From positions 14,871 through 78,870 of the forward strand of contig CAYUOR010000003.1 of the NCBI GenBank assembly GCA_964446535.1: a stretch of 64,000 nucleotides of DNA, in the 5' to 3' direction. This document shows positions 1-64,000 of this stretch, piece by piece. The notes below the pieces were generated by a model. That model had not been told where the DNA came from. It worked only from the letters and a program-made list of their open reading frames with translations, and searched no databases. The stretch comes from an uncultured Candidatus Saccharibacteria bacterium. GTDB taxonomy: Bacteria > Patescibacteriota > Minisyncoccia > Phycocordibacterales > Zambryskibacteraceae. The translations under genes were made by a program, and so were the position numbers. Each line of letters begins with the position of its first letter. The first letter of the stretch is position 1.

Positions 1-2457
1 TCCGCCGGCAGAGCCGGCGTCGGGACCGATATCAAGAATGTGGTCTGCGGATTTTATAAAGTCTAGATTGTGTTCAATGACAAGAACTGTGTTGCCCTTG
101 TCTACGAGTTTCTGAAGAATTTCTATTAGCTTCTTGACATCTTCGTAGTGAAGGCCTATGGTCGGCTCGTCTAAAAGATAAATTGTTTTCTCCAGATGAG
201 GTCGGTAAAGCTCGGAAGCAATTTTTACCCTCTGTGCCTCTCCTCCCGAAAGAGTCGTCGCCGACTGCCCGAGAGCAAGATAACCGAGCCCCACATCGTT
301 GAGACACTTAAGCCGATCGTAAATTGCCGGAATGTCTTCAAAGAATGTGAGAGCCTCCTCTATCGTCATCTCGAGAATATCGTAAATATTCTTCTTCTTA
401 TACTTTACTTCCAAAGTCTCTTTCATAAAGCGTCGACCTGAACAGACATCACAGAGAACATATACCGTCGGCAAGAAGTGCATTTCCACTTCTATCATGC
501 CGTTACCTTGGCAAGTCTCACACCTTCCGCCTTTAACGTTGAAAGAGAATCGGTTGGCTTTCCAACCTCGGGCCCTTGCTTCGGTGGTTTCGGCAAAAAG
601 CTCTCGGATAAAGGTGAAAGCGCCCGTGTAGGTCGCCGGGTTTGACCTGGGGGTTCTTCCTATTGGTGACTGATCTATAAGAATCGAGCGGCCAAGATAT
701 TCGGAGCCGGTGAAAGACTGGCAGTTGTGAACTGCCGCGCTTCGGTAGCGACGATCGAGGCGCGCCTGTAAGTTTTTATTCAAGATTTCATAAACGAAAG
801 ACGATTTGCCAGAGCCCGAGACACCCGTGACCGCGATAAGCCGTCCCAGAGGTATATCTACGTTAAGGTGTTTAATATTGAAAATTTTCCCAGCTCGAAT
901 ACTAATTTTCCCCCGCTCTGATTCACGGCGGTTTTTGGGCGTCTCAATTTTTTTCTCGCCACGAAGATATGCAAGCGTAAGGGACTTACTCTTATTTTCC
1001 TTGGCAAGAAGTAGTTCTTGGAGATCGCCCGAGACCACAACCCTTCCACCATGCACCCCCGCTCCGGGGCCAATATCTACAAGGTAGTCGGACGAGAAAA
1101 TAGTTTCCTCGTCGTGCTCAACAACAATGATGGTGTTGCCGAGGTCGCGCAGATTAAGAAGGGTTTTTATCAAACGGGCGTTGTCTCGGGCGTGAAGTCC
1201 GATAGTCGGCTCGTCGAGAACATAGAGGGCGCCGACAAGACCCGAGCCGAGCTGGCTCGCCAAGCGGATTCTCTGCGCCTCTCCGCCCGAGAGGGTGTGT
1301 GCCCTGCGGTCTAGGGTTAGATACTCAATGCCTATATCGAGCATGAAAGAAAGTCTGGTTTCAATTTCTTTCGTCACAACTTTTGAAACATTTTTTTCTC
1401 GTATTGTTAGTTTCAGTTTCTTAAAAAACTCGTCAGCGTCTTTTATAGATAAGGCGACAACTTCCACGATATTTTTGCCGCCAACCAGAACGCTTAGCGC
1501 TTCTTTTCTCAAACGAGCACCCAGGCAGGACGGACATGGTTCCTCACCGAAAAGATACTTCGTGCCCAGGCCGTTACACTCGGAGCAGGCGCCGTAAGGC
1601 GAGTTGAAAGAAAAGAGGCGTGGTTCTATCTCCGGAAATGAAAAACCGTCTTTAGGGCAAGCCCACTTCGCCGACATTAAAAAATCTTCACTGCCAAAGC
1701 GGGCGACTAGAAGACCTTCGGACTCGTGAATCGCTTTTTCTATCGCTTCGCTAAGCCTTTCGTCGGCATTTTTGCTGTTGGTTTTAAATTCGGAAAGTTC
1801 TATAGAGTCAATAAGAACAGAAATCTCGTGTTTCTGTGTCTTTGTTAAAACGACCCTTTCGCGGAGCAGATGCCTTTTGCCGTCGATGAGAACCTCGCTG
1901 TAACCCTTGCCGAGAAGATCATAGAGAAGTTGGTAATACTCCCCTTTTCTGCCGCGGACAATGGGCGAGAAGATCTCAATTTTGGCCTTTGGATTTTTTT
2001 GGTGTTCCGTCACTTTTTCCATCACGAAATTTTTTATCTCTTCGTTTGAAAGTTTTTTGATTTCAGAACCGCAAACGAGGCAGTGCGGCCTACCAATTCT
2101 TGCAAAAAGAATACGGAGATAGTCGTAAATTTCCGTGACCGTCGCTACGGTTGAGCGCGGATTATTCGAGCGGGATTTCTGGTCTATGGAAATAGCTGGT
2201 GAGAGTCCGACGATTTCATCCACATCGGGCTTCTGCATTTGACGCAAAAATTGGCGAGCGTAGCTTGAAAGAGATTCAACATAGCGCCGCTGCCCTTCGG
2301 CGAAGATGGTATCAAAGGCAAGCGAGGACTTACCCGAACCAGAAAGGCCGGTGAAGACCACCATCTTGTTCCTGGGCATTTCTAGAGTAACGTTTTTGAG
2401 ATTGTGCGTTCTCGCACCCTTTACTATAATTTTTCCTTCAGTACTTTTATCTTTCAT
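1..2457 (-). CDS. uvrA: Excinuclease ABC subunit A (UvrA), 3' end beyond window start
   Basis: Reverse-strand translation from the ATG at 2457 gives [23 protein letters not shown]...[34 protein letters not shown]. The ABC signatures [19 protein letters not shown] (about 1201-1320) and [15 protein letters not shown] (near 200-300) are present. It is absent from the ORF track because it runs off the window edge. Only antisense spurious ORFs are listed here. Confidence 0.93.
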
Positions 2458-2528
2458 ACGTATTTATCCCCCAAGGCTTGCACCTAGGGGGTAAGTGGAA
2501 GAAGTATAGCAAAGACGAAAAAGAAAAA

Positions 2529-4541
2529 CTATTTTAACTTCGATTCCAGGGCCCTGATTTCGTCGCGCAGTATTGCCGCCGTCTCGAAGTCAAGGTCGCG
2601 AACGGCTTCTTCCATCTCTTTTTTCTTTTCCTTGATGAGTTTCTTGGGGCTTTTGGCGAAAAGTCCTTTGTCTGCCTCTAGAAGAAGGTCGACTGCCGAG
2701 CGATGTTCGCGCTCAAGAGTGTCGGTGATGTCTTTAATTTTTTTAATAATCGTTTTCGGAGTGATGCCGTGCTTCTTGTTATACGCTCTTTGAAGCGTCC
2801 TGCGACGCGCCGTCTCGTCAATTGCCCGCTTCATTGAGCCGGTAACAGAGTCCGCGTATAAAATTACCTTGCCTTCCACGTTTCGAGCCGCTCGACCGAT
2901 AATCTGTATGAGAGAAGTTTCGGAGCGTAAGAATCCTTCTTTGTCGGCATCGAGAATGCCAATCAAAGTTACTTCGGGTAGATCCAATCCTTCCCGAAGC
3001 AGGTTGACCCCAACGAGACAATCAAACTCCGCTCGGCGAAACTTCGTGAGAATCTCAATACGCTCGATGGTCTTTATTTCGCTGTGTAAATACTCGGCTT
3101 TTACGCCTTTCTCTTTCAGAAATTCGGAGAGGTCTTCCGCCATCTTCTTGGTTAGAGTTGTAGCTATGACTCTGCCACCCTTCTTAATGGCCTGCTCCGC
3201 TTCGTTTATAAAGTCGTAAATTTGTCCCTTGTATTCTCTCCTCTCCTGTACCGGACGAACGGAAATTTCCGGATCAACAAGACCCGTCGGGCGAATAACC
3301 TGCTCGACAACTTTAGAACTTTTTTCCCGTTCAAAGTCGGCGGGAGTAGCGCTCGTAAAAATCACCTGCCCGACGCGCTCCTCGAATTCCGGAAACTTTA
3401 AAGGTCGGTTGTCGCGGGCGCTGGGCAGACGAAAGCCGTGTTCAACAAGAGTGTCCTTGCGGGACTTGTCACCGAAATACATTCCACCAATCTGCGGAAT
3501 CGTTACGTGCGACTCATCAATAATCGTCAGGAAATCCGGTTTGCCGTCTTTCGTTTTCGGAAAATAATCTAGCAGCGTATATGGCGGCTCGCCCGCGAGT
3601 TTACCCGAGAAGTGGCGCGAATAGTTTTCAATGCCATTCGTGTAACCCACTTCACGAATAAGTGCTAGGTCATAATTTGTTCTCCTTTTCAGGCGCTCCG
3701 CTTCAAGAATTTTTCCTTCTTTTTTAAGAATCTTGAGCTGTTCCTCTAACTCTTTCTTAATACTCGTGAGGGCGCGCTTCTGTGCCTCGTCGGCGGTGAT
3801 GAAGTGCTTGGCGGGAAAAAGGAAAAAAACTTTCGGCTCCGACATAATCGAGCGCGAAACCGGGTCAATTTTTTGTATTCTCGTGATTTTGTCTTTCTCC
3901 AGTTCTATGCGGTAGAGTGAGCGCTCGGAGACCGGCATTATCTCTATCGTATTGCCGAGAGCGCGGAAGTCGCCCGGTTTTAAGTCCGAATTGGTGCGTG
4001 CGTAATGAATATCGATGAGTTTTCTGATGAAATCGGCCCTGGAGATTTTATCTCCTTTCTCGATTTTAAGATTTACTTTTTCGTACTCTTCTGGGTCACC
4101 TAGGCCGTAAATACAAGAAACGGAAGCAACTATTATCACATCCCTTCTTGTCAGGAGCGCCTGTGTTGAAGCGTGGCGTAGGCGTTCTATCTCTTCGTTT
4201 ATCATCGCCTCTTTTTCTATATAGGTATCGGTCACCGGCAGGTACGCCTCGGGCTGGTAGAAGTCGTAGTAGGAGACAAAGTAGTGCACCGCGTTCTCTG
4301 GGAAAAATTCTCGATACTCCTGTGCTAATTGTGCCGCTAAAGTTTTGTTGTGGGCGATAACAAGTGTCGGTTTCCCTATTTTTTCTATGACATTGGCTGC
4401 TGTAAAGGTCTTACCAGAACCAGTAACACCTAAAAGGGTTTGATATCTTAAACCTTTCTTTATACCCTCGGTCAGTTCTTTTATCGCCTTCGGCTGATCA
4501 CCGGCCGGTTCGAATTCATGATTCAATTTAAAAACGCTCAT
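2529..4541 (-). CDS. uvrB: Excinuclease ABC subunit B (UvrB)
   Basis: 670 aa ORF with GSGKTFTAANVIEKIGKPTLVIAHNKTLAAQL, a helicase core and a C-terminal UvrB/UvrC-interaction coiled coil. It lies adjacent to uvrA. Confidence 0.96.
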   Translation of the reverse strand: MSVFKLNHEFEPAGDQPKAIKELTEGIKKGLRYQTLLGVTGSGKTFTAANVIEKIGKPTLVIAHNKTLAAQLAQEYREFFPENAVHYFVSYYDFYQPEAYLPVTDTYIEKEAMINEEIERLRHASTQALLTRRDVIIVASVSCIYGLGDPEEYEKVNLKIEKGDKISRADFIRKLIDIHYARTNSDLKPGDFRALGNTIEIMPVSERSLYRIELEKDKITRIQKIDPVSRSIMSEPKVFFLFPAKHFITADEAQKRALTSIKKELEEQLKILKKEGKILEAERLKRRTNYDLALIREVGYTNGIENYSRHFSGKLAGEPPYTLLDYFPKTKDGKPDFLTIIDESHVTIPQIGGMYFGDKSRKDTLVEHGFRLPSARDNRPLKFPEFEERVGQVIFTSATPADFEREKSSKVVEQVIRPTGLVDPEISVRPVQERREYKGQIYDFINEAEQAIKKGGRVIATTLTKKMAEDLSEFLKEKGVKAEYLHSEIKTIERIEILTKFRRAEFDCLVGVNLLREGLDLPEVTLIGILDADKEGFLRSETSLIQIIGRAARNVEGKVILYADSVTGSMKRAIDETARRRTLQRAYNKKHGITPKTIIKKIKDITDTLEREHRSAVDLLLEADKGLFAKSPKKLIKEKKKEMEEAVRDLDFETAAILRDEIRALESKLK

Positions 4542-4569
4542 TAGAGAGTAAATATATCAGGGTCGGAGA

Positions 4570-4612
4570 AAAGAAAAAACCCGTCCCGACATGGCGTCGG
4601 GGCGGGTTTTAA
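4570..4612 (-). terminator. Rho-independent terminator hairpin (ACCCGTCCCGAC...GTCGGGGCGGGT) with flanking A/T runs
   Basis: Near-perfect 12-bp inverted repeat. A T-run follows it on the minus strand, immediately downstream of ORF 4627..4956 and upstream of the uvrB start. Confidence 0.5.
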
Positions 4613-4626
4613 GGAGTGAGTGCTTG

Positions 4627-4956
4627 CTAGGCAGTAGCACCCATTGCGGATGCGGGCAGAGGATTGATCTCCTCGAGGGTCTGCCTCCTTTCGTGGAGTC
4701 CGCTTGCGAGCTCTCCAGACCGAGAGTAAAAGCCACCCTTGCGCCTGGCCGCTTCACGTTCTGCTTCCACGAGTGCGTAGAAATCAGCGATCGGCATCAC
4801 CTCGGTACCGTTGCCGGTACAGACGTATTCCCGACGTTTTGCTGTCTGATCGTCGGTGTCCGAGACCCAGACGATCTTGCCCTTGGTGAACTCGTCCCAG
4901 GGAACGATTTCGTTTCCACGCGGCCTCTTGGGATTCTTCTTGCGATAGATGAGCAT
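4627..4956 (-). CDS. Hypothetical small protein (109 aa)
   Basis: ORF with its own downstream terminator. No recognisable family. Confidence 0.4.
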   Translation of the reverse strand: MLIYRKKNPKRPRGNEIVPWDEFTKGKIVWVSDTDDQTAKRREYVCTGNGTEVMPIADFYALVEAEREAARRKGGFYSRSGELASGLHERRQTLEEINPLPASAMGATA

Positions 4957-5060
4957 ACCCTGACTTCTCCTTTGTTATGAAAAGAACTTAAAAGAGCCGA
5001 AAGCGATATGCTAACACGGGAAATAAAATTCGCAAGGCCTGCCCGCGCAGGCGGGGAAAA

Positions 5061-6266
5061 CTAGGCTTTATACTTAGTCAAAAATTCTTTCTTGAATTTG
5101 TCAAAGGTGTTTTCGATAATTGACTCTCTAATCTTTTTCACAAGGTTCACTATAAAGTAAAGATTGTGTATTGAGCCGAGTGTTCCGCCAAGAATTTCAT
5201 GCGCGCGATAGAGGTGGCAGAGATAGCCCCTGGAATAGTTTTTACAAGTATAACAGCCACAACTTTCTTCAACGGGCTTCTGGTCATCGCGGAATTCAGC
5301 GTTTCTTATATTCATTTTTCCATTTTTTGTATAGAGCGTTCCACCCCTGCCGTTTCTCGTCGGTGCGACACAATCAAATAAATCCACCCCATTTTCAATC
5401 CCCATAAACAGGTCTTCCGGCTCACCTATGCCTAAGAGATGCTTCGGTTTTTCTTTCGGTAGAATCTCGTTTACCCACCTGACCGCGGTTGCCATATCTT
5501 CTTTATTGAACGAGCCGCCGATGCCAAAGCCGTCGAAATCTAAGTTTCCAATAAATTCTGCCGATTCTTTACGCAATGATTCTTCCCGACCACCTTGGAC
5601 AATGCCGAAGAGGGCTTGCTCACCATTGTTGTGTGCCCTGTGATATTCAAGAGAGCGCTTAGCCCATCTGTGGGTTCTCGCCATAGCTTCTTTCTGATAT
5701 TCAAAAGATTCTTGAGGGGAAGTACATTCATCAAAGGCAAAAATTATGTCGGCGCCGAGGTTGTGTTGAATCTCCATAGACTTCTCGGGAGTAATGTGAT
5801 GAAGCGAGCCGTCGAGGTGCGATTTAAAAGTGACACCGTCTTCTGTAACCTCTGCTAGTCGGCCAAAAGAATTTTCATCGGCGTCGCCTGCCTGCGCAGA
5901 CAGGGAGCCCTTTTGATTTTTCTCTGACGCGACCTTAGATACGCTCTTCCCAAACGCGCGACCGAGAGAAAAAGCTTGAAAACCGCCCGAGTCGGTCATG
6001 ATGGGTCCCTGCCAATTCATAAACCTGTGTAACCCGCCGAAACTTTTTAGACGTTCGGCACCGGGTTCTAGATAAAGGTGATAAGTGTTTGCTAAAACTA
6101 CCTGGGCCCCCAAGTCTTTAACCTGCTCAGTGGTAAGCGCTTTAACAGACGCTTTTGTGCCAACAGCAACAAAAGCGGGGGTTTCAATTTTCCCATGCGG
6201 TGTTTCCAGCACCCCCGCTCTCATCAAACCAATTTCAGAAAGTATAGAAAACTTTATTGAACTCAT
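5061..6266 (-). CDS. tgt: Queuine tRNA-ribosyltransferase (tRNA-guanine transglycosylase)
   Basis: Motifs LANTYHLYLEPG, TDSGGFQAFSLG and Zn-site CGCYTCKNYSRGYLCHL. There is an internal insertion of about 40 aa relative to typical Tgt. Confidence 0.9.
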   Translation of the reverse strand: MSSIKFSILSEIGLMRAGVLETPHGKIETPAFVAVGTKASVKALTTEQVKDLGAQVVLANTYHLYLEPGAERLKSFGGLHRFMNWQGPIMTDSGGFQAFSLGRAFGKSVSKVASEKNQKGSLSAQAGDADENSFGRLAEVTEDGVTFKSHLDGSLHHITPEKSMEIQHNLGADIIFAFDECTSPQESFEYQKEAMARTHRWAKRSLEYHRAHNNGEQALFGIVQGGREESLRKESAEFIGNLDFDGFGIGGSFNKEDMATAVRWVNEILPKEKPKHLLGIGEPEDLFMGIENGVDLFDCVAPTRNGRGGTLYTKNGKMNIRNAEFRDDQKPVEESCGCYTCKNYSRGYLCHLYRAHEILGGTLGSIHNLYFIVNLVKKIRESIIENTFDKFKKEFLTKYKA

Positions 6267-6592
6267 TGGAACTACATTAACATTTTTACAAAATTAAAGG
6301 GCCCGAGAAGTTTCCTCCTCGGGCCCGGTTTCCTGGGTTGCTGATTTGGTGCTTGGTTTAGTTTTGGGAGCTTTTGGGCCCGGCGAGCCGGAACCTCTTC
6401 ATGGTTCACCACCATCGGTGCCGTATCTCGGCTTGAATGACGCTTGGTGAGATGTCGTCGCCGGCTGTTGGTTTTACACGTTCAGGTTGGTGTACTTGAT
6501 GAGAATTCCCTCCTGAAAGAACATTACCGATTAAATATAGCAAACTCTTATCTATCTGTCAAGTAAGGGACCTCGCGTAGTCAAAATATGGC

Positions 6593-7594
6593 TTAACGCT
6601 TGGCTATTATAGAGTTTTTATAAGTATTAAGATGCTCTAGAGCGATACCGGTACCCTTGGCAACACAAAAATATGCCTCATCGGCAAGGGAGGCCTTCAC
6701 ACCCGTTCTGCGAAACATAAGTTCGGGAAAATTTCTAAGCTGCGACGAACCGCCGGTCATAATTATCCCTCTGTCTATAATATCGGAAGAAAGTTCGGGG
6801 GGTGTTTCCTGTAAGACATCGCGCACGGCCTTCACCATCTCGCGAAGTTCTTTGGAAATCGCCTTGACCACATCATTGGTCTTTAGCTCAATCGTTCTAG
6901 GCAAGCCGACGACAAAATCTCTGCCCTTAACCGTCATCACGAGTTCTTCATTCAGAGGCACGGCCGAGCCGATACCGATTTTTATATCCTCCGCGGTTTT
7001 GTCACCAATAACGAGGTTAAAATTTTTCTTCACATAGTCGGCGATAGCCGTATCCATTTTGTTACCAGCAACCTTAACGGATGTAGAAGCGACAATACCA
7101 CCCAAAGAGATCACCGCGACGTCCGTCGTACCTCCGCCGATATCCACTATCATATGTCCTGCTGCTTCTTGAATCGGGATACCCGCGCCGATAGCGGCAA
7201 GAATCGGTTCTTTGACGACATAAGCATTTTTGGCACCGGCTTTTATCGCCGCCTCAACTACGGCACGGCGCTCTGTAGAAGTGACGCCCGCGGGAACGGA
7301 GATTAATACATCGGGTTTAAAAATATTCCAGCGTCCAAGAGCTTTGTCTATGTAGTAGCGAAGCATGGCTTCGGTCACACGATAGTCGGCGATAACACCA
7401 TCTTTCATCGGGCGATACGCAATGATACTCTCCGGTGTTCGACCTATCATAGTTTTAGCCTCGACTCCTATTGCCAAGATCTTGTTATCTTCCGAGACGG
7501 CCACAACGGATGGCTCGTTTAAAACTATGCCCTTGCCGGGGACGAAGACCAAGATATTGGTGGTGCCGAGATCTATGCCGAGCTTTTTTGTCAT
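6593..7594 (-). CDS. mreB: Rod shape-determining protein MreB (actin-like ATPase)
   Basis: GIDLGTTN, DIGGGTTDVAVISLGGIV, and 333 aa as typical of MreB. Confidence 0.92.
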   Translation of the reverse strand: MTKKLGIDLGTTNILVFVPGKGIVLNEPSVVAVSEDNKILAIGVEAKTMIGRTPESIIAYRPMKDGVIADYRVTEAMLRYYIDKALGRWNIFKPDVLISVPAGVTSTERRAVVEAAIKAGAKNAYVVKEPILAAIGAGIPIQEAAGHMIVDIGGGTTDVAVISLGGIVASTSVKVAGNKMDTAIADYVKKNFNLVIGDKTAEDIKIGIGSAVPLNEELVMTVKGRDFVVGLPRTIELKTNDVVKAISKELREMVKAVRDVLQETPPELSSDIIDRGIIMTGGSSQLRNFPELMFRRTGVKASLADEAYFCVAKGTGIALEHLNTYKNSIIAKR

Positions 7595-7638
7595 AAAGGT
7601 TTCTAGGTAAGGCGTATGATACTATAATTTATAAACCA

Positions 7639-7905
7639 ATGAAATCTATCGGCGATAGTCTAGAAAAACGTGATTTTAAAAAGATTTTTAAGCATCCACG
7701 ACTGAAAATGCTTGATGAATTTCATCGTCGCATCAACGCAGAGCGTTTGGCAGAAGGTATGAGAACACTCCCTATGCGGGCTATCGGTGTCAAAACCGCC
7801 CACCTTTCTCTTGAGGATATGGCATACCTTCTAAAAAGGTGTTCACAGAGTTCAAATTTCTCCAAATGTTTTTTCGGCAGTTTGAAAGTAAAAAATGACA
7901 AATAA
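7639..7905 (+). CDS. Hypothetical small ORF (88 aa), weak
   Basis: ORF only. A TATAAT at 7623-7628 lies just upstream. It overlaps the def-fmt start by 11 nt and may be spurious. Confidence 0.2.
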   Translation: MKSIGDSLEKRDFKKIFKHPRLKMLDEFHRRINAERLAEGMRTLPMRAIGVKTAHLSLEDMAYLLKRCSQSSNFSKCFFGSLKVKNDK

Positions 7906-9199
7906 AAATAAGGAAAGCCTGCCTGCGCAGGCAGGTAAAATTCTAGACAAAGACGCGGCTGTTTTAAGAAAAGTTGCCAAAGAAATCCCGCCAAAGGAAA
8001 TTGGTCTCAAGAAAACCAAAGATATTATTGAACGCATGAGAAGAGCTCTTTACGGTGAAGAAGACGGTGTCGCGATAGCGGCGCCGCAAATCGGTGAGAG
8101 TTTGCGTGTGTTTATGGTGCGTGGTGATGTACTTCTCTTCGCCAAAGGTAAAAAGGTCCAGTCTAAAGAAAAACCTGATGATCTCGTTTTTATAAATCCG
8201 GAAATTATACATACTTCAAGAAAGAAGAAGCGAGTTGAAGAGGGTTGCCTTTCTGTCCGATGGCTTTATGGCAAAGTTCTAAGAAGTGAAAAAATGACTA
8301 TCGGCGCCTATAACGAAAAGGGTGTCTGGATTGAGCGTGGTGCCTCGGGTCTGTTAGCACAAATCTTTCAGCACGAAATAGACCACCTAAACGGAATCCT
8401 CTTTACCGACAAGGCAGAGGACCTGCGAGACATACCTCCGCCGAAAGTTTTGAAATTTGCATACTTCGGTAGCTCCGAATTTTCGCGCTTTGTCCTGGAA
8501 GAACTTGAAGAGATGGGCTACTCGCCCACTCTAAATATCACCTCCAGCAAAGAGCCGTTGCCGATAGAAAAACTTAAAGAGCTTCAGGCAGATATTTTTA
8601 TCGTTGCTTCGTTCGGCAAAATTCTCCCGAAAGAGATTATCGAGATACCGAAATTCGGAACCCTAAACGTTCACCCGTCGCTTCTGCCGAAACTCCGCGG
8701 AGCCTCCCCCATACAAGGAACAATTCTTTCCGAGAACGAGCCTGGGGTAACGATAATCAAGATGGACGAACACACGGATCACGGCCCGATTATCACGCGA
8801 GTAAAAGTTGAGATTAGTCCCTGGCCGGACCATTACGCCACTGTGGAAGAAAAGCTCGGGCGAGCGGGCGGTAGAGTCCTGGGACTTGTTCTGCCGAAGT
8901 GGATCGGCGGAGAGATTGAAGCTGCGGCCCAGGAGGATGAGAATGCAACCTTTACAAAATTAATAAAAAAAGAAGATGGCCACTTGAATCTATCCGACGA
9001 CCCGAAAGTGAATCTCAGAAAAGTGCTTGCTTACAGCAGTTGGCCTGGCGCATATATTTACTATAAAAATAAGTTCGGTAAAGAAATACGAGTGAATATA
9101 AAAGACGCAGAGATTAAGGACGGAAAGTTTGTTCCCACGCGCGTCGTGCCAGCCGGTAAAAAAGAAATGAGTTGGCAGGACTTCCTCCGTGGTAACTAA
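7895..9199 (+). CDS. def-fmt: Fused peptide deformylase / methionyl-tRNA formyltransferase (Def-Fmt single polypeptide)
   Basis: The N-terminal part, about 175 aa, carries Def motifs: GVAIAAPQIG, EGCLSV and HEIDHLNG. The C-terminal part, about 250 aa, carries Fmt motifs: FGKILPKEIIEIPKFGTLNVHPSLLPKLRGASPIQ, MDEHTDHGPII and a C-terminal WPGAY domain. It is one continuous 434-aa ORF. Confidence 0.85.
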   Translation: MTNKNKESLPAQAGKILDKDAAVLRKVAKEIPPKEIGLKKTKDIIERMRRALYGEEDGVAIAAPQIGESLRVFMVRGDVLLFAKGKKVQSKEKPDDLVFINPEIIHTSRKKKRVEEGCLSVRWLYGKVLRSEKMTIGAYNEKGVWIERGASGLLAQIFQHEIDHLNGILFTDKAEDLRDIPPPKVLKFAYFGSSEFSRFVLEELEEMGYSPTLNITSSKEPLPIEKLKELQADIFIVASFGKILPKEIIEIPKFGTLNVHPSLLPKLRGASPIQGTILSENEPGVTIIKMDEHTDHGPIITRVKVEISPWPDHYATVEEKLGRAGGRVLGLVLPKWIGGEIEAAAQEDENATFTKLIKKEDGHLNLSDDPKVNLRKVLAYSSWPGAYIYYKNKFGKEIRVNIKDAEIKDGKFVPTRVVPAGKKEMSWQDFLRGN

Positions 9200-9202
9200 T
9201 AA

Positions 9203-9336
9203 CCGGTGTTAGAGAGTGTTATGGAAATTTCGGCTTCAAACTTTACAAGCCAAAGAAGAATGATAGCAGAGAGCATACCACCGGCAAGCACCGCGATAGA
9301 AACCCAGGGCGCGCTTTTCTGTCTTAAATAGTTCAT
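9203..9336 (-). CDS. Possible 44-aa hydrophobic micro-protein translationally coupled to hpf (ATGA overlap)
   Basis: Manual translation gives MNYLRQKSAPWVSIAVLAGGMLSAIILLWLVKFEAEISITLSNTG. Its start codon overlaps the hpf stop. It is below the ORF-track length cutoff. Confidence 0.2.
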
Positions 9337-9755
9337 AATTTTCTTTTTTTAAATTTTAATCGTTCCAAGCCCCAGTAAAAACCTTTAGACGTACCGTCGG
9401 AAAGACCCTTCATCACATTTTTCATAAGTTCTGCGCCCTTCCTGGTAAGGGTCTGTCTTTTGTCCTTCAATTGAACAGCTGTACGCATCACCTCATCCTT
9501 GACCACATCAATTGCCGCATAAAGATCGTCCATTTTCGTAACTGCATAGATATCTAACCCCGGTCCCGTAATGTGTACCTCAGCGCGGAAAATGTCACCG
9601 CCCTTGTGGTGGTCAGAGGTCTTGCCTACCTCAACATTGACAATTGCCTCGTCACTTTTGGCAATGAATTTTTCAACAGGCAGTATTTTTTTCTCTACAT
9701 AGGAAGAGATGGCCGGTGTTAGCTCAATCCCGGTGGCCTTGAGATTTATCTTCAT
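9333..9755 (-). CDS. hpf: Ribosome hibernation promoting factor (HPF/RaiA family, short form)
   Basis: 140 aa with an N-terminal MKINLKATGIELTPAI..VEKK pattern typical of the sigma-54 modulation protein/S30EA family. Confidence 0.8.
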   Translation of the reverse strand: MKINLKATGIELTPAISSYVEKKILPVEKFIAKSDEAIVNVEVGKTSDHHKGGDIFRAEVHITGPGLDIYAVTKMDDLYAAIDVVKDEVMRTAVQLKDKRQTLTRKGAELMKNVMKGLSDGTSKGFYWGLERLKFKKRKL

Positions 9756-9773
9756 ACATTAATTATAACAGAG

Positions 9774-10682
9774 CTAGTCGAAAATTTTTACAAGATATTT
9801 GTCTATCTCGCGCTGTTCAAGGTCATAAAAATATTTGCCGAGTTCTTTAAGCTGGGTAGCAAGCTGCACTCCAACAAAGCGCCAGTGCCACGGTTCATAG
9901 ACGTAGTACTTATTACCGGCCGGATAAGAGAGTGTGAAGCCGTATTTATGAGCATTATTCTCGAGCCAGGTGAAAGCTTCGGTATCCTTAAATTTTGAGA
10001 AACTACCGCCGGTTGTGGGAGTGGTGAAGTCAACCGAAGTGCCCAGTTGATGCTCAGAATAACCCTGATCAGCCGAGAATTGGTTGGCAGTGCCGGCGCC
10101 GTAGGTAACGCTGTAGCCGAATTTAAGAGAGGCCTGCTCGGCAAAGGAGCGAAAAGCCGAAACTACAAGAAGATCAATGCCATCTTCCTTGGCTTCAAGG
10201 ATAAGTTTCGTGAGAAAGGGGGCGACCTGAGCGTGGATGAGCTCGTTACTGCCTCCACCTTCAAAAAGGAATTTCTTGTCTATTTCGGCAAGAGCGTCTG
10301 GTACGTAGTGCTCGTTGAGGAAGTAAACCTTGGAATATTTTTGCAATAGCTCTTTGTCGGTCTTAGAAAGCTTATCAAGAACACCCACCGTAGAGGAAAT
10401 AGTGTTTATTTGGTCGTCAAAATTGTCGATAATCCCCTGCTGTTCTGTGGAGCGTTCCTGAAGATGCGAGTAATTTGTTTTAAGAATCTCGTACTCGTGT
10501 TCGAGGAGAATATTTTCTTCTGAAAGGACACGGTAATCTTTCGCAAGCGCACGGTACTGATAGGCCGCATAACCCGCGAGAGGCAGGGTGACGACTATGG
10601 CGACAAGGAGAGCTACTTGAGGATCAGGGCGGAAGTTTTTGAAATCGGGTTTAGACCCTGACTTGGGCTCTGAGATTTTCAT
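9774..10682 (-). CDS. Peptidase M15 family D-alanyl-D-alanine carboxypeptidase (VanY-like), membrane anchored
   Basis: N-terminal TM segment and coiled coil. The C-terminal domain reads VVSAFRSFAEQ...SEHQLGTSVDF...EPWHWRF, matching the Zn-binding HxxxxxxD...H of the VanY/M15B fold. Confidence 0.7.
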   Translation of the reverse strand: MKISEPKSGSKPDFKNFRPDPQVALLVAIVVTLPLAGYAAYQYRALAKDYRVLSEENILLEHEYEILKTNYSHLQERSTEQQGIIDNFDDQINTISSTVGVLDKLSKTDKELLQKYSKVYFLNEHYVPDALAEIDKKFLFEGGGSNELIHAQVAPFLTKLILEAKEDGIDLLVVSAFRSFAEQASLKFGYSVTYGAGTANQFSADQGYSEHQLGTSVDFTTPTTGGSFSKFKDTEAFTWLENNAHKYGFTLSYPAGNKYYVYEPWHWRFVGVQLATQLKELGKYFYDLEQREIDKYLVKIFD

Positions 10683-11138
10683 TTACGGAATTATAACATC
10701 TCTTAGCCAAAACTCTATTAAGGCACCCATGGTGGCACCCATAACAACAAGAGTCGCAAGATAACTTGAAATTTCAATGTACCAAAGACTCTTTGGCTTT
10801 TTGCGGTCAACAACATCAGTGTGGCCGAATGTAAGTGTTATTGGCCACACCAATAGAGCAATTAAAATTCCGGCCATGACAAAACTTTTCCCGGTGAAAA
10901 GCACGTCCACCATTAAAGCCGGGAAGGTACCTAAAAAAGCAACAATAAATAAAACGGCAAATTCAAAGATATAGGCCGTGCTGGTTGAGACTTCCAAATT
11001 TTTTATCGTGTGCGCCCGCGGGTGCCCCAATATTGTAGTTAGTTTTTTCTTAAAGAAGATTTCAAACCAGATAAACCGAACTGTCACACCGGCAAGGGCT
11101 GTTAGGGCGATAATCCAATAAGGTAGGCCTATGTCCAT
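10683..11138 (-). CDS. Small integral membrane protein (paralog A); start likely at MDIGLPYW rather than the track start 11222
   Basis: It shares the block K.LWYI..S.YL.TLVVMGA..GA with the adjacent ORF. Starting at 11138 removes the overlap with the upstream stop at 11141. Confidence 0.5.
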   Translation of the reverse strand: MDIGLPYWIIALTALAGVTVRFIWFEIFFKKKLTTILGHPRAHTIKNLEVSTSTAYIFEFAVLFIVAFLGTFPALMVDVLFTGKSFVMAGILIALLVWPITLTFGHTDVVDRKKPKSLWYIEISSYLATLVVMGATMGALIEFWLRDVIIP

Positions 11139-11140
11139 TT

Positions 11141-11563
11141 TTACTTCCAAGCGCCGAGAATTGCTCCCATGACAACCAGGGTTACAAGATAGTTTGAAGC
11201 GTTGATGTACCAGAGCTTCCAAGACTTTCCTTCCCAGAGAACACTACCGAGGGTAACTGGGGCGACAAAACCCAGCCAAGCCCAAAAGCCAACAGTCATC
11301 CCGAGCATCGGACCGTCAAGGCTTAGGTAGAGGCTCTTGAAAAATAAAACTTTCGCCAAGACACAGGCCATGACGAGCGAGGCCAGAAACTGGATGACAT
11401 AGGCCTTGTTCGGTGTCATAGACATTGACTTCATACTGTCCTGTGTGAAGCCCATGAGCCGAATCCACTCATCTTTGAAAAGAAGGCCATACCAAACAAA
11501 CCCAACTGCAAGACTTGAGGCCCCCGCCGCAAGCACCGCCCAATAATTTACGCCGATTTCCAT
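11141..11563 (-). CDS. Small integral membrane protein (paralog B, tandem duplicate)
   Basis: 140 aa, multi-TM, with a conserved C-terminal block shared with 10683..11138. Confidence 0.5.
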   Translation of the reverse strand: MEIGVNYWAVLAAGASSLAVGFVWYGLLFKDEWIRLMGFTQDSMKSMSMTPNKAYVIQFLASLVMACVLAKVLFFKSLYLSLDGPMLGMTVGFWAWLGFVAPVTLGSVLWEGKSWKLWYINASNYLVTLVVMGAILGAWK

Positions 11564-11796
11564 ATTATTTTTAGGTTACTAGTACCTATCTATTATATCC
11601 CGGCTACAAACCTGCCTAGGTAATACGGCCAGATGAAGATGGCGAGTAGCCCCTTACCAAAACTTAAAGAAAGAAAGCCAATGGTAAAGAGCCAGCCCAT
11701 AATCCAGAGGCCAAGCGACATTGAATGATTTTCTACTTTTATTTTCTGCATATAAAAATTTTAGCAAAAATGAAAAGATTCTGCTATTATTTTCGC

Positions 11797-11856
11797 ATTC
11801 CGCGACCAGCCTCGCGTCGGCGAGCTCCGCGAGTCGAGGCGGGTAGCTCAGTTGGT
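11797..11856 (+). repeat. Split partial copy of the tRNA-Asn 5' end (ATTCCGCGA ... TAGCTCAGTTGGT) separated by a 38-nt GC-rich palindromic spacer
   Basis: The 9-mer at 11797-11805 and the 13-mer at 11844-11856 are identical to 12091-12099 and 12100-12112 of the intact tRNA-Asn. The spacer contains GCCTCG...CGAGGC inverted repeats. Confidence 0.6.
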
Positions 11857-11859
11857 TGT

Positions 11860-12102
11860 ATGGCTCACACTTACATCTTATTGAGTGAAGTTGCGAATAA
11901 AACCTATGTCGGCAGTACTACTGACCTGAAAAGGCGCGTTGCCGAACATAATTCAGGAAAATCTACCTTCACGAAAAGGTATGCACCCTGGAAATTGGTA
12001 TATAGTGAACAGTTCGATAATATAAGTGAAGCTCGTCGGCGAGAGAAGTACTTTAAGTCTTCCGCCGGCAGGGCAAAGATTAAAGACTTTATTCCGCGAT
12101 AG
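11860..12102 (+). CDS. GIY-YIG nuclease family protein (UPF0213/YhbQ-like, 80 aa)
   Basis: MAHTYILLSEVANKTYVGSTTDLKRRVAEHN...EARRREKYFK is a GIY-YIG motif with a catalytic Arg/Glu. The track ORF starts at 11725, but homology begins at Met 11860. Its stop codon lies 8 nt inside the tRNA-Asn. Confidence 0.8.
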   Translation: MAHTYILLSEVANKTYVGSTTDLKRRVAEHNSGKSTFTKRYAPWKLVYSEQFDNISEARRREKYFKSSAGRAKIKDFIPR

Positions 12103-12168
12103 CTCAGTTGGTAGAGCGCCTCGCTGTTAACGAGGATGTCCCAGGTTCGAGCCCTGGTCGCGGAGCCA
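12093..12168 (+). tRNA. tRNA-Asn (anticodon GTT), CCA encoded
   Basis: Cloverleaf: acceptor TCCGCGA/TCGCGGA, D stem GCTC/GAGC, anticodon stem CCTCG/CGAGG with loop CTGTTAA, T stem CCAGG/CCTGG with loop TTCGAGC, discriminator G, CCA. Confidence 0.92.
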
Positions 12169-12175
12169 GATTTAA

Positions 12176-12472
12176 CTACTTCTTAGGTTTCCACTTCAAA
12201 ATCTTGTCAATAAAAACGTAGAGGATTACTACTACCAAAAGAAAGCTTAGTGCAGCGCTTAAAAATGAGCCGAGTCTAATATTTATAGTTCCAACCGTAA
12301 TAACCAGTTCTTCCCATGTTATAGCATCGCTTGAAATTAGCGGTCTAATTATCGGCAGAAAAATATCGTTTACCAACGACTGAACAAGGTTAAACGCAAC
12401 AATGCCGACAATAAACGCAGCCGAAATAGAGACGATTCTATATTCCTTTAAAAATTCAGTAAATCTATGCAC
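12176..12472 (-). CDS. mscL: Large-conductance mechanosensitive channel MscL
   Basis: 98 aa with two TM segments. The N-terminus FLKEYRIVSISAAFIVGIVAFNLVQSLVNDIFLPII matches the MscL pattern. Confidence 0.8.
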   Translation of the reverse strand: MHRFTEFLKEYRIVSISAAFIVGIVAFNLVQSLVNDIFLPIIRPLISSDAITWEELVITVGTINIRLGSFLSAALSFLLVVVILYVFIDKILKWKPKK

Positions 12473-12524
12473 CCACTTATTGTAACAGATTTAATAGTGA
12501 TTTCTTGATGGTAAGGTTTAGCAT

Positions 12525-12553
12525 TTGACATATTTTATATTTTATTTTATTGT
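12525..12553 (+). promoter_or_regulatory. Putative sigma70 promoter (TTGACA-N17-TATTGT) with a strong SD AAAGAGGA before the ATG at 12586
   Basis: Perfect -35 hexamer and an AT-rich spacer. Confidence 0.35.
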
Positions 12554-12585
12554 CCTAGTCGGCTTTTGTTCTTTAAAGAGGATTT

Positions 12586-12906
12586 ATGGCATTTCGTGAC
12601 GGTAAGAAAATTCGCGGTACGCATACGACGCTCACCGACCTGGCAGCCAGAGTCACAGACATCGCAAGATGCATGGAAAGTGTCACGGGGATATCCCCTG
12701 GCTGGATTCAGAGTGGCAAGAATGCTTACGGCGGAGGCAGCTACAGAGTAAAGTTCGGCGACTTTAAGGGAGGGTTACTTCTAATCGTCCGACAGTCTCA
12801 CACCGTTCAAGAGCTACGCATCTTCAGCACAAACGTGGCGAAAACTCGTCTTGCCCTGGCTCGCGCTCTGCGCGACAAGGATATACCTATTGCCTTCAAG
12901 CATTAA
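12586..12906 (+). CDS. Hypothetical protein (106 aa), higher-GC single-gene unit
   Basis: ORF with its own promoter-like sequence, SD and terminator. Local GC is about 52 %. No confident family assignment. Confidence 0.45.
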   Translation: MAFRDGKKIRGTHTTLTDLAARVTDIARCMESVTGISPGWIQSGKNAYGGGSYRVKFGDFKGGLLLIVRQSHTVQELRIFSTNVAKTRLALARALRDKDIPIAFKH

Positions 12907-12942
12907 CGGCGTCGTCGGAATCTCCGACAACGCCGTTTTTTA
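12905..12942 (+). terminator. Rho-independent terminator (GGCGTCGTCGGA..TCCGACAACGCC + TTTTTT)
   Basis: 12-bp stem with one mismatch, followed by a T6 run directly after the stop of 12586..12906. Confidence 0.65.
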
Positions 12943-13181
12943 TCCCCAGAATTCTGGGGATTTGCACAGCTTGTCTACAGGATATCCGCCAAAAATCTTA
13001 ACGCCGCAGCTTGACAAGCTGTGGTGAGGTAAGAAAATTAATACTAGGTTTGCTCTCGCCCGGAGATCCTAAAGAAAAAATAAAGGGATCTCGCGTACTA
13101 GAGAGTTATAGTGCTCCAGTCAGAGAATACCCAAATTAATAATTAGCGGAACTCCCGTCCGAGGGCAGGCCGCCGATAGAA

Positions 13182-13225
13182 ACCCCGCCGTCAGGCGGGG
13201 TTTCTAGTTTTATTTTTATTTCTTG
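13182..13225 (+). terminator. Terminator-like hairpin (CCCCGCC GTCAG GCGGGG + T-rich tract) ending a 280-nt structured intergenic region
   Basis: Perfect 7-bp GC stem followed by TTTCTAGTTTTATTTTTATTT. It sits 25 nt upstream of the GTG start at 13251. Confidence 0.5.
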
Positions 13226-13250
13226 AAAAACCCGGCTATAATTACTTTTT

Positions 13251-13610
13251 GTGACGAATAAATATATTTCTATCGGTATCGGGATAATAATTATTGTTGG
13301 CGTGGCATCTTTGGCCTTTTACAGTAAAAACCTGAAAGTACAGGTCGGATCGGAAAAAGGGCGAGCTCAACCAGAAAACTCTTTGGTCGCCCTAGTTCCA
13401 CAACACAATTCTAGAGAAAGTTGTTGGACTATTATCAACGGAAACATATATGACCTAACAAGCTGGATACCTAAGCATCCCGGTGGTGAAGAAGCCATAC
13501 TGCTACTTTGCGGCAGAGACGGTTCAGAAGAATTCAACCATCAACACGGCGGCGCCTCTTTACAAGAAAAGATCTTAGCCGGATTTAAAATAGAGACCAG
13601 TGATGAGTAA
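13251..13610 (+). CDS. Cytochrome b5-like heme-binding domain protein, N-terminal membrane anchor (GTG start)
   Basis: HNSRESCWTIINGNIYDLTSWIPKHPGGEE...FNHQHGG matches the cyt-b5 HPGG heme-binding motif and a second His. Confidence 0.6.
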   Translation: MTNKYISIGIGIIIIVGVASLAFYSKNLKVQVGSEKGRAQPENSLVALVPQHNSRESCWTIINGNIYDLTSWIPKHPGGEEAILLLCGRDGSEEFNHQHGGASLQEKILAGFKIETSDE

Positions 13611-13615
13611 CTTAT

Positions 13616-13999
13616 ATGAAATTCTATTCTAAACCAGAGTTCGGAATATCTGTATTACGAATCGGACTTGCCATAGTTTATTTATGGTTCGGGTTTGCTC
13701 AAATTTTTGACGGAGCAAGTTGGGTATACTTGGTGCCCGATTGGGCGGTTTCGCTCTTACACATTCCTCCCGCAATGATTGTTCTTGGTAACGGTATTTT
13801 TGAAATCGTTTTTGGGGGCTTGCTGGCGCTCAACATTCAAACAAGAATCTCTGCTCTGCTCCTCGCCCTACACCTTGTGCCCATTGCTAGTCAGTTGGGG
13901 CTAACAGAAACAGGCATCAGAGACTTCGGCCTCATCATGGCTACCTTCGCTTTAGCTACTTTAGGAAATAAAAATACAGAAATTCCGAAAACTGGTTAA
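13616..13999 (+). CDS. DoxX-like small membrane protein (putative)
   Basis: Four predicted TM helices. The LRIGLAIVYLWFGFAQIF pattern resembles DoxX-family proteins. Confidence 0.35.
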   Translation: MKFYSKPEFGISVLRIGLAIVYLWFGFAQIFDGASWVYLVPDWAVSLLHIPPAMIVLGNGIFEIVFGGLLALNIQTRISALLLALHLVPIASQLGLTETGIRDFGLIMATFALATLGNKNTEIPKTG

Positions 14000-14032
14000 T
14001 AAAAATTAAAACTTTTCGCCTTTTAAAGAGAA

Positions 14033-14060
14033 AGCCGACCCTCAGTCTGGGGTCGGCTAA
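14033..14060. terminator. Bidirectional terminator hairpin (AGCCGACCC CAGTCTG GGGTCGGCT) between convergent genes
   Basis: Perfect 9-bp stem. An A/T-rich flank sits on the minus-strand side. Confidence 0.45.
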
Positions 14061-14064
14061 AGAA

Positions 14065-14772
14065 TCATTCCCTAATACGAAATCGGTAAGAGAAGATTCC
14101 GCGATAAGCGAGAGCCGTTTCTTCAAGTTCTGACAGGGGTGTTTCCCCAAGCTTTGTCTTGAAGAAAAGCGCTTCGTAAGAGAGTCGTTGTTTTGCAAAG
14201 GAAAGGACTTCCGGTCGAGTGATGAACGGCAGACACGGGCGCTCGTTCAGCCAGAACTCCATTACGCCCAAAGGACTTGCAACGAAGCCACGCGCCTCTC
14301 CAGAGTGCCACGGCTCGCTCCAACTGCAAATCTTTTGGAGATCAATGTCCGAGGGCGGAGTATACATCCTCAACCACCGTGCTTTCTCCGCCTCGTCCTT
14401 CGGCTTGTTGTCACTTCGTCCGTTGTGAGTGTGACCAAACCAGACAAGGTCCTCGGACGCGATGGCTGCATTGGCATAACGAATGTCTGCCTCCACCGAA
14501 TCGCGTGTTCGCTTCTCCGTTTCAATGACCCAAGCGTCCCAGCGCGGGAGAAAAAGTACAGAAACCTCATCTTTGCCAGAGCGCGCCAGCGCGACAAGCC
14601 GATCCAGACCCTCTTCATAACTGAGGAAAATGACGGCGCCCGCAGGTGCCTCAAAATCTTCGCCCTGAATAAGGAGCATTGGCCGATCATTCGGAAGGGC
14701 GTTATTGAGAGAATGCTGGAGCGCTCCGAGCTGCGTTGTTTCCGCTAAAGCCAAGAGTACTGTCAGATACAT
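14065..14772 (-). CDS. Hypothetical protein (235 aa) in a high-GC segment
   Basis: Long ORF. The region is about 53 % GC with open frames on both strands, so it is compositionally atypical. It contains WFGHTHNG, but no confident family. Confidence 0.45.
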   Translation of the reverse strand: MYLTVLLALAETTQLGALQHSLNNALPNDRPMLLIQGEDFEAPAGAVIFLSYEEGLDRLVALARSGKDEVSVLFLPRWDAWVIETEKRTRDSVEADIRYANAAIASEDLVWFGHTHNGRSDNKPKDEAEKARWLRMYTPPSDIDLQKICSWSEPWHSGEARGFVASPLGVMEFWLNERPCLPFITRPEVLSFAKQRLSYEALFFKTKLGETPLSELEETALAYRGIFSYRFRIRE

Positions 14773-14838
14773 TCCAACCTCCGAAAATGGCTAGTCTGGA
14801 AAACACTATAGCTCGTAGATAAAATATCTCAAGCTTGT

Positions 14839-15963
14839 CTATCTCCACTCTTTGAGAGTACGCCACTTGAGGGCGGCGATGGCTCCGATACTTGCGAGAA
14901 CGAATAGGGCGTTTGTGATGCTACCGACCACAGGGATGGCGGGCAAAACACTATAAATTGCTACGCCGACAACAATTATTTTCCAAGATATCGAGTAACC
15001 GCCTTTACGAATCAACTTGTGCGCTATAGAGCCCATAAGAATCGGTGCGAAACCACAGCCAACAACGAGTAGCGCTACAAATGACAGAAACCCTAGAAGA
15101 CCGAGCGGTATACCGACGAGTGTGGCAAGACAAATAACAGAGATGATCGGCAGGGCGACGAAAACAACGAGCCCTCTGCCAAGCTCTTGCCAAGGGGCGT
15201 TGGTCACGGCATTAACTGTTGCAATAGAGAAGCGTCTAAACAAAAGTCCTAGAATCAGAGCGAGAAGGAGCAGGGCAAGTGTTTTAGATATAAGCCAGAT
15301 GAGAAGAAGGGTGCCTAAAACTTTTGTCTTGCCGGAACTTTCGGCTCGAGGTTCATATTTAATTTCTCCTTTAACAAGCGCGCCCTCCTCTAAGATTACC
15401 TCTCTAGGTGAGCTGTATGTGAGAGAGCTGCTAAGCACGGCGTTCGGGCCTAGAGTGAGTTTCTCGGAATGCACTTCAACTGAACCGACTATGGGGCCAT
15501 TTATGTAGACATCCTCACCAGCCACACGCACACTACCAACCACGGAGGACTCTATCCGTACCGATTGTCCACCCGCGATGACATCGCCCTGTACACGACC
15601 AATAATAGAAACTTCACCGCCGCCCGCTAGAACATCGTCTCCCACCGCACCCTGAACAATTACGGTGCCACCGACAACGCGCACATCGTCTGCGACGTTA
15701 CTTGTAATAGAGACGGAGTTCCCCGCAGCAAAGATATCGCCACCCACCGGAGCGTTTACAACTACGCTTCTACCGGCGCCGAATACATCCCCCGTGACCG
15801 AACCAGCGATAAGAATACTCTCGCCGGAAATGTAGAGGTCGTCGCGGATTACATCTTGAGACTCAATACCGAGATTCTCGCCGGTTTTAAAAGTCGCGGA
15901 ATAAGTAGCGAGAGGTAGGATAAGCGCCGCTAAGACGGTGAGCACAGAAATTTTAACCTTCAT
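14839..15963 (-). CDS. Bactofilin-like (polymer-forming, GDV-repeat beta-helix) protein with signal peptide and C-terminal multi-TM anchor
   Basis: N-terminal signal MKVKISVLTVLAALILPLATYSA. About ten repeats of V.G.V.GDV.AGG.SV. Four C-terminal hydrophobic helices. Confidence 0.5.
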   Translation of the reverse strand: MKVKISVLTVLAALILPLATYSATFKTGENLGIESQDVIRDDLYISGESILIAGSVTGDVFGAGRSVVVNAPVGGDIFAAGNSVSITSNVADDVRVVGGTVIVQGAVGDDVLAGGGEVSIIGRVQGDVIAGGQSVRIESSVVGSVRVAGEDVYINGPIVGSVEVHSEKLTLGPNAVLSSSLTYSSPREVILEEGALVKGEIKYEPRAESSGKTKVLGTLLLIWLISKTLALLLLALILGLLFRRFSIATVNAVTNAPWQELGRGLVVFVALPIISVICLATLVGIPLGLLGFLSFVALLVVGCGFAPILMGSIAHKLIRKGGYSISWKIIVVGVAIYSVLPAIPVVGSITNALFVLASIGAIAALKWRTLKEWR

Positions 15964-16022
15964 ATTTTATAAGATTTAATAATAGGAATCTGCCGCCAGT
16001 ATAACAAATATCAAAAATCTTT

Positions 16023-16460
16023 CTAATTAAGGCCTAGTTTTTTGATGAGAGACTTAAGCACTTCTTCCAAAGTTTGTTTTTCAAAATAGTCTCTCTCGTA
16101 GTACAGATAGCCGGTTATGGCTATGGGAATAAGCGCCAACATAAAATTTTCGGTGAAATTTATAAATAGACCAACTACGCTGATACTGCCGTAGAGCCAG
16201 AGCGCCCAGATTTTTTTCTTGATAATACCGTAGCCGATAAGAAGCATAAGAAATCCGATAATAACCCTCAATAGATAGCGTAGAAATGATATGTCAGCAG
16301 AACCAACCACGTCAGCTAAAAGAGAAGCTACAATACTCAAACCTCCAACCGTTGTTAGGAAGGCAATTATTTTCATCGGCAAGGGCATTGAGCCGAAAGG
16401 TAGTGTGATATTCAGAGTTTTACTGACTTCCTCAACCTCTTTTTCGCCGTTTGTTGACAT
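16023..16460 (-). CDS. Hypothetical membrane protein (145 aa)
   Basis: ORF with 3-4 predicted TM helices. Confidence 0.4.
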   Translation of the reverse strand: MSTNGEKEVEEVSKTLNITLPFGSMPLPMKIIAFLTTVGGLSIVASLLADVVGSADISFLRYLLRVIIGFLMLLIGYGIIKKKIWALWLYGSISVVGLFINFTENFMLALIPIAITGYLYYERDYFEKQTLEEVLKSLIKKLGLN

Positions 16461-16515
16461 GTCCCTAATTCTACCTGAATTTCGGCAAATATGATAAGAA
16501 ATCAGGCTTTTTTAG

Positions 16516-16543
16516 TTGACAAACTATTTAATTATGCTATAAT
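16516..16543 (+). promoter_or_regulatory. Near-consensus sigma70 promoter TTGACA-N16-TATAAT
   Basis: TTGACA at 16516-16521 and TATAAT at 16538-16543. It lies 40 nt upstream of the ORF at 16584. Confidence 0.55.
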
Positions 16544-16583
16544 AGTGTAAGACTAAACGTGCGCGGCGGTTCCGCGTTGTCTT

Positions 16584-17027
16584 ATGGGGGAGATTCCCAT
16601 GCATATGATGCTTGACAGTTTTCTTGAAGCGAAACTCATCACGCCCGAGCGTGGCAAGGAAATTGAAGGTTCGGAAGAGCTTCGCAAGAAGCTTATCGAT
16701 CGCTTCGCCGACATGCAGAAGACGAGCTACCGAGGCTCTCGCCAGACGCTCATTGAGTTTCTCTCAATGACCGGCAAGTCGGTTTACGATTTCCGCAAAA
16801 TCGCCCTCGGCCTCTTGCTCGCTTCAACCAAGGCCATCAATGACATCGTTGACGCTTCCTACATCTTCAAGAATGAGAAGGGCGGCGCTCGACTTGTCAG
16901 GCAGATTGACGAGATCAGGAAAAACCTCAAGCGCTACGATGACTTCAGCCAGCGCGAGTGGTACCTCAGAGACATGCTCGGCTTTCCCAAAAGAAAGCCG
17001 AAGCAGGCTGTACGAGCGGTAAAGTAG
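16584..17027 (+). CDS. Hypothetical protein (147 aa)
   Basis: ORF bracketed by a consensus promoter and a strong terminator. No family recognised. Confidence 0.5.
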   Translation: MGEIPMHMMLDSFLEAKLITPERGKEIEGSEELRKKLIDRFADMQKTSYRGSRQTLIEFLSMTGKSVYDFRKIALGLLLASTKAINDIVDASYIFKNEKGGARLVRQIDEIRKNLKRYDDFSQREWYLRDMLGFPKRKPKQAVRAVK

Positions 17028-17052
17028 GAATCCCCTGCCCATCCCGCCCACA

Positions 17053-17084
17053 AGTCCCCGAAACATTTCGGGGACTTTTATATT
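17053..17084 (+). terminator. Rho-independent terminator (AGTCCCCGAAA CAT TTCGGGGACT + TTTTAT)
   Basis: 11-bp perfect stem followed by a T-run. Confidence 0.65.
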
Positions 17085-17634
17085 AAAAACTATTGCCAAG
17101 AACGGCAGTAATCAGAACTATGGTAATAGATCCCGCAAGCAGTGCTAATAGTATCCGCCTATATTGAACTCCCGCGAGAGCAAGGGCAATCATTAAAATA
17201 TCGTTTGGAAGAGGAGAAAACCCAACGTAGGCAAAAACGAAAATACCGAGAAGCCAGTCAGGTATCTTTTCTATAAAACCCAAAACTTTTTGCCGAAGCG
17301 AGCTTTCTTGCTCCACAAGCACCTTGGCGCCGTGATGCGCTAGGAAGAAAAAAACGCTGTCGCTTAAAAAGATTCCCAGGCCGCCAACTAGACCCAGAAG
17401 TATTGTATCCGCTCCCCCGTTCGCGAAGGTAGCCACCGCGGCAAAGAAAGATGTCCCCGTAATGGTCGAGAGGCCGCCAATAGCAGCAAGAAGAAAGGCG
17501 ACAAGATAGGTGTTGTGTACTCCAATTTTCTCAACGATTGCTTCGGGTGGAATAAAGATGAGGGCAACCGCCCAAATGGCAATAAACAAAACTGCGCCTG
17601 CGAGAAGATGGTGCTTCTTTACTTTGGCGAACAT
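17083..17634 (-). CDS. DedA/TVP38-like integral membrane protein (putative)
   Basis: 183 aa, multi-TM, glycine-rich loops. The assignment rests on overall architecture only. Confidence 0.35.
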   Translation of the reverse strand: MFAKVKKHHLLAGAVLFIAIWAVALIFIPPEAIVEKIGVHNTYLVAFLLAAIGGLSTITGTSFFAAVATFANGGADTILLGLVGGLGIFLSDSVFFFLAHHGAKVLVEQESSLRQKVLGFIEKIPDWLLGIFVFAYVGFSPLPNDILMIALALAGVQYRRILLALLAGSITIVLITAVLGNSF

Positions 17635-17687
17635 GGTTTCATTTTCTCACAGAGAGATAAATTGTCTAAATTGGATATAATGAAGCT

Positions 17688-18245
17688 ATGCGAAGGATTA
17701 TCTTGTTAATTATCATTGTCCTGGCAGTTGGTACTATTTTTTATCTGGATAAAAAAGATTCGCCGGAGAAGCTTGGAGACAAAAAGTATCAGTCAGAAAG
17801 CTTTGGCTTAGAGTTCTCTTATCCTGATAACTACTTTATCGGCTTCGAAGATAGTTTTGAGGGAGAAAGAAATCAGCATTTCGTAGTTCTGGCAGAAGAT
17901 ACTACAGAAAACCGCCGAGTCTTTGCCGGAGAGGAGCCTGGGCGGGAAGGTCCCCCCACTATTACTGTCGCAATTTATCAAAATAATTTAGACAATTATA
18001 CTGCGGAGAGGTTTATCAAAGATACATCTTTTTCAAACTTCAAACTCTCTGACGGAACATTATCGGAGGTAACGGTGGGAAGTGAAAAGGGTTTGCGCTA
18101 CCGCGCCACAGGACTCTACGAAAATGAAAACGTTGTTGTCGCTCGCCCAAACTATGTTTACATGTTCACCGCCTTTTTCCTCACTCCAGAGGACGAGATC
18201 ATGAAAAACTTTGGATCACTTCTGTCATCTGTAAAATTTGATTAG
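17688..18245 (+). CDS. Hypothetical exported protein (185 aa, N-terminal TM/signal)
   Basis: ORF only. Confidence 0.4.
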   Translation: MRRIILLIIIVLAVGTIFYLDKKDSPEKLGDKKYQSESFGLEFSYPDNYFIGFEDSFEGERNQHFVVLAEDTTENRRVFAGEEPGREGPPTITVAIYQNNLDNYTAERFIKDTSFSNFKLSDGTLSEVTVGSEKGLRYRATGLYENENVVVARPNYVYMFTAFFLTPEDEIMKNFGSLLSSVKFD

Positions 18246-18296
18246 AAGAGCCATTTGAGCTAATATCCTGGTTAGCTCTTTTCAAAGGGGGTGAGA

Positions 18297-18512
18297 ATGA
18301 ACGAGGAATCACGACGGATCATTGTTCACGGGCTCATGAGTGGCTTGCCGCTCTGCGGGTTCACCAGGGAACTCCCCGTCGACTGGCCTTCAGGACACGA
18401 GTGGGTGGACCACCAGCACGTGGACTACATCACCTGCCCAAAGTGCAGAGCGGATACGGAGAGCATCCTGCTCAATCCGACTCTCGCGGTCCCACTCAAG
18501 CAGTCAGCTTGA
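18297..18512 (+). CDS. Small Cys/His-rich protein (about 71 aa), possible zinc-ribbon
   Basis: CGF...HEWVDHQH...CPKC ligand pattern. SD AAAGGGGGTGAG precedes the ATG at 18297 (the track used a GTG at 18291). A terminator follows. Confidence 0.35.
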   Translation: MNEESRRIIVHGLMSGLPLCGFTRELPVDWPSGHEWVDHQHVDYITCPKCRADTESILLNPTLAVPLKQSA

Positions 18513-18531
18513 CTACTCTCGTTGAAGTTAT

Positions 18532-18560
18532 AGCCGCCACGCGTTGGCGGCTTTTCTTTT
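18532..18560 (+). terminator. Rho-independent terminator (GCCGCCA CGCG TGGCGGC + TTTTCTTTT)
   Basis: 7-bp GC stem followed by a T-run. TAGAAT lies 7 nt before the next ATG. Confidence 0.6.
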
Positions 18561-18574
18561 GCTAGAATGTCTTT

Positions 18575-18877
18575 ATGAATAAAAAGGTTTTCAAAATGAG
18601 GGCTGAGGTCATTCTCTACCCTGGGATGGCTGGCTGGCACATGATTTATCTTCCGAAAAAAGAAGCTGGGGTGATAAAAAAAAGCTTTGGAGCACTACAC
18701 CGCGGTTGGGGTTCACTCCCCGTCCTCGCGACTCTCGGTAAAACCAGATGGAGGACTTCAATATTTTTTGATAAACGAAACGACACATATATTCTGCCAC
18801 TGAAAACCGAAGTGAGGAAAAAGGAGGGTGTTTTTGCCAGGGATCAGGTTCAATTTACTCTCGAGATAAAACCCTGA
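18575..18877 (+). CDS. DUF1905-like small protein
   Basis: 100 aa. The RAEVILYPGMAGWHMIYLPKKEAG...FFDKRNDTYILPLKTEVRKKEG pattern resembles the DUF1905 beta-barrel family. Confidence 0.5.
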   Translation: MNKKVFKMRAEVILYPGMAGWHMIYLPKKEAGVIKKSFGALHRGWGSLPVLATLGKTRWRTSIFFDKRNDTYILPLKTEVRKKEGVFARDQVQFTLEIKP

Positions 18878-18959
18878 AAAATTTTGATTATTTTGTGGCA
18901 ATAATATAGTATGCACGACGGACTTCGGGCTCTTTTCCAAAACCACCAAGGAGCCACCT

Positions 18960-19652
18960 GTGACCGCGAAAAACATAGTAGCAACACGCAGAAAGCGGGC
19001 GGAAGAGAAAAAGGATCATGCCGCAACCCAGAGGATGGGGCTTGAATACCAGTCTGATTCCGCCATCCAGCACGGTATCTTGCACAAAGCAAGAATCATC
19101 TACTACCCGACCCCTCCGCACCCGGAGGTCGGCGGAGATAGCGAGGGTGTGGTCAATATCGGTTCAACGCGAGTATTCATCAACGCAATGAATCTCATCG
19201 AGAGCTACTCGAAACCGAAAGCCGAGATTCGGGTCATCATCAATTGTCTCGGCGGGGACGAGTATCAGGGCATGGCGGTATACGACACTATCCGTCAATC
19301 AAAGCACCCCGTCATGATTGAAGGCAGAGGACAGATCATGAGCATGGGGGTTTTTATCCTCCAAGCAGGTGCCCGTCGATTGCTCTCGGAAAATGCGAGG
19401 CTCATGGTACACGTCGGAACTTGGGGTGATGCGGGAGAAATGCACTCCACAGACCACGCGAGGAATGCGCGAGAAGGAGTAAGACTCAAGAACATCTACC
19501 GTGATGTTCTTTGGAAAAGAATTAAAGAAAAACATCCTGACTACTCGCTTGAACAAATAAAAAATCTTATCAAGCACGATAAATACCTCTCTGCAACCGA
19601 GGCGGTGGAACTCGGTCTGGCAGACGAAATCATCCAACCCGCTCAGAAATGA
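18960..19652 (+). CDS. ClpP/S14-family serine protease homolog with 70-aa N-terminal extension
   Basis: VIINCLGGDEYQGMAVYDTIRQSKHPVMIEGRGQIMSMGVFILQAG...MVHVG matches the ClpP catalytic Ser/His context. SD AAGGAG precedes the GTG start. Local GC is elevated. Confidence 0.7.
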   Translation: MTAKNIVATRRKRAEEKKDHAATQRMGLEYQSDSAIQHGILHKARIIYYPTPPHPEVGGDSEGVVNIGSTRVFINAMNLIESYSKPKAEIRVIINCLGGDEYQGMAVYDTIRQSKHPVMIEGRGQIMSMGVFILQAGARRLLSENARLMVHVGTWGDAGEMHSTDHARNAREGVRLKNIYRDVLWKRIKEKHPDYSLEQIKNLIKHDKYLSATEAVELGLADEIIQPAQK

Positions 19653-19666
19653 GCGGGTTTTCTTTT
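19637..19666 (+). terminator. Rho-independent terminator (ACCCGCTC AGAAAT GAGCGGGT + TTTCTTTT)
   Basis: 8-bp stem overlapping the stop codon, followed by a T-run. Confidence 0.55.
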
Positions 19667-21449
19667 AACCGAAAGTGAAGGCAAAAAATGAAGCGCCGCT
19701 CCCTCGAATACGAAGTTCAAGAGAGTGCTCGCTGGAATTGTTGTTTTTAATAAGTTTGTAAAGTCGACTCTCTTTTATTGTAACTATTCCGTTTTTGACA
19801 TCGGCACCTGCCTCGGTCGTGACAAGTTTTCCGTCCTGCCAGACTTCTACTTCTATCGGCGCGGTAGCGTTGGCTACGATATAGACTTCCTTGGCGTGAT
19901 AGCGGTAGAGAATTTTGGCCTCGCCAAGAGTCTGGGCCGACTCCGGTCCTATGTTCCAAGTTCCGCCGAGGTATAAAATGTTTGGAAAAGGCGTAATAGG
20001 AAGAGTAAATTTTTGTTCGCCGGACCGGCCGCTAGTGCCGTTTCCAAGAAACTCATTCCTAAAAAAACCAAAATAAGTTTCGGGACTTCTAGCGGTAGTC
20101 ACCTGTTTGGGGATACTCTCTGCGACCAGGGTTCCGCCCATATCAAACGCGGCCCGCTCGCCAAGGACTTTGGCGCGTTCTTCAAGAAGTATTTTAATGC
20201 GTTTTTCCGTTTCTTCGTAAGCACCCTCGCCGATGTGGTCATAGACAACATTGCCATAGATATCTATTAAATATTTTCTCGGCCAATATCGATTACCATA
20301 AGCGTTCCAGGTACCGTAATCGTTGTCCAGGACGACAGGATAAGTAATGCCGAATTCTGCCATGGCTTTCTCAACATTACTTTTATCGCGTTCAAAGGCG
20401 AATTCCGGCGTGTGAATACCGATGATGATAAAACCGTCATCCTTGTAGCGCTCATACCAGGACACAAGATAAGGGAAAGTGCGTTGGCAGTTGATACAGG
20501 AGTAGGTCATGATATCAAGGAGAATCACTTTTTCGCCGACGTAGTCAGAAATTTTTATTGGAAGATTGTCGGTGTTCACAAAGCCGGCGGGTCTGGCAAT
20601 TTCTTTGAACGGTACGCCCTTTGGCTTAGGTGCTGGCGCAACAGCCGATTTTTCTTCAGCCGTGTCAGACTTTTCTAGGACTTCTTCACTTGAGCTGGTT
20701 TCAACTTCCAGGCGCTCCTCTTCCCTATCAAGGCGCTCCAGAAGTCGATTTTCTATTTTTGTGACGTCAAAGAATCCACTATCAAGAATTGCGACCTCTA
20801 ACTTCTTCTCATAACCAAGAGCAATTAAAATACCTAGCGCAATAAAAATAACACCTATGAAGCGACGGAGCTTGCTTTTGGGGTCGGTGATTACGGCAAG
20901 GCGCGAAGCAAAGCGTTCACCTAAAAGAGCAATCAATAGAAGTGCCAAGGAAAGGCCGAGCGTATAGGCAAGAAGGTATGCTGAACCGAGAAGAAAACTT
21001 GCCGGTAAAACAGAGGCGAGAATTACAAAATAGGTCGGTGAGCAGGTTGAGAAAATCGGACCAAGAGAGGCGCCGATGATTACATCGCCCCAAAAAGTTT
21101 TCTTCTGATAGCCCTCGCCCAAGAGCTTGTTTGAGCCGATAGAGAGCCGATTTATGCCTGGGACCTTACTCCAAATATCCGGGAAAAGGAGTGTTAAACC
21201 AAAAAAGAAGATAATACCGCCCGCAAGATACGTCCAAAATTCCGGCGGGACCATGATAAACGCTGTAGATGCCTTGAGGAGATAGGTGAAAACAATTATC
21301 GAGAGCGCAAGCGAGCCCACGACGATATATGGGGTCGCGCGGCTTCGACCCGAGGCAGACGAACCAAGAACTACCGGCAAAAGCGGTAATATGCAAGGCG
21401 CCAAAACTGTTAGAATTCCGGCAAGGAATGAGATTACCAGTAATGTCAT
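19665..21449 (-). CDS. DipZ-like fusion: CcdA/DsbD transmembrane thiol-disulfide transporter + thioredoxin-like (TlpA/ResA) domain
   Basis: The N-terminus is a multi-TM domain with LAPCILPLLP. The central domain carries a CxxC (SCINCQ) redoxin motif. 594 aa. Confidence 0.75.
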   Translation of the reverse strand: MTLLVISFLAGILTVLAPCILPLLPVVLGSSASGRSRATPYIVVGSLALSIIVFTYLLKASTAFIMVPPEFWTYLAGGIIFFFGLTLLFPDIWSKVPGINRLSIGSNKLLGEGYQKKTFWGDVIIGASLGPIFSTCSPTYFVILASVLPASFLLGSAYLLAYTLGLSLALLLIALLGERFASRLAVITDPKSKLRRFIGVIFIALGILIALGYEKKLEVAILDSGFFDVTKIENRLLERLDREEERLEVETSSSEEVLEKSDTAEEKSAVAPAPKPKGVPFKEIARPAGFVNTDNLPIKISDYVGEKVILLDIMTYSCINCQRTFPYLVSWYERYKDDGFIIIGIHTPEFAFERDKSNVEKAMAEFGITYPVVLDNDYGTWNAYGNRYWPRKYLIDIYGNVVYDHIGEGAYEETEKRIKILLEERAKVLGERAAFDMGGTLVAESIPKQVTTARSPETYFGFFRNEFLGNGTSGRSGEQKFTLPITPFPNILYLGGTWNIGPESAQTLGEAKILYRYHAKEVYIVANATAPIEVEVWQDGKLVTTEAGADVKNGIVTIKESRLYKLIKNNNSSEHSLELRIRGSGASFFAFTFG

Positions 21450-21941
21450 CTATTTTAACTTCGACACGATATCAGTCAGATTTGGCGAACCTTGCCATTT
21501 GGCGATTTGGTTTCCCGAAGCATCAACTTGAACAAGTGTGTGCTGGGTAGTAACGCCATATTTTTGCTTAAGAGATGTAGAGTTGTCGTAATCAACCTTG
21601 AGAATCGTTAGGTCACCAGGAAGATTTTTTAAGTTTGAATTAAGGTTTGATTCCAGGGCACGGCATGTCGGGCACCAAGCGGCGTGGAAGAAAAGGACAA
21701 CCTTGCCATCCTCTGCTTTAGCAAGTTTTTCCGGGCTGTAAGTCTCATAAGAACCCTTCTCCATCATTGCCTCGTTCTCAATCATTTTCTCGTCACCCTC
21801 CACCATTTCTTCTTTCTCCATAATCTCCCCCTCCTTTTCCATCATCGCCTCTTTTTCGGCAGATTTTCCGGTGGCGAAGTAAATTCCAAGCCCGGCAAGG
21901 ACCAAAATGATAATAAGAATCAGAATTGGTTTGTTGTTCAT
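21450..21941 (-). CDS. Membrane-anchored thioredoxin family protein
   Basis: WCPTC active site, N-terminal TM and an acidic linker. Confidence 0.8.
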   Translation of the reverse strand: MNNKPILILIIILVLAGLGIYFATGKSAEKEAMMEKEGEIMEKEEMVEGDEKMIENEAMMEKGSYETYSPEKLAKAEDGKVVLFFHAAWCPTCRALESNLNSNLKNLPGDLTILKVDYDNSTSLKQKYGVTTQHTLVQVDASGNQIAKWQGSPNLTDIVSKLK

Positions 21942-22032
21942 GGTTTTTTGTTAACTTCTCTTAATTAAATTAATTATACTAAGTATAATTTAGATGTAAA
22001 GCTTACTTTACATAGGGTGTGGATACCTCTCG

Positions 22033-22395
22033 CTACTTGTAGCGCTCAAAATAGATTCTTGAAACAAGCTTGGCAAGCACCATCACGACGAGAGTTAGGG
22101 CAATCCAGGGATCAATTTCGTGCTGTAGACCTTGCACAACAAGAGCTATGGTCAAAACAGCACTTCCAGAAAGATAGGCAATACGACCGGCATGCATTCT
22201 GTGGAGAAGCTCTCGCTCGTCTCCCCCGCTTTCTTTCATCACGAAAAACGTCCAGACGCACATTATCGCGGCAATTAAAAGCAGAGCTAGGGTAGCGACG
22301 AGTGGCGGCATCCAGTACATAAACGGATCTGTTAGAAGAAGGAGGAGAATAACCAAGGCTATTGCCAGAAAAATGTGGGTTAGATTACTTTTCAT
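22033..22395 (-). CDS. Hypothetical membrane protein (120 aa), co-transcribed with an XRE regulator
   Basis: Four hydrophobic helices. It overlaps the upstream HTH gene by 11 nt. Confidence 0.4.
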
Positions 22396-22597
22396 AAATT
22401 ATTTTAAAAACTTTCTCAACAGGTAGCTTGAAACATTGGGCGATTTTTATAGCAAGTAGAACCGAGGGAGTATAATTGCCTTTTTCTAAAGCAATAATCG
22501 TCTGCCGACTTACCTCAACTCTCTCGGCAAGCTCCTCTTGAGTCAGTTTGGCCTCTGCCCTCAGTTTACCCACCTCATTTTTAATAATATTGCTCAT
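22385..22597 (-). CDS. XRE-family helix-turn-helix transcriptional regulator (70 aa)
   Basis: [39 protein letters not shown] is a Cro/C1-type HTH. Confidence 0.8.
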
Positions 22598-22696
22598 AAT
22601 GAAACTTACTTAGTTTAATGCTTAAATACACTTATGTAAAGAGAACTTTACAACATACTGGATACTAAGTTTAATCTTACCTGTTAGAATAATTGT

Positions 22697-23101
22697 ATGA
22701 AAATATTTATTTCCTACCTGGCTGTCTTATTGCCTTTGGTGACAATTGACGCCATGTGGCTCGGGCTTATAGCAAAAAATTTCTACACGAAACACCTTGG
22801 GTTTCTATTTGGGGAGTCAATAAATCTTGTGCCAGTTATTATTTTCTATCTTATTTATGCGCTGGCCATCCTGGTCTTTGCCGTTCAACCAAGTTTGTCG
22901 ACAGGTCTGTGGACCTTGGCTCTTTGGCGCGGAGCACTCCTTGGTCTTGCGGCATACGCAGCTTACGATCTGACAAACCAAGCCACCATATCTAATTGGC
23001 CGTCTTTGGTGACTGTTGTTGATTTGGCCTGGGGTGTTGTTGTGACGGGATTAGTAAGCGTTATTGCTTTTTTTATTCTAAACAACCTTAAGGGATTATA
23101 A
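22697..23101 (+). CDS. DUF2177-like small membrane protein
   Basis: 134 aa with four TM helices. Confidence 0.4.
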   Translation: MKIFISYLAVLLPLVTIDAMWLGLIAKNFYTKHLGFLFGESINLVPVIIFYLIYALAILVFAVQPSLSTGLWTLALWRGALLGLAAYAAYDLTNQATISNWPSLVTVVDLAWGVVVTGLVSVIAFFILNNLKGL

Positions 23102-23136
23102 TTTTCACTTATATTGCCCGATCCAAAGGCGTTTGC

Positions 23137-23706
23137 CTAGCGGGCTACGCAAATTGTTTCCGCATTCGGAAGAGACTCTTCGTTTGCGGCCTCTGGTGCG
23201 CAAACCTGTACTCTACCGTTACCCAAAAGCTCTACAGTATATGGAAGACCTGATGGTACTGGCTCCATCGGTAAGATCGAAATGTAGGTAGGGACTAGAC
23301 AACCCAGGTTTCCGGATATATTACCAAGGTCGGGAGTACCCATGGCTGAAGAAATCGGCGTACTGGAAGCTGGTATTCCATCACAATCATATTGAGTGGC
23401 AGATATTGTAAAGGAACCTTCGAAAACACCTTTGTTGTCCGCCAGGCGTTGGCCGATAGCGTTTAAAATAGCGTTAACATTTGATGAGCGTTGTGTATTT
23501 CTTGCTTGGGCAAACTGTTTTGCCGGATTAATGGCGACTATCACGATGCCGGCAAGAACGGCAATAATGCCAATAACCACAAGAATTTCTATCAGGGTGA
23601 AACCTTTGGTTTGTTTGTAATTAATATTACTGTTTTGCCTGACGCGCATTAGAGGTAGATCGGTTACTACACAAGCAAGATTATCACGCAAATTCGTGTT
23701 TCGCAA
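23137..23706 (-). CDS. Prepilin-type N-terminal cleavage/methylation domain protein (pilin-like); probable start at Met 23649
   Basis: KGFTLIEILVVIGIIAVLAGIV is a class III signal with a hydrophobic helix and Glu5. It has C-terminal Cys pairs. Confidence 0.7.
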   Translation of the reverse strand: MRNTNLRDNLACVVTDLPLMRVRQNSNINYKQTKGFTLIEILVVIGIIAVLAGIVIVAINPAKQFAQARNTQRSSNVNAILNAIGQRLADNKGVFEGSFTISATQYDCDGIPASSTPISSAMGTPDLGNISGNLGCLVPTYISILPMEPVPSGLPYTVELLGNGRVQVCAPEAANEESLPNAETICVAR

Positions 23707-23719
23707 TTAGCGGCCGAGG

Positions 23720-25738
23720 TTAAATCTCTTCCCAAGAACCTATAGAAATATTGGACGGAGAAAGAAGCGGAGGTGGAGGGGGTTGAGGAGGAGTAGCGCT
23801 CGCTGAAGGGCCGGCGGCTGGACAAGAAAGTTGGGCTATTGAGTTAAATATATCGGAGAGATAGGAAGAACTTGGTGCGATAAAGAAATAATCTCCATCA
23901 GTATTTTCACTCGCATAACCAGCAGAATTATTGCCGAAGTTATCGTTTGAGCCAGACTGGTGTGCATTGCCGAAATGTGAGTGACTCGGTAGGCCAGAAG
24001 CCGAAACGGAACCAGAAGCAAGGGCAGACAGAAGCTCTTGGCCATAAAAACCAGATGGGTCTGAACCATAAAAAACCGTAAAAATTTCTACCCCACTAAG
24101 TTTGGCGGCGTCGGCAGCATCAAGTGCTGCTTCCGCCGCATTCGGCGGCTCGTCTGGATCGCCGTCAGAAACCAAAAGAAGAACCTTCCTCTTTCCAGAA
24201 AGATGTCTAGGACCGTTAAGCTCAGCCGCCCCAACACTTATGGCATCGGCAAGGTTAGAGCCAACATTACTTGCCGATCCGGTGGCTTCCTCTATGGCAT
24301 CATAAAGATCACCGTCATTGTCGTCTCCGGGATTATCCTCGCCATAAATACGGGAAAGCCAGCCTATGGGCGACCGGCTGTGATAAACACGAACCGACAC
24401 CCAATCCAGAGCATAATCCCGACCGGCACATGAGGGGGCGCCGGTACAGTTCATTGTCAATCTGACTCTAAAATTATTGTTGGAAAAATCGTTAGCTACC
24501 CAAGATCGCCCCCAGAGATCGGAGCTGCTGCCGACCGTATCCGTATGGTAGGAATGTGTTGATTCGTCATTAGAAATTTTTGAAACCCAATTGGCTCCGC
24601 CGTTCCAAGAAATTTCAACAGTGATACTGTTTTCTCCCTCTACTGCCGTGTCGTGATTTTCTTCATCCGCCGGTAGCCACCAATCAAGCCGCACCTCTAT
24701 GCCGGTTATGGTTGTGTTTACAGGAATGGTTATGCCGTAGTTGTAGTAAATGTGTCTGTCACCGGCGCCATTTCTGTTCTCGGCAAAACTTATGCCGTCG
24801 TTGAGGGCGTTGAGAGGATAAAGTTCCAGGCCATCACCATCACCACCAGTTGTTGCGTCTTCTGCTGTTGGGCTAAGGAAACCGGTGCTACTTAAAACTC
24901 CGGGTACAATTTCCGCCTCAATACCGCCAGGTAAATTATCTCCAAACCTACCGATGCCAACTTGTGGAAATGGGTCAGTTGTGGAGGCAAATAAATTAAG
25001 TATGCCCTTGGCTGCAGCTTCCTCGTCAGATCGCGCCGAAGAAGAAAAATTAGATGTTCTATCAAGCATCAAAACAAGATCAGCGCAGTCTGGCGGCTCG
25101 CCAACAGAAATGGGTGCAGAGCAAGAACCAGAACCTCCAGGACCGCTGACAGAGCCCTCATAAGTGGTGCTTCTATCGGGGAAAACAAGTTCCTGCCCGC
25201 TAGTGTTTGGTTGGGGAGAAATAACAGAACCATTTGCGCGATCAGTAATAAAAAATGAGTCAGCATTAGTGGAGGTTGCCCAAGAAAGCCAGGCCGAACC
25301 GCCATCGTCTATATTGTCTGGGCTAATTGAAAGAGCACAGGCGGCCGGTGGTGGCAGGGGTGGTAAAGACGGATCAATAACGGTTGCGTTAGTCACAACA
25401 CTTGAGAAAGAGCCGTTAACTTCTGCCCAGGTTCTTATTTCTCTATTAAAGTCTCCACTCGGAAGAGAAACACTTTCAATGTGGCAAGTGTTTGAACCGA
25501 GAGTAATGACGTCATTGGATGGATTGTAGTAGTAATCCTCTCGAAGGTTTAGAAGTGCTACATTGACACAAGCTTCAGCGAGAGAGAGGGCTTGGCGCTT
25601 GAACTCATTCTGGAGAGCATTTGAGCGTGCGTAAAAAGCCGATGCGCCGGCCGTTACGGTAATAGCAAGAATCACGGCCGAGATTGCAAGAACCGATATA
25701 AGGGCGACGAAGCCGTGATCTTGGTTTTTTAAATTCAT
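23720..25738 (-). CDS. Large pilus-associated protein with pseudopilin-like N-terminal helix and von Willebrand factor A domain
   Basis: N-terminus HGFVALISVLAISAVILAI. VWA-like block VLLLVSDGDPDEPP...GVEIFTVFYGSDPSG. Pro-rich C-terminus. 672 aa. Confidence 0.65.
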   Translation of the reverse strand: MNLKNQDHGFVALISVLAISAVILAITVTAGASAFYARSNALQNEFKRQALSLAEACVNVALLNLREDYYYNPSNDVITLGSNTCHIESVSLPSGDFNREIRTWAEVNGSFSSVVTNATVIDPSLPPLPPPAACALSISPDNIDDGGSAWLSWATSTNADSFFITDRANGSVISPQPNTSGQELVFPDRSTTYEGSVSGPGGSGSCSAPISVGEPPDCADLVLMLDRTSNFSSSARSDEEAAAKGILNLFASTTDPFPQVGIGRFGDNLPGGIEAEIVPGVLSSTGFLSPTAEDATTGGDGDGLELYPLNALNDGISFAENRNGAGDRHIYYNYGITIPVNTTITGIEVRLDWWLPADEENHDTAVEGENSITVEISWNGGANWVSKISNDESTHSYHTDTVGSSSDLWGRSWVANDFSNNNFRVRLTMNCTGAPSCAGRDYALDWVSVRVYHSRSPIGWLSRIYGEDNPGDDNDGDLYDAIEEATGSASNVGSNLADAISVGAAELNGPRHLSGKRKVLLLVSDGDPDEPPNAAEAALDAADAAKLSGVEIFTVFYGSDPSGFYGQELLSALASGSVSASGLPSHSHFGNAHQSGSNDNFGNNSAGYASENTDGDYFFIAPSSSYLSDIFNSIAQLSCPAAGPSASATPPQPPPPPLLSPSNISIGSWEEI

Positions 25739-26223
25739 CTGCGTAGATATTTAATAGTCGAGAAATCTTGAGATAGCGATATGCCGTCTGGAGTTCTGGC
25801 GTTTGCGGTAAAGCTTGCTTCGAGACTTTCCGGATTAATGCCGACGCCCGATTCAACAGAGTGCACAAAACTTAAGTTACTTATCCAGACGTTGGTGTTG
25901 TTGAGAATCTCTGGCGTAGTTGTGCCACGAGCAATGCGGAGATTATTATTATTTAGATCAATAATAATCTCTGTACCATCAAAAGTTATTACCGAAAGCG
26001 AGCTTGAAGCACTTACGGGCCAAATAACTTCACTTGTATTTGAAAATACCCAATCAATCTTGGCGGATAAAAATGTGCCTTCTTCTAGAATCATGGCCTT
26101 GGTTTGATTGCGGCTTGAAGTCTGGCTGACACTGTAGACGGAAGTGAGTATCCCCGCCATGATAACTGAAAAGAGGGCGAGATAAATAAGTGTTTCTATC
26201 AGTGTAAAGCCTTTCTTTTTCAT
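25735..26223 (-). CDS. Minor pilin (prepilin-type N-terminus)
   Basis: MKKKGFTLIETLIYLALFSVIMAG. Confidence 0.7.
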   Translation of the reverse strand: MKKKGFTLIETLIYLALFSVIMAGILTSVYSVSQTSSRNQTKAMILEEGTFLSAKIDWVFSNTSEVIWPVSASSSLSVITFDGTEIIIDLNNNNLRIARGTTTPEILNNTNVWISNLSFVHSVESGVGINPESLEASFTANARTPDGISLSQDFSTIKYLRR

Positions 26224-27749
26224 GAACTTGTTATCACGGTTATATAACCAGAACCAGCCGTATCAGACGAGCCAACATAAATAAAGTTACCCTCACAATC
26301 GATGCTTCTGCCTACACTACCTGATGGCATGGGAATTGAGGCGGAAGAAATTATGTTTGAAGGATTGGTGGTGTTAAGAATTTTTAAACTTTCGTTAGTC
26401 AAAATAAAAGATAAATAATCTCTGACCAAAAGATCGTTTATGCTATCGTCTGCAGCATATTCCCCTATTGGCGTATCATTAACAGCTGTTGGATTTGAAA
26501 CGTCTATGATATGAAATTCCGGGTTTGATGAAAACACGGTTTCGGTTCTTCCCAAATACAGAGTATCTCCGACAAGAGCCAGGCTCTTTCCATTTCCCGC
26601 GTTATCATTGGCGTGGAAACCGCCGACTCTTGACGGATTCCTGGGGTCAATAATATTTATTATCGTTAGCTGCTCCTGCGGGTTGTTAGAACTGTCAGTT
26701 GGGTGGGCGAGATAGGCGTGGCCGTTACGAACCGCCAAAGCATTTACCGGCTGGAGTGAACTTTGTCCTTGAGTTGGCCAGCCGCCCACCCAGAACGGTG
26801 AGAGGGGGGTGTGGACATCTATGATATGAAACTCTGGTCCGCTTCCAGTCTTTGAAAGCCCGAGATAAATATATCCATCCTTATAAAAAATATTTTTACC
26901 TATAGCCTGACCGCCCGAGCCAGTCACTCTGGCCCCAGATGAGGTTGCAAGCTTCAGACTGACTATAGCTGGATTCCAGTTGCTAGTGGGTGAGCTGACA
27001 TCCACCACCTGAAGCTGGGCACAACTTGGTCCCACCGAGCAGGAGTTAAAATTTGCATCGTGTGCGTTCGCGACATACGCGTAATCCCCGGCGACCTTGA
27101 CGGCGTTGAGGCCGTCTCTTGTACTACCGGCATTGTCTGTACCGCCCAAATATATAGGCTTCGTTGATTGATTTGAAATATCAAAAACAAAAAGAGTTTT
27201 GTCGATATTTACCGCAGTTTCACCGACCGTTACATAAAGCTTCCCCCTATAAGCATCGAGATCGGTAACTGGATATGTGCCAGAAAGACCGGCGGGCAGA
27301 AGATCAGAGGCGCGCAAAGTATATGTACGAGCTACGGGGCTAGACCAATTACCTTCTGGAGAAGAATTGCAGGTAGAGGCGCCAACGGAACTTGAAAAAT
27401 CTGTTACGATAGTTTTTAATTCAACACTTTGTCTCAGGCCGCGCTCGCTTTGCCAACTGATTTCTACCACTACCTCTTTTGTTAAAAAGTCTGGGCGAAG
27501 ATTTACAGAAATTCTCTCGGTGTAGAAGCCGTTGTGGGTCGTGGTGGAATTTACCAAATTAAAATCTTTCCGCGCCAGCGCCTGTTGTCTTTCTATAAGA
27601 GCTTGTGCTCGTTTAAGTGCTTCACTCGCGGACTCGCTACTGGCAAGCGACATCTGATTGCCAAAAGAAATAAGTATCACAGATGAGAGAACTATGACCA
27701 TTATGGTCATGGCGATAATCACTTCCAGGGTTGAAAATCCTTTATTCAT
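26220..27749 (-). CDS. Pilin-like protein with large beta-propeller-type C-terminal domain; true start at Met 27749 (MNKGFSTLEVII)
   Basis: Class III signal GFSTLEVIIAMTIMVIV. It is followed by about 450 aa rich in repeated G..YVAN/LVIVD-like segments. The start abuts the stop of the upstream gene. Confidence 0.6.
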   Translation of the reverse strand: MNKGFSTLEVIIAMTIMVIVLSSVILISFGNQMSLASSESASEALKRAQALIERQQALARKDFNLVNSTTTHNGFYTERISVNLRPDFLTKEVVVEISWQSERGLRQSVELKTIVTDFSSSVGASTCNSSPEGNWSSPVARTYTLRASDLLPAGLSGTYPVTDLDAYRGKLYVTVGETAVNIDKTLFVFDISNQSTKPIYLGGTDNAGSTRDGLNAVKVAGDYAYVANAHDANFNSCSVGPSCAQLQVVDVSSPTSNWNPAIVSLKLATSSGARVTGSGGQAIGKNIFYKDGYIYLGLSKTGSGPEFHIIDVHTPLSPFWVGGWPTQGQSSLQPVNALAVRNGHAYLAHPTDSSNNPQEQLTIINIIDPRNPSRVGGFHANDNAGNGKSLALVGDTLYLGRTETVFSSNPEFHIIDVSNPTAVNDTPIGEYAADDSINDLLVRDYLSFILTNESLKILNTTNPSNIISSASIPMPSGSVGRSIDCEGNFIYVGSSDTAGSGYITVITSS

Positions 27750-27750
27750 T

Positions 27751-28230
27751 TTATTTTGTCCAGAAAATCTGTCCTTCGGAGCCAATAGTTGTGGTTGAAA
27801 CGGTGCCAGAATCGGAAATAATAATATCCCCCGCTGTAAACACTTCGCCCGAGAGTGGCTGGAAAACGATTTCAGCCAGTCCTGTGACGAAAGCGCCACC
27901 AGTCTTTTCAACCACCTCGTTGTATTCGTCATCGGGATTATAAGAACTGCCCTGAAAAATTATGAATCGGTCACTCTCTATCTTTACGCCATGTGGTAGA
28001 CCGTCCGTGCAGAGTGGTCCGAAACAAGTATTGCTTATTGCTAAGGCACGAGCTCGGTGTAGGGTGCTTATAAGGAGGTCTCGATCTGAGCGAAAAATTT
28101 GTTTTTTGAAACTATCTACCCCCATAACCATAGAAAACCCGCCGATGAGAGCCACCAAGCCGAGCACTACGAGAATTTCCATTAGGGTCATTCCTCGGTC
28201 GAGTCTCTGTTTTCGGAGAACGTGCGACAT
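27751..28230 (-). CDS. Pseudopilin / minor pilin
   Basis: RGMTLMEILVVLGLVALIGG. Confidence 0.65.
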   Translation of the reverse strand: MSHVLRKQRLDRGMTLMEILVVLGLVALIGGFSMVMGVDSFKKQIFRSDRDLLISTLHRARALAISNTCFGPLCTDGLPHGVKIESDRFIIFQGSSYNPDDEYNEVVEKTGGAFVTGLAEIVFQPLSGEVFTAGDIIISDSGTVSTTTIGSEGQIFWTK

Positions 28231-28239
28231 TTGTCTGGA

Positions 28240-29355
28240 TTATTTTTGAAGTCCTTGGGTAATGCTATAGATGGGGGTAATTATGGAAATGGCGACAAAG
28301 CCAACGAGTAACCCCATGATAACCATGAGCACCGGTTCAATCATGTTGGATAAATTTTTTGTTGAATCCTCCACCTCGCTCTCATACATATCCGAGAGAT
28401 AGTTCAGAGTCTCGGAAAGGTTGCCGCTTCGTTCGCCGACAGAAATAATTTGTGAGAGAACATCAGGAAAAAGTTTTCTATAATTTTTCATGTGAGAAGA
28501 AATTTTTTCTCCTCTGTTGGCAACTTCCGCAAGTTTTTCAAGTTCGGATCGGTAAATCAAATTATTAGTTGAGCGCGAGGTTATCGGCAGGGCTTCGGAA
28601 AGAGTCATTCCACCATTAAGAAGAAGGCCTAGAGTGCGGCTAATGTTGGCTAGATGATAATTTTGAATCATCTGGCCGATTAGCGGGGCGCGCATAGAAA
28701 GTCTGTCAAACCAGTAGTGGAATCTTTCGCTTCTTTTAAAAACGAATCTAAGCACTAGAACGAAAACAATGATTCCCAACAATAACCAAAGTCCGTAGGC
28801 GCCAAGAAAGTTGCTCGTGGCAATAAGAATCTTTGTGGTTACAGGTAATTCGACGTTAAGACTAAGGAAAATTGGCATTATCTTCGGAAAAATAAAGACA
28901 ATAAGGAGGCTTGTAATACCTATGGTGGCTAAGGTAATAAAAATCGGATATACCATTGCGCCAACCACCTTTCGCCTTAGAAGTTGCCGCTTCTTTAACT
29001 CTTCAGCCAGATAGGAAAGGTTCTCGCTGAGAGCTCCAGTCTGTTCGCCAACAGCAATAATACTTATGGCAAAATCACCAAAAGCGTTTTTGAAATTTTT
29101 TAGACTATCGGAGAGCGAACGACCGCTTGAAACATCGGCTATCGTCCTTTCAAGGAGTCTGTTATAACTTTTGGAAATTGTTTGCTCCCGAATCATGCTC
29201 AAAGCCTCAATAAGTGAAACTCCGGCATTAATAAGAAATGAAAGACGCTTTGCAAAAAAGGCTTGTTCACCTATAGAAAACTTGCCGAACCTGAAATTTG
29301 TCAAAGAACTTTTAAAAGATTTGCCGCCACTACTACTTACTTTTTTTGAAAACAT
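28240..29355 (-). CDS. pilC: Type II secretion system F-family platform protein (PilC/GspF-like)
   Basis: 371 aa with two GspF repeats and three TM segments. Confidence 0.88.
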   Translation of the reverse strand: MFSKKVSSSGGKSFKSSLTNFRFGKFSIGEQAFFAKRLSFLINAGVSLIEALSMIREQTISKSYNRLLERTIADVSSGRSLSDSLKNFKNAFGDFAISIIAVGEQTGALSENLSYLAEELKKRQLLRRKVVGAMVYPIFITLATIGITSLLIVFIFPKIMPIFLSLNVELPVTTKILIATSNFLGAYGLWLLLGIIVFVLVLRFVFKRSERFHYWFDRLSMRAPLIGQMIQNYHLANISRTLGLLLNGGMTLSEALPITSRSTNNLIYRSELEKLAEVANRGEKISSHMKNYRKLFPDVLSQIISVGERSGNLSETLNYLSDMYESEVEDSTKNLSNMIEPVLMVIMGLLVGFVAISIITPIYSITQGLQK

Positions 29356-29356
29356 C

Positions 29357-30574
29357 TTACTCGTGAATTACGCGCAGGACTTCTTCTAGGGTTGTCTCTC
29401 CCCTTTTGGTGCGATTTATACCGTCTTCAAGCATGGTGGTCATACCATTTTTAACAGCGATTTTTTTAAGTTCGGAGGCCGACGCCTTGCGAAGGATGGC
29501 TTCTCTGATTTCATCATCTGCTACCAGAACCTCGTTGATACAAATTCTACCTGAGTAACCTGAATCATTACATTTCTTGCAACCCTTACCATGAAAAATG
29601 GTCTCGCCCCCCTCGAGATCTGAGAGAAGGGTGTTATTTTTCAGACCCTCTTTCATGGCTGTGGTTAGAGCCACCGGCTCTTTGCAGTGTTCACATATTT
29701 TCCTTACCAGCCTTTGGCCAATTATGATATTCACGGTCGAGGCAACAAGATAGGTTTCAATACCCATATCTAGCAATCTCGGTAGCGTCGTGGCGGCATC
29801 GTTTGTGTGAAGGGTAGAGAGTAAGAGGTGTCCGGTGAGTGCCGTATTTACCGCAATGTTAGCTGTTTCAGAATCGCGGATTTCTCCAACCATAATGATA
29901 TTAGGGTCCTGGCGAAGAATGGAACGCAGACCGTTGGCAAAGGTGAGGCCGGTACGATGATTTACCTGAATTTGTTCTACGTCGGGAATAGCATACTCTA
30001 TCGGATCTTCTATGGTAATTATGGAAACTTCCGGTGAATTTAACATTTTTATCATTGTGTAAAGAGTTGTAGTTTTACCGGAACCGGTCGGACCAGTAGA
30101 GAGAATCATGCCATTCGGCTTTCTCAGGGCTGTAATTATTTTCTTTCTATCTCCCTCAGAGAAACCCAGGCTTTTAAGATCAAAGTTCTCCGATTTGTCG
30201 GCCAGGAGTCGTAGAACCGCGTTTTCACCGTGATACGTTGGTACAATAGAAACCCTGATATCGATGTGGCGCCCATCGGAAAGGTCTTGGCGTAAGCGCC
30301 CGTCTTGAGTCGCGTTATGTTCGTCTGTGCGAAGACGCGAAAGAACTTTAATACGAGAAATCACTTCTGGGTGAATCGTTTTGGGGAAATTATAAACATC
30401 CTGTAGTACGCCGTCTATGCGAAACCGGACTCGAACTTTATCAACCAGTGGGTCAATGTGAATGTCCGAGGCATGAACTTCATGAGCCTTTTCTATAAGG
30501 GAATTTACCAGACCGATAATCGAGAGATTGGTGCCATTGGCAAGTTCCTTCTCTACCGTGTTGGGGTTCGACAT
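29357..30574 (-). CDS. GspE/PilB-family secretion ATPase (short form, 405 aa)
   Basis: Walker A GPTGSGKTT, Asp/His boxes, and a C-terminal tetracysteine CEHCK...CKKC. Confidence 0.88.
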   Translation of the reverse strand: MSNPNTVEKELANGTNLSIIGLVNSLIEKAHEVHASDIHIDPLVDKVRVRFRIDGVLQDVYNFPKTIHPEVISRIKVLSRLRTDEHNATQDGRLRQDLSDGRHIDIRVSIVPTYHGENAVLRLLADKSENFDLKSLGFSEGDRKKIITALRKPNGMILSTGPTGSGKTTTLYTMIKMLNSPEVSIITIEDPIEYAIPDVEQIQVNHRTGLTFANGLRSILRQDPNIIMVGEIRDSETANIAVNTALTGHLLLSTLHTNDAATTLPRLLDMGIETYLVASTVNIIIGQRLVRKICEHCKEPVALTTAMKEGLKNNTLLSDLEGGETIFHGKGCKKCNDSGYSGRICINEVLVADDEIREAILRKASASELKKIAVKNGMTTMLEDGINRTKRGETTLEEVLRVIHE

Positions 30575-30685
30575 AATTCAACTGCTGTGACAACGAACTA
30601 TACTACAAATTATAGAAATATCAAAATAAAAATCGCCGCAAATCAATACGGCAATTTTTATTCAGCGAGAGCGGAAAAGCTGTCG

Positions 30686-31219
30686 TTACCTGACGTTTTT
30701 TACCTCAGCTTGGAGTCTTTTGAGCTGTTCTAGAAGTGACTGTATTTGCTTTTCAAGCTCGGCAATTCTTGAGGAAGTCTGGGATTCGTCTCTAATATGG
30801 AGAGCGGTAATGCCGCCGGAAGCTTCGTCGATCTGGCCTTTACCAGAAAGAATGTCACCAGACTTCATATCGGCAAGTGAAGCTACGCCCACTATCTGGG
30901 TACTAGAATTAGTAACAAGTGTCAGGGGTAAACCGTAGATAGTAATTGCAACATTAGAGCCAGAAAGTGAAACAAATTTTGCTCCGCTAAACTGGACTGT
31001 GCCTGAAGGATTTATTGAGAAACCAACTTTTGAACCTTCGTGCATTGCCTTATTCTCAGATTTGGTTTCAACTTTGTACTCGGTTTTTACCTTGATTGGT
31101 TCCGGTTCCTTCGTTGAATTCTCGGCAAAAGCAAGTTGTGCCGAAAACATTACTGCAAAGACAAGACCTGTTGCTAAAACTCCTAAAATTATTCCCCTTC
31201 TAAACGTATATTCATTCAT
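30686..31219 (-). CDS. Hypothetical exported protein with C-terminal coiled coil
   Basis: Signal-like N-terminus. The C-terminus has the heptad pattern IAELEKQIQSLLEQLKRLQAEV. Confidence 0.4.
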   Translation of the reverse strand: MNEYTFRRGIILGVLATGLVFAVMFSAQLAFAENSTKEPEPIKVKTEYKVETKSENKAMHEGSKVGFSINPSGTVQFSGAKFVSLSGSNVAITIYGLPLTLVTNSSTQIVGVASLADMKSGDILSGKGQIDEASGGITALHIRDESQTSSRIAELEKQIQSLLEQLKRLQAEVKNVR

Positions 31220-31364
31220 TGTTTTTTATGCTTTATGTGCTAACTACACGATTGTAACACGTCCGTTATACACTTTTTACCCACAGGATATTCACTTAGT
31301 TTTCAGAAAAAGAAATTATCAGTAGGAAAAAACTTTATGCGAGTCTTGTGATAAAATCAAAGAA

Positions 31365-31922
31365 ATGAGAAAAAGCTGGCTAATCTTTCTAATTTTACTT
31401 CTAGTTCTACTTGGCGTTGGTTTATATTTCCTAGGTGGCAAAAATTCAAGCACTAGTGTTGGTAAGCCGATAGTAGATGAGGGGGGTGTTGTCCGCCAAG
31501 ATCCTTCAGGCGCTACTTTTATAATTGACGGTGAAAATATCAAGCTCGTTGATGGAAAAAATAAAACAAAAATTGCCCCAGAGAGCTCATTTATCGAGGA
31601 AACGTCTCTCTTAGATAAATTTGCTTATGGCGACCTTAATTCTGACGGCAAAGAAGATACCGCCCTTCTTCTGGTGCGTTATGGGGCCGGTTCAGGAACT
31701 TTTGTATATCTAGCGGTATACATATCGGGCCCCGTCACCTACCACGGCTCAAATGCGATTTTTCTTGGAGACCGAATATCGCCGGAAACGATATCTATAA
31801 AGAATGGAGTTGTGTCCGTAAAATATTTGGATAGAAAGCTAGATGAGCCGATGGTAGCTGAACCCACAATTTCGGTTACAAGAGAATTTATATACAAAAA
31901 CGGAAGTTTGCAGGAAAAATAA
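31365..31922 (+). CDS. Hypothetical membrane-anchored protein (185 aa)
   Basis: ORF with an N-terminal TM helix and an extended -10 (TGATAAAAT) upstream. Confidence 0.4.
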   Translation: MRKSWLIFLILLLVLLGVGLYFLGGKNSSTSVGKPIVDEGGVVRQDPSGATFIIDGENIKLVDGKNKTKIAPESSFIEETSLLDKFAYGDLNSDGKEDTALLLVRYGAGSGTFVYLAVYISGPVTYHGSNAIFLGDRISPETISIKNGVVSVKYLDRKLDEPMVAEPTISVTREFIYKNGSLQEK

Positions 31923-31995
31923 CAGAGAGTTTAGTGGTATTTAGCCGAGTTTTATGATTTAATGTTTTCTTCCGCCATTCCGGCGGTTTTAAGTT

Positions 31996-33816
31996 ATGGA
32001 GATAAGAAATATCGCTATTATTGCCCACGTTGACCACGGCAAGACCACCCTGACTGATGCTCTAATGCGCCAAACTGGAGTGGCGGAAGAGGGTGTATCT
32101 ATGGACTCAAACGCGCTTGAGCTCGAGCGCGGTATTACTATTTATTCAAAAAATACTTCAATCTTTTATCCAAAAAATGGTGAAAAGCGCCCCGTAACAA
32201 AGATAAACATAGTTGACACGCCTGGACACTCAGACTTTGGCTCAGAGGTGGAGCGAGTTTTGCGGTCGATTGACACGGTGCTTTTGGTAGTTGATGCTCA
32301 AGAAGGACCCATGCCTCAAACACGTTTCGTTCTTAAAAAATCATTGGAGCTTGGCCTCAAGCCTATTGTGGTTATAAATAAAATAGACAAGGCTGCGGCA
32401 AGGCCCGAAGCTGTGCACGAAGAGGTCTTAGAACTTTTTATAGAGTTGGGAGCAAATAACGAACAAATAGATTTTCCAACGGTTTACGCCATAGGCAGGC
32501 AGGGAATTGCCAAAAAAGGTCTTCAAGATGAATCTAGGGACTTGACTCCACTTCTTGAAACCATCCTCGAGCATGTCGCGCCATCATCCAAGAATGATAT
32601 AGAACAGAAGCCGGAAGACTTGTCGGCACAACCCTTTAATCTGGCGTACGATAATTTCCTTGGACGCCTGGCGGTCACACGCATTTACGAAGGAGGGGTA
32701 AAAAGCGGACAGAAAGTTTTCGTAAAAAAACCGAATGGTGAATCTTATGAAGGAAAAATTACAAAGCTCTACACCTTTGAAGGTCTAAAAAGAAAAGAAA
32801 CGGAAGAGGTTAGGGCTGGAGATATTTGTATAATTGCCGGTCTCCCAGAAATTTATATTGGTGACACTATTGTGGGTGGAGAAGGTATTCCGGCGCTGCC
32901 GGCCATTTCTATTGACGAGCCAACAATATCACTAAATTTTCTTGTAAACGACTCCCCTTTCGCTGGTCGCTCGGGCAAGTTTGTAACAGGTAGACAAATC
33001 CGTGAACGATTAGAGCGTGAACTTGAGGTTAATGTTGGGCTTAGAGTAAATTTTGCTACTGGAGAAATTATGACGGTCTACGGTCGTGGCGAGCTTCATA
33101 TCGCCGTCTTGCTTGAGAATATGCGAAGAGAAGGTTTCGAGCTGCAGGTCTCGCAACCACAAGTGCTTGAGAAGGTGGAGAATGACACAAAACTTGAGCC
33201 ATATGAAGAGGTTGTTGTAGATGTGCCAAGCGATATGGCAAGCGCTATAATCGCCCGCCTTTCGGAACGTCGGGGAACCATGATTGATATGAAAGTTCAT
33301 GAAAATCAGAACAGAATAATCTTTGAAATTCCAACCAGAGGTCTTCTTGGTTATAGAAATCAATTTGTTGTCGATACTAAGGGGCTTGGTATTCTTTCTT
33401 CTAGATTTATTGCCTTTAAACCACACGCCGGAGACATGAAGCATGAGAAGAATGGTGCCATGATTTCTATGGAAAAGGGAAAGGCCCTCGCTTTTGCCCT
33501 CGACAATCTGCAAAAGAGAGGCGTTCTCTACATAGAACCCGGTGATGAAATTTATGAGGGTCAGGTTGTCGGCAATACCGCCAAAGGAGAAGATCTCTAC
33601 GTTAATCCAACCAAAGGTAAACAACTAACGAACATGCGCGCCTCGGGTTCGGACGAGGGTATTTTTCTCGCTCCTGCCTACAAATTGGATATAGAGAAAG
33701 CTATGGAGATTATGAATAGTGACGAATACATAGAAATTACACCCGAGGCGGTTCGGTTAAGAAAAATTTACTTGACCAAAGAAGCCCGTACAAAAGCGAT
33801 GAGGAAAGCGGTATAA
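31996..33816 (+). CDS. typA: Translational GTPase TypA/BipA
   Basis: AIIAHVDHGKTTL, DTPGHSDF, NKIDK, 606 aa. Confidence 0.95.
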   Translation: MEIRNIAIIAHVDHGKTTLTDALMRQTGVAEEGVSMDSNALELERGITIYSKNTSIFYPKNGEKRPVTKINIVDTPGHSDFGSEVERVLRSIDTVLLVVDAQEGPMPQTRFVLKKSLELGLKPIVVINKIDKAAARPEAVHEEVLELFIELGANNEQIDFPTVYAIGRQGIAKKGLQDESRDLTPLLETILEHVAPSSKNDIEQKPEDLSAQPFNLAYDNFLGRLAVTRIYEGGVKSGQKVFVKKPNGESYEGKITKLYTFEGLKRKETEEVRAGDICIIAGLPEIYIGDTIVGGEGIPALPAISIDEPTISLNFLVNDSPFAGRSGKFVTGRQIRERLERELEVNVGLRVNFATGEIMTVYGRGELHIAVLLENMRREGFELQVSQPQVLEKVENDTKLEPYEEVVVDVPSDMASAIIARLSERRGTMIDMKVHENQNRIIFEIPTRGLLGYRNQFVVDTKGLGILSSRFIAFKPHAGDMKHEKNGAMISMEKGKALAFALDNLQKRGVLYIEPGDEIYEGQVVGNTAKGEDLYVNPTKGKQLTNMRASGSDEGIFLAPAYKLDIEKAMEIMNSDEYIEITPEAVRLRKIYLTKEARTKAMRKAV

Positions 33817-33823
33817 TATCGCT

Positions 33824-34591
33824 ATGAAAAAACTCGAGACTTCTTCATATAAAGGGGTTAGGGATTTCTACCCGGAGGATATGAAGGTGCAGAATTACAT
33901 TTTCGATACCTGGCGTAAGGTGGCAGAAAAATTCGGCTACGTTGAATACGGCGCCTCGATCCTTGAGCCAACAGAGCTCTACACGGAAAAATCGGGCGCA
34001 GAGATTATAAACGAGCAAACCTTTACCTTTACTGACAGGGGTGAGCGTTCTGTTACCTTGCGACCGGAGATGACACCGACACTTGCACGCATGGTCGCCG
34101 CTAGGCGTAGGAACTTGAAATTTCCTCTTCGGTGGTACGCCATACCAAATCTTTTCCGCTACGAACGCCCGCAGCGAGGTAGAAAGCGAGAACATTGGCA
34201 ACTGAATTGTGATCTCTTGGGCATAGAAGGTGTTGAGGGCGATAAGGAAATAATTTCTCTCGCATACAGTGTTATGAAAGAATTTGGTGCCAAAGATTCT
34301 GATTTTGAGATTAGAATAAACAATGCCGATATAGAGAAATTTCGAGATATCGGGGCGAATTTTGTCTACGACGCTTCCCTGGCAAGAGGGCAAACATATT
34401 ATACTGGGGTAGTTTTTGAAATATTCGATACCGATAAATCAAACCCTAGGGCTCTGGCGGGTGGTGGGCGCTACGACAACCTTCTGGAGCTTTTTGACGT
34501 GGCGCCAGTGCCGGCGATTGGCTTCGGTATGGGTGATATCACTTTGCGCGACTTTCTTGAAACTCATGGACTGCCCATATGCGCAAGGTAG
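33824..34591 (+). CDS. Histidyl-tRNA synthetase-like class II core lacking an anticodon-binding domain (255 aa)
   Basis: HisRS motifs are present: RPEMTPTLARM, FRYERPQRGRKREHWQLNCDLLG and GGGRYDNL. The ORF stops right after the motif-3 region, where the next gene starts. Confidence 0.75.
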   Translation: MKKLETSSYKGVRDFYPEDMKVQNYIFDTWRKVAEKFGYVEYGASILEPTELYTEKSGAEIINEQTFTFTDRGERSVTLRPEMTPTLARMVAARRRNLKFPLRWYAIPNLFRYERPQRGRKREHWQLNCDLLGIEGVEGDKEIISLAYSVMKEFGAKDSDFEIRINNADIEKFRDIGANFVYDASLARGQTYYTGVVFEIFDTDKSNPRALAGGGRYDNLLELFDVAPVPAIGFGMGDITLRDFLETHGLPICAR

Positions 34592-35154
34592 TTTTTGATA
34601 TAGAAACTAAAAATTTTTTTTCTGACGTTGGGGGTAACGACCCAGCGCTTTTGGATTTGGCTCTGGTTGCCATTCACGACTCGGAAACTAATTCTTACCA
34701 GTCGTTTCTCGAGGAAGAGCTAGTCAGGCTCTGGCCAATAATTGAGCGGGCCGATGTTCTCATAGGCTTTAACTCGGACCATTTTGATATACCTCTTCTC
34801 AATAAATATTATTCGGGGGATTTAACAAAAATAAAAAGCCTGGACTTACTCAAAGAGATAAAAAATACTTACGGCAGAAGAATGCGTTTGGATCAGCTCG
34901 CCGAGGGCACTCTTGGTAAAAATAAGTCGGGGGGTGGTGCTGATGCTATAAACTGGTGGCGAGCTGGGGATATAGAGCGAGTTCGCTCATACTGTATTGA
35001 CGATGTTAGGCTTACCAAGGAGCTTTACGAATATGCGTTAAAAAACGGAAAACTTATTTTTAAAGAAGGTGGAGTATTGAACGAAATAAAGCTTGATGTT
35101 TCAAGTTGGGAGAGGCCAAATGGGCACAAACTTACCTTTTCGCTACCGTTTTAA
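34579..35154 (+). CDS. DEDDh-family 3'-5' exonuclease (DnaQ/RNase T-like)
   Basis: Exo motifs FDIETKN, SDHFDIPLL and YCIDDV. Confidence 0.7.
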   Translation: MRKVVFDIETKNFFSDVGGNDPALLDLALVAIHDSETNSYQSFLEEELVRLWPIIERADVLIGFNSDHFDIPLLNKYYSGDLTKIKSLDLLKEIKNTYGRRMRLDQLAEGTLGKNKSGGGADAINWWRAGDIERVRSYCIDDVRLTKELYEYALKNGKLIFKEGGVLNEIKLDVSSWERPNGHKLTFSLPF

Positions 35155-35193
35155 TTCTGATATAATTGTTTTCATAAACATTAATTAAAAACT

Positions 35194-35907
35194 ATGGATC
35201 CAAATCAAAATCCTGACTCGAACCCCTTAAACAGAAACTTGGTGCCTTTAGCCATAGTAATTGCTGGCGCGCTTGTTGCCCTAGCAATTTACTTTGGTGG
35301 AAGCGACTCATCTTTGCGTCTGCCGACAGGAAACGCCGAGAACACAACCACAAAGGCCGAGATCGCCCCAATTACCGAAAGAGATCACATCCTAGGCAGT
35401 CTTAACGCCGAACTTACCGTAGTTGAGTATTCTGACACCGAATGTCCATACTGTAAGGTCTTTCATAAAACAATGCACCAAGTCGTTGAAGACTACCAAG
35501 GCAGAGTAGCTTGGGTTTATAGACACTTCCCGATAGTACAACTGCACGCCAAGGCGCCAAAAGAAGCAGAAGCAACAGAATGTGCGGCTGAACTTGGCGG
35601 TAATCAAGCTTTTTGGAGATATATAGACAGGCTCTTTGAGCTTACGAATTCCAATGATTCACTCGACCTCGCAGAGTTGCCAAAGATTGCCGTCGCCATA
35701 GGACTTAACCAAGCCGCCTTTAATGAATGTCTCTCAAGCGGAAGGCACTCTGAATTCGTCGCGAAAAGTGTCGAGGCAGCTGTTAAGGCCGGAGCCCGCG
35801 GCACCCCGCACTCTGTTATTGTAACTAAGGGTGGGAAACAGCTGGTTATAAACGGAGCTGAGCCGATAGAATCAGTAAAGGCAAAGATTGATTCTCTCCT
35901 TAAGTAA
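35194..35907 (+). CDS. DsbA-family thiol:disulfide oxidoreductase, membrane anchored
   Basis: CPYC active site, N-terminal TM, thioredoxin fold. Confidence 0.8.
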   Translation: MDPNQNPDSNPLNRNLVPLAIVIAGALVALAIYFGGSDSSLRLPTGNAENTTTKAEIAPITERDHILGSLNAELTVVEYSDTECPYCKVFHKTMHQVVEDYQGRVAWVYRHFPIVQLHAKAPKEAEATECAAELGGNQAFWRYIDRLFELTNSNDSLDLAELPKIAVAIGLNQAAFNECLSSGRHSEFVAKSVEAAVKAGARGTPHSVIVTKGGKQLVINGAEPIESVKAKIDSLLK

Positions 35908-37416
35908 TTAGCGAACCTTGTCTTGAAGATACTTGAAAATGGCGTACATAGCGTACGTGTCAAGATTGCAATACTCTCTTAGATCGGCCATTATTTTTTC
36001 TTTGTCTTTCTGATTTTTTCCGCGGAGAATGGTCTCCATCCAAACCCTCTGAGCTTGTCCACCGTGGGAAATATTCAGGTCCTTGTAGCTGAAATCTGGC
36101 AAGAGTGCCGGCAAAACAGACTTTATGGATGATCGACCAAAGAAATCTTTGTCCACAAACCAACCCTTGGAGAAGGGCACCATTAGATCCACCATTCTAT
36201 CATTGACGCCATCCAAAAAAATTTTGTATTCGGGATACGCCTCGCCCATTTCTTTATTGCGACCTTTTTCAAAGGGCATATACCAAGAAATTACTGAACC
36301 GAAGCCAGAGAAATCATCTTTTAACCGCTTTAAGAGATGGGGCACAGGGTCGCTCTTTTCCGTATGTAGATACTCCTTGTGTTTCGGCTCTGTTCCTGGT
36401 TTCTCAAGAACATGGAGAGAATACTGAAATGGAATCTGCTGGTACGGGCGATAACCATCAAAAGCAGGAAGAACTCCAGCCATAGTTTCGTAATCGAGAA
36501 AATACAAAGGGTATTTCAGATCGTTGAGAAAGTTTTTAATTTCTTCGGTATTTACGTGCTGCCTTCCCGATTTCATCGCTTCAACCTGGCGCAGTTGTTT
36601 TTCGTTGAGTGGCCCATCAAGCGGAATATCGTTTAGAAGTTCTATACCGTTATCTTCGAGCCAGGCAATAGTTTTAGAATCCGGACTATAGAGTTTATAT
36701 ATGCTGGTTTCCGGCAACTTGCCCCTGATAAGCTGAAAGATTTTTAGCCACTCTTCAAAGACCTCGCCCCCTTGGCTCAGGTGTCGAGGAGAAATGTCTG
36801 GCATCGTTTTTGACTCAAGAATCTTAAAAGCTCTGGCGATGTTTTCCCTGGTTTCTTCCAGGGCTTCACGCACTTCGGCGGTAACGTCAGCCTTTGATGT
36901 GATACCTTTCGGATCTATATCCCCTCTTCTTACATATTTGTTATTGACGTGAAGAACGGAGATATTTCTTACCTTAAAACCAGCATCTTCAAGAACAATG
37001 GTCTGGAATGCAAGATCTACAATGTGTTCCGGTTTGACGCTTGTTGAGGCCTTTATTTCCGAGAGGTCAAATGTATTTTTGCCTGCTTTTTCCAAAACGT
37101 CGAAAATCGCGGTAATGTTGTTGACTTCAATTCGACCCTGGAGAATGGTTTTTGTTCCTTTCTCAACTTCTTTTAGAGTAAGATCAGGAAGGGCATAATA
37201 TTTCGTACCACTAAATTCATTGCCGTCTTTTTTGTAACCGAGGCGTACCGCATCTGGAAAAAGTTTCTCGGCATAGCTCTCAAAGAGCGTTCCTTCGTCA
37301 AAGAGCGCCTGTAAATCCTCGTCGGGCAGAGGCAGTTTACTCTTATCGTACTTCTTGAGCCAAAGCCAGGCGGGATGTTTGAGAAACAAGAGAAACTCTG
37401 ACTTGGATATAACCAT
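35908..37416 (-). CDS. DUF2779-like protein (502 aa) with putative N-terminal PD-(D/E)xK nuclease-like region
   Basis: The N-terminus MVISKSEFLLFLKHPAWLWL resembles the DUF2779 signature. No other motifs could be verified. Confidence 0.4.
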   Translation of the reverse strand: MVISKSEFLLFLKHPAWLWLKKYDKSKLPLPDEDLQALFDEGTLFESYAEKLFPDAVRLGYKKDGNEFSGTKYYALPDLTLKEVEKGTKTILQGRIEVNNITAIFDVLEKAGKNTFDLSEIKASTSVKPEHIVDLAFQTIVLEDAGFKVRNISVLHVNNKYVRRGDIDPKGITSKADVTAEVREALEETRENIARAFKILESKTMPDISPRHLSQGGEVFEEWLKIFQLIRGKLPETSIYKLYSPDSKTIAWLEDNGIELLNDIPLDGPLNEKQLRQVEAMKSGRQHVNTEEIKNFLNDLKYPLYFLDYETMAGVLPAFDGYRPYQQIPFQYSLHVLEKPGTEPKHKEYLHTEKSDPVPHLLKRLKDDFSGFGSVISWYMPFEKGRNKEMGEAYPEYKIFLDGVNDRMVDLMVPFSKGWFVDKDFFGRSSIKSVLPALLPDFSYKDLNISHGGQAQRVWMETILRGKNQKDKEKIMADLREYCNLDTYAMYAIFKYLQDKVR

Positions 37417-37425
37417 CGTTTCTTA

Positions 37426-38631
37426 TTAGTACCCTCTAAGTCTGTTTATCTTTTCGTGTTGGCGGATTTTTTCGTGCGCTTTTGCTTCAATCTGCCTTAT
37501 GCGCTCGCGAGTAACACCGAAAACTTTACCCACCTCTTCCAGAGTGTGCGTGTAGCCGTCAGTAAGTCCGTGCCTCATTTCAAGAATTTTTCTCTCTTTG
37601 GGTGGTAGGTCTCCCAGAATTTCTTTAACTTGATCGGAGACGATGCGTCGTGAAGAATCCTGATCGGGTGAGAGCACCTTGTCGTCGGCGAGAAAATCGC
37701 CAAGCTTCGATTTTCCGTCGTCACCGTCGTCACCAACCGGGCTTTCGAGAGAAACGGTCGATTGGTCAATTTTTTCTATATGGTAAATTTTGTCTACATC
37801 CATATTCATTTCAAGCGCAATTTCCTCCTGTAGAGGTTCTCTGCCTAAATCTTGTGTCAGTCGGCGAACGACCTGTTTATACTTGGCAATGGTTTCGACC
37901 ATGTGTACGGGAACACGGATGGTTCTTGACTGGTCGGCAAGGGCGCGAGTTATAGCCTGCCTAATCCACCAAGTGGCATAGGTAGAAAATTTAAAACCCT
38001 TTGTCCAATCGAATTTTTCTACTGCCTTGTGGAGACCTAGATTCCCTTCCTGAATAAGGTCAAGCAGGGTAAGATCGGGACTTCGGTTTGCATATTTCTT
38101 CGCGATAGAGACAACGAGACGAAGATTGGCTTTCATTAGAAGATTTTTGGCATCCATGTCGCCGGCTTCAATGCGTTTGGCGAGCTCTTTTTCCATAGAA
38201 CCAGCAATAAGCGGGTATTGCCCGATTTCACGCAGATACATCTGAATAGAATCGTAAGAGGAGTCGCCTCTAGAATAGGCGTACTGTTTGCCCTCCTTTT
38301 CTTCCGGCAGATCGAGCAGTCCGCCACCTTCAAGAACATCAATGCCAAGGGTGTTAAACTTTTCGTATAACTCGTCAAGAAGAGAGATGTCGGTTTCTAT
38401 GTTTGGAAATTCTTTAAGAATCTCGTCATAGGTAACAAACCCGCGCTCTTTACCGCGAGCCGTGAGGTGTTCAATTTTTAGAGCTTCGTTGATTCTCTGC
38501 TTAACGGGTTTTTTAGACTTAGTTTTAGTCGGTTTTTTAGTTTTTTTAACACTAGTCTTAGCCACTTTTTTAAATCGTTTTTTGGCGATTTTCTTGGCTC
38601 TGTATTTAATTTTTTTTATTTTTTTCTTCAC
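37426..38631 (-). CDS. rpoD: RNA polymerase primary sigma factor (sigma-70, RpoD)
   Basis: Regions 1.2-4 are present: [23 protein letters not shown], and [11 protein letters not shown]. There is a Lys-rich N-terminus. Confidence 0.95.
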
Positions 38632-38648
38632 AAAATTATCTAACTATA

Positions 38649-40265
38649 TTACAACACTTTTTTCTTCTCCTCGAGTGAGCGCATCTCGGCATGTATTTTT
38701 TTAATAGACGCCGAAATGTTTTTGACAAGCTCTTCATCTCCCGTCGCCTCTCCTCGAGCTAGTTCTGCGGAAAGGCGCGTAAGCTCGTCGCGCAAATCAA
38801 GTTCTAATAAACTGTTGACGAGCTCTGCTTCTTCCTTCCGAAGAGCAAGAATTTCCGAATCAGTCTCTGGCAGCTCCTTTAGCCAGACTCGTACTTCTGC
38901 GAGACGCTCCTCTACCTGTTCTCTCTTTGAGACACGGGGGGTCTCCTTTTTTAGTTCTGGCTCTTTTGGCATATTTGAGCCGGATAAAATTTCTGGAACA
39001 GCGACCTTCTTTAAATCTGTCCAGATTAAATCTTCTTTAATCCCCGTACGCTTGGCAATCATCGAGACGAAGTGTGATTGCTCCATGGCGCTGCCAATAA
39101 GTTTTATCATTGGCAAAATTTTTCTTTCAATAAGTTTGCCGAGTTTCCGCTGGTTTTTTTCCAATTTCTCAAGTTTATTGAAGAAAAATTCAATGGCCGG
39201 CAAAGAGTTTTTCAATATTTCTTTCCAGTCATTTGGATTTTTCTTTATTGTATCGGCTGGATCGGAATTTTTCGGCGATTCAGCAATTTTTACTTCAAGA
39301 CCCATGGCGAGAGCCTGCTCGGTTGCTCTTTCCGCAGCTTTTTCACCGGCATTGTCGCCATCAAAAGCAAGGATTATGCGATTGGAAAGCTTTTTAAGGC
39401 GCTCCAGATGTTCGCGAGTGAAAGCCGTGCCTGACGAAGCAACGGCGTTATCAATCCCCGCCTGATGAGACAGAATCAAATCAAGAGGCCCTTCAACAAG
39501 GATGGTGTAATCTTTTTTTCTGATGCTATCTTTGGCCCGATCAAGCCCGTAGAGAGCCTGACTTTTCGAGAAAACTATGGTGGTTGGGCTATTTAGGTAC
39601 TTGGGCACACCGTCTTTTTCTAAAGCTCTACCGGAAAAGGCAATAACATGACGATTAATATCGGCAAGAGGAAAAATGACTCTGTTTCTGAATACGTCAT
39701 ATGGGCCGTTGGCTGGATTTTCTTCACTAATTTTGGCAAGTCCAGCTTTAATAATTATGTCTTCGGCATAACCAGAGTTTTGCAGATGGTTATATAGGGC
39801 CCGCCATTCATTCGGTGCATACCCCAGACGCCAGGCACTAATTGTTTCCTTAGCAACACCTCTAGAAATAAGATAATCGGATGCTTCCTTTTTTTCTTTT
39901 AGGTTTTTTTCAAAGAACTTTGCTGCCTCCTCAAGCGCGGCTAATATTTTATCCTTTTCGGCGCGCGACTCGTCATTTCCACGATATTCAATCTCGACGC
40001 CCGCTTTTTCGGCGAGCACCTTGAGAGCGCCCCGAAAATCTAGGCCGTCCATTTGTTCGAGGAAGGTAAAGATGTCGCCCTTAGCACCACAGCCGAAACA
40101 ATAAAAACTTTGTCGAGCGGGAGAAACGAAGAAAGAAGGTGTCTTCTCCTTGTGGAATGGGCAATTTGCTTTAAAACTCTGCCCAGCTTTCTGGAGCTTG
40201 ATGTAGCCGGAGATAAGCTCGGCTATATCTATTCTTTCTTTGATTGTGTCGACATCGCCTCGCAT
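38649..40265 (-). CDS. dnaG: DNA primase DnaG
   Basis: Zinc ribbon CPFHKEKTPSFFVSPARQSFYCFGCGAKGD and a TOPRIM domain. Its 5' end overlaps the rpoC 3' end by 37 nt. Confidence 0.92.
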   Translation of the reverse strand: MRGDVDTIKERIDIAELISGYIKLQKAGQSFKANCPFHKEKTPSFFVSPARQSFYCFGCGAKGDIFTFLEQMDGLDFRGALKVLAEKAGVEIEYRGNDESRAEKDKILAALEEAAKFFEKNLKEKKEASDYLISRGVAKETISAWRLGYAPNEWRALYNHLQNSGYAEDIIIKAGLAKISEENPANGPYDVFRNRVIFPLADINRHVIAFSGRALEKDGVPKYLNSPTTIVFSKSQALYGLDRAKDSIRKKDYTILVEGPLDLILSHQAGIDNAVASSGTAFTREHLERLKKLSNRIILAFDGDNAGEKAAERATEQALAMGLEVKIAESPKNSDPADTIKKNPNDWKEILKNSLPAIEFFFNKLEKLEKNQRKLGKLIERKILPMIKLIGSAMEQSHFVSMIAKRTGIKEDLIWTDLKKVAVPEILSGSNMPKEPELKKETPRVSKREQVEERLAEVRVWLKELPETDSEILALRKEEAELVNSLLELDLRDELTRLSAELARGEATGDEELVKNISASIKKIHAEMRSLEEKKKVL

Positions 40266-43200
40266 ATTAGTTTTTCCTTGTACCCGTCTTTGAATCCGGT
40301 GCCGGCCGGAATGAGGCGCCCGATAATCACATTCTCTTTAAGCCCAATAAGATTATCCTCGGCACCTCGAACGGCAGCTTGTATAAGAACTCGTGGGGTG
40401 TGCTGGAACGAAGCGGCAGAAAGGAAGCTTGCCCTTGATAGAGAAACCTCGGTAATACCCATGATGACGGCGTCGGCGACTGCTTCTTTCAAATTCTTAT
40501 CTTTCATTTCCTTATTAAGCAGGGTGAGTCGAGAAGCCTCAACTATGTCGCCTCGAGTTAATCTGGTATCGCCGGGGTCCTTAATTTTACGACGACCAAA
40601 CATCTGGCGAATGATGAGTTCAATGTGTTTGTGCGATACCGCGGCGCCTTGGAGTTCATAGAGCTTTGAAACTTCATGAATAATGTAACCTTCTGTCTTT
40701 TCTCGCCCGGCGTATCGGAAGAGTTCGTCAAGATCGGCCGATCCATCGGTCAAAATGTCGCCCCTTTTAACAGATTGGCCGACCTTAGCAAGAAGAGTTC
40801 TTGAAGCTTGAACGGTATATTCATTATCAAGTTTTTTACCCTTAGTTTCTCCGAGTTCTGGTGTAACGACAATCAACCTGTCATGACCTAGAGTTTTTAT
40901 CTCACTTATTACCCCATCAATGTGGCTGATAATAGCGGGGTTTTTTGGTTTCCTTTTCTCAAAGATTTCTTCAACGCGCGGTAGACCGGCCACGATGTCG
41001 CCGCCGAGAGATGCAATACCTCCGGCATGGAAAGTACGCATCGTAAGCTGAGTGCCCGGTTCTCCGATAGCTTGCGCCGCGATAGTACCAACCGCTTCTC
41101 CAAGCTCGACCGGCTTGTTATTACCAAGGTCAACACCATAGCACCTAGCACAAAGACCACGAACAGACTTACAGGTTAAGGGAGAACGTACCAGAACTGA
41201 TTCAATTTTGGTTTTGTCGACTGTTTTTGCATCATTATTGGTTATGAGATGCCCCCGCTTGAAAAGAAGGGTGCCATTTTCGTCAACGAGATCAGTAGCA
41301 AGAAATCGGCCTTTAATATTTTTGGAAAGAGGCATTTCAATACCGGATGCGGTCTTTTTATTTATGGTCGTACCGTCTTTCGTACCACAATCCTCTTCAG
41401 TAATAATCTCATCCTGCGCGACGTCGAACAGCCTCCTTGTTAAGTAACCAGCTTTGGCAGTATTGAGAGCCGTATCGGTCAAGCCCTTTCGCGAGCCGTG
41501 AGTGGTGATGAAGTATTCAAGTGGCGTGAGTCCTTCTTTATAGCAAGAGAGGATTGGAAATTCGAGTGTCTCGCCAGAAACATTTACGATAGAGCCTTTC
41601 ATGCCTGCCATTTGGTTTAGGTTGCCGAAGGAACCTCGTGCTTCCGAAAGAATAACGTCGTAAATGGGGTTGGTGCTTTCAAGAGTTTTTGGAATAAGCT
41701 TTTCTATTTCGGATTTTATCCCTTGCCAGATTTCAACAGACCTAACGATGCGCTCTTGCTCCGATAAAAGTCCTTCTCGAAACTGTTCTACCACTTCTCT
41801 GACAGCGCCGTGCCCCTTCTCAATAATTTCCCATTTACCCTTAGGAATGTTGACATCGGCAAGTCCCCAGGTAATACCAGAGTGGGTTGCGTATCGAAAA
41901 CCAAACGCCTTGATCCTGTCGATAATCGGAGGGACATCGTCAACACCGTAGCGCGCCAAAAGGTCATCGATCAATTCCGACATTCTCTTCCTGCCGATTT
42001 CCTGGTTTATGAACGGGTAATCTTTCGGTAGAACAACGTTGAAGAGAAGTCTGCCGACGGTGGTTTCAAATTTCTTGCCTTCAAATTGTTTATATCGCTC
42101 GGTGTCGGTGGGCAATACCCATACTTTGGCGCGCAAGTCGACGGCGCCAAAGTCGTAGGCAGTAATGGCACTATTTGGATTTGGATAATATTTCCCCTCC
42201 CCCTTGGCGCCAGACACAATGCGCGTGGTCCAATAGGTGCCAAGCACAATGTCCTGGCGAGGCGAAACAACCGGTTCTCCATTGCCGGGTTTAAGAATAT
42301 TTTTATCGGCAGCCATAACCAGACGCGCCTCGGCCTGAGCTTCCTCAGATAGAGGAACGTGAACCGCCATCTGATCCCCGTCAAAGTCGGCGTTGAAAGC
42401 GGTGCAGACAAGCGGATGTAGCTGAATGGCATTACCTTCTATAAGAACTGGCTGAAAAGCCTGAATACCAAGTCTGTGAAGAGTTGGAGCACGGTTTAGA
42501 AGAACATATTTGCCTCGAATGACTTCTTCAAGAATGGCCCAGACCTCGGGAATAGCATCTTCAATCAATCGACGAGCGCCGGGTATGTTATAAGCCAGTT
42601 CGCGTCTAAGTAGCTCCGATATGATAAACGGTTTAAATAGTTCGAGTGCCATGTGTTTGGGCAGACCACACTGATGGAGTTTGAGTTCTGGACCAACAAC
42701 AATAACGGAGCGAGCAGAATAATCCACACGTTTACCTAAGAGATTTTGCCTGAAAAGACCCCTCTTTCCCTTCAGGTTGTCGGAGAGGGATTTGAGCGGA
42801 CGTCTTTGTGCCTGGCTCGAGGAGGCGGTTGAGTGCCTAATGGTATTGTCGATAAGCGCATCAACAGCTTCCTGCAGAATTCTTTTTTCGTTTCTCAAAA
42901 TAACATCCGGGGCATTAATTTCCTTTAGTTTTTTAAGGCGATTGTTGCGATTTATAACGCGTCGATAAAGGTCGTTTACGTCTGAGGTGGCGTAGCGACC
43001 GCCATCCAGAGGCACCATCGGTCGGATAGCCGGCGGGATAACCGGAATACGAGTAAGAAACATCCACTCGGGGCGGTTGCCGGCATTTATCATCCAGCGC
43101 ACGGTACTAAGACGCTTATTAAGTCGCGGAATTTCGGTAGAGGGAGCATGCTCCAACTCCCCTTCTATTTCTTTAAGAAGTTTTTGCAGATCGATATTTT

Positions 43201-43882
43201 TCAGAATGTTGTAGACCGCTTCCGCACCAATCTGCGCCTCAAAGACGGTCGGGTACTTAACGCTTGCTTTGTGGTACTCAACCTCATTTAAAACTTTTCC
43301 TGCAACCAAGGATTCAATGTCTTTCTTTGTGGCAAGCGCGAGTTCTTTCAGAGCAAGTTTACTCTTGCTGTCCTGGAGTACTTTTGATTTTGCTTTAAAT
43401 TCTGATTCCAAATCCTTGAGAACTCTTGCCTTCTCACTCTCGGAAACATTAGTGATGATATAGCCGGCAAAATATATAACCTTTTCCAGGTCGGCGACGG
43501 GGATACCAAGAACAAGGGAAATTCTTGAGGGAATATTTTTTAGGAACCAGATGTGGGCAACTGGGGTTGCAAGTTCAATGTGTCCCATGCGTTCTCGGCG
43601 AACGATAGAGCGGGTAATCTCGACACCGCACTTTTCGCAAACAACGCCTTTGTATCTGATACCACGATACTTACCGCAGTAGCATTCAAAATCCTTATCG
43701 GGACCAAAAATCTTTTCATCGAATAGGCCGTTTCTCTCGCTTCTCTGGGTTCGATAATTTATCGTCTCCGGCTTTGTAACCTCGCCGTGAGACCATTCTT
43801 TAATACGCTCGGGCGAAGCTAATTTAATATGAATTGCATTGAAGTCCTCCGAACTATTCTGTTTTCCTCTATAGTTATGCAT
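40229..43882 (-). CDS. rpoC: DNA-directed RNA polymerase subunit beta' (RpoC)
   Basis: 1217 aa with NADFDGDQMAVH catalytic motif and Zn-binding cysteines. Confidence 0.97.
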   Translation of the reverse strand: MHNYRGKQNSSEDFNAIHIKLASPERIKEWSHGEVTKPETINYRTQRSERNGLFDEKIFGPDKDFECYCGKYRGIRYKGVVCEKCGVEITRSIVRRERMGHIELATPVAHIWFLKNIPSRISLVLGIPVADLEKVIYFAGYIITNVSESEKARVLKDLESEFKAKSKVLQDSKSKLALKELALATKKDIESLVAGKVLNEVEYHKASVKYPTVFEAQIGAEAVYNILKNIDLQKLLKEIEGELEHAPSTEIPRLNKRLSTVRWMINAGNRPEWMFLTRIPVIPPAIRPMVPLDGGRYATSDVNDLYRRVINRNNRLKKLKEINAPDVILRNEKRILQEAVDALIDNTIRHSTASSSQAQRRPLKSLSDNLKGKRGLFRQNLLGKRVDYSARSVIVVGPELKLHQCGLPKHMALELFKPFIISELLRRELAYNIPGARRLIEDAIPEVWAILEEVIRGKYVLLNRAPTLHRLGIQAFQPVLIEGNAIQLHPLVCTAFNADFDGDQMAVHVPLSEEAQAEARLVMAADKNILKPGNGEPVVSPRQDIVLGTYWTTRIVSGAKGEGKYYPNPNSAITAYDFGAVDLRAKVWVLPTDTERYKQFEGKKFETTVGRLLFNVVLPKDYPFINQEIGRKRMSELIDDLLARYGVDDVPPIIDRIKAFGFRYATHSGITWGLADVNIPKGKWEIIEKGHGAVREVVEQFREGLLSEQERIVRSVEIWQGIKSEIEKLIPKTLESTNPIYDVILSEARGSFGNLNQMAGMKGSIVNVSGETLEFPILSCYKEGLTPLEYFITTHGSRKGLTDTALNTAKAGYLTRRLFDVAQDEIITEEDCGTKDGTTINKKTASGIEMPLSKNIKGRFLATDLVDENGTLLFKRGHLITNNDAKTVDKTKIESVLVRSPLTCKSVRGLCARCYGVDLGNNKPVELGEAVGTIAAQAIGEPGTQLTMRTFHAGGIASLGGDIVAGLPRVEEIFEKRKPKNPAIISHIDGVISEIKTLGHDRLIVVTPELGETKGKKLDNEYTVQASRTLLAKVGQSVKRGDILTDGSADLDELFRYAGREKTEGYIIHEVSKLYELQGAAVSHKHIELIIRQMFGRRKIKDPGDTRLTRGDIVEASRLTLLNKEMKDKNLKEAVADAVIMGITEVSLSRASFLSAASFQHTPRVLIQAAVRGAEDNLIGLKENVIIGRLIPAGTGFKDGYKEKLICEAMSTQSKKE

Positions 43883-46800
43883 TATTTTGTTCTTTATCCT
43901 GTTTCTTCTTCAAATCAACATCGAGTGAAAGCCCGCGAAGATTATTTAAAAGAACGTTAAACGAGGCCGGTATGTGCGGCTCAGGAATTTTCTCGCCCTT
44001 TACTATGGCGTCAAACGCTGCCGAGCGACCAAGAATATCGTCAGATTTTATCGTAAGCATTTCCCGCAAAGTGTGACTTACACCATGACCCAAAAGCGCC
44101 CAGACTTCCATCTCGCCGAAACGCTGGCCTCCGTTTTGAGCCTTTCCGCCGAGTGGCTGTTGGGTAATAAGGGAATACGGTCCGATGGATCGCATGTGGA
44201 TTTTGTCTTCAACCATGTGATGAAGCTTAAGAACATACATATAACCGACAGCGATATCTTGCTCAAACTCTTCTCCGGTGCGGCCGTCAAAGAGTTTAAC
44301 CTTGCCGTTTTCTTTAAAGCCTGCCTTCGTCAATTCTTCTTTGATTTCATCTTCCGAGGCTCCCGCAAAGGGCGGTACAATTGCTTGATAATTCAAGGTG
44401 TGGGCGGCAAGACCTAAGTGCATCTCAAGAATCTGTCCTAAGTTCATTCGAGAAGGTACTCCAAGCGGTGTCAAAATTATGTCTATTGGCGTGCCGTCGG
44501 CCATATAAGGCATTTCCTCAACCGGCAAAATCTTTGAAATCACGCCCTTGTTTCCGTGCCTGCCGGCAAGTTTGTCTCCTACCGAAACATTGCGAAGTTG
44601 TGCCACCTGAATATGAATTTGTTTCAGAATACCTGATTCTAATTTGTCACCCTTTTCTCGGCTAAAGACTTGCACAGAAATGACACGGCCCCGCTTACCT
44701 CCTTCCATGCGCTTGGAAGTATCCTTGACGTCACGCGCCTTTTCGCCGAAAAGTGATCTAAGCAAACGTTCTTCGGGAGTAAGTTGGGATTCGCCCTTCG
44801 GTGTAATTTTCCCGACCAAAATATCGCCAGGGCGAACCTCGGCACCCACGCGGATAATGCCATCTTCGGCGAGATTCTTGAGTTTTGACTCACCGACGTT
44901 CGGAATGTCACAAGTGGTCATCTCCGGGCCAAGCTTGGTATCACGAACATTGACCGTAAATTCTTCGACGTGAATTGAAGTAAATTTACTCTTCTCCACC
45001 AAACGTTCCGAAATAATAATGGCGTCCTCATAATTGGCTCCGGACCAGGACATGAAAGCAACCAAGACATTTTGTCCGACAGCCATCTGGCCCTGCGCCG
45101 AGGATGAGGTGTCGGCAAGAACGGTTCCCTTTTTGACCTTGTCCCCGATTCCGACCGATGGTCTCTGGTGAAAAGTGGTAAAACCATTGGTCATAGAGAA
45201 ATTAACTAAAGGAAATTCGTGAGTATTACTCTTATTGTCTTTGACCTTAATCATCTTGCCGTCAACGTAAGAAACCGTACCATCAACGTTTGAAACAACC
45301 ATGCGACCGGTATCACGTATTGCCGCCTCTTCTATACCTGTGGCGACAAGAGGAATTTCCGGCACAATACATGGTGTCGCTTGTTTCTGCATGTTTGAAC
45401 CCATGAGCGCGCGGTTCGCATCGTCATGGTTAAGAAACGGAATCATCGAAGTAGCTATAGAAAATGCCTGATTGGTCGCAACATCCATAAACTGAACTTC
45501 ATCTTTAGGTACAAGCTGAGGTCTACCGCCGACACGAACCTCGACCATCTCTGGTACGATTTTCCCGTCTTCCGTCGGGGTAGCCGCATGAGCAATGTTA
45601 GAATTCTCTTCTTCTAGTGCGTTAAGATATTTAATTTCGTCGGTAATTTTACCGTCTTTGACAACCGCGTATGGAGTTTCGATCATACCGAAGTCGTTGA
45701 TACGCGCATAGGCCGAGAGACGCAAAATTAAACCGATATTCGGACCCTCCGGAGTCTGGATGGGGCAGAGTCTACCGTAGTGCGATGGATGCACGTCTCT
45801 CACTTCGTAACCCGCTCGGGCACGATTTAGCCCACCGGGACCAAGAGCAGAAACTGTTCTTAAGTGCTCGAGTTCGGCCAAAGTATTTTCCTGCTGAGCA
45901 AATTGGGAAAGCTGGTTCGTGGTAAAAAACTCTTTCATCCTAGCCTGAAGAGGTTTGGGAGAAATGAAGTGAACAGGCAGGGTCACATCAGTATCGATCG
46001 TGGACATTCGGTTTTGAATGTTTCTCTTAATCTGCGCCATGCCAACCCTAATCTTCTGCTGGAAAAGTTCTCCCACCAAGCGCACCCTTCGGGAACCGAG
46101 GTGGTCGATATCATCCGCTTGCGCGTCAGGCATCGCATTGAGACGTGCCATGTGTGAGAGAATGGTGACAAAATCCTGAAGCGAGAGAGTTCTGCGTTCA
46201 ATTTCTTTGGCTGTTTCTTTTATGCCAAAGCGATTATTGAATCTGAAGCGACCGACGCGAGAGAGGTCGTAACGATCTTTGCTGAAAATAGAGAGAACAA
46301 ACTCTCTGGCATTGTCGGCAGCAGCCAAGTCTCCGTCCCTGAGGCGTTTGTGGATTTCGATAGCAGCCTCATCGGCAGTGGTAGTGTGGTCTTTAGCTAG
46401 GGTTTTCTCTATGTGGTTCTTCGCCTCCGCTACGTCATTAAAAAGTGCAAGGATTTTATCGTTTGAGATAGCGTGATTTGTGTTGCCCGCCATTAAAAAA
46501 CGGAGAAGGGTCGTGACAGGGAATTTTCTTTTTCGATCAATTCTTACGTAAAAAGTACCATCAAGATCAACCTCAAGCTCGATCCAGGCGCCGCGTCCGG
46601 GAATAATCTTGGCTCCGAAAGTTTTCTTGCCCCGCAGTTCTTGCGAAGTAAAGGAGATTCCCGTTGAGCGAGCAAGTTGCGGCACCACCACGCGTTCTAT
46701 ACCGGAAATGATAAAGGTGCCGTGAGAGGTCATGAGTGGGAAATCCGCCATGAAAATTTCCTGCTCTTTTTCCGTACCGATAATAAGATTTTTTAGTCTG

Positions 46801-47141
46801 ACTTTTACTTTAAGGGGCGCTTCGTAGGAGAGTTTCCTTTCTTTCGCGGTGTATTCGTCTATTTTTGGCGCAGCTAGTTCAAACCCGATAAAATCAAGTT
46901 TAAATTTCTTTTCTGAAAAATCTTTAATTGAAGAAAACTCTTCAAAGACTTCCTTTAGACCTTTTTCTATAAGCCATTTAAAAGATTCAATCTGCGAAAC
47001 CACGAGATTAGGTATCTCGGTTAGTGGTTCCCTAAAGCGCCCGAAATATTTTTTCGTGTGCTCGACCTTATGAGTATTTTTAGACGATGGGGTTGGGTTC
47101 ATGAAAACAAAAACCAAGGGCGCGGTTCGGTCCGTGCCCAT
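43875..47141 (-). CDS. rpoB: DNA-directed RNA polymerase subunit beta (RpoB)
   Basis: 1088 aa with conserved beta-subunit blocks. It overlaps rpoC by 8 nt. Confidence 0.97.
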   Translation of the reverse strand: MGTDRTAPLVFVFMNPTPSSKNTHKVEHTKKYFGRFREPLTEIPNLVVSQIESFKWLIEKGLKEVFEEFSSIKDFSEKKFKLDFIGFELAAPKIDEYTAKERKLSYEAPLKVKVRLKNLIIGTEKEQEIFMADFPLMTSHGTFIISGIERVVVPQLARSTGISFTSQELRGKKTFGAKIIPGRGAWIELEVDLDGTFYVRIDRKRKFPVTTLLRFLMAGNTNHAISNDKILALFNDVAEAKNHIEKTLAKDHTTTADEAAIEIHKRLRDGDLAAADNAREFVLSIFSKDRYDLSRVGRFRFNNRFGIKETAKEIERRTLSLQDFVTILSHMARLNAMPDAQADDIDHLGSRRVRLVGELFQQKIRVGMAQIKRNIQNRMSTIDTDVTLPVHFISPKPLQARMKEFFTTNQLSQFAQQENTLAELEHLRTVSALGPGGLNRARAGYEVRDVHPSHYGRLCPIQTPEGPNIGLILRLSAYARINDFGMIETPYAVVKDGKITDEIKYLNALEEENSNIAHAATPTEDGKIVPEMVEVRVGGRPQLVPKDEVQFMDVATNQAFSIATSMIPFLNHDDANRALMGSNMQKQATPCIVPEIPLVATGIEEAAIRDTGRMVVSNVDGTVSYVDGKMIKVKDNKSNTHEFPLVNFSMTNGFTTFHQRPSVGIGDKVKKGTVLADTSSSAQGQMAVGQNVLVAFMSWSGANYEDAIIISERLVEKSKFTSIHVEEFTVNVRDTKLGPEMTTCDIPNVGESKLKNLAEDGIIRVGAEVRPGDILVGKITPKGESQLTPEERLLRSLFGEKARDVKDTSKRMEGGKRGRVISVQVFSREKGDKLESGILKQIHIQVAQLRNVSVGDKLAGRHGNKGVISKILPVEEMPYMADGTPIDIILTPLGVPSRMNLGQILEMHLGLAAHTLNYQAIVPPFAGASEDEIKEELTKAGFKENGKVKLFDGRTGEEFEQDIAVGYMYVLKLHHMVEDKIHMRSIGPYSLITQQPLGGKAQNGGQRFGEMEVWALLGHGVSHTLREMLTIKSDDILGRSAAFDAIVKGEKIPEPHIPASFNVLLNNLRGLSLDVDLKKKQDKEQNNA

Positions 47142-47218
47142 AAATTACCTAAGCCAGAAACTTTAGTATTAAATCCCCTTCGTTGCAGCCGTAACTCAAT
47201 CGAGTCGAAGTTGGGAAT

Positions 47219-47247
47219 ATAGTAATCGAAGCACTTTTTCTTGTCAA
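47219..47247 (-). promoter_or_regulatory. Sigma70-like promoter for rpoBC (TTGACA-N17-TACTAT on minus strand)
   Basis: Minus-strand TTGACA at 47247-47242 and TACTAT at 47224-47219, between the trmD stop and the rpoB start. Confidence 0.5.
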
Positions 47248-47250
47248 GAG

Positions 47251-47892
47251 CTACCTCTTGCGCTTCTTCCACTTCTCTATTTCAGCGTGATCTCCAGAGA
47301 GTAGAATTCGCGGTACTTTATATGTCTTACTCTTATATTTAAACTCGGCCGGTCTTGTATAAACGTCTCTTGCGGCCGTGCGACGCTCCTCAAGAGAATC
47401 AAGATTGCCAAGTACTCCGGGAATACGCCTAGCGACAACATCCAATAAAATCATTCCGGCAAGCTCGCCCCCAGTCAGAACATAAGGTCCAACCGACAGG
47501 TCCTCTGTTTTAAACACCTTTTTTACGCGCGCATCTATGCCTTCGTAACGGCCACAAATTATTATCACGTCTTTTGATTTTTTGACGAGAGTGTCGGCAT
47601 AGTTGTTATTAAGTTGTTTGCCCGAAGGAGAGAGGAAAATAATTTTTGGATTTCTCTTGGCACGTTTCACTGCCGCCTCTACGGCGGAAATTACTGGTTC
47701 AGCCTGTATTACCATCCCCGGACCTCCAGCATAAGGTGGGCGGTCGATACGGCGCCACTTATCTCTGGCATAGTCACGAGGATTGTAGAAAGAGACGCGA
47801 ATCTTCTTGTCTTCCAGGGCGCGCTTCATTATCGACTCGCCCAAATAAGAGTCAAAAGCCTTGGGAAAAAGGGTAATAATATGGAAATGCAT
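47251..47892 (-). CDS. trmD: tRNA (guanine37-N1)-methyltransferase TrmD
   Basis: HFHIITLFP, SAM-binding SPOUT knot motifs, 213 aa. Confidence 0.93.
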   Translation of the reverse strand: MHFHIITLFPKAFDSYLGESIMKRALEDKKIRVSFYNPRDYARDKWRRIDRPPYAGGPGMVIQAEPVISAVEAAVKRAKRNPKIIFLSPSGKQLNNNYADTLVKKSKDVIIICGRYEGIDARVKKVFKTEDLSVGPYVLTGGELAGMILLDVVARRIPGVLGNLDSLEERRTAARDVYTRPAEFKYKSKTYKVPRILLSGDHAEIEKWKKRKR

Positions 47893-47899
47893 TAGAACT

Positions 47900-48229
47900 C
47901 TATAGATCGAGATCCTCCATCGCCTGCTCCAGTGTTTTAGAATTTGGCACAGTGGGTTCTCGTTTCGCAGCTGGACCAGCAGCGCCAGAGGGTTCGTTAA
48001 TTTTGAGATTAATACGAGAGTTATTCTTCATGCCGACTACGCGCAAAAGAATTCTGATTGCTTTGGCAGTGTTGCCCGAACGGCCGATAACCTTTCCCAT
48101 ATCTTCCGGGTGCACATCAAGAGTCATGAGAACCCCCATCTCATCCACCGTTCTTTTTATCTTCACGTCTTCAGGATGATTCACCAACCCCTTTACTATG
48201 TATTCAAGGAATCCGACGTCGTCTATCAT
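47900..48229 (-). CDS. KH-domain RNA-binding protein (YlqC/UPF0109-like)
   Basis: KVIGRSGNTAKAIRIL (a KH GxxG loop) in the rpsP-trmD operon context. Confidence 0.8.
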   Translation of the reverse strand: MIDDVGFLEYIVKGLVNHPEDVKIKRTVDEMGVLMTLDVHPEDMGKVIGRSGNTAKAIRILLRVVGMKNNSRINLKINEPSGAAGPAAKREPTVPNSKTLEQAMEDLDL

Positions 48230-48248
48230 ATTGTCTTTAAAAAATTAA

Positions 48249-48647
48249 TCAGACCGCTGCCTTATCTTCCGCCTTCTCCTCCGTCTTCTCTTCTATTGTA
48301 TCACTGGTCGGAGAAACCTCTTCCGCTTTAGGTATACTCGGCGACCCGCCCTCTGTCGGAGTCTCGCCCTGGGTCTTCTTAGAAACACTTGAAACATCAA
48401 TCTTTTTACCACGAATAACACCGTGTTTTATAAGCAGGTTGTTGACCGAAGGGGTGAAATTTACCCCTCTTGAGAGCCAGTGTTTTATGCGCTCGGTGCG
48501 CAGAAGGTCGGTTTGTTTCCTTGGATCATAAGAGCCGAGAACCTCCTTAACCCGACCGCTTTTGGTGCTGTTCTTGGCATCGGTCAAAACAAGCCTAAAA
48601 GACGGCTCGTGTACCCTGCCAACCCTCTGCAGTCTGATTTTTAGCAT
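48249..48647 (-). CDS. rpsP: 30S ribosomal protein S16 with C-terminal low-complexity extension
   Basis: MLKIRLQRVGRVHEPSFRLVLTDAKNSTKSGRVKEVLGSYDP. Confidence 0.9.
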   Translation of the reverse strand: MLKIRLQRVGRVHEPSFRLVLTDAKNSTKSGRVKEVLGSYDPRKQTDLLRTERIKHWLSRGVNFTPSVNNLLIKHGVIRGKKIDVSSVSKKTQGETPTEGGSPSIPKAEEVSPTSDTIEEKTEEKAEDKAAV

Positions 48648-48684
48648 TACGAAAGAGTAACAAAAAAGATAGGGTTAGTCAAAA

Positions 48685-49563
48685 CTAAAGAATCTTTTCA
48701 GCCTCAATAAATTCATCCAAATCGCCCGAGAGCACCTTGTCGATGTCACGAATTTCAACATCGGTCCGATGATCCTTAATCATTTTATAGGGGTGAAAAA
48801 CGTATGAACGAATCTGGTTCCCCCATTCTATCTGGGTGGTCTTAGAAATATACATACCTCTTTCCTTCGCCCTTCGTTCGTCTTCCAACTTTTTATACAG
48901 CTTCGCCTCAAGAAGTCGCAGAGCTTTTTCCCTGTTCTGAGCTTGAGAGCGCTCTGATTCAACGTGGGCAGAAAGATTGGTCGGAATGTGAACAAGGCGC
49001 ACAGCTGTTTCGCGCTTGTTTACGTTCTGTCCGCCGGGACCGCTCGAGCGAGAATACTCTGTTTTGATTTCCTCGGGAGGAATATCTACTTCCTCCTGTT
49101 TATCAAACTTAGGAATAACCTCGACCATGGAGAACGAAGTGTGCCTAAGTTTCTTGGCATTGAATGGAGAGATGCGCACAAGGCGGTGCACCCCAGACTC
49201 ATTTTTAAGCGTGCCATAAGCGCTTTTACCCCTAATTTCTAGCGTGATATTGCGATAGCCCCCATGGTCGTTTTCATTTTTGTGAATGATTGAGTAGCTG
49301 AAAGATTTTTTGTCAAAAAACTTTTGATACATTTCAAGAAGAATACGGGAAAAGTCCTCGGCATCATCCCCGCCGGCGCCAGAAAAAATCGTCATCACGG
49401 CATCCCCCTTATCAAATTTACCTAGGCCCTCGAGTTCATTTTTAAGAGATTCGTGTTCGCGCAGAGTTGCTTGGGCTTTTACTTTATCTGACCAGAAATC
49501 AGCGGCTGACATTTGCTGTTCTATCTCTTCTATTTTCTTTTTTATTTTCTCTTGATCGGTCAT
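48685..49563 (-). CDS. prfB: Peptide chain release factor 2 (short N-terminus, no programmed frameshift evident)
   Basis: SPF tripeptide RISPFNAKK, and GGQ motif SGPGGQNVNK. The likely start is the ATG at 49563 (MTDQEK). The track ORF started at an upstream GTG that overlaps a tRNA. Confidence 0.88.
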   Translation of the reverse strand: MTDQEKIKKKIEEIEQQMSAADFWSDKVKAQATLREHESLKNELEGLGKFDKGDAVMTIFSGAGGDDAEDFSRILLEMYQKFFDKKSFSYSIIHKNENDHGGYRNITLEIRGKSAYGTLKNESGVHRLVRISPFNAKKLRHTSFSMVEVIPKFDKQEEVDIPPEEIKTEYSRSSGPGGQNVNKRETAVRLVHIPTNLSAHVESERSQAQNREKALRLLEAKLYKKLEDERRAKERGMYISKTTQIEWGNQIRSYVFHPYKMIKDHRTDVEIRDIDKVLSGDLDEFIEAEKIL

Positions 49564-49569
49564 AAACGG

Positions 49570-49642
49570 AGCCACCTCCGAGGATCGAACTCGGGACCCC
49601 GGCTTTACGAAAGCCGTGCTCTACCAACTGAGCTAAGGTGGC
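49570..49642 (-). tRNA. tRNA-Thr (anticodon CGT)
   Basis: Acceptor GCCACCT/AGGTGGC, D GCTC/GAGC, anticodon stem CGGCT/AGCCG with loop TTCGTAA, T stem CCGAG/CTCGG with loop TTCGATC. CCA is not encoded. Confidence 0.9.
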
Positions 49643-49698
49643 GAGATTGAATAAGCTCAGCTGAAACTTTAGCAAAAAGAAACCCCTAAGAAAAGCTG

Positions 49699-50019
49699 TT
49701 AAACAAAGCGCTCTTTGAAAAAAGAAACAGTTTGAAGCGTTATATTCTTGACGAAGAGGGCCGCGGTTATGGCGGCAAGGATCAAAATTGTTTTAACCAT
49801 AATATCCGTTTGAGAAAATGCCGCTAGGAGATACTCGTAGAAATTCCCAGAAGCAAGCATGTTGGATACCACGCTCGGTACTGAGACAAAGACAAGAAGG
49901 ATAGCGCTAAAAATCAAAAACAGGATCACCTCCGCGATAAAGGGGCTTCGGAACTTGCGCGTTAAGTACGCAAGGTAAACACTAAACATAATTTTAGTTT
50001 TCATATTTAATATTTTCAT
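49699..50019 (-). CDS. Putative membrane anti-sigma factor (106 aa), 4-nt overlap with ECF sigma gene
   Basis: Small protein with two hydrophobic helices immediately downstream of an ECF sigma factor gene. The assignment is from context only. Confidence 0.35.
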   Translation of the reverse strand: MKILNMKTKIMFSVYLAYLTRKFRSPFIAEVILFLIFSAILLVFVSVPSVVSNMLASGNFYEYLLAAFSQTDIMVKTILILAAITAALFVKNITLQTVSFFKERFV

Positions 50020-50567
50020 GCCATCTGGAGCGCCACAACCCTGAACTGTTTTTTTGCCCTGTGTAGTCCGGAGCGAACAGCCGAAAGCGACATGCGCTCT
50101 ATTTCCGCTATCTCTTCGTAACTTTTTTCTTCAAAAAAGTAGAGTGAGAGAAGGCGTGCTAAGTGTTCGGGCAGGCGCGAGAGAACCGACTGGACGAAGG
50201 AGAGTTGTTCCCTGTCTTGCATAACTTCTGAGCCGACAAGGTCGAGTTCTGCGAAGTCTATGGCTCTCACGCGACTTGCGTCACGGGTCTTCTTGGTAGA
50301 GTGGGTGTAGCAAGTGTTAACAAGGATTCTATAAGCCCAGGAGCGGAAACTTGCCCCCTCCCGCTCGGAGAACTTGTGGGCGTACTTGTAGATTTTGATA
50401 AAAGTCTCCTGCACTGCGTCTTCAGCCGCATCGCGAGAGTGCAGGATGCTCTCACCTTTACGCAAGAAAGCCTCTTGGTGTCTATCTACAAGAATACCGA
50501 ACATCCAAGGCGCCTCTCGCGACTTTTCCAAAACTCGTGCGTCTGAAAGTTCCGGATCTCTTGCCAT
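50016..50567 (-). CDS. ECF-subfamily RNA polymerase sigma-70 factor
   Basis: Region 2 (ETFIKIYKYAHKF...SWAYRILVNT) and region 4 HTH (SYEEIAEIERMSLSAVRSGLHRAKKQ). Confidence 0.85.
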   Translation of the reverse strand: MARDPELSDARVLEKSREAPWMFGILVDRHQEAFLRKGESILHSRDAAEDAVQETFIKIYKYAHKFSEREGASFRSWAYRILVNTCYTHSTKKTRDASRVRAIDFAELDLVGSEVMQDREQLSFVQSVLSRLPEHLARLLSLYFFEEKSYEEIAEIERMSLSAVRSGLHRAKKQFRVVALQMA

Positions 50568-50673
50568 AAATAAGGGAACGGAGCGCGCTTAGGTTACGCT
50601 CCAGATTACTTTTAAAATGTTCCCTTCATCTATTATAACTCTTTTAATGTCAGAAAAGTTTCTGAGGAATCGG

Positions 50674-50746
50674 AGCCAAGACCGGGGATCGAACCCGGGA
50701 CCTCATCCTTACCATGGATGTGCTCTACCAACTGAGCTATCTTGGC
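50674..50746 (-). tRNA. tRNA-Thr (anticodon GGT)
   Basis: Acceptor GCCAAGA/TCTTGGC, anticodon stem CATCC/GGATG with loop ATGGTAA, T stem CCGGG/CCCGG. Confidence 0.88.
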
Positions 50747-50770
50747 GAAGTGGGTTTAATCTTATAAATT

Positions 50771-51190
50771 TTAGACCCTTTTGGCAAAATAATTTTCGAG
50801 CACCTCAATGACTCTGGTGCCGCCTTCCGAGAGGGTTTTCAGGTCGCTCTGACCTATCCAGCGAAAGGAGTTATGCTCACTGCTTAAGACCACCTCCCCT
50901 GATTTATATTTAGAAAGGTAGACAATCATAAAGATTTTTTTGTCGGCGTTTCTGTGCTCTTTGGCAAAACTTGATATCCAAGAGGCTGTAGGCGGACCCG
51001 CTTCTATTTCAAGATTCGTTTCTTCCCTAACCTCCCTCTTAAGAGCTTCAACATAATCAGTTTCGCCGACTTGAATTTTCCCTCCAGGCAAATCAAGGAT
51101 ATGACTCCCCGAGCGCGTTAGAACGAGAACTTTACCGTCTTTTTCAATAAGCGCCTTCTGTCCAACAAAAAATATTTCGTCATTATTCAT
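50771..51190 (-). CDS. NUDIX hydrolase
   Basis: Nudix box GGKIQVGETDYVEALKREVREETNLEI. Confidence 0.85.
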   Translation of the reverse strand: MNNDEIFFVGQKALIEKDGKVLVLTRSGSHILDLPGGKIQVGETDYVEALKREVREETNLEIEAGPPTASWISSFAKEHRNADKKIFMIVYLSKYKSGEVVLSSEHNSFRWIGQSDLKTLSEGGTRVIEVLENYFAKRV

Positions 51191-51195
51191 TCGAG

Positions 51196-51269
51196 CGCGG
51201 CCAACCGGACTTGAACCGGCAACCTCTCCCGTGACAGGGGAGTGCTCTAACCAGTTGAGCTATGACCGC
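51196..51269 (-). tRNA. tRNA-Asp (anticodon GTC)
   Basis: Acceptor GCGGTCA/TGGCCGC (one G-U), D GCTC/GAGC, anticodon stem CTCCC/GGGAG with loop CTGTCAC, discriminator G. Confidence 0.85.
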
Positions 51270-51309
51270 AGTGCACTCCAAAGTAGCAAATTTAAAGAGC
51301 TTTATCAAT

Positions 51310-51383
51310 TTGGAATTTGTGTCGGCGGGAGGAATCGAACCTCCGACCTTGGGCTTATGAGTCCCACGCTCTAACCGACTGAG
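51310..51383 (-). tRNA. tRNA-Met (anticodon CAT; elongator or lysidine-Ile type, paired 1-72)
   Basis: Acceptor GTCGGCG/CGCCGAC, anticodon loop CTCATAA, T stem GGAGG/CCTCC with loop TTCGATT. Confidence 0.82.
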
Positions 51384-51507
51384 CTACGCCGACTTGAACA
51401 AGTGAGGAACAGAGAAGAAGCTTGCTTATTCTCTGGTTCCGAACGCCGTTCAAGCAAATTGCGGAGCAATTTACTTAAGCGACGATTTTAAACTATATTA
51501 CGAAATC

Positions 51508-51536
51508 TTGATTTTCTCAAGAAATTTCGCTAGAAT
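51508..51536 (+). promoter_or_regulatory. Sigma70 promoter TTGATT-N17-TAGAAT positioned 8 nt upstream of the plus-strand tRNA
   Basis: -35 at 51508-51513 and -10 at 51531-51536. Confidence 0.55.
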
Positions 51537-51544
51537 CCGCCTAT

Positions 51545-51618
51545 AGCGGGTTGGAGGAGTAGTACCTCGACAGGCTCATAACCTGTAGACATCCGTGCAA
51601 ATCGGGTACCCGCAACCA
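51545..51618 (+). tRNA. Initiator-like tRNA-fMet (anticodon CAT) with unpaired 1:72 (A/A) and encoded CCA
   Basis: Acceptor AGCGGGT/ACCCGCA with a 1:72 mismatch. The 3' end GCAACCA matches the E. coli initiator. Anticodon arm ACAGG-CTCATAA-CCTGT, D GAGG/CCTC, T arm ATCCG-TGCAAAT-CGGGT. Confidence 0.7.
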
Positions 51619-51638
51619 TTCGACAAGCTCGTGGCGAG

Positions 51639-52304
51639 CTAGATTGCTCCAAATTCTCTAAAGACTTCTTCGAAAAGCGCGATAACTCGCTTGGTTTCGC
51701 GTTCTGTGATTTCAAATTCGCTACCAGAATGAGCAAGGGTGTTTCTTACCTTATGCGCTTCCCAGGCGGCGTCGATAGAAGAAAACTGATTTTTGTCTAT
51801 TGATTTAAGTATTTCCCCTACCGAATCTCCGGTATAACCGAGCGCCGCCAAAAGTTCTTCGAGCATCACGTCAGCTTCCATCACTGCCATCTTTCTGTCA
51901 GAAGAACTTTCCGAGTTTGCCAGGGAGAGAATTCTTTCCCATCTTGTATTTTTCGTCTCCAACACCTCTTCGCTAGTATCTACGCCCGCAAGCACTCCTG
52001 GATTAAAGATGGCCAGTTCGGCAAGGTTTATGGCCCGCAGTTTCCAGGCATTGTTAAGAATGCCGATAAAAAGAATGCCTGAAACTAGGGAGGCAATGAT
52101 TTTCCATTTGGGCCAGATGTGTTCGAGAAAATATTCGGCTAAATTACCGAAAATGGAACTGTCGATTGAGAAGCTGTCGAGATAATTTAGAACCGCAGTC
52201 ACTAGAGCACCGAGGAGAACAAGGCCAAGGATTAGGGCAGTTATTTCTTCAAATGCCTTTTTATCGAGTTCCGTGCCGGTTATTTCTTTCTTTTTCTCAG
52301 CCAT
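51639..52304 (-). CDS. Hypothetical membrane protein (221 aa)
   Basis: ORF with three TM helices, located downstream of gatA. Confidence 0.45.
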   Translation of the reverse strand: MAEKKKEITGTELDKKAFEEITALILGLVLLGALVTAVLNYLDSFSIDSSIFGNLAEYFLEHIWPKWKIIASLVSGILFIGILNNAWKLRAINLAELAIFNPGVLAGVDTSEEVLETKNTRWERILSLANSESSSDRKMAVMEADVMLEELLAALGYTGDSVGEILKSIDKNQFSSIDAAWEAHKVRNTLAHSGSEFEITERETKRVIALFEEVFREFGAI

Positions 52305-52313
52305 ATTTATATT

Positions 52314-53729
52314 CTATTCTCCCAAAAATTCTTTACCAGCGACAAAAAGGTTATCTTCCCTACCAAGAGCGGCTGTTAATTCAATACCCAAGGGAAGTTT
52401 GCCGAGAAAACCTGAAGGTAGCGAGATGGAAGGTAGTCCCGCAATGTTGGCCGGCACGGTAAAAATGTCTGCCAAGTACATTGAGAGCGGATCTTTGGTT
52501 TTTTCTCCAAGCTTAAAGGCGGGTGTCGGAGTAGTCGGGGTAAGTATTAGGTCAACATCTTCAAACGCATTTGACAGCTCTTCGGTAATTATTTTTTTCA
52601 TCCTTAAGGCGCTGCCGTAATACTCATCGTAGTAACCTGACGAGAGTACATAAGTGCCAAGGATAATGCGCCGCTTCGGCTCGGGCCCGAATCCTTCGCC
52701 GCGTGTTTTGAAGTAATCTTCGACAACATTTTTACCTTCCTTATGAAACCCGTATTTAACTCCGTCAAAGCGAGCAAGATTAGATGACGCCTCGGCCGGC
52801 ATGATGATGTAATAGACGGCAAGCGAATATTTAAGATGCGGAAGTTTAAGATCTTTAATTTTATAGCCGAGAGCGCGAAACCTTTCTGTCGCCTCTTCAA
52901 AATTTTTCTTAACACCATCATCAATGCCCTCAATGTCCAAAAATTCGCGAGGTATCCCTATGGTCTTACCAAATTTTTTCTTCTTAGAGTAATCGGCGTC
53001 GGTAATAGTGGTGCTGTCGAGGCTGTCTTTCCCGGCTATCAGTTGGTATATAAGTTCGGCGTCTTCTACGGTTCTTGAAAGTGGGCCTATTTGATCAAGA
53101 GATGAAGCAAGAGCTATAAGACCCGAACGGGAAACTCTCCCGTAAGTCGGCTTTAGCCCGACTACGCCGCAGAAAGCTGCTGGTTGCCTGATAGATCCGC
53201 CCGTGTCGGAACCGAGCGCTACGGGCACGAAACCAGCCGCCACCGCAGCTGCCGAGCCGCCCGAGGATCCCCCAGGAACACGCGAAAGGTCGTAAGGATT
53301 TCTCGTCGGCCCAAAGGCAGAGTTTTCCGTAGAACTACCCATAGCAAATTCGTCCATGTTGGTGCGTCCGATTAAAACGGCACCCGCCTCTTTAAGGCTA
53401 GAAACAACTGTTGAATCGTAAGGAGAGACAAAGCCGTGAAGAATCTTTGAGGCAGCCGAAGCTTTTTTACCACGAATGAGGATGTTGTCTTTAACCGCGA
53501 TAGGAACACCGAGAAGCGGCAACCTTTCTCCTTTTGCAATTCTCTCATCGGCCCCTTCAGCCATTTTGATAGCGTCATCAAAGATTTCTAAAAAAGCGCC
53601 AACCTTCCCCGGATCTTCTTTCTTTATTTTCTCAATAAGACTATTTACCAGGTCACGGCTAGAAAACTCCTTCTTTAAAAGCGAGTTTCTAATTTCTTTT
53701 ACGGAGAGCCTGCTAAAATCTTTCATCAA
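52314..53729 (-). CDS. gatA: Glutamyl-tRNA(Gln)/Aspartyl-tRNA(Asn) amidotransferase subunit A
   Basis: Amidase signature [14 protein letters not shown], 471 aa. Confidence 0.95.
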
Positions 53730-54019
53730 AGAATTTTCTTAACCTTTATATAATTTTTTTCACGCACTGGAGCCTGTTCTAATACCGCTTCGGTATAAAT
53801 ACCCCCTTCGTGCGCCTCTTCATCAGGGCGTAAAACGTTTTTTGGTATAAAATCTTTGGCGTTTTTCTTTTCAGACCTTTTGGATTTTGCAGCAGCCGCC
53901 TTCACTTCTCCAACATAATTAAGAATGTTTTCGAATTCACCGGAAAGTTTTTCCGCGTCGTGTTCTTTGATCTCAATTCGTGCCAGTTGGGCAAGCCTCA
54001 ATATCCCTTCTTTATCCAT
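53726..54019 (-). CDS. gatC: Asp/Glu-tRNA amidotransferase subunit C
   Basis: 97 aa with LRLAQLARIEIKEHDAEKLSGEFENILNYV. It overlaps gatA by 4 nt. Confidence 0.85.
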   Translation of the reverse strand: MDKEGILRLAQLARIEIKEHDAEKLSGEFENILNYVGEVKAAAAKSKRSEKKNAKDFIPKNVLRPDEEAHEGGIYTEAVLEQAPVREKNYIKVKKIL

Positions 54020-54025
54020 ACCCTG

Positions 54026-56501
<2,476 letters not shown>

Positions 56502-56505
<4 letters not shown>

Positions 56506-57050
56506 GGCCAGTTTAAAAGATTTTCTTGTGCTCTAAATTGTTTACTGGTCTGACCATGCACCCAGTCCACGGTAACGGTAACGGAAATTTCATTAGCATT
56601 AATTTGAGAGAGAATAATCTGACGCCTAAATTTGGTTGCATTCCAGGTTGGGTCATAGCCGTAGAAAAGATTGGTGCCGTCCTGGCGCAAGATCGGACAA
56701 GAGCCTGGTACGCCACACCTTATAGGTACTGCCGATAGAACCGGATCAACAGTGCAGACGTTTTGATTGGGGGCTATGCCGAAGTGACATGGGTCGTTGA
56801 CGTCCGCTGCAATACCGTAAAGCCAGTTGCGACCATTCAGCGCGTTTTCATCACGCATGTTTCTTATAAATTCAAACCCTTCTTGAGCGAGATAAAACGC
56901 AATTACCTGATCTCTGGAGAGCGTGTAGGAAGAGATGCCGGTTCTTATGGCGCTTGATATTCCGGTTATGGCAAGGATTAATATGGTAATAGCCACCAGA
57001 CTCTCGACGATGGTGAACCCGTTTTTACCCAGTTGTTTTTTGTAAATCAT
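56502..57050 (-). CDS. Minor pilin (prepilin-type N-terminus)
   Basis: NGFTIVESLVAITILILAITG. Confidence 0.7.
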
Positions 57051-57051
57051 A

Positions 57052-57606
57052 TTATCTGTCTATAACTCGTTGTGAGACAAGGGTTTGTAGGGCAAAACTT
57101 GTTACAGCTTTCCCCGCGGTGCCAACAGTTCCCCTGACAACAATCACTGTCTTTGGCTGTCTTGTGTCGGCCTGGGAAGATCCTAGGGTGTAGAAAGTTA
57201 GGCTTTGTATAACTATTTCCGAGCCCGTCACTCGTACAGGACTAGCACTACCCACAATTTTTTCTATTGATTGATTGGTGGTATTGCGGTTATAGGTAAT
57301 CTGACTACCGGTGCTCGAGAGAAAAGTGAAATATGAGTTACCGCTAGGACAATCCTGCGGCTGCGTTAGTGTGCCAGAACTGCCGCAGTGATACACCGAA
57401 CCAAAGCGGATTTCTCTAGACATGCTTTCTAGAGCAAGATTCAGGTTCGAAAGGGCGGTTTTAATGTTTTTTGATTTGGCATTGGAGTTAAAGACGCTAT
57501 AAATGGCTCCCATAGAAATAGTCATAACAGCGATGAAAACCGTTGTGGCGACTATCAGCTCTATTAGGGTGAAACCTTTATTAAGTTTTGAGTCTTGAGG
57601 CGTCAT
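57052..57606 (-). CDS. Minor pilin (prepilin-type N-terminus)
   Basis: KGFTLIELIVATTVFIAVMTIS. Confidence 0.7.
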   Translation of the reverse strand: MTPQDSKLNKGFTLIELIVATTVFIAVMTISMGAIYSVFNSNAKSKNIKTALSNLNLALESMSREIRFGSVYHCGSSGTLTQPQDCPSGNSYFTFLSSTGSQITYNRNTTNQSIEKIVGSASPVRVTGSEIVIQSLTFYTLGSSQADTRQPKTVIVVRGTVGTAGKAVTSFALQTLVSQRVIDR

Positions 57607-57609
57607 AAA

Positions 57610-58251
57610 TTACTGCACAGAAATTTGGCCCGTTGTTAACACGGTAACGGAGGAGGTCGCGGTTGTACTAGGACTTCTAAAAATAATTCTCGCGCCAACC
57701 ATGTTTGGATTGGTAAACTCCGAACCGCCTGAGTTGAAGAATTTAATTTGCGCTTCGGTGTTTGGTCGATTAAAGGTTATGTCTATTCTTCTGGGAGTGC
57801 CCGGGGGACCGCAATCTAAGCTTACCGGATTTATAATCATACAAACTTCCTGTATATAAACACCGCGCAAAATATTTACCCGTTCAATACATTCGTTTGC
57901 TCCGCCTGTGACACAGCTCCAATCCCCATCATAAACATCATCCCCGTCTCTGTCGGCGAAATAAAGATAGACGGTGTTTGAGCCGCCACCCAAAAGACTA
58001 AAAGTAAGTCCGTATGAAGCAGAAAACTCGCCAGAGCCCGTAGAAAATTCCCGGACACCAGAGCCATACGCCTGTGCTTGAAAAATCCTTAAACTGACAT
58101 CGTCCGCAAGATTCCTCAGAACCAGTCTGTCATTGTATGTTGACTGACCTATAAGCAGGGTGCCGAGAATGATGGTTGCGATAGTAATGGCCACAATAAA
58201 CTCGGGGAGAGTAAAACCTCTAACTATTTTAGAGCGGAAAGACATTGGCAA
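57610..58251 (-). CDS. Minor pilin (prepilin-type N-terminus)
   Basis: RGFTLPEFIVAITIATIILG. Confidence 0.65.
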   Translation of the reverse strand: MPMSFRSKIVRGFTLPEFIVAITIATIILGTLLIGQSTYNDRLVLRNLADDVSLRIFQAQAYGSGVREFSTGSGEFSASYGLTFSLLGGGSNTVYLYFADRDGDDVYDGDWSCVTGGANECIERVNILRGVYIQEVCMIINPVSLDCGPPGTPRRIDITFNRPNTEAQIKFFNSGGSEFTNPNMVGARIIFRSPSTTATSSVTVLTTGQISVQ

Positions 58252-59002
58252 AGTTTAAGTGGAAGAATAATGCTATCCAGGCGCCCAAGACGATTGCGGG
58301 ACCAAACGGCACTTCGCTTTTCATTGTAAAACTTTTGCCGTTCTTTATAAAGCGAAGCTTGGTGACAATAAGAAGTACCAGCGCCGCCAGGGCGCCAAGC
58401 CAGAAAGCGAAAATTATCGCCGAAAATCCCTTGGCGGCGCCAAGAAGGAATCCAATCGAGAGTCCGAGCTTCGCGTCTCCGAAACCCATGGCGCGACCCT
58501 TGGAGAAAAGCCAGATTGAAGCAAAAAAGGCGAAAATAACGGGTCCCGCGAGCCAGTCCCAGAGCGGGTACTCAACAAGAAAGAGCGGCACGAGCAGACT
58601 AAGGCCGATAGAGGTATAAACGAGACCATCGGGAATAATCTTATGCCGAGCATCATAGATCGTGATAACAATGTAGATAGAAAAAACAGCCACCAAAACA
58701 AGATAATTGAAAAAGGATACAAGATCAGTTGGATCAATAATATAAAAAAGTGATGCGAAAATAAGGCCGGTCCAGGTTTCTACTATCGGGTACTGCCACG
58801 AGATTGGACTACGACAGGCAGAACACTTACCCCCGAGGATAATAAAGCTTAAAACGGGAATAAGCTCTGTCCAGCCAAGAGTTTTACCACAGTGAGGGCA
58901 AGCGGAGCGTCCACCGAAGTGTCTTGAGTCCCAGCGAAGCCCCACAACATTTAGAAAACTTCCGACAATAGTGCCTAAAACAAAAAGGATGACTAGAGTC
59001 AT
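58229..59002 (-). CDS. pilD: Prepilin peptidase (A24 family, PilD)
   Basis: Zn-binding CPHCGKT...CSACRSP, multi-TM, and a conserved catalytic Asp context (GFGDAKL). Confidence 0.9.
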   Translation of the reverse strand: MTLVILFVLGTIVGSFLNVVGLRWDSRHFGGRSACPHCGKTLGWTELIPVLSFIILGGKCSACRSPISWQYPIVETWTGLIFASLFYIIDPTDLVSFFNYLVLVAVFSIYIVITIYDARHKIIPDGLVYTSIGLSLLVPLFLVEYPLWDWLAGPVIFAFFASIWLFSKGRAMGFGDAKLGLSIGFLLGAAKGFSAIIFAFWLGALAALVLLIVTKLRFIKNGKSFTMKSEVPFGPAIVLGAWIALFFHLNFANVFPL

Positions 59003-59032
59003 CCTTTAAGTATATCAGAGGAGTTTCGAGGA

Positions 59033-59485
59033 TTACGGACAGGCTACAACGCCATCGGCGAGGTTTGCCGAAATTTCTTTTGAAGCGCCAGTTGAGTCAA
59101 CGCACCAGGCAGTTGTGGTAGAAATCATTAAAGCAGAAACAGCGTAAGCCGAAGTGTCGGTATGGCAGGAAAGGGTGGCACCGGCAGGATAATTCGCTGG
59201 CAGGGTGTACTGGAACATGCCTGATGCCGCGTCTTCAAAGAAATCGTCAGTGACGTCATCGCAGAGGTCTGTCGCAACTGTACCGTAGTGTCCGTTGGTG
59301 TCGTAGTAGACCTCGGCGGCGCTCCTGAGACCGGCAAGTTGCGCTTTTACTTTCGCGTCGTTGCCCTTACCGCGAGCGGTATTGAGGGAGGCCAAGACTA
59401 CGGACGAGAGAATGCCGATGATGGCGATAACCACCAAAAGCTCAATTAAGGTGAAACCTTTTTCTTTTGATGTTAACCCAAACAT
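59033..59485 (-). CDS. pilA: Type IV pilin (major pilin candidate, copy 1)
   Basis: KGFTLIELLVVIAIIGILSSVVLASL, four C-terminal Cys, 150 aa. Confidence 0.85.
   Translation of the reverse strand: MFGLTSKEKGFTLIELLVVIAIIGILSSVVLASLNTARGKGNDAKVKAQLAGLRSAAEVYYDTNGHYGTVATDLCDDVTDDFFEDAASGMFQYTLPANYPAGATLSCHTDTSAYAVSALMISTTTAWCVDSTGASKEISANLADGVVACP
59361..59446. repeat. 86-nt block identical to 59857-59942 (shared pilin N-terminal coding segment)
   Basis: Direct sequence comparison shows it is identical over 86 nt. The flanks diverge. Confidence 0.9.
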
Positions 59486-59519
59486 AAGTTAGAAGATTGC
59501 CTATAGCTCAAATGTCGGA

Positions 59520-60014
59520 CTAACAGGCGGTACTGTTAATGGCTGCAGTTCTACCTCTTGAGTTCCCTAGGCTATCCACGCACCAGTGGGTGTTGGACCC
59601 CTCTGCGACAAAAAGCGGAACGGACACGGCGTAGGCAGTTGCTGTTGAGAAGCAGGTTAGTGTAGGAGTACCTGGGTAATTAGAGGCTGTTGTGTACTGA
59701 ACCATGCCAGAGTTGGCATCTGTGAACATTGAGTTGGCTGTCGTACAACTACCGCTTATGTTACCGGCTGTGCCATTGTAGCCAGTAGCACTGCCGTCAT
59801 AGTAAATTTCGGCCGATGCACGTGCCCCAGAGAGCTGCGCCTTGATCTTGGCATTATTGCCCTTACCGCGAGCGGTATTGAGGGAGGCCAAGACTACGGA
59901 CGAGAGAATGCCGATGATGGCGATAACCACCAAAAGCTCAATCAACGTAAAACCTTTTGTTCTAGTGCTCATAATTAATGAATTTCCTATATTTTGGCTT
60001 ATTTTATAAATCAC
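59520..60014 (-). CDS. pilA: Type IV pilin (copy 2, tandem paralog)
   Basis: The same N-terminal 45 residues as copy 1 and a divergent C-terminal domain with 4 Cys. Confidence 0.85.
   Translation of the reverse strand: MIYKISQNIGNSLIMSTRTKGFTLIELLVVIAIIGILSSVVLASLNTARGKGNNAKIKAQLSGARASAEIYYDGSATGYNGTAGNISGSCTTANSMFTDANSGMVQYTTASNYPGTPTLTCFSTATAYAVSVPLFVAEGSNTHWCVDSLGNSRGRTAAINSTAC
59857..59942. repeat. 86-nt block identical to 59361-59446
   Basis: See the paired repeat at 59361-59446. Confidence 0.9.
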
Positions 60015-60043
60015 TCTTTTCCAGTGAGTAGCTTAATTATACT

Positions 60044-61252
60044 CTAAACCCCGGCAGAATTCGCAATATCGTATATGGGGATAAGTACGGAGGCGAGAAG
60101 CACACCTACACCAACGCCTAGAAGCACTATCATGACGGGCTCAATCAGGCTCACTAGAGTGTCAACAGCGTTTATAACCTCCCTCTGATAGAAGTGCGCC
60201 ATAGTGCCGAGAATTGAACCCATTTCTCCTGATTCCTCCCCTACCCGTATCATCTGAACAAGCATGCCGGGAATCTCTTCGTACTGGGAAAGAGACTGCG
60301 AAAAAGAGCTGCCACCGCGCACGGCTATGACGCTTTCCTCTAGGATTTTCCTATAAACTTCGTTGCCGACGACGGTTGAAGTGACTTCTATGGCGTTTGC
60401 CATGGGTATACCAGAGAGAATCATGGTGCTCATGTTGTCTGCTATAAGGGAGAGGTAGAGCTTTTTATATAGGTCTCCCACATAAGGCACTGTAAGTTTG
60501 AAGCGCGCCATGGCGGACTTGCCGTCGGGCGTCTTTATATAACGCAAAACGAGGAACCCGCCTATAACCAGGGCGGCCAGTAGCAGGAAGCCGTAATTTA
60601 GGAAAAAGTTTGAGACAGCAAACACTATTTGAGTATAGAGCGGTATGGCCTGCCCCGACTCCACGATGATAAGACTTATCTTAGGAATAATAGCCGTAAA
60701 CATCAGGATCATGACCGCGATAAAAACCGTGATGACGAAAGCGGGATAGATCAGAGCATTTCTGGCTTTAGAAATAACTTCGTAATTTCGATCCAAATAG
60801 TCGGCAAGATGGTTAAAGGTGTCGTTAAGTTTACCGGTCTCCTCTCCGGATCGAACCATGTTGACATAAAAGTCGGAGAAAATTTTCGGGTGCTTAGAAA
60901 GAGCTTTGGAAATGGGGCTTCCCGCCTGAATGTCGTCTGCAATCTGGGTCAAACTTTTTCTTAAAACGAGATTCTCCATCTCGCTTGAAAGCAGGGTAAA
61001 AATTTTCAGAGCCGAAACTTGGGCTTCAAAGAGGGTTGCCATCTGGCGAGAAAGGATGACGACATCTCTGTGCGAGACGCCAGAGCCGAAGTGGAGAGTC
61101 GCAAGCCAAGATTCTTTCTCTGCCGACTCGATATCGACAATCATTAAATTTCTCTTCTGGAGAGAACTAACGGCCACGTCGAGAGAGACCGCTTCTATTT
61201 CGCCGCTGGTTTCTTTTCCGGAATTTTCGAGGGCTTTATATTTAAAAAGCAT
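60044..61252 (-). CDS. pilC: Type IV pilus platform protein PilC (GspF family)
   Basis: 402 aa with duplicated GspF domains and 3 TM segments. Confidence 0.9.
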   Translation of the reverse strand: MLFKYKALENSGKETSGEIEAVSLDVAVSSLQKRNLMIVDIESAEKESWLATLHFGSGVSHRDVVILSRQMATLFEAQVSALKIFTLLSSEMENLVLRKSLTQIADDIQAGSPISKALSKHPKIFSDFYVNMVRSGEETGKLNDTFNHLADYLDRNYEVISKARNALIYPAFVITVFIAVMILMFTAIIPKISLIIVESGQAIPLYTQIVFAVSNFFLNYGFLLLAALVIGGFLVLRYIKTPDGKSAMARFKLTVPYVGDLYKKLYLSLIADNMSTMILSGIPMANAIEVTSTVVGNEVYRKILEESVIAVRGGSSFSQSLSQYEEIPGMLVQMIRVGEESGEMGSILGTMAHFYQREVINAVDTLVSLIEPVMIVLLGVGVGVLLASVLIPIYDIANSAGV

Positions 61253-61256
61253 TGTC

Positions 61257-62324
61257 TTAAATCATGCGTTCCAAGGCCTTTCTGTTGGTGGCAAACTGCA
61301 TGGCGTTATCAACCGTTACTTCGCCAGAACGCACAAGCTCGGCGAGAGAACGGTTGAGATTTATCATCCCCTCTTCGGAACTGGTTTCTATAACCGAGTT
61401 GATTTCGTGCGTCCTTTTTTCTCGGATAAGGTTTGCCACGGCGTTGTTGTTGATCAGGAGCTCAAAAGCGGGAATAAGCCCGCCGGAAATTCTCGGCAAT
61501 AGCCGCTGAGAAAAGATACCGAGAAGCGAACTTGCAAGCTGCAGTCTAATCTGCGTTTGCTGGTCCGACGGGAACGAGTCGATGATGCGGTCAACGGTCT
61601 GTCCGGCGGCATTGGTGTGGAGAGTTGAGAGGACGAGGTGCCCGGTCTCGGCCGCGGTGACTGCGGTTGATATGGTTTCGAGGTCACGCATTTCTCCGAT
61701 CATAAGTATGTCGGCATCCTGGCGAAAAACACCTTGAAGCGCAGTGCGGAAGTCTGGCGTATCTATCTTTACCTCGCGCTGATTGATGATGGACTTTTTC
61801 GGCTCAAAAATGTATTCGATCGGATCTTCAATAGTGACAATGTGCTCCAGGCGCTCCTGGTTTATCGTTTCTATCATCGTGGCAAGCGTTGTAGACTTGC
61901 CGACGCCGACCGGTCCAACGACGAGGAAAAAGCCCTGCTGACGCTTGGCGAAGTTCTCAAGTATCGGTGGTAGGCGCAATTCTTCAAAAGTTTTAATGCG
62001 TGAAGGGATAAGACGCATCGCGATACTGATTTTCCCGAGAGAGAGATAGGCGTTGCAGCGAAAGCGTTTTGAATCGGCGTGGGTGTAGGCGAAGTTTGTT
62101 TCCTTATTTTTTTCAAATTCTTCTTTGTTTCGTTCTGAAAATAGAAGGTGAATAAACCCTTCGAGATCATCGCGCTTCAGGGGTGCCATCTTCGCCAGAG
62201 GTAGAAGGAAGTTTGATACACGGATAGTCGGGAGCTTGCCCTCGGAGAGATGCAGATCCGAAGCGTCTTCTTTAACAACAATGTCTATAAGTTCGCTTAA
62301 AAGTTTATCGTGGGTGCCTGTCAT
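61257..62324 (-). CDS. pilT: Type IV pilus retraction ATPase PilT
   Basis: Walker A GPVGVGKST, and AVANLIREKRTHEI (an AIRNLIRE-like PilT signature), 355 aa. Confidence 0.9.
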   Translation of the reverse strand: MTGTHDKLLSELIDIVVKEDASDLHLSEGKLPTIRVSNFLLPLAKMAPLKRDDLEGFIHLLFSERNKEEFEKNKETNFAYTHADSKRFRCNAYLSLGKISIAMRLIPSRIKTFEELRLPPILENFAKRQQGFFLVVGPVGVGKSTTLATMIETINQERLEHIVTIEDPIEYIFEPKKSIINQREVKIDTPDFRTALQGVFRQDADILMIGEMRDLETISTAVTAAETGHLVLSTLHTNAAGQTVDRIIDSFPSDQQTQIRLQLASSLLGIFSQRLLPRISGGLIPAFELLINNNAVANLIREKRTHEINSVIETSSEEGMINLNRSLAELVRSGEVTVDNAMQFATNRKALERMI

Positions 62325-62330
62325 TTTGTT

Positions 62331-62711
62331 TTAAATTTTTGCAATCTTTTTTATCTCGTCGACGACCTCGGTCGGAACACTTGTCGCCTTGACGATATAG
62401 CCTTTAATGCCGAGAGCTTTCGCCTTGTCTATCATCTCGCGGTTGTTTTCGTTCGTGAGCATGACGACCGTTGAGTCGGGTGCGAGCTTCTCTTTCCTGA
62501 TAACTCCGAGAAGTTCCACTCCGTCCATACCCGGCATGATGATGTCGAGGACGAGGACATCGGGCGTTGCTCCTCCGCGAAGCTTATTGAGTGCTTCCTC
62601 GGGTCCGAGAGCTATTTCGACTGTGGCGCCGTCGGACTCGAACTTTTTCTTATACATATCTAGGAGAAACTTGTCGTCATCTACCAGAAAAATTTTGTAA
62701 TTTTTACTCAT
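62331..62711 (-). CDS. CheY-like single-domain response regulator (receiver only)
   Basis: DDD...K receiver pattern (LVDDD, DVLVLDIIMPGMDG, KAT), 126 aa. Confidence 0.85.
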   Translation of the reverse strand: MSKNYKIFLVDDDKFLLDMYKKKFESDGATVEIALGPEEALNKLRGGATPDVLVLDIIMPGMDGVELLGVIRKEKLAPDSTVVMLTNENNREMIDKAKALGIKGYIVKATSVPTEVVDEIKKIAKI

Positions 62712-62718
62712 AGCTTTA

Positions 62719-64000
62719 TTATAGCGTATTTACTTCTTCAAATGGGATAACCCGTGCGAAGGCCTTGAGGATGGCATCTTCCTTCATAGAGACAAGACCC
62801 TTAGCGCGGATAACTTTGTAGAGCTCAATTTCGGAAGGGTCCTTGAGAATAACCGACTCTATATCCTTATCCATCTCAAAGACTTCCATAACGGCAACAC
62901 GCCCAGAGGTGCCGTTAAGGCAGTCGGGGGTGGGCATAATTTCGTAAACTTCGTTGCCGAATTTGAGCTGGCGTTTGTACTCCACGGGCAGGTCGTTGAA
63001 TTGTTTATCTATCATCATCTTGAGCGAGCCCTCTATCGGTTTCGGCTTGCCGCCGCCGGGACAGAGTTTCCTTACTAGGCGCTGAGCCATGGTGAGAACC
63101 AGGGTCGGCGCGATGAGATAGGGGTCAACACCCATGTCGATAAGACGCGGAATGGCACCCACGGCGTTATTGGTGTGCAACGTCGAGAAAACCAGGTGGC
63201 CGGTAAGAGCGGCCTGAATAGCAAGTTGCGCCGTCTCCTTGTCTCGAATCTCACCAACCATGATAACGTCAGGGTCCTGGCGCAGGGTCGTCCTTAGACC
63301 TGTGGCAAAGGTGTAGTCGATTTCCGGGTGAATCTGAGACTGTGAGACGCCGTCTATGGAATACTCAACAGGGTCTTCGAGCGAGAGGACGTTCTGGTGG
63401 TCCTTGTCCACTTCGTTTAGCATCGCGTAGAGCGTCGTTGACTTACCAGAGCCCGTAGGACCGGTGATAAGAACCAATCCGTAGGGGCGCTCCAGCGCTC
63501 TTCGAATGGTGGTAAGGTTTTTCTGCGAGAGTTCCAGGTCGTCGAGAGTTTTAACACCCTGAGACTGGTCAAGAATACGCATAACCACCTTCTCGCCGTA
63601 GTAAGTCGGAAAAGTTGAGACGCGGAAGTCAACCTTCCTCGACTCAATCGTCGCCGAGAAACGACCGTCTTGCGGTTTGCGCTTCTCGTCGAGACGCATG
63701 TTGGAGACAATTTTAATTCTTGCCACGACCGCCGAGTGAACTTTCAGGGGCAGGAGGAGAGAGGTGTTGAGTTCTCCGTCAACACGAAAACGAACACGGA
63801 CGTTGTCGCGCGTCGGCTCGATGTGAACGTCGGAGGCCTTGCCTTCGGAGGCGTAGTTTAAGATATTGGCAACAATTTTTGTAACAGGAGCGTCTTCGAC
63901 AATCTTGGTATCTATGGGTTCATCCTCTTTATCTTTTTCAAAAGTGACATCCTTCGGCGCTTTGGCGGCAAGTTCGGACTCGAGCTCCGAGAGAGCTTTT
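62719..64000 (-). CDS. pilB: Type IV pilus assembly ATPase PilB/GspE (5' end beyond window)
   Basis: Walker A GPTGSGKSTT. The N2-domain pattern STFPTYYGEKVVMRIL is present. The reading frame continues upstream of the track start (..SAVVARIKIV..) to the window edge with GspE N-terminal-like sequence. Confidence 0.9.
   Translation of the reverse strand, partial: KALSELESELAAKAPKDVTFEKDKEDEPIDTKIVEDAPVTKIVANILNYASEGKASDVHIEPTRDNVRVRFRVDGELNTSLLLPLKVHSAVVARIKIVSNMRLDEKRKPQDGRFSATIESRKVDFRVSTFPTYYGEKVVMRILDQSQGVKTLDDLELSQKNLTTIRRALERPYGLVLITGPTGSGKSTTLYAMLNEVDKDHQNVLSLEDPVEYSIDGVSQSQIHPEIDYTFATGLRTTLRQDPDVIMVGEIRDKETAQLAIQAALTGHLVFSTLHTNNAVGAIPRLIDMGVDPYLIAPTLVLTMAQRLVRKLCPGGGKPKPIEGSLKMMIDKQFNDLPVEYKRQLKFGNEVYEIMPTPDCLNGTSGRVAVMEVFEMDKDIESVILKDPSEIELYKVIRAKGLVSMKEDAILKAFARVIPFEEVNTL

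Follow-up and report, generated by a model that had tools for sequence, protein, structure and literature searches.

A Patescibacteria gene that fuses peptide deformylase to a loop-less methionyl-tRNA formyltransferase

Peptide deformylase (Def) and methionyl-tRNA formyltransferase (Fmt) are encoded in E. coli by separate genes of a def-fmt operon, whereas in the window (the whole 64-kb stretch of DNA analyzed here) both are carried by one ORF. The locus raises the question of whether this ORF is a genuine fusion, how it came about, and whether a Def joined to a visibly shortened Fmt could still provide two enzyme activities. Judged from the sequence comparisons described below, the gene probably encodes a bifunctional Def-Fmt polypeptide that was born from overlapping def and fmt genes.

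The ORF reported in the earlier note, with Def and Fmt in one polypeptide, agreed exactly with the ORF list (Table 1), and three Pfam domains were recovered from its product: Pep_deformylase (PF01327; residues 15-177, E 1.7e-38, 132.1 bits against a cut-off of 22.8), Formyl_trans_N (PF00551; residues 223-329, E 3.1e-26, 92.7 bits), and Formyl_trans_C (PF02911; residues 357-410, E 1.1e-6, 29.2 bits), the last two also exceeding their curated cut-offs. In NCBIfam, the deformylase model TIGR00079 was passed (119.3 bits, cut-off 103.95). The fmt equivalog model TIGR00460 was not reached (150.7 bits, cut-off 201.5) and was aligned only over profile positions 71-240 of 315, a shortfall caused by deletions in the Fmt half. 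Foldseek matched the Def half to 4je6, 1zxz, and 6caz (E about 1e-13 to 1e-15; PDF1A and Legionella PDF) and the Fmt half to 4iqf, 1fmt, and 2fmt (E 1e-20 to 1e-22). The AF2 model of the fusion had a pTM of 0.66, with uncertainty in how the domains sit relative to each other. No second def or fmt gene was found in the 64-kb window. A neighboring ORF of 88 aa, for which Pfam gave no match, ends 11 nt inside def-fmt and is probably co-transcribed with it.

Table 1. Features of the def-fmt locus and the initiator-like tRNA, with positions in the window.
Feature	Position	Strand	Details and basis
def-fmt fusion gene	7895..9199	+	434 aa plus stop codon, ATG start; ORF list and sequence
Peptide deformylase domain, type-1-like, residues 15-178	7937..8428	+	PF01327, TIGR00079, alignment to E. 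coli Def, Foldseek
Def motif I GVAIAAPQ, residues 58-65	8066..8089	+	G58 and Q65 invariant; third position Ala, not Gly
Def motif II EGCLS, residues 116-120, with metal ligand Cys118	8240..8254	+	Invariant across 30 diverged fused clusters
Def motif III QHEIDHLNG, residues 159-167, with metal ligands His160 and His164 and catalytic Glu161	8369..8395	+	H160, E161, D163, and H164 invariant
Fusion junction DIPPPK/VLKF, residues 179-188	8429..8458	+	Def tail runs directly into Fmt strand beta-1; comparison with unfused relatives
Fmt N-terminal catalytic domain, residues 185-340, minus one beta-alpha unit	8447..8914	+	PF00551, alignment to E. coli Fmt, AF2
Fmt loop-1 remnant TSSKEPLP, residues 216-223	8540..8563	+	Takes the place of about 40 residues in E. 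coli Fmt (about T34-N73); alignments
Fmt catalytic Asn258 and His260 (NVHPSLLP) and Asp295	8666..8779	+	Correspond to E. coli Asn108, His110, and Asp146; invariant in 30 clusters
Shortened Fmt C-terminal tRNA-binding domain, residues 341-434	8915..9196	+	PF02911, alignment, AF2
Conserved 88-aa ORF	7639..7905	+	Also present at this place in L002 and L003, with 68-73% identity
Initiator-like tRNA(CAU), presumed Fmt substrate	51545..51618	+	ARAGORN

The Def motifs were examined against motif I in its classical (G-phi-G-phi-A-A-x-Q) and updated (phi-G-phi-A-A-x-Q) forms, motif II as EGCLS, and motif III as HExxH-phi-xG; the updated form comes from a study according to which exact conservation of the Def motifs is not needed for activity (PMC12690207). 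Motifs II and III, given in the earlier note as EGCLS and HEIDHLNG, were exact, but the GxGxAAxQ that it had listed for motif I is in fact GxAxAAxQ, with Ala at a position where the classical and updated motifs both have Gly. This Ala is kept throughout the window protein's own family, and the canonical GVGLAAPQ occurs in more distant fused clusters. Compared with E. coli Def (1BS4 and others), the window Def has the same fold and the same Cys/His/His/Glu/Gln set; it differs in a Lys-rich insertion at residues 76-96 and in the absence of the long C-terminal helix. In E. coli Def, this helix was reportedly found by Bingel-Erlenmeyer et al. in 2008 to bind the ribosome.

In the Fmt half, a script placed NVHPSLLP at residues 258-265, RGASPIQ at 268-274, and the catalytic Asp within DHGP at 295-298. 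The motifs claimed for the N-terminal domain were thus all present, but the domain is not intact, since PF00551 was covered only over profile positions 71-177 of 181; the coverage of PF02911 was 2-50 of 100. The fold, the catalytic Asn/His/Asp, and the def-then-fmt gene order are common to the window protein and E. coli Fmt (1FMT, 2FMT). The shortening of the Fmt part, also mentioned in the earlier note, was mapped by alignment. With 250 aa compared to the canonical 315, this half has undergone a net loss of about 30 residues in the N-terminal domain (about 40-69 in E. coli numbering), comprising the Arg42 loop, a2, and b3, and the remaining S217-x-K/R219-D/E-P-L-P is kept across the family. 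Consistent secondary structure was seen in the AF2 model, where b1 (188-192), a1 (195-206), and b2 (213-215) are followed directly by a3 (224-230) and b4 (234-238). Relative to E. coli Fmt, the C-terminal domain is shorter by about 19 residues in its interior and has no counterpart of the 11-residue tail; the AF2 model placed beta strands at 387-419. The 16-residue Arg42 insertion loop was missing in alignments with E. coli Fmt and also with loop-bearing Fmts from Patescibacteria. In E. coli, this loop docks with Arg42 on the acceptor stem of the initiator tRNA and is central to its recognition, and a review reports that Fmt specificity varies between lineages (PMC13234167).

A search of related genomes for the fusion revealed the same architecture in 120 of 120 homologues among the matches listed (61-100% identical), which came from many independent assemblies in NCBI, ENA, JGI, and Logan; when representatives were clustered at 50% identity, 39 of the best 150 were fused. 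The catalytic residues of both enzymes (N258, H260, and D295 of Fmt; C118, H160, H164, and E161 of Def) were invariant in a set of 30 fused clusters whose identity to the window protein ranges from 32 to 66%. Constraint was gauged by codon-position counts at the junction and by identity per domain, as the DNA relatives are 64-67% identical in protein and their synonymous sites would be saturated. The mean pairwise identities of the two halves were 67% and 68%, which corresponds to equal constraint.

The junction was in one frame in three genomes (the window, L002, and L003), with 16 of 27 differences in L002 and 13 of 20 in L003 at third codon positions. The junction prolines P181 and P182 hardly vary; the length of the linker ranges from 10 to 29 residues. 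By contrast, def and fmt were separate and overlapping in 69 of the 72 classifiable species-representative loci of related Patescibacteria. In such unfused relatives, def ends in '...DIPPxx' and a stop, the same tail as in the fusion, and the overlap of fmt with this stop amounts to 4 nt in L011 and L025 and, in another frame, to about 30 nt in L012 and L032. The fusion is therefore a read-through from def into an fmt that overlapped it, without an added linker, and this origin is shown by the sequence comparison. Ancestrally, fmt came after def, and its start overlapped the stop of def; a minor alteration where the two genes overlapped then brought them into one frame, so that the 'DIPP..' tail leads, with almost no linker between, into Fmt strand beta-1.

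Fusions of this kind are already known, and the loop-less Fmt half is the unusual part. In Exiguobacterium (Bacillales), def and fmt are fused in a single uninterrupted CDS, as in the window, and this fusion complemented an E. coli Δdef-fmt strain; a second PDF is present in all Exiguobacterium genomes (PMC12690207), whereas none was seen within the 64 kb analyzed here. Nothing similar to the minimal, loop-less Fmt half of the window protein has been reported for Exiguobacterium. The fusion in Patescibacteria is likely independent of the one in Exiguobacterium because the two belong to different phyla (Patescibacteria and Bacillota) and fusions are scattered in their distribution. Long-type fusions in other Patescibacteria (for example PIP21713.1/UniRef100_A0A2G9YSK9 from Nealsonbacteria; L006) share the domain order, the 'DIPP'-type junction, and the catalytic residues with the window protein, but they keep the canonical loop-1 motif PDKPAGRGKKLTPSPVK, which the window protein lacks, and the distance from Def HExDH to Fmt NxH is 118-140 residues in them compared to 98 in the window. 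In a rough NJ tree without support values, most of these long-type fusions fell away from the window's clade. The closest relatives of the window's Fmt half are def-adjacent fmt genes. Among stand-alone Fmts of Patescibacteria, L011 (263 aa), L012 (246 aa), and P0122 (259 aa, 63% identical to the window's Fmt half) have the same loop-1/a2/b3 deletion, a short C-terminal domain, and a def gene directly upstream, with the difference that the two genes are not fused but overlap in different frames. Since the loop is also absent from these unfused proteins, its loss does not depend on the fusion. In the open-access papers searched, no report of a Def-Fmt fusion in Patescibacteria/CPR, or of a loop-less Fmt in general, was found.

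The presumed substrate, an initiator-like tRNA(CAU), is encoded in the same window. It has an A1xA72 mismatch, G2:C71, C3:G70, G4:C69, A73, and A11:U24, and an atypical elbow, with a D-loop that lacks GG and with G55 in the T-loop. This tRNA was kept on 70 metagenome contigs with compensatory changes in its stems. The elongator tRNA(CAU) of the window lies at 51319-51393. Among 59 related loci, none had a tRNA(CAU) closer than 6 kb to def/fmt, and no def/fmt was present in the 70 metagenome loci carrying the initiator-like tRNA.

From the conserved catalytic residues and from orthology, both enzyme activities can be inferred, and the Def-Fmt protein is probably bifunctional. The C-terminal half would transfer the formyl group from 10-formyl-tetrahydrofolate to Met-tRNAfMet by means of Asn258, His260, and Asp295, and the N-terminal half would act as a metallo-deformylase (Cys118, His160, His164, Glu161, and Gln65) that deformylates nascent chains. 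The coupling of formylation and deformylation in one enzyme, as proposed in the earlier note, would hold physically and in expression only, and would not extend to substrate channeling: the two reactions are parted by initiation and the first rounds of elongation, so that no channeling is expected. The gain probably lies instead in obligatory one-to-one co-expression and co-inheritance: in a genome that is small and streamlined, formylation would always be accompanied by deformylation. As the Fmt half is without most of the insertion loop, a2, b3, and part of the C-terminal domain, other contacts with the initiator tRNA would be required. Candidates are what is left of loop 1 (S-x-K-[DE]-P-L-P), the KLIKKED linker between the domains, which is rich in Lys, and the C-terminal domain in its trimmed form.

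Several other explanations were weighed against a bifunctional fusion protein. A single-base indel in this assembly could have merged two neighboring genes; as def and fmt are separate and overlapping in nearly all related loci, a one-base error there would mimic a fusion. Fused homologues without exception among those listed, taken from independent assemblies, near-invariant junction prolines, and the in-frame junctions of L002 and L003, whose divergence is mainly of the synonymous type, nevertheless refute such an artefact at the level of the family, and we attach practically no weight to it. Hardly more credible is a C-terminal half that belongs to another folate-dependent formyltransferase, be it ArnA-like, a sugar N-formyltransferase, or PurN. 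ArnA, the sugar formyltransferases, and the FDH hydrolase share the fold and were also matched by Foldseek and NCBIfam, but the score of TIGR00460 compares with 90 bits for ArnA and 48 for PurN, PDB entries of Fmt were matched at E 4.5e-31 compared to 3e-18 for ArnA, and the nearest unfused relatives are def-adjacent Fmts with the canonical loop motif (P0127, L025). The wide margin of these scores, the def-adjacent relatives, and a Def as fusion partner ruled out this identity; the assignment to Fmt was upheld by Pfam, NCBIfam, sequence comparison with solved structures, and fold.

It is also very improbable that one half is dead, with a vestigial Fmt that serves Def only as a structural part or in binding tRNA or the ribosome, or with an inactive Def. 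The truncated Fmt, which falls under its equivalog cut-off, and the non-canonical Def motif I would fit such a loss. It is contradicted by catalytic residues and ligands that are invariant in both enzymes across widely diverged clusters, by the equal conservation of both halves, and by the lack of any other fmt or def within the window. Somewhat less remote, although still unlikely, is a real fusion with an active Def in which the tRNA specificity of the loop-less Fmt is changed or loosened; this Fmt would rely mainly on the methionyl moiety and an open 1x72 end, a mode proposed for metazoan mitochondrial MTFMT, or would use the Def domain as an extra tRNA-binding surface. The loss of Arg42 and most of the insertion loop, the trimmed C-terminal domain, the purine-purine mismatch and atypical elbow of the tRNA, and the lineage dependence of Fmt specificity (PMC13234167) are consistent with this reading. 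On the other side, the tRNA keeps the classical G2:C71, C3:G70, G4:C69, and A73, which suggests that recognition of the acceptor stem persists, and assistance by Def is countered by stand-alone loop-less Fmts (L011, L012, P0122, P0134, P0155, P0189), for which a Def domain is therefore not required. More tentatively than the bifunctional fusion itself, we consider it possible, though less likely than not, that a minimal Fmt without the Arg42 loop evolved repeatedly in Patescibacteria, that it uses a different mode of recognition which co-evolved with the unusual initiator tRNA, and that the Def domain may aid docking to the tRNA or ribosome in the fused clade. The tRNA traits concerned here are the purine-purine end, G55 in the T-loop, and the D-loop without GG.

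None of these findings overturns current understanding. In public annotation, the window family is named only 'peptide deformylase', long-type fusions only 'methionyl-tRNA formyltransferase', and the UniRef label of a Nealsonbacteria homologue is 'Multifunctional fusion protein'. Because these names are partial and the fmt equivalog model misses the short form, metabolic reconstructions may wrongly report fmt or def as absent. A natural loop-less Fmt of 250 aa, a form that many lineages conserve, offers a test of the share of the Arg42 loop in initiator-tRNA discrimination and a compact scaffold for engineering. The overlap of def and fmt makes their fusion a one-step event, and the scattered occurrence of fused and unfused forms shows the ease with which such fusions arise in streamlined genomes.

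The earlier note had described a single 434-aa ORF carrying both peptide deformylase (Def) and methionyl-tRNA formyltransferase (Fmt). This was confirmed by the position of the ORF and by a domain search in which three Pfam profiles, covering both enzymes, matched the one protein. Against NCBIfam, the protein scored 119.3 bits with TIGR00079 (peptide deformylase), above the cut-off; its top-scoring formyltransferase model was TIGR00460 (fmt), with 150.7 bits over profile positions 71-240 of 315, below the cut-off of 201.5. The motifs EGCLS, HEIDHLNG, NVHPSLLP, and RGASPIQ were found as noted, except that Def motif I reads GVAIAAPQ. The GC content was 0.461 for the gene and 0.460 for the window.

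Features of the def-fmt gene, its protein, and the surrounding window
Feature	Position	Strand	Remarks
def-fmt ORF	7895..9199	+	434 aa, ATG start
Pep_deformylase	residues 15-177		Pfam E 1.7e-38, above gathering score
Formyl_trans_N	residues 223-329		Pfam E 3.1e-26, above gathering score
Formyl_trans_C	residues 357-410		Pfam E 1.1e-6, above gathering score
Def motif I			GVAIAAPQ, Ala where second Gly expected
Def motif II	residues 116-120		EGCLS
Def motif III	residues 159-167		QHEIDHLNG
Fmt motif	residues 258-265		NVHPSLLP
Fmt motif	residues 268-274		RGASPIQ
88-aa ORF	7639-7905	+	no Pfam match; stop overlaps def-fmt start codon by 11 nt
Palindrome	7918-7935		perfect, 18 nt, GC-rich; codons 9-14 of def-fmt
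Palindrome near-copies	5038-5055, 5887-5904		one intergenic, one inside tgt
tRNA-Asn(GUU)	12093-12168	+	
Large ORFs	23720-25738, 26220-27932		no family assignment
Type IV pilus or type II secretion clusters	28240-30574, 60044-63726	-	T2SSE ATPases, T2SSF platform proteins
Histidyl-tRNA synthetase, first ORF	33824-34591	+	255 aa; tRNA-synt_His profile 1-148 of 308 only
Histidyl-tRNA synthetase, second ORF	34579-35154	+	191 aa
Peptide chain release factor ORF	48685-49575	-	296 aa; PCRF match from profile position 86 on
tRNA-Thr	49568-49642		
Initiator-like tRNA(CAU)	51545-51618	+	initiator hallmarks

Alignment of the Def half with E. coli Def showed 37% identity, with every catalytic residue present and a variable Lys-rich insertion at 76-96. 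Unlike E. coli Def, the window Def has no long C-terminal helix; the same short tail was found in unfused relatives, indicating that it is older than the fusion. Throughout 30 fused clusters sharing 32-66% identity with the window protein, Def residues G58, Q65, E116, G117, C118, S120, H160, E161, D163, and H164 and Fmt residues N258, H260, L264, P265, G269, P272, D295, and G297 were invariant. The most plausible reading is a bifunctional Def-Fmt protein, with both activities predicted.

A search of 5.8 billion proteins (E <= 1e-10) returned 3,840 matches, and all 120 of the matches listed (61-100% identical, 387-463 aa) carried Def and Fmt domains in one protein. These originated from NCBI, ENA, JGI, and Logan assemblies, the named sources being Zambryskibacteria, Parcubacteria, Minisyncoccia, or Patescibacteria MAGs. 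At the DNA level, two independent Zambryskibacteria genomes (loci L002 and L003) shared the junction frame of the window, and over the 24 codons leading from HExDH up to the junction, 16/27 and 13/20 differences, respectively, fell at third positions. Fused homologues in independent assemblies and this shared frame rule out a sequencing or assembly artefact, including the indel considered in the earlier note. Both halves were conserved to an equal degree in a 42-member alignment (mean pairwise identity: Def 67%, Fmt N-domain 68%, Fmt C-domain 68%).

When 80 species-representative loci were examined for the fusion, 72 could be classified as fused or unfused; one ORF spanned both enzymes only in L002, L003, and L006, and def and fmt were adjacent but separate in the other 69. 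In fully read unfused Patescibacteria relatives, def stopped shortly beyond the tail also present in the window, with the ends '...FIDKAKGLKEIPPKV' and '...DLREEPPAENS'. In two loci, L011 (def end 6540, fmt start 6537) and L025 (def end 6564, fmt start 6561), the def stop and the fmt start share 4 nt; in L012 and L032 the overlap is out of frame and spans about 30 nt. The window junction, DIPPPK followed by VLKFAYFGSS, therefore corresponds to the Def C-terminus with Fmt strand β1 following straight on. A minimal alteration of the overlap would suffice to produce the fusion, and def-fmt is best read as a read-through of two overlapping genes. The junction prolines were near-invariant across the family; linker length ranged between 10 and 29 residues, which speaks against an obligatory, rigid interface of the two domains. 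As to the coupling of formylation and deformylation proposed earlier, the fusion would impose obligatory co-expression of Def and Fmt without coupling them catalytically.

When 1.84 billion representatives at 50% identity were scanned exhaustively with HMMER, 721 proteins reached E <= 1e-30; the best 150 of these comprised 39 fused proteins, 7 stand-alone Defs, and otherwise fragments or stand-alone Fmts of about 245-315 aa. Where fused clusters had named members, these were Patescibacteria, for example Nealsonbacteria, and UniRef names one member 'Multifunctional fusion protein'. In a rough, star-like neighbor-joining tree of the shared Fmt region, without support values, the window clade adjoined the stand-alone Fmt P0122 amid unfused Fmts and apart from most other fusions, suggesting that fusion or fission happened independently several times. 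The window's family is already plentiful in public databases, and the fused proteins are annotated inconsistently, with only one of the two functions named: the short-type family of the window (P0001-P0120) is called only 'peptide deformylase', and long-type fusions (P0131, P0139/P0270, and P0213) only 'methionyl-tRNA formyltransferase' or 'hypothetical protein'.

The Def-Fmt fusion as a kind is already known. In the four Exiguobacterium reference genomes, def and fmt are fused into one gene, and an E. coli Δdef-fmt mutant regains growth with the E. alkaliphilum fusion (PMC12690207). Patescibacteria are not mentioned in that work, and no paper on their fusion was found in the literature searched. 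The Exiguobacterium genomes code for a second PDF as well (PMC12690207), whereas no second def or fmt was seen in the 64-kb window, and no folate genes were seen there.

The window has the gene content of an ordinary Patescibacteria chromosome (uvrB, tgt, mreB, hpf, vanY-like, rpoB/C, rpoD, dnaG, ligA, gatA, bipA, and type IV pilus genes), and the order tgt(-), mreB(-), small ORF(+), def-fmt(+), hpf(-), vanY(-) is common to the window, L002, and L003. The small 88-aa ORF has counterparts (68-73% identical) at the same position in these two closest fused genomes (L002 5709-5999, L003 5736-6035) and is absent from the other loci retrieved, in which, as in unfused relatives, priA lies before def. 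This ORF has the look of a genuine small gene co-transcribed with def-fmt. The palindrome CCTGCCTGCGCAGGCAGG encodes LPAQAG within an N-terminal extension missing from homologues; counting its two near-copies, there were three matches versus zero expected. The sequence possibly represents a short palindromic repeat that tolerates in-frame insertion. Similar odd Gly/Ala/Arg-rich inserts were seen in homologues P0114, P0054, and P0058. The tRNA-Asn(GUU) gene is downstream of def-fmt and co-oriented with it; the same arrangement with fmt or def-fmt, mostly at a distance of about 0.1-3.8 kb, was found in L003, L004, L010, L011, L014, and about 18 other loci, making this tRNA gene a conserved syntenic marker across many otherwise diverged Patescibacteria loci. 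Histidyl-tRNA synthetase is apparently split into overlapping ORFs in different frames, so that either the gene is truly split or there is a frameshift, whether real or an error. The tRNA-Thr gene lies directly upstream of the release factor ORF, where the usual N-terminal domain would not fit. The two pilus or secretion clusters are separate.

The shortening of the Fmt part noticed earlier (250 aa versus 315 in E. coli) was mapped by alignment to E. coli Fmt and loop-bearing relatives. Between 'TSSKEP' and 'LPIEKLKEL', a net total of about 30 residues is gone, equivalent to about residues 40-69 of E. coli Fmt (mature numbering). With them go helix α2, strand β3, and the greater part of the 16-residue insertion loop, Arg42 among it; the C-domain also lacks another ~19 internal residues and its tail. 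The AlphaFold2 model was confident (mean pLDDT 89.6), with a pTM of 0.66 that leaves the mutual domain orientation uncertain, and its closest solved structures were the Fmt entries 4iqf, 1fmt, and 2fmt (E 1e-20 to 1e-22). In the model, β1, α1, and a short β2 lead directly into the α3 and β4 equivalents, so that one β-α unit is missing at the sheet edge. Sorting the fused proteins by residue count between Def HExDH and Fmt NxH separated a long class (118-140 residues), retaining the motif PDKPAGRGKKLTPSPVK, from a short class (80-105 residues; window, 98). Fmts without the loop are also encoded by separate genes adjoining def, in L011 (263 aa) and L012 (246 aa), and occur as stand-alone proteins (representatives P0122, P0134, P0155, P0189, P0228, and P0254); judged from these sequences, loss of the loop is distinct from the fusion. 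Because deletion boundaries differ among the short forms, which are scattered over the rough tree, the loop was probably lost several times. No description of an Fmt lacking the insertion loop was found in the open-access literature searched.

In E. coli, the C1·A72 mismatch of the acceptor stem is where this loop docks, and recognition of the initiator tRNA depends on G2-C71, C3-G70, G4-C69, A73, and Arg42 (PMC13234167). One of the two tRNA(CAU) genes in the window is initiator-like: its 1×72 end is unpaired (A·A), and G2:C71, C3:G70, G4:C69, A73, and A11:U24 are present. The anticodon stem has only two of the three G:C pairs, adjoining the anticodon loop, with A:U at 29:41; the elbow is atypical (D-loop AGUAGUA without GG, T-loop UGCAAAU with G55), and the tRNA scores below the Rfam gathering threshold. 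A metagenome scan with its anticodon and T-arm recovered 70 contigs with 30 distinct sequences and compensatory changes in all four stems, indicating a real, conserved gene; full-length copies carried A1×A72 (59/67), C1×A72 (7/67), or U1·G72 (1/67). This putative initiator retains, at the sequence level, the classical acceptor determinants for formylation. None of the loci examined held both the initiator-like tRNA and def/fmt, so the tRNA type could not be linked to the Fmt type. The minimal Fmt without the Arg42 loop, which recurs in Patescibacteria whether fused or not, is the more interesting feature of this protein, and it raises a testable question about the mode of initiator-tRNA recognition.

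Follow-up and report, generated by a model that had tools for sequence, protein, structure and literature searches.

The 64-kb stretch of DNA analyzed here (hereafter, the window; G+C content, 46%) belongs, to judge from its closest protein relatives, to a CPR/Patescibacteria genome (Candidatus Zambryskibacteria/Minisyncoccia). It contains an intact tRNA-Asn gene on the forward strand (positions 12,093–12,168; anticodon GUU, encoded as GTT), which includes an encoded CCA end and was detected with both ARAGORN and Rfam (RF00005, 69.7 bits). Overlapping the 5′ end of this gene, on the same strand, is an ORF of 80 amino acids (11,860–12,102) that encodes a minimal GIY-YIG nuclease (Pfam PF01541, E = 2.9e-18). 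The stop codon of the ORF, TAG, is formed by U8-A9-G10 (positions 8–10) of the tRNA. Farther upstream, the 5′ end of the tRNA gene occurs a second time, as a displaced copy in two parts. The first part, ATTCCGCGA (11,797–11,805, forward strand), is an exact repeat of 12,091–12,099 and corresponds to nucleotides −2 to 7 of the tRNA, and the second part, TAGCTCAGTTGGT (11,844–11,856, forward strand), is an exact repeat of 12,100–12,112 and corresponds to nucleotides 8–20. The two parts are separated by a GC-rich palindrome of 38 bp, CCAGCCTCGCGTCGGCGAGCTCCGCGAGTCGAGGCGGG (11,806–11,843, no strand assigned), a mini-element that we call T1 and that has no other copy in the 64-kb window. The ORF starts 3 nt past the displaced duplicate. 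A consensus scan located a promoter-like site, TTAGCA-N18-TGcTATTAT (11,761–11,790, forward strand), which stops 7 nt before the displaced copy and is presumed to be the native promoter of tRNA-Asn. The cassette as a whole, about 295 bp of which 243 are ORF, is situated between this native tRNA promoter and the mature tRNA.

The ORF, the tRNA-Asn gene, the split repeat, and the 38-nt palindrome had all been noticed when the DNA was read without database searches (the sequence-only reading), and each was confirmed at its position. The overlap between the ORF and the tRNA, which had been given as 8 nt, is 10 nt including the stop codon, and 7 nt of this are sense codons. As for the 22 nt described as a repeat of the tRNA 5′ end, 20 are tRNA positions 1–20, and the other two belong to the 5′ flank of the tRNA. 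The composite pattern of ATTCCGCGA, palindrome, and TAGCTCAGTTGGT occurred once in the window and in none of 100 shuffled sequences. Each of the two repeated pieces is also found elsewhere in the window: the 9-mer alone has six occurrences, and the four copies outside this locus do not continue into tRNA sequence, and the D-arm 13-mer is common to both tRNA-Thr genes. The specificity of the pattern therefore comes from the combination of the two pieces and from its recurrence in other genomes. An Rfam scan at E ≤ 1 detected tRNA only and no other family. An 11-nt complementarity between 11,799–11,809 and 12,154–12,164 was judged to be coincidental, since it consists of the acceptor stem plus 4 nt contributed by the first bases of the palindrome.

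The product of the ORF matched PF01541 with a score of 66.4 bits (cut-off, 22.6 bits), and an exact-protein look-up returned no called gene on record for it. Residues Y5, Y16, G18, R26, H30, and E62 are invariant across 29 homologs, and we take them to have the catalytic roles of their counterparts in I-TevI and UvrC. The nuclease gene is under purifying selection, with a dN/dS of about 0.1 relative to the homolog at a syntenic locus (L002), a comparison in which dS is saturated. The AlphaFold2 model of the protein had a pLDDT of 92.6. The best matches in the PDB were the UPF0213 protein BH0048 and Slx1; a profile search ranked 1zg2 (6e-8) and 1ywl (9e-8) first, followed by SLX1. Foldseek matched the model to UPF0213, Slx1, I-TevI, and UvrC N-terminal domains, with a TMq of 0.64–0.71 to Slx1, compared with about 0.57 to I-TevI and a likewise weaker match to UvrC. 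All 80 residues are taken up by the catalytic domain, so the protein contains no accessory domain and lacks the sequence-specific DNA-binding module for a long target that is characteristic of homing endonucleases. We conclude that the protein is a minimal Slx1/UPF0213-type GIY-YIG nuclease and not a classical homing endonuclease. The initial description of the gene as being of the homing-endonuclease type thus holds for the targeting of the tRNA gene that it implied, which is supported by the results below, but not for the protein itself, which is of the minimal Slx1/UPF0213 type and lacks a DNA-binding domain. Members of the Slx1/UPF0213 (YhbQ-type) family, which are the best matches in both sequence and fold (TM about 0.7), consist of a single domain, as the cassette protein does. 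They are regarded as enzymes of repair or of structure-specific cleavage rather than as mobile genes, and in the searchable literature we found no report of tRNA linkage, target duplication, or an associated palindrome for this family. At E ≤ 1e-10, the nuclease family comprises 4,349 cluster representatives (50% identity), which are spread across CPR and Bacteroidota. In a 2006 survey of the superfamily, stand-alone prokaryotic Slx1-like proteins were described as the minimal form of GIY-YIG (PMC1564403).

Relatives in which the locus is syntenic were found via the VanY gene of the window (9,774–10,682); their DNA is about 75% identical to that of the window, and the shared neighborhood includes def-fmt, S30AE, and VanY and extends to tRNA-Asn. 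The locus is occupied in the window and in L002–L011, all of which have the flank, the split copy, the ORF, and the tRNA. L096 is an empty site, in which the flank ttgattaatgtctaaattcccattattattctaacacc (TTGATT-N17-TATTAT) directly abuts the intact tRNA-Asn. L094 and L097–99 are ORF-less: a similar flank is followed by TTCCGCGAT, a palindrome of another type, GCTCAGT, a stretch of 25–40 nt, and the intact tRNA. L097 has kept the sequence aaaatatat before the tRNA, which corresponds to the final 9 nt at the end of the ORF, as in L002. The hairpin is polymorphic even among L002–L011, which represent one population from groundwater with an identical nuclease, and measures either 38 nt or, with a nested insertion of 27 nt, 65 nt. 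The cassette is thus polymorphic for presence and absence with a precise empty site, as is expected of a homing endonuclease gene, although the compared genomes are only about 75% identical, so no recent gain was caught. The sequence-only reading had interpreted the repeat as a trace left by insertion or duplication at the tRNA gene. The empty allele (L096), the ORF-less alleles (L094 and L097), and the cognate 5′ copies found elsewhere (see below) all support this interpretation, and the comparison of tRNA-Asn loci showed that the arrangement is not shared by all relatives, some of which carry empty or ORF-less alleles.

Insertion at a tRNA gene is also typical of islands and prophages, and a repeat of this kind might be the att-site scar of such an integrase-mediated element. 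tRNA genes are the classical sites of integration, the relatives differ in the DNA that follows tRNA-Asn (restriction-modification, AAA_14, and HTH genes), and in L096 the 3′ end of the tRNA is repeated about 165 nt downstream. The cassette resembles islands and prophages in that it is inserted in a tRNA gene, the function of which is kept by a duplicate end, and in the resulting flanking direct repeat. However, islands and prophages duplicate the 3′ end of the tRNA, are kilobases long, and carry a tyrosine integrase, whereas the segment duplicated here is the 5′ end (tRNA nucleotides −2 to 20). The insert is 295 bp with one 80-aa ORF and no integrase or other recombinase, it appears to take over the tRNA promoter, and the same tiny ORF and architecture are found at many tRNAs. 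The scar of an integrase-type island was therefore rejected on anatomy (5′ duplication, no recombinase), and we give this explanation almost no credence.

To describe the recurrence of the architecture, loci were retrieved via the GIY-YIG protein or via the palindrome, mostly from metagenome assemblies; related loci are not independent, and because retrieval was protein-based and the fractions given here refer to the matches listed, they are not unbiased frequencies. With each species represented by one genome, a scan gave at least 79 loci, which belonged to CPR, Bacteroidota, and a small number of other groups. Among the 103 unique homologous ORFs listed, 56 had an intact tRNA on the same strand that overlapped the stop codon or was no more than 30 nt away. 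These tRNAs were Asn (15), Arg-ACG (15), Gln (14), Arg-TCG (6), and Leu (3), with one case each of Ser, Arg-CCT, and Arg-TCT. Two classes of overlap between the ORF and the tRNA recurred among the listed ORFs, −10 (19 cases) and −23 (11 cases). About 30 of the remaining listed ORFs precede hairpin-split or truncated tRNA pieces, the next tandem unit, or a contig end.

The same architecture was found at Asn, Gln, Arg, Leu, Ser, and Glu tRNAs, and each time with the 5′ end of the cognate tRNA itself. In the listed loci, the median chain of colinear exact matches between a leader and its own tRNA was 21.5 nt. When the leader was set against a tRNA of identical isotype at a different locus, the median was 9 nt, and against other isotypes or control DNA it was 6 nt. 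The duplicated segment comprises the first 20–43 nt of the tRNA, and the identity between leader and tRNA ends 0–4 nt upstream of tRNA +1. The closest homologs among the matches listed (74–75% identity) immediately precede tRNA-Asn and likewise overlap it by 10 nt (L001–L011), and a homolog about 71–72% identical to the window protein is located 4 nt upstream of tRNA-Gln (L012–14). The leader of L012 consists of tGCGGGGTCG, a near-identical palindrome of 37 nt, and TCTAAtG, and is therefore a split copy of the 5′ end of tRNA-Gln, not of tRNA-Asn. In 13 of the 53 listed cases, the tRNA linked to the nearest GIY-YIG neighbor was specific for a different amino acid, which suggests that the target has been switched repeatedly. 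Tandem arrays (L030, L035, L043, and L057) and pseudogene copies (L037 and L076) were also found. Cultured carriers include Flagellimonas (e.g., F. nanhaiensis), Maribacter, Mesonia (e.g., M. algae DSM 15361), and Pseudozobellia (e.g., P. thermophila DSM 19858). Because the architecture is present in genomes of isolates as well as in many assemblies obtained independently, we rejected an assembly artifact. A search of viral contigs gave just five weak matches, one of which had the same architecture at a tRNA-Arg, so a phage vector is unsupported.

The exact correspondence between each leader and its cognate tRNA could also reflect pairing, and the GIY-YIG protein might then have a host function, as a tRNA or RNA housekeeping enzyme co-transcribed with tRNAs, with the leader acting as a regulatory mimic of the D-arm and acceptor strand. 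The conservation of the ORF under purifying selection agrees with such a role, as does a fusion in Erythrobacter of an Slx1-like GIY-YIG domain to the tRNA methyltransferase TrmH (PMC1564403). Nevertheless, we consider a host function quite improbable, because some relatives have empty or ORF-less alleles at this locus, the linkage to tRNAs is sporadic and shifting, copies occur in tandem arrays and as pseudogenes, and the hairpin has either orientation and a variable position. Furthermore, the leader had no Rfam match, and its predicted folds, as RNA and as DNA, were no better than those of dinucleotide shuffles (z = −1.24 and −1.55, respectively), a level of energy at which folding alone is uninformative. 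The structured, tRNA-mimicking leader that the sequence-only reading had offered as its alternative thus received no positive support.

In the relatives of the window, the flank of the TTGATT-N17-TATTAT type, which stands directly before the tRNA in L096, stands before the displaced copy in L002–L011 and L094. The consensus scan of the window found nothing promoter-like between the leader and the tRNA. Of 17 units in Bacteroidota, 11 had TAnnTTTG, the −7 consensus of this group, at a distance of 10–26 nt before the displaced copy, as against 2.7% of control windows; just 1 of 24 had it directly before the intact tRNA. Since the promoter precedes the displaced copy, it appears that the cassette is expressed from the promoter of the tRNA. 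The native tRNA promoter would then transcribe the leader, the ORF, and the tRNA as a single RNA, from which the tRNA would be released by RNase P. In units of the −10 class, this cleavage would also strip the ORF of its stop codon, which may keep the level of the nuclease low.

The palindrome has a wider distribution than the cassette. The insert between the two parts of the displaced copy is palindromic, as had been stated from the outset, but it proved to be a separate, dispersed mini-element. T1 of the window differs at two positions from the consensus of at least 83 copies on at least 80 metagenome loci. In a metagenome scan that used the palindrome only and ignored GIY-YIG, 13 of the 83 listed copies were in GIY-YIG leaders, and 6 were in split tRNA copies with no ORF. 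Another 36 were within long ORFs, and the length of 33 of these was 39, 42, or 45 nt, i.e., a multiple of 3; the copies in leaders were mostly 38 nt. The host genes include those for ATP synthase alpha, TsaE, and dTDP-sugar dehydratase, and SecA and UvrA were added to them by eye. Relative to the ORF, T1 was found in both orientations (7 vs. 6 of the listed copies). No target-site duplication or extended inverted repeat was detected at the palindrome in 79 contexts, in which direct repeats did not exceed the level in shuffled sequences. By a rough estimate, which assumes targets of about 100 nt, T1 is enriched in displaced tRNA copies by approximately two orders of magnitude. T1 is thus a mini-element that is dispersed in CPR genomes and over-represented in displaced tRNA copies.

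With many conserved copies, unrelated contexts, and in-frame positions within genes, T1 has the properties by which REP- or RPE-like elements are recognized, and it resembles Rickettsia palindromic elements (RPEs) in particular in being short, conserved, dispersed, and in frame within protein-coding genes. It differs from both REP/RAYT and RPE in that it is shorter (37–45 nt), has a different sequence, and is strongly enriched in displaced tRNA copies beside GIY-YIG genes. To our knowledge, T1 has no Y1 transposase partner. A cut-and-paste transposon or MITE was rejected as an explanation for T1, because no target-site duplication of fixed length was detected.

The association of the palindromes with the nuclease gene gives rise to the main rival explanation, in which the GIY-YIG protein is a trans-acting, structure-specific nuclease that mobilizes the T1, T2, and T3 palindromes, as RAYT does for REP. 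The hairpin and ORF in a tRNA leader would then be the autonomous unit, and solo hairpins would be its non-autonomous copies. Nearly every GIY-YIG leader bears at least one palindrome of these families, and at loci selected by GIY-YIG, palindromes of the family types are almost confined to the leaders or to the leader of the next unit. The sole T1 of the window is likewise in the leader, and the 13 listed copies in GIY-YIG leaders and the 6 in ORF-less split tRNA copies point in the same direction. Moreover, the nearest solved folds are those of Slx1 nucleases, which cut branched DNA, and the absence of a target-site duplication at T1 is expected of elements of the hairpin or single-stranded-DNA type. 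However, around most of the listed T1 copies, several kilobases of DNA contain no GIY-YIG gene, and the type of palindrome mostly tracks the phylum of the host and not clearly the GIY-YIG clade (L069 and L070 are exceptions). The enrichment could also reflect neutral, highly transcribed DNA or a preference of the palindrome for tRNA sequence. On balance, we regard this explanation as rather unlikely; it is compatible with the reading of the locus as a selfish cassette.

We consider it probable that the 5′ end of the tRNA-Asn gene has been colonized by a selfish, homing-endonuclease-like cassette of about 295 bp. It is solely from the distribution of the cassette that we infer its mobility. The nuclease would break the DNA in or near an unoccupied tRNA gene and, as a relative of Slx1 with no additional domain, probably recognizes a DNA structure, not a long sequence. 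The break would be repaired from an occupied copy, with the tRNA sequence on either side of the ORF serving as portable homology; this repair would copy in the ORF, and the 5′ duplication would be made from the tRNA of the recipient itself. Such portable homology would account for a displaced copy that matches the recipient's own tRNA and for the switching of targets, and we consider nuclease-stimulated recombination to be the most likely step. The palindrome would be an element mobile in its own right and would accumulate in the displaced copy, where, as a side effect, it may shorten the direct repeat able to delete the cassette. Simple break repair predicts a duplicate with no hairpin, yet nearly all leaders are palindromic, so a second process is needed. 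The homing reading also has two points against it. The intact downstream tRNA retains any target located within the tRNA, which raises the problems of self-cleavage and immunity, and a protein of 80 amino acids has no obvious means of recognizing its site.

One conceivable solution to the problem of site recognition is that the leader acts as a guide, with the displaced copy, as RNA or as extruded single-stranded DNA, pairing with the strand that matches it in an unoccupied tRNA gene. The hairpin, which would not pair, would create a three-way junction, and the Slx1-like nuclease would cut at the branch point. Such a mechanism would explain the exact match between leader and tRNA, the specificity for tRNA genes in a protein with no DNA-binding domain, and the near-constant hairpin together with its varying position. 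If it were true, the choice of target would be programmed by nucleic acid, and a new tRNA target would need just a new leader. The occurrence of the hairpin in both orientations, in several types and numbers, and also in protein-coding genes weighs against the guide, and we think that it is very improbable.

Among known systems, the selfish cassette can be compared with the Seg genes of T-even phages, which are free-standing genes for GIY-YIG homing endonucleases; SegB lies within the tRNA gene cluster of T4. Seg proteins have more than 200 amino acids and contain DNA-binding domains, and their genes are intergenic and do not duplicate the target. In both systems, GIY-YIG genes are found outside introns, in or beside tRNA genes, and sporadically among relatives, and their spread is presumed to take place via break repair from an occupied allele. 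In contrast to the Seg proteins with their DNA-binding domains, the cassette protein is the catalytic core alone, with 80 amino acids. The cassette also differs from Seg in that it duplicates the first 20–43 nt of the tRNA, its ORF is fused into the tRNA, a palindrome is present alongside, and its hosts are cellular (CPR and Bacteroidota). Group I introns in bacterial tRNA genes similarly have a GIY-YIG ORF inside the transcription unit of the tRNA. A group I intron was rejected here because no ribozyme was detected (Rfam, E ≤ 1), the tRNA is contiguous, and the NCBIfam model for group I intron endonucleases, TIGR01453, gave 25 bits (cut-off, 56).

In a full-text literature search, we found no description of minimal GIY-YIG cassettes linked to tRNAs or of these palindromes, although subscription journals were mostly outside its coverage and a prior description is possible. 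If our interpretation is correct, the cassette is among the smallest units of self-contained, selfish DNA in bacteria, with about 300 bp and a single nuclease of 80 amino acids. It would also explain the many small genes annotated as "GIY-YIG nuclease family protein" beside tRNAs, and the pseudo-tRNA fragments that surround them. The strategy of insertion would be new: the cassette would enter at the 5′ end, rebuild the tRNA, and take its strong promoter, which mirrors the integration of islands at the 3′ end. It would further pose the enzymatic question of how specificity for tRNA genes is achieved with no DNA-binding domain. The same palindromes are found in frame in essential proteins of CPR, and the cassette may be connected to their spread.

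The points at which the palindromes are inserted in the tRNA copies cluster at positions 7, 9–10, 16–19, and 20–22. A loop or junction was touched by 80 of the 91 insertion points, compared with about 54% for a single random position, a difference that is inflated by positional ambiguity and shared ancestry. These positions are suggestive of a preference of the palindromes for the loops or junctions of tRNAs.

The leader of the cassette, a displaced copy of the tRNA 5′ end (11797–11856) split by the GC-rich palindrome T1, varies among the closest relatives. In the syntenic tRNA-Asn loci L002–L011, the leader palindrome measures 65 nt or 38 nt across contigs that encode an identical nuclease. 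This is the result of a 27-nt insertion nested in the palindrome, which separates L002 and L005 from L003, L004, and L006–L011. Because these contigs differ by the insertion and share the same nuclease protein, the palindromic region changes faster than the nuclease gene. The closest relative with a name (L001) is a Zambryskibacteria MAG. There, at 2955–2995, the leader comes after an NN gap and part of the 3′ half of tRNA-Asn (AGGATGTCCCAGGTTCGAGCCCT), probably because scaffolding joined sequence across the repeat.

Palindromes of this type also occur within protein-coding genes. Among the listed matches of the metagenome scan for T1 alone (L105–L184), the length of the intragenic T1 was a multiple of 3 nt in 33 of the 36 copies, and the host genes included those for ATP synthase alpha, TsaE, dTDP-sugar dehydratase, SecA, and UvrA. 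An in-frame T1 adds 13–15 residues to the protein, such as PASTRGDDRSSTRGG or NPPRLAETTARRREAG. The 39–45-nt version lies in frame within essential-looking genes at L109, L116/L164, L118, L128, L167, and L183 and at about 30 further loci among the matches listed. These insertions in CPR genes resemble the Rickettsia palindromic elements, and we found no description of in-frame T1-type palindromes in CPR genomes in the literature searched.

Full-length tRNA-Arg copies are interrupted by a palindrome in the D-loop at L076 (1437–2310), in the anticodon loop at L044 (1878–1990), and in both loops at L065 (2244–2370). At these three loci, the palindrome-bearing copies alternate with GIY-YIG ORFs, and at L076, two interrupted copies flank one intact copy. 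The same unit as the cassette was detected at 1215–1600 of an IMG/VR contig classed as viral (L100), where it consists of TAnnTTTG (the Bacteroidota −7 promoter motif), a palindrome-split tRNA-Arg(ACG) copy, a GIY-YIG ORF, and an intact tRNA-Arg. This unit is close to the contig end and may belong to the host, at the edge of a provirus. In some Bacteroidota (L030, L038, L040, L057, and L060), a tRNA 3′ fragment rather than the 5′ end directly follows each GIY-YIG stop codon. The fragment comprises the T-arm, whose T-loop contains a palindrome, and the acceptor 3′ strand, and a terminator-like hairpin comes next. This arrangement looks like a cassette variant tied to the 3′ part of the tRNA.

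The 3′ side of tRNA-Asn is a variable hotspot in the relatives (L002–L009), with genes for a TaqI-type restriction-modification system, AAA_14/DUF4143, and HTH proteins. At the empty site L096, the tRNA 3′ end (GTCGCGGAGCCA) recurs about 165 nt downstream of tRNA-Asn (∼4285–4300), and an inverted copy is present at 1489–1552 of L007. These features resemble the usual scars of integrase-type islands and are separate from the 5′ cassette.

In the assembly collection, no called gene was recorded for the 80-aa product of the nuclease gene (11860–12102), and the neighbouring VanY protein was present there (P0075, 100% identity). Annotation may have missed the nuclease gene, or the gene may have been called from an upstream ATG at 11725, a start that would read through the promoter and the leader.

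Across the 64-kb window, the 9-mer ATTCCGCGA occurs six times against 0.7 expected. A stretch of 11 nt that matches the 5′ end of tRNA-Asn (ATTCCGCGATA) lies 2 kb downstream at 14096–14106; the remaining 9-mer copies fall within coding-like sequence, and no extension into tRNA sequence was found for them. A GC-rich hairpin (14033–14058) lies shortly before the 11-nt match.

Follow-up and report, generated by a model that had tools for sequence, protein, structure and literature searches.

A second, minimal type IV filament operon with propeller- and VWA-bearing modular pilins in an uncultured Candidatus Saccharibacteria bacterium

Seven tightly packed minus-strand genes (g1 to g7) run from position 30574 to position 23137 of the window, the 64,000-nucleotide stretch of DNA analyzed here, and encode a short GspE/PilB-type ATPase, a PilC/GspF platform protein, and five prepilins. 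A sequence-only reading had described these seven co-directional open reading frames (ORFs) as overlapping; all were recovered on the minus strand, but overlap is confined to g4/g5 and g5/g6 (4 bp each), with gaps of 1 to 70 nt at the remaining junctions. The GC content of the operon is unremarkable. A promoter-like site (TTGATA-16-TATAGT; 30597 to 30624, minus strand), recognized by consensus scan only, lies just 5′ of g1 and directly after a terminator-like hairpin (30663 to 30624) that closes the upstream gene. By Pfam and NCBIfam gene content, the operon encodes no PilD, PilT, PilMNO, or secretin; the absence of pilD, pilT, and a secretin had been noted before. The operon combines a GspE/PilB ATPase, a PilC/GspF platform, and subunits with class III signals, as expected for the type IV filament superfamily, while the prepilin peptidase of the superfamily is represented by a predicted PilD outside the operon. 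The PilM/N/O(/P/Q) subcomplex and own PilT of canonical T4aP are absent from it, and neither GspD nor GspC/L/M, which would mark a type II secretion system (T2SS), was found in the operon or among the annotated genes of the window.

PilD and PilT sit in a separate housekeeping pilus locus, which extends from 56035 to beyond 63999 and encodes PilD, PilT, PilB, PilC, two pilins, and four minor pilins. The minor pilins comprise three with Glu5 followed by one without it, the pattern also seen in g3 to g6. The prepilin peptidase/methyltransferase PilD (58229 to 59002, minus strand; A24_N_bact, 4.7e-28; Peptidase_A24, 1.3e-10) is the only prepilin peptidase seen in the window, and neither PilD nor the retraction ATPase PilT (61257 to 62324, minus strand; 42% identical to g1 within the core region alone) has a second copy elsewhere in it. 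The PilD-encoding locus lies about 28 to 35 kb from the operon. Judging from sequence, all 11 prepilins are presumably processed in trans by the housekeeping PilD, and the housekeeping PilT could act on the operon filament in trans. A motif scan detected 10 of the prepilin N termini; g5 was missed by the scan pattern and is called from its N_methyl match.

The extension ATPase g1 (405 aa; 29357 to 30574, minus strand) belongs to the GspE/PilB family (Pfam T2SSE, 6.5e-123), with NCBIfam scores for GspE (508 bits, 2e-152) and PilB (485 bits, 2.7e-145) that both fall below the equivalog cutoffs. It aligns to PilB residues 177 to 562, so that the N-terminal ~170 aa of PilB are absent, and it carries a Walker A motif (GPTGSGKTT) and a CxxC...CxxC zinc motif (Cys 294/297/332/335). 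The platform protein g2 (371 aa; 28240 to 29355, minus strand) contains two T2SSF repeats (Pfam, 2.4e-54) and scores 284 bits against GspF (NCBIfam). These results bear out the earlier identification of a short PilB-like ATPase and a PilC, and also that of a second filament operon distinct from the housekeeping pilus, with identities of 41% between g1 and the housekeeping PilB and of 27% between g2 and the housekeeping PilC. The idea that the operon is a misassembled duplicate of the canonical locus, or a set of chance ORFs, was refuted: DNA similarity amounts to a single 253-bp match at 64% identity, the same seven-gene order recurs in 54 independent genomes, and no point in favor of an artifact was found. 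We give that idea practically no chance of being correct.

The minor pilin g3 (159 aa; 27751 to 28230, minus strand; leader ...DRG|MTLME) has an N_methyl match (0.0014) and a weak GspH match (2.9e-4), and it occupies the operon position of GspH/FimU. Glu5 is present in 66/73 g3 orthologues, and the family profile matches alpha1-N of type IV pilins in the PDB and nothing further. The minor pilin g5 (162 aa; 25735 to 26223, minus strand; leader MKKKG|FTLIE; N_methyl, 7.6e-8) gave weak NCBIfam matches to ComGE, ComGF, GspI, and GspJ, and the PDB match of its family profile is again confined to pilin alpha1-N. The last gene, g7 (170 aa; 23137 to 23649, minus strand), encodes a candidate major pilin with four cysteines, the leader ...KQTKG|FTLIEILVVIGIIAVLAG, the prepilin motif G|FTLIE, and an N_methyl match (7.4e-8). 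Its N terminus matches GspG, GspH, PilA, and ComGC (NCBIfam), and its 54% identity to the housekeeping PilA covers the N-terminal ~39 residues only. Given the sizes of its orthologues, together with start-site inspection, the likeliest start codon of g7 is the ATG at 23649 rather than the TTG at 23706. The motif G|F...E5 is largely retained among orthologues of g3, g4, g5, and g7. None of the five pilins has an odd cysteine count, which, together with a cysteine pair in g4 (Cys127 and Cys485) that is invariant across the family alignment, fits extracellular display.

The modular minor pilin g4 (509 aa; 26220 to 27749, minus strand; leader MNKG|FSTLE) had been proposed to join a pilin to a beta-propeller, and this proposal held. 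Pfam detected an LVIVD repeat (E = 2e-6), and an AF2 model (pLDDT 91.9, pTM 0.88) lays out an alpha1 helix (residues 2 to 61), a four-strand pilin sheet (69 to 116), and an LVIVD-type propeller (139 to 507) whose 28 strands were counted as seven blades. The best Foldseek matches were seven-bladed WD40-like propellers (E of ~1e-8), and no PilY1 structure was among the top 50. On this confident model, g4 is predicted to be a modular type IV pilin in the sense of Raynaud et al. (2021), composed of a pilin and a seven-bladed propeller. The g4 family comprises 379 sequence clusters at E ≤ 1e-30, and a scan found a g4 relative in at least 98 species genomes.

The 672-aa g6 (23720 to 25738, minus strand, as are all its parts below) matches the Pfam VWA family at 26.2 bits (cutoff, 23.8), and its AF2 model is of moderate confidence overall (pLDDT 74.9, pTM 0.49). 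Residues 1 to 127 (25358 to 25738) form a PilX/GspK-like pilin module (pLDDT ~90; GspK match weak at 0.0057), modeled as a helix (residues 8 to 67) and a four-strand sheet. The leader, MNLKNQDHG|FVALI, has Gly-1 but lacks Glu5 (GFVALI), as do PilX and GspK, and Glu5 was found in 0/70 g6 orthologues. A class III signal or pilin helix had been expected on each of the two large proteins; g4 has the full signal (G|FSTLE), whereas g6 keeps Gly-1 only. Residues 128 to 217 (25088 to 25357), mostly beta strands modeled at low confidence (pLDDT 45 to 66), are likely Ig-like, and orthologues have SpaA_2 prealbumin-like domains at the corresponding position. The VWA domain, a Rossmann-like alpha/beta fold, begins with its N-terminal third, beta1-alpha1-beta2 (residues 218 to 282; 24893 to 25087), and resumes at residues 455 to 645 (23804 to 24376; GSN...VLLLVSDGDP...EIFTVFYG...YFFIAP). 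Within it lies a jelly-roll beta-sandwich of ~170 aa (residues 283 to 454; 24377 to 24892; pLDDT ~90), which is CBM4/CBM22/Eph-LBD-like by Foldseek; the anticipated pilin with a VWA fold is there, with its VWA split by another domain. Residues 646 to 672 and the stop codon (23720 to 23803) supply a poly-proline linker and a conserved terminal strand, NISIGSWEEI (strand at 664 to 671; pLDDT ~80).

The pilin module of g6 is common to its 123- to 175-aa orthologues, most of which also end in NISIGSWEEI. This shared terminal strand indicates that the g6 modules are an insertion ahead of the small pilin's last strand, which would pair with the pilin sheet in g6. From its model, g6 can be described as a modular type IV pilin sensu Raynaud et al. 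(2021), with a pilin predicted to carry Ig-like, VWA, and jelly-roll modules. The jelly-roll domain belongs to no Pfam family, occurs promiscuously in many unrelated proteins, and resembles carbohydrate-binding modules in Foldseek comparisons. It is the sole hypervariable part of g6 between close relatives: the closest carry a different variant at 14 to 18% identity, compared with 52 to 71% for other g6 regions, and such hypervariability fits a ligand-specificity cassette. The VWA is most like those of S. sanguinis PilB and of the adhesins at the tips of sortase and type V pili. Its MIDAS, which opens with LDRTSNFS where orthologues have LDRTGSMS, reads DRTSNFS...GSN...SDG against DRTGSMS...GTN...SDG, so that Ser5 is replaced by Asn and Thr by Ser. 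By sequence the site appears partly degenerate (DxTxN, Ser for Thr), and metal-dependent ligand binding may have been lost in the g6 of this genome.

As had been anticipated, the locus is conserved in related genomes, with all seven genes in the same order in 54/54 complete loci from Patescibacteria. The propeller pilin g4 is present with the operon in every locus examined, these loci having been retrieved with g4 itself as the query, while g6 is a plain 123- to 175-aa pilin in 57/73 loci and VWA-expanded in 15/73. No conserved eighth or flanking gene was found in 80 loci. The VWA expansion is lineage specific, and, being absent from most orthologous operons, the VWA cannot be essential to the core role of the system. 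VWA and propeller are not its defining pair. Nor do g4 and g6 represent separated halves of PilY1, as had been suggested. Neither gave a PilY1 Pfam match at E ≤ 0.1, and both have prepilin N termini, while PilY1/PilC family members are non-pilin proteins with a C-terminal PilY1-type propeller; the likeness is one of analogy and not homology.

We consider it probable, at roughly 60%, that the operon is a self-contained minimal type IV filament machine that stands beside the housekeeping pilus, borrows its PilD, and acts as an adhesive host or surface fiber. An adhesive or host-contact role is plausible and the best reading of these data. PilD would cut the prepilins after Gly-1, and g3, g4, g5, and g6 would come together on g2 as a complex of four pilins that primes or tips the filament, comparable to GspH-I-J-K or FimU-PilV-PilW-PilX, with g6, which lacks Glu5, as its cap and with g1 polymerizing g7 beneath it. 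The tip would display the g4 propeller and, in this lineage, also the g6 VWA with its swappable lectin-like jelly-roll cassette, and, by way of glycan or protein ligands, the fiber may let the ultrasmall cell cling to a host cell or a surface. The H/I/J/K assignments of g3 to g6 are tentative, drawn from gene order and from N-terminal matches that are weak; g6 orthologues consistently lack Glu5, as do GspK and PilX. Host binding by the second pilus of TM7x, which has no PilT of its own, depends on a minor pilin that bears a propeller (PMC11623550), and the vWA pilin PilB of S. sanguinis is an adhesin (PMC8179133). The placement of the g6 modules also resembles that in GspK, where a domain is inserted in the pilin sheet (PMC8179133).

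A competence (Com-like) pseudopilus, serving DNA uptake in a bacterium poor in nucleotide synthesis and using its tip modules otherwise or to help dock onto lysed cells, would match comGA-GG in composition, with a single ATPase and a single platform, five pilins, and none of PilMNO, PilT, or secretin. Like ComGA, g1 is a short ATPase, the operon gives weak NCBIfam matches to ComGA, ComGB, ComGD, ComGE, and ComGF, and ComEC and DNA uptake are regarded as general in the phylum (PMC13293708). We nevertheless think this unlikely, given that the ComGA and ComGB scores (255.7 and 166.2) lie below both their cutoffs (300 and 240) and the GspE/PilB and GspF scores, and that the candidate major pilin comes last in the operon rather than third as in comG, where ComGC directly follows ComGB. 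Moreover, the propeller, VWA, and CBM-like modules are of adhesin rather than DNA-binding type, and the second pilus of TM7x made no contribution to competence (PMC11623550).

Still less probable is a T2SS-like piston in a cell that lacks an outer membrane, in which a short pseudopilus drives specific exoproteins, for example hydrolases or matrix proteins, across the wall. Although the best NCBIfam scores of g1 and g2 are for GspE and GspF and the pilins give weak GspG/H/I/J/K matches in an H-I-J-K-G arrangement, all Gsp scores are below equivalog cutoffs, GspC/L/M/D are missing, and no conserved cargo gene lies beside the operon. In Clostridium perfringens, a second pilus gene set is linked to matrix-protein secretion (PMC11580942), but tip modules of 40 to 130 kDa are hard to fit with an envelope-confined piston. 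We rate just as low a retractile pilus for motility or predation, powered by the housekeeping PilT in trans and with a tip that serves as a grappling hook and not as a static adhesin. PilT is encoded in the same genome, and some relatives have PilB and PilT genes a few kilobases away from the operon (locus L063); however, PilT was found inside 0/54 complete operons, and twitching in TM7x is ascribed to the other of its pili, the one with PilT in its locus (PMC11623550).

The operon is a compact, widely conserved candidate for finding and holding hosts in Patescibacteria outside Saccharibacteria. The majority of Patescibacteria have not been cultivated and are believed to live in attachment to host cells. 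The g4 propeller pilin, found in every locus examined, and the hypervariable lectin-like cassette of g6 offer experimental handles. The tip would be a new construction, with adhesin heads of the sortase-pilus type inside a type IV cap pilin that replace a separate PilY1 protein, and, if this is confirmed, specificity for a host or substrate could be predicted from metagenomes by reading the cassette sequence. We suggest more tentatively, as an extension that may well prove wrong, that the seven-gene module is a distinct, Patescibacteria-wide minimal filament class, with an obligatory g4 as the host-recognition device of Parcubacteria-type episymbionts and g6 as an evolvable platform on which VWA, SpaA-like stalk, and interchangeable lectin cassettes retarget host range. 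In that case the pilus would carry a counterpart of phage receptor-binding proteins.

Among known systems, a close parallel from the same phylum is the T4P-2 thin pilus of TM7x (Nanosynbacter lyticus) described by Grossman et al., likewise a second system with its own PilB and PilC and no retraction ATPase, whose minor pilins are T2SS-pseudopilin-like and include one with a seven-bladed beta-propeller (PMC11623550). Its propeller pilin, major pilin, and ATPase are all required for host binding (PMC11623550). T4P-2 differs in having PilM2/N2/O2 and pilins at a separate locus, whereas the operon consists of seven genes without PilMNO, and its PilX2 has an RCC1-repeat propeller and no predicted PilD signal, whereas g4 has LVIVD repeats and the canonical G|FSTLE. 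That work describes no VWA pilin for T4P-2, with which the operon is compared here by description only (PMC11623550). In S. sanguinis, PilB (vWA) and PilC (lectin) are modular pilins (Raynaud et al. 2021, PMC8179133; PMC9934059), but PilB has Glu5 and a C-terminal vWA joined by a short loop, while g6 lacks Glu5, carries its modules before the last strand with a poly-proline linker, and has a VWA that hosts a jelly-roll. The operon further differs in holding two different modular pilins in a single conserved unit.

PilY1/PilC with FimU-PilV-PilW-PilX in the T4aP of Pseudomonas and Myxococcus offers a functional analogy, with VWA and propeller at the tip on four minor pilins of which the fourth lacks Glu5. 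PilY1, however, is one protein, not a pilin, whose propeller is of the PilY1 type, whereas here each module belongs to a true pilin of its own and the VWA is an optional part in the family. GspH-I-J-K of the T2SS shares the H-I-J-K-like order and a GspK cap that lacks Glu5 and has an extra domain within the pilin fold, but the T2SS also has a secretin and GspC/L/M, and the GspK insert is an alpha-domain rather than VWA, jelly-roll, or Ig. The sortase- and type V-pilus adhesins SpaC, RrgA, GBS104, PitA, and Mfa5 resemble g6 in having a VWA with inserted arms, with Ig/prealbumin-like SpaA_2 stalks found in g6 orthologues, yet they are anchored by sortase/isopeptide chemistry or strand exchange, whereas the g6 head sits on a type IV pilin. 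Since modular pilins and a second, propeller-pilin pilus in Saccharibacteria have already been published, the operon is a variant on these.

The second type IV pilus-like operon comprises seven closely packed open reading frames, g1 to g7, all in the same direction on the minus strand (23137-30574), with 4-bp overlaps at g4/g5 and g5/g6 and gaps of 1 to 70 nt at the remaining junctions. A promoter-like site on the minus strand (30624-30597) lies downstream of a terminator-like hairpin closing the upstream gene. The first gene, g1 (29357-30574, minus strand), encodes a 405-aa GspE/PilB-family ATPase (T2SSE, 6.5e-123; Pfam/NCBIfam); since its alignment spans PilB residues 177 to 562 (NCBIfam), it is without the N-terminal domains. 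The second, g2 (28240-29355, minus strand), encodes a PilC/GspF platform protein (Pfam/NCBIfam). Prepilin methylation motifs were detected in g3 (27751-28230), g4 (26220-27749), g5 (25735-26223), and g7 (Pfam/NCBIfam), with g4 additionally containing LVIVD repeats, which we take to be IPR013211. The start of g7 is most likely the ATG at 23649, giving a 170-aa product that matches orthologue sizes. Each of the five operon pilins has either no cysteines or an even number, and thiol-disulfide enzymes are encoded near the operon, a combination that fits extracellular, disulfide-stabilized proteins. These neighbors (19665-21941 and 35194-35907) are a DsbD/CcdA-thioredoxin fusion (594 aa), a secreted thioredoxin (163 aa), and a DsbA-like protein, which may form disulfides in the cysteine-paired pilins.

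The window contains another, complete pilus locus (56035 to beyond 63999) encoding PilB, which runs past the window end, a response regulator, PilT, PilC, two PilA, PilD (58229-59002), and four minor pilins. The sequence-only reading held the operon to be distinct from this housekeeping pilus, and the comparison bears it out: g1 is 41% identical to PilB and g2 27% identical to PilC, and similarity among pilins is confined to N-terminal helices. An assembly duplicate of the canonical locus was rejected on these identities and on DNA similarity limited to one match of 253 bp (64% identity). GC content is even, and the neighborhood is core chromosome (RpoB/C, RpoD, DnaG, TypA, UvrB, and LigA). 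The housekeeping PilB (62719-63999) is without the tetracysteine zinc motif, its visible part having only Cys313 and Cys360, and the CxxC...CxxC motif is retained in the short second ATPase, g1. The response regulator is a stand-alone receiver protein (62331-62711) between PilB and PilT. Elsewhere in the window are a 434-aa open reading frame with peptide deformylase and methionyl-tRNA formyltransferase domains (a Def-Fmt fusion; 7895-9199); a histidyl-tRNA synthetase match restricted to a 255-aa open reading frame overlapping the start of the next, 191-aa one (33824-35154), pointing to a split gene or to a frameshift; and a cluster of five tRNAs (49568-51618; Thr-CGT, Thr-GGT, Asp, and two Met-CAT on opposite strands) flanked by a release-factor gene and a GatA-like gene.

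The g4 family served as query for scanning a genome collection, so that operon loci were found through the propeller pilin; relatives of this pilin turned up in at least 98 species genomes. Most of the 80 fetched loci carry database labels, which may be unreliable, of Patescibacteria or its candidate phyla (Kaiser-, Adler-, Doudna-, Wolfe-, Nomura-, Lipton-, Brenner-, Jorgensen-, Zambryskii-, Azam-, Lloyd-, and Veblenbacteria, Paceibacterota, and Minisyncoccia); many are labeled Saccharibacteria and a few Gammaproteobacteria or Bacillota. The operon is indeed kept in related genomes, with gene order identical in all 54 loci holding the complete set of seven genes. No eighth conserved gene flanks it on either side in the 80 fetched loci. 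Clustered at 50% identity, g4 relatives at E ≤ 1e-30 fall into 379 clusters, and almost every one of the best 150 is a full-length pilin-plus-propeller protein. In eight loci a giant surface protein, on varying strands, is encoded near the upstream side; in one (L001, 1-5110) it is about 2800 aa long, carries Ig-like and HYR repeats, and is the immediate upstream neighbor, and the window has no counterpart. One orthologous operon (L003) contains GIY-YIG endonuclease open reading frames or fusions at the g3 position and between g6 and g7 (6354-7031 and 11635-11892), and a propeller pilin (P0108) has a GIY-YIG Pfam match, suggesting that homing-endonuclease-like elements invade the operon. In two metagenome-assembled genomes whose contig names point to long-read assembly (L055, 10025-15569; L036, 7080-12047), several genes of the operon (g1, g2, g4, g5, g6, and g7) are split into two or three open reading frames, reflecting either pseudogenization or assembly frameshift errors.

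The 509-aa g4 protein had been read as a pilin-anchored beta-propeller, and its LVIVD repeats and structural model agree. The model, built from a 64-sequence family alignment (pLDDT 91.9, pTM 0.88), places an alpha1 helix (2-61) before a four-stranded pilin sheet (69-116) and 28 further strands, which by count would make seven blades. Foldseek matched it to seven-bladed WD40-like propellers (E~1e-8), with no PilY1 structure among the top 50 matches. Cys127 and Cys485 are invariant across the family.

The model of the 672-aa g6 protein (23720-25738) is moderate overall (pLDDT 74.9), reaching a pLDDT of about 90 in the pilin module (residues 8-120) and in a jelly-roll domain (residues 283-455). 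Its proposed VWA domain is confirmed by a Pfam match above the gathering threshold and by a profile with the insert excised, which matched exclusively VWA proteins in the PDB. Foldseek with the whole model returned jelly-roll matches and no VWA, since confidence in the model is highest at the insert. The suggestion that g4 and g6 represent the two halves of PilY1 survives as an analogy: propeller and VWA do sit on separate pilins, but PilY1 homology was rejected by Pfam profiles for both proteins and by the Foldseek top 50 for g4. By Foldseek, the insert is similar to carbohydrate-binding modules and to Eph ligand-binding domains; it has no Pfam family and recurs in many unrelated secreted proteins. 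This domain of ~170 aa (g6 283-454; 24377-24892; also in related database proteins P0002-P0035) is frequently tandem or C-terminal, in hosts that include proteins annotated as peptidase, chlorophyllase/lipase-like, CARDB, and VWA, and looks like a mobile, CBM-like family so far undescribed. Outside the insert, g6 is 52 to 71% identical to its closest relatives (L004 and L005) in all regions, whereas the inserts are 14 to 18% identical, the relatives holding a different variant. The VWA metal site motif (MIDAS) is canonical in most orthologues (DRTGSMS...GTN...SDG) and reads DRTSNFS...GSN...SDG in the window.

Across 73 loci, g6 is a plain pilin of 123 to 175 aa in 57 and is enlarged to 650 to 1400 aa in 15; VWA was found in all 10 enlarged orthologues tested, several of which also have SpaA_2 stalk domains. 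Small and large proteins share the N-terminal helix G|(F/Y)(I/V)AL, and most share a terminal strand with a SWEE-like end. In large proteins the modules lie between helix and terminal strand, with a poly-proline linker leading back to the last strand. Glu5 is absent from all 70 g6 orthologues. Three minor pilins with Glu5 followed by one without it is a pattern common to the operon and the housekeeping locus, and it is that of FimU-PilV-PilW-PilX and GspH-I-J-K. Given this likeness, we propose that g3 to g6 would assemble into a priming or tip complex capped by g6, and that g7 would be the filament shaft. The g3 and g5 family profiles matched the PDB in the alpha1-N helix only, which leaves GspH/I/J identities putative. 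Assembly would be driven by g1 and g2, and subunits would be processed in trans by PilD, the only one in a window with 11 prepilin-type N-termini. The propeller would be exposed at the tip in each lineage where the operon was found, and in the window's lineage it would be joined there by a VWA head bearing a variable lectin-like cassette.

The operon belongs to the type IV filament superfamily, and its two large pilins, g4 and g6, are of the modular kind; it did not classify as canonical T4aP, T2SS, or ComG. The most economical function, we infer, is attachment to a host cell or to a surface, a reading with two experimental precedents: the second pilus of the saccharibacterium TM7x, whose propeller pilin PilX2, major pilin PilA2, and ATPase PilB2 are required for host binding (PMC11623550), and PilB of S. 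sanguinis, a vWA pilin that is an adhesin (PMC8179133). A Com-like DNA-uptake pilus would share the seven-gene composition and the short ATPase, but ComGA and ComGB scores fall under cut-offs and gene order is not the same. A T2SS-like piston is possible, as g1 and g2 score best to GspE and GspF, yet GspC/L/M/D are missing and no cargo gene is linked. Retraction by PilT in trans is likewise possible. All three are less consistent than adhesion with bulky adhesin-type tip modules.

We found no dedicated literature description of the seven-gene operon or of LVIVD pilins in Parcubacteria, nor any account of an insertion-type cap pilin or a VWA-with-jelly-roll cassette. Modular pilins and two-pilus cells are already known: a 2021 catalogue of modular pilins lists pilin plus IPR013211 in Falkowbacteria as well as pilin plus vWA (PMC8179133), and Saccharibacteria have been described with a pair of pili per cell and a propeller pilin that serves host binding (PMC11623550).
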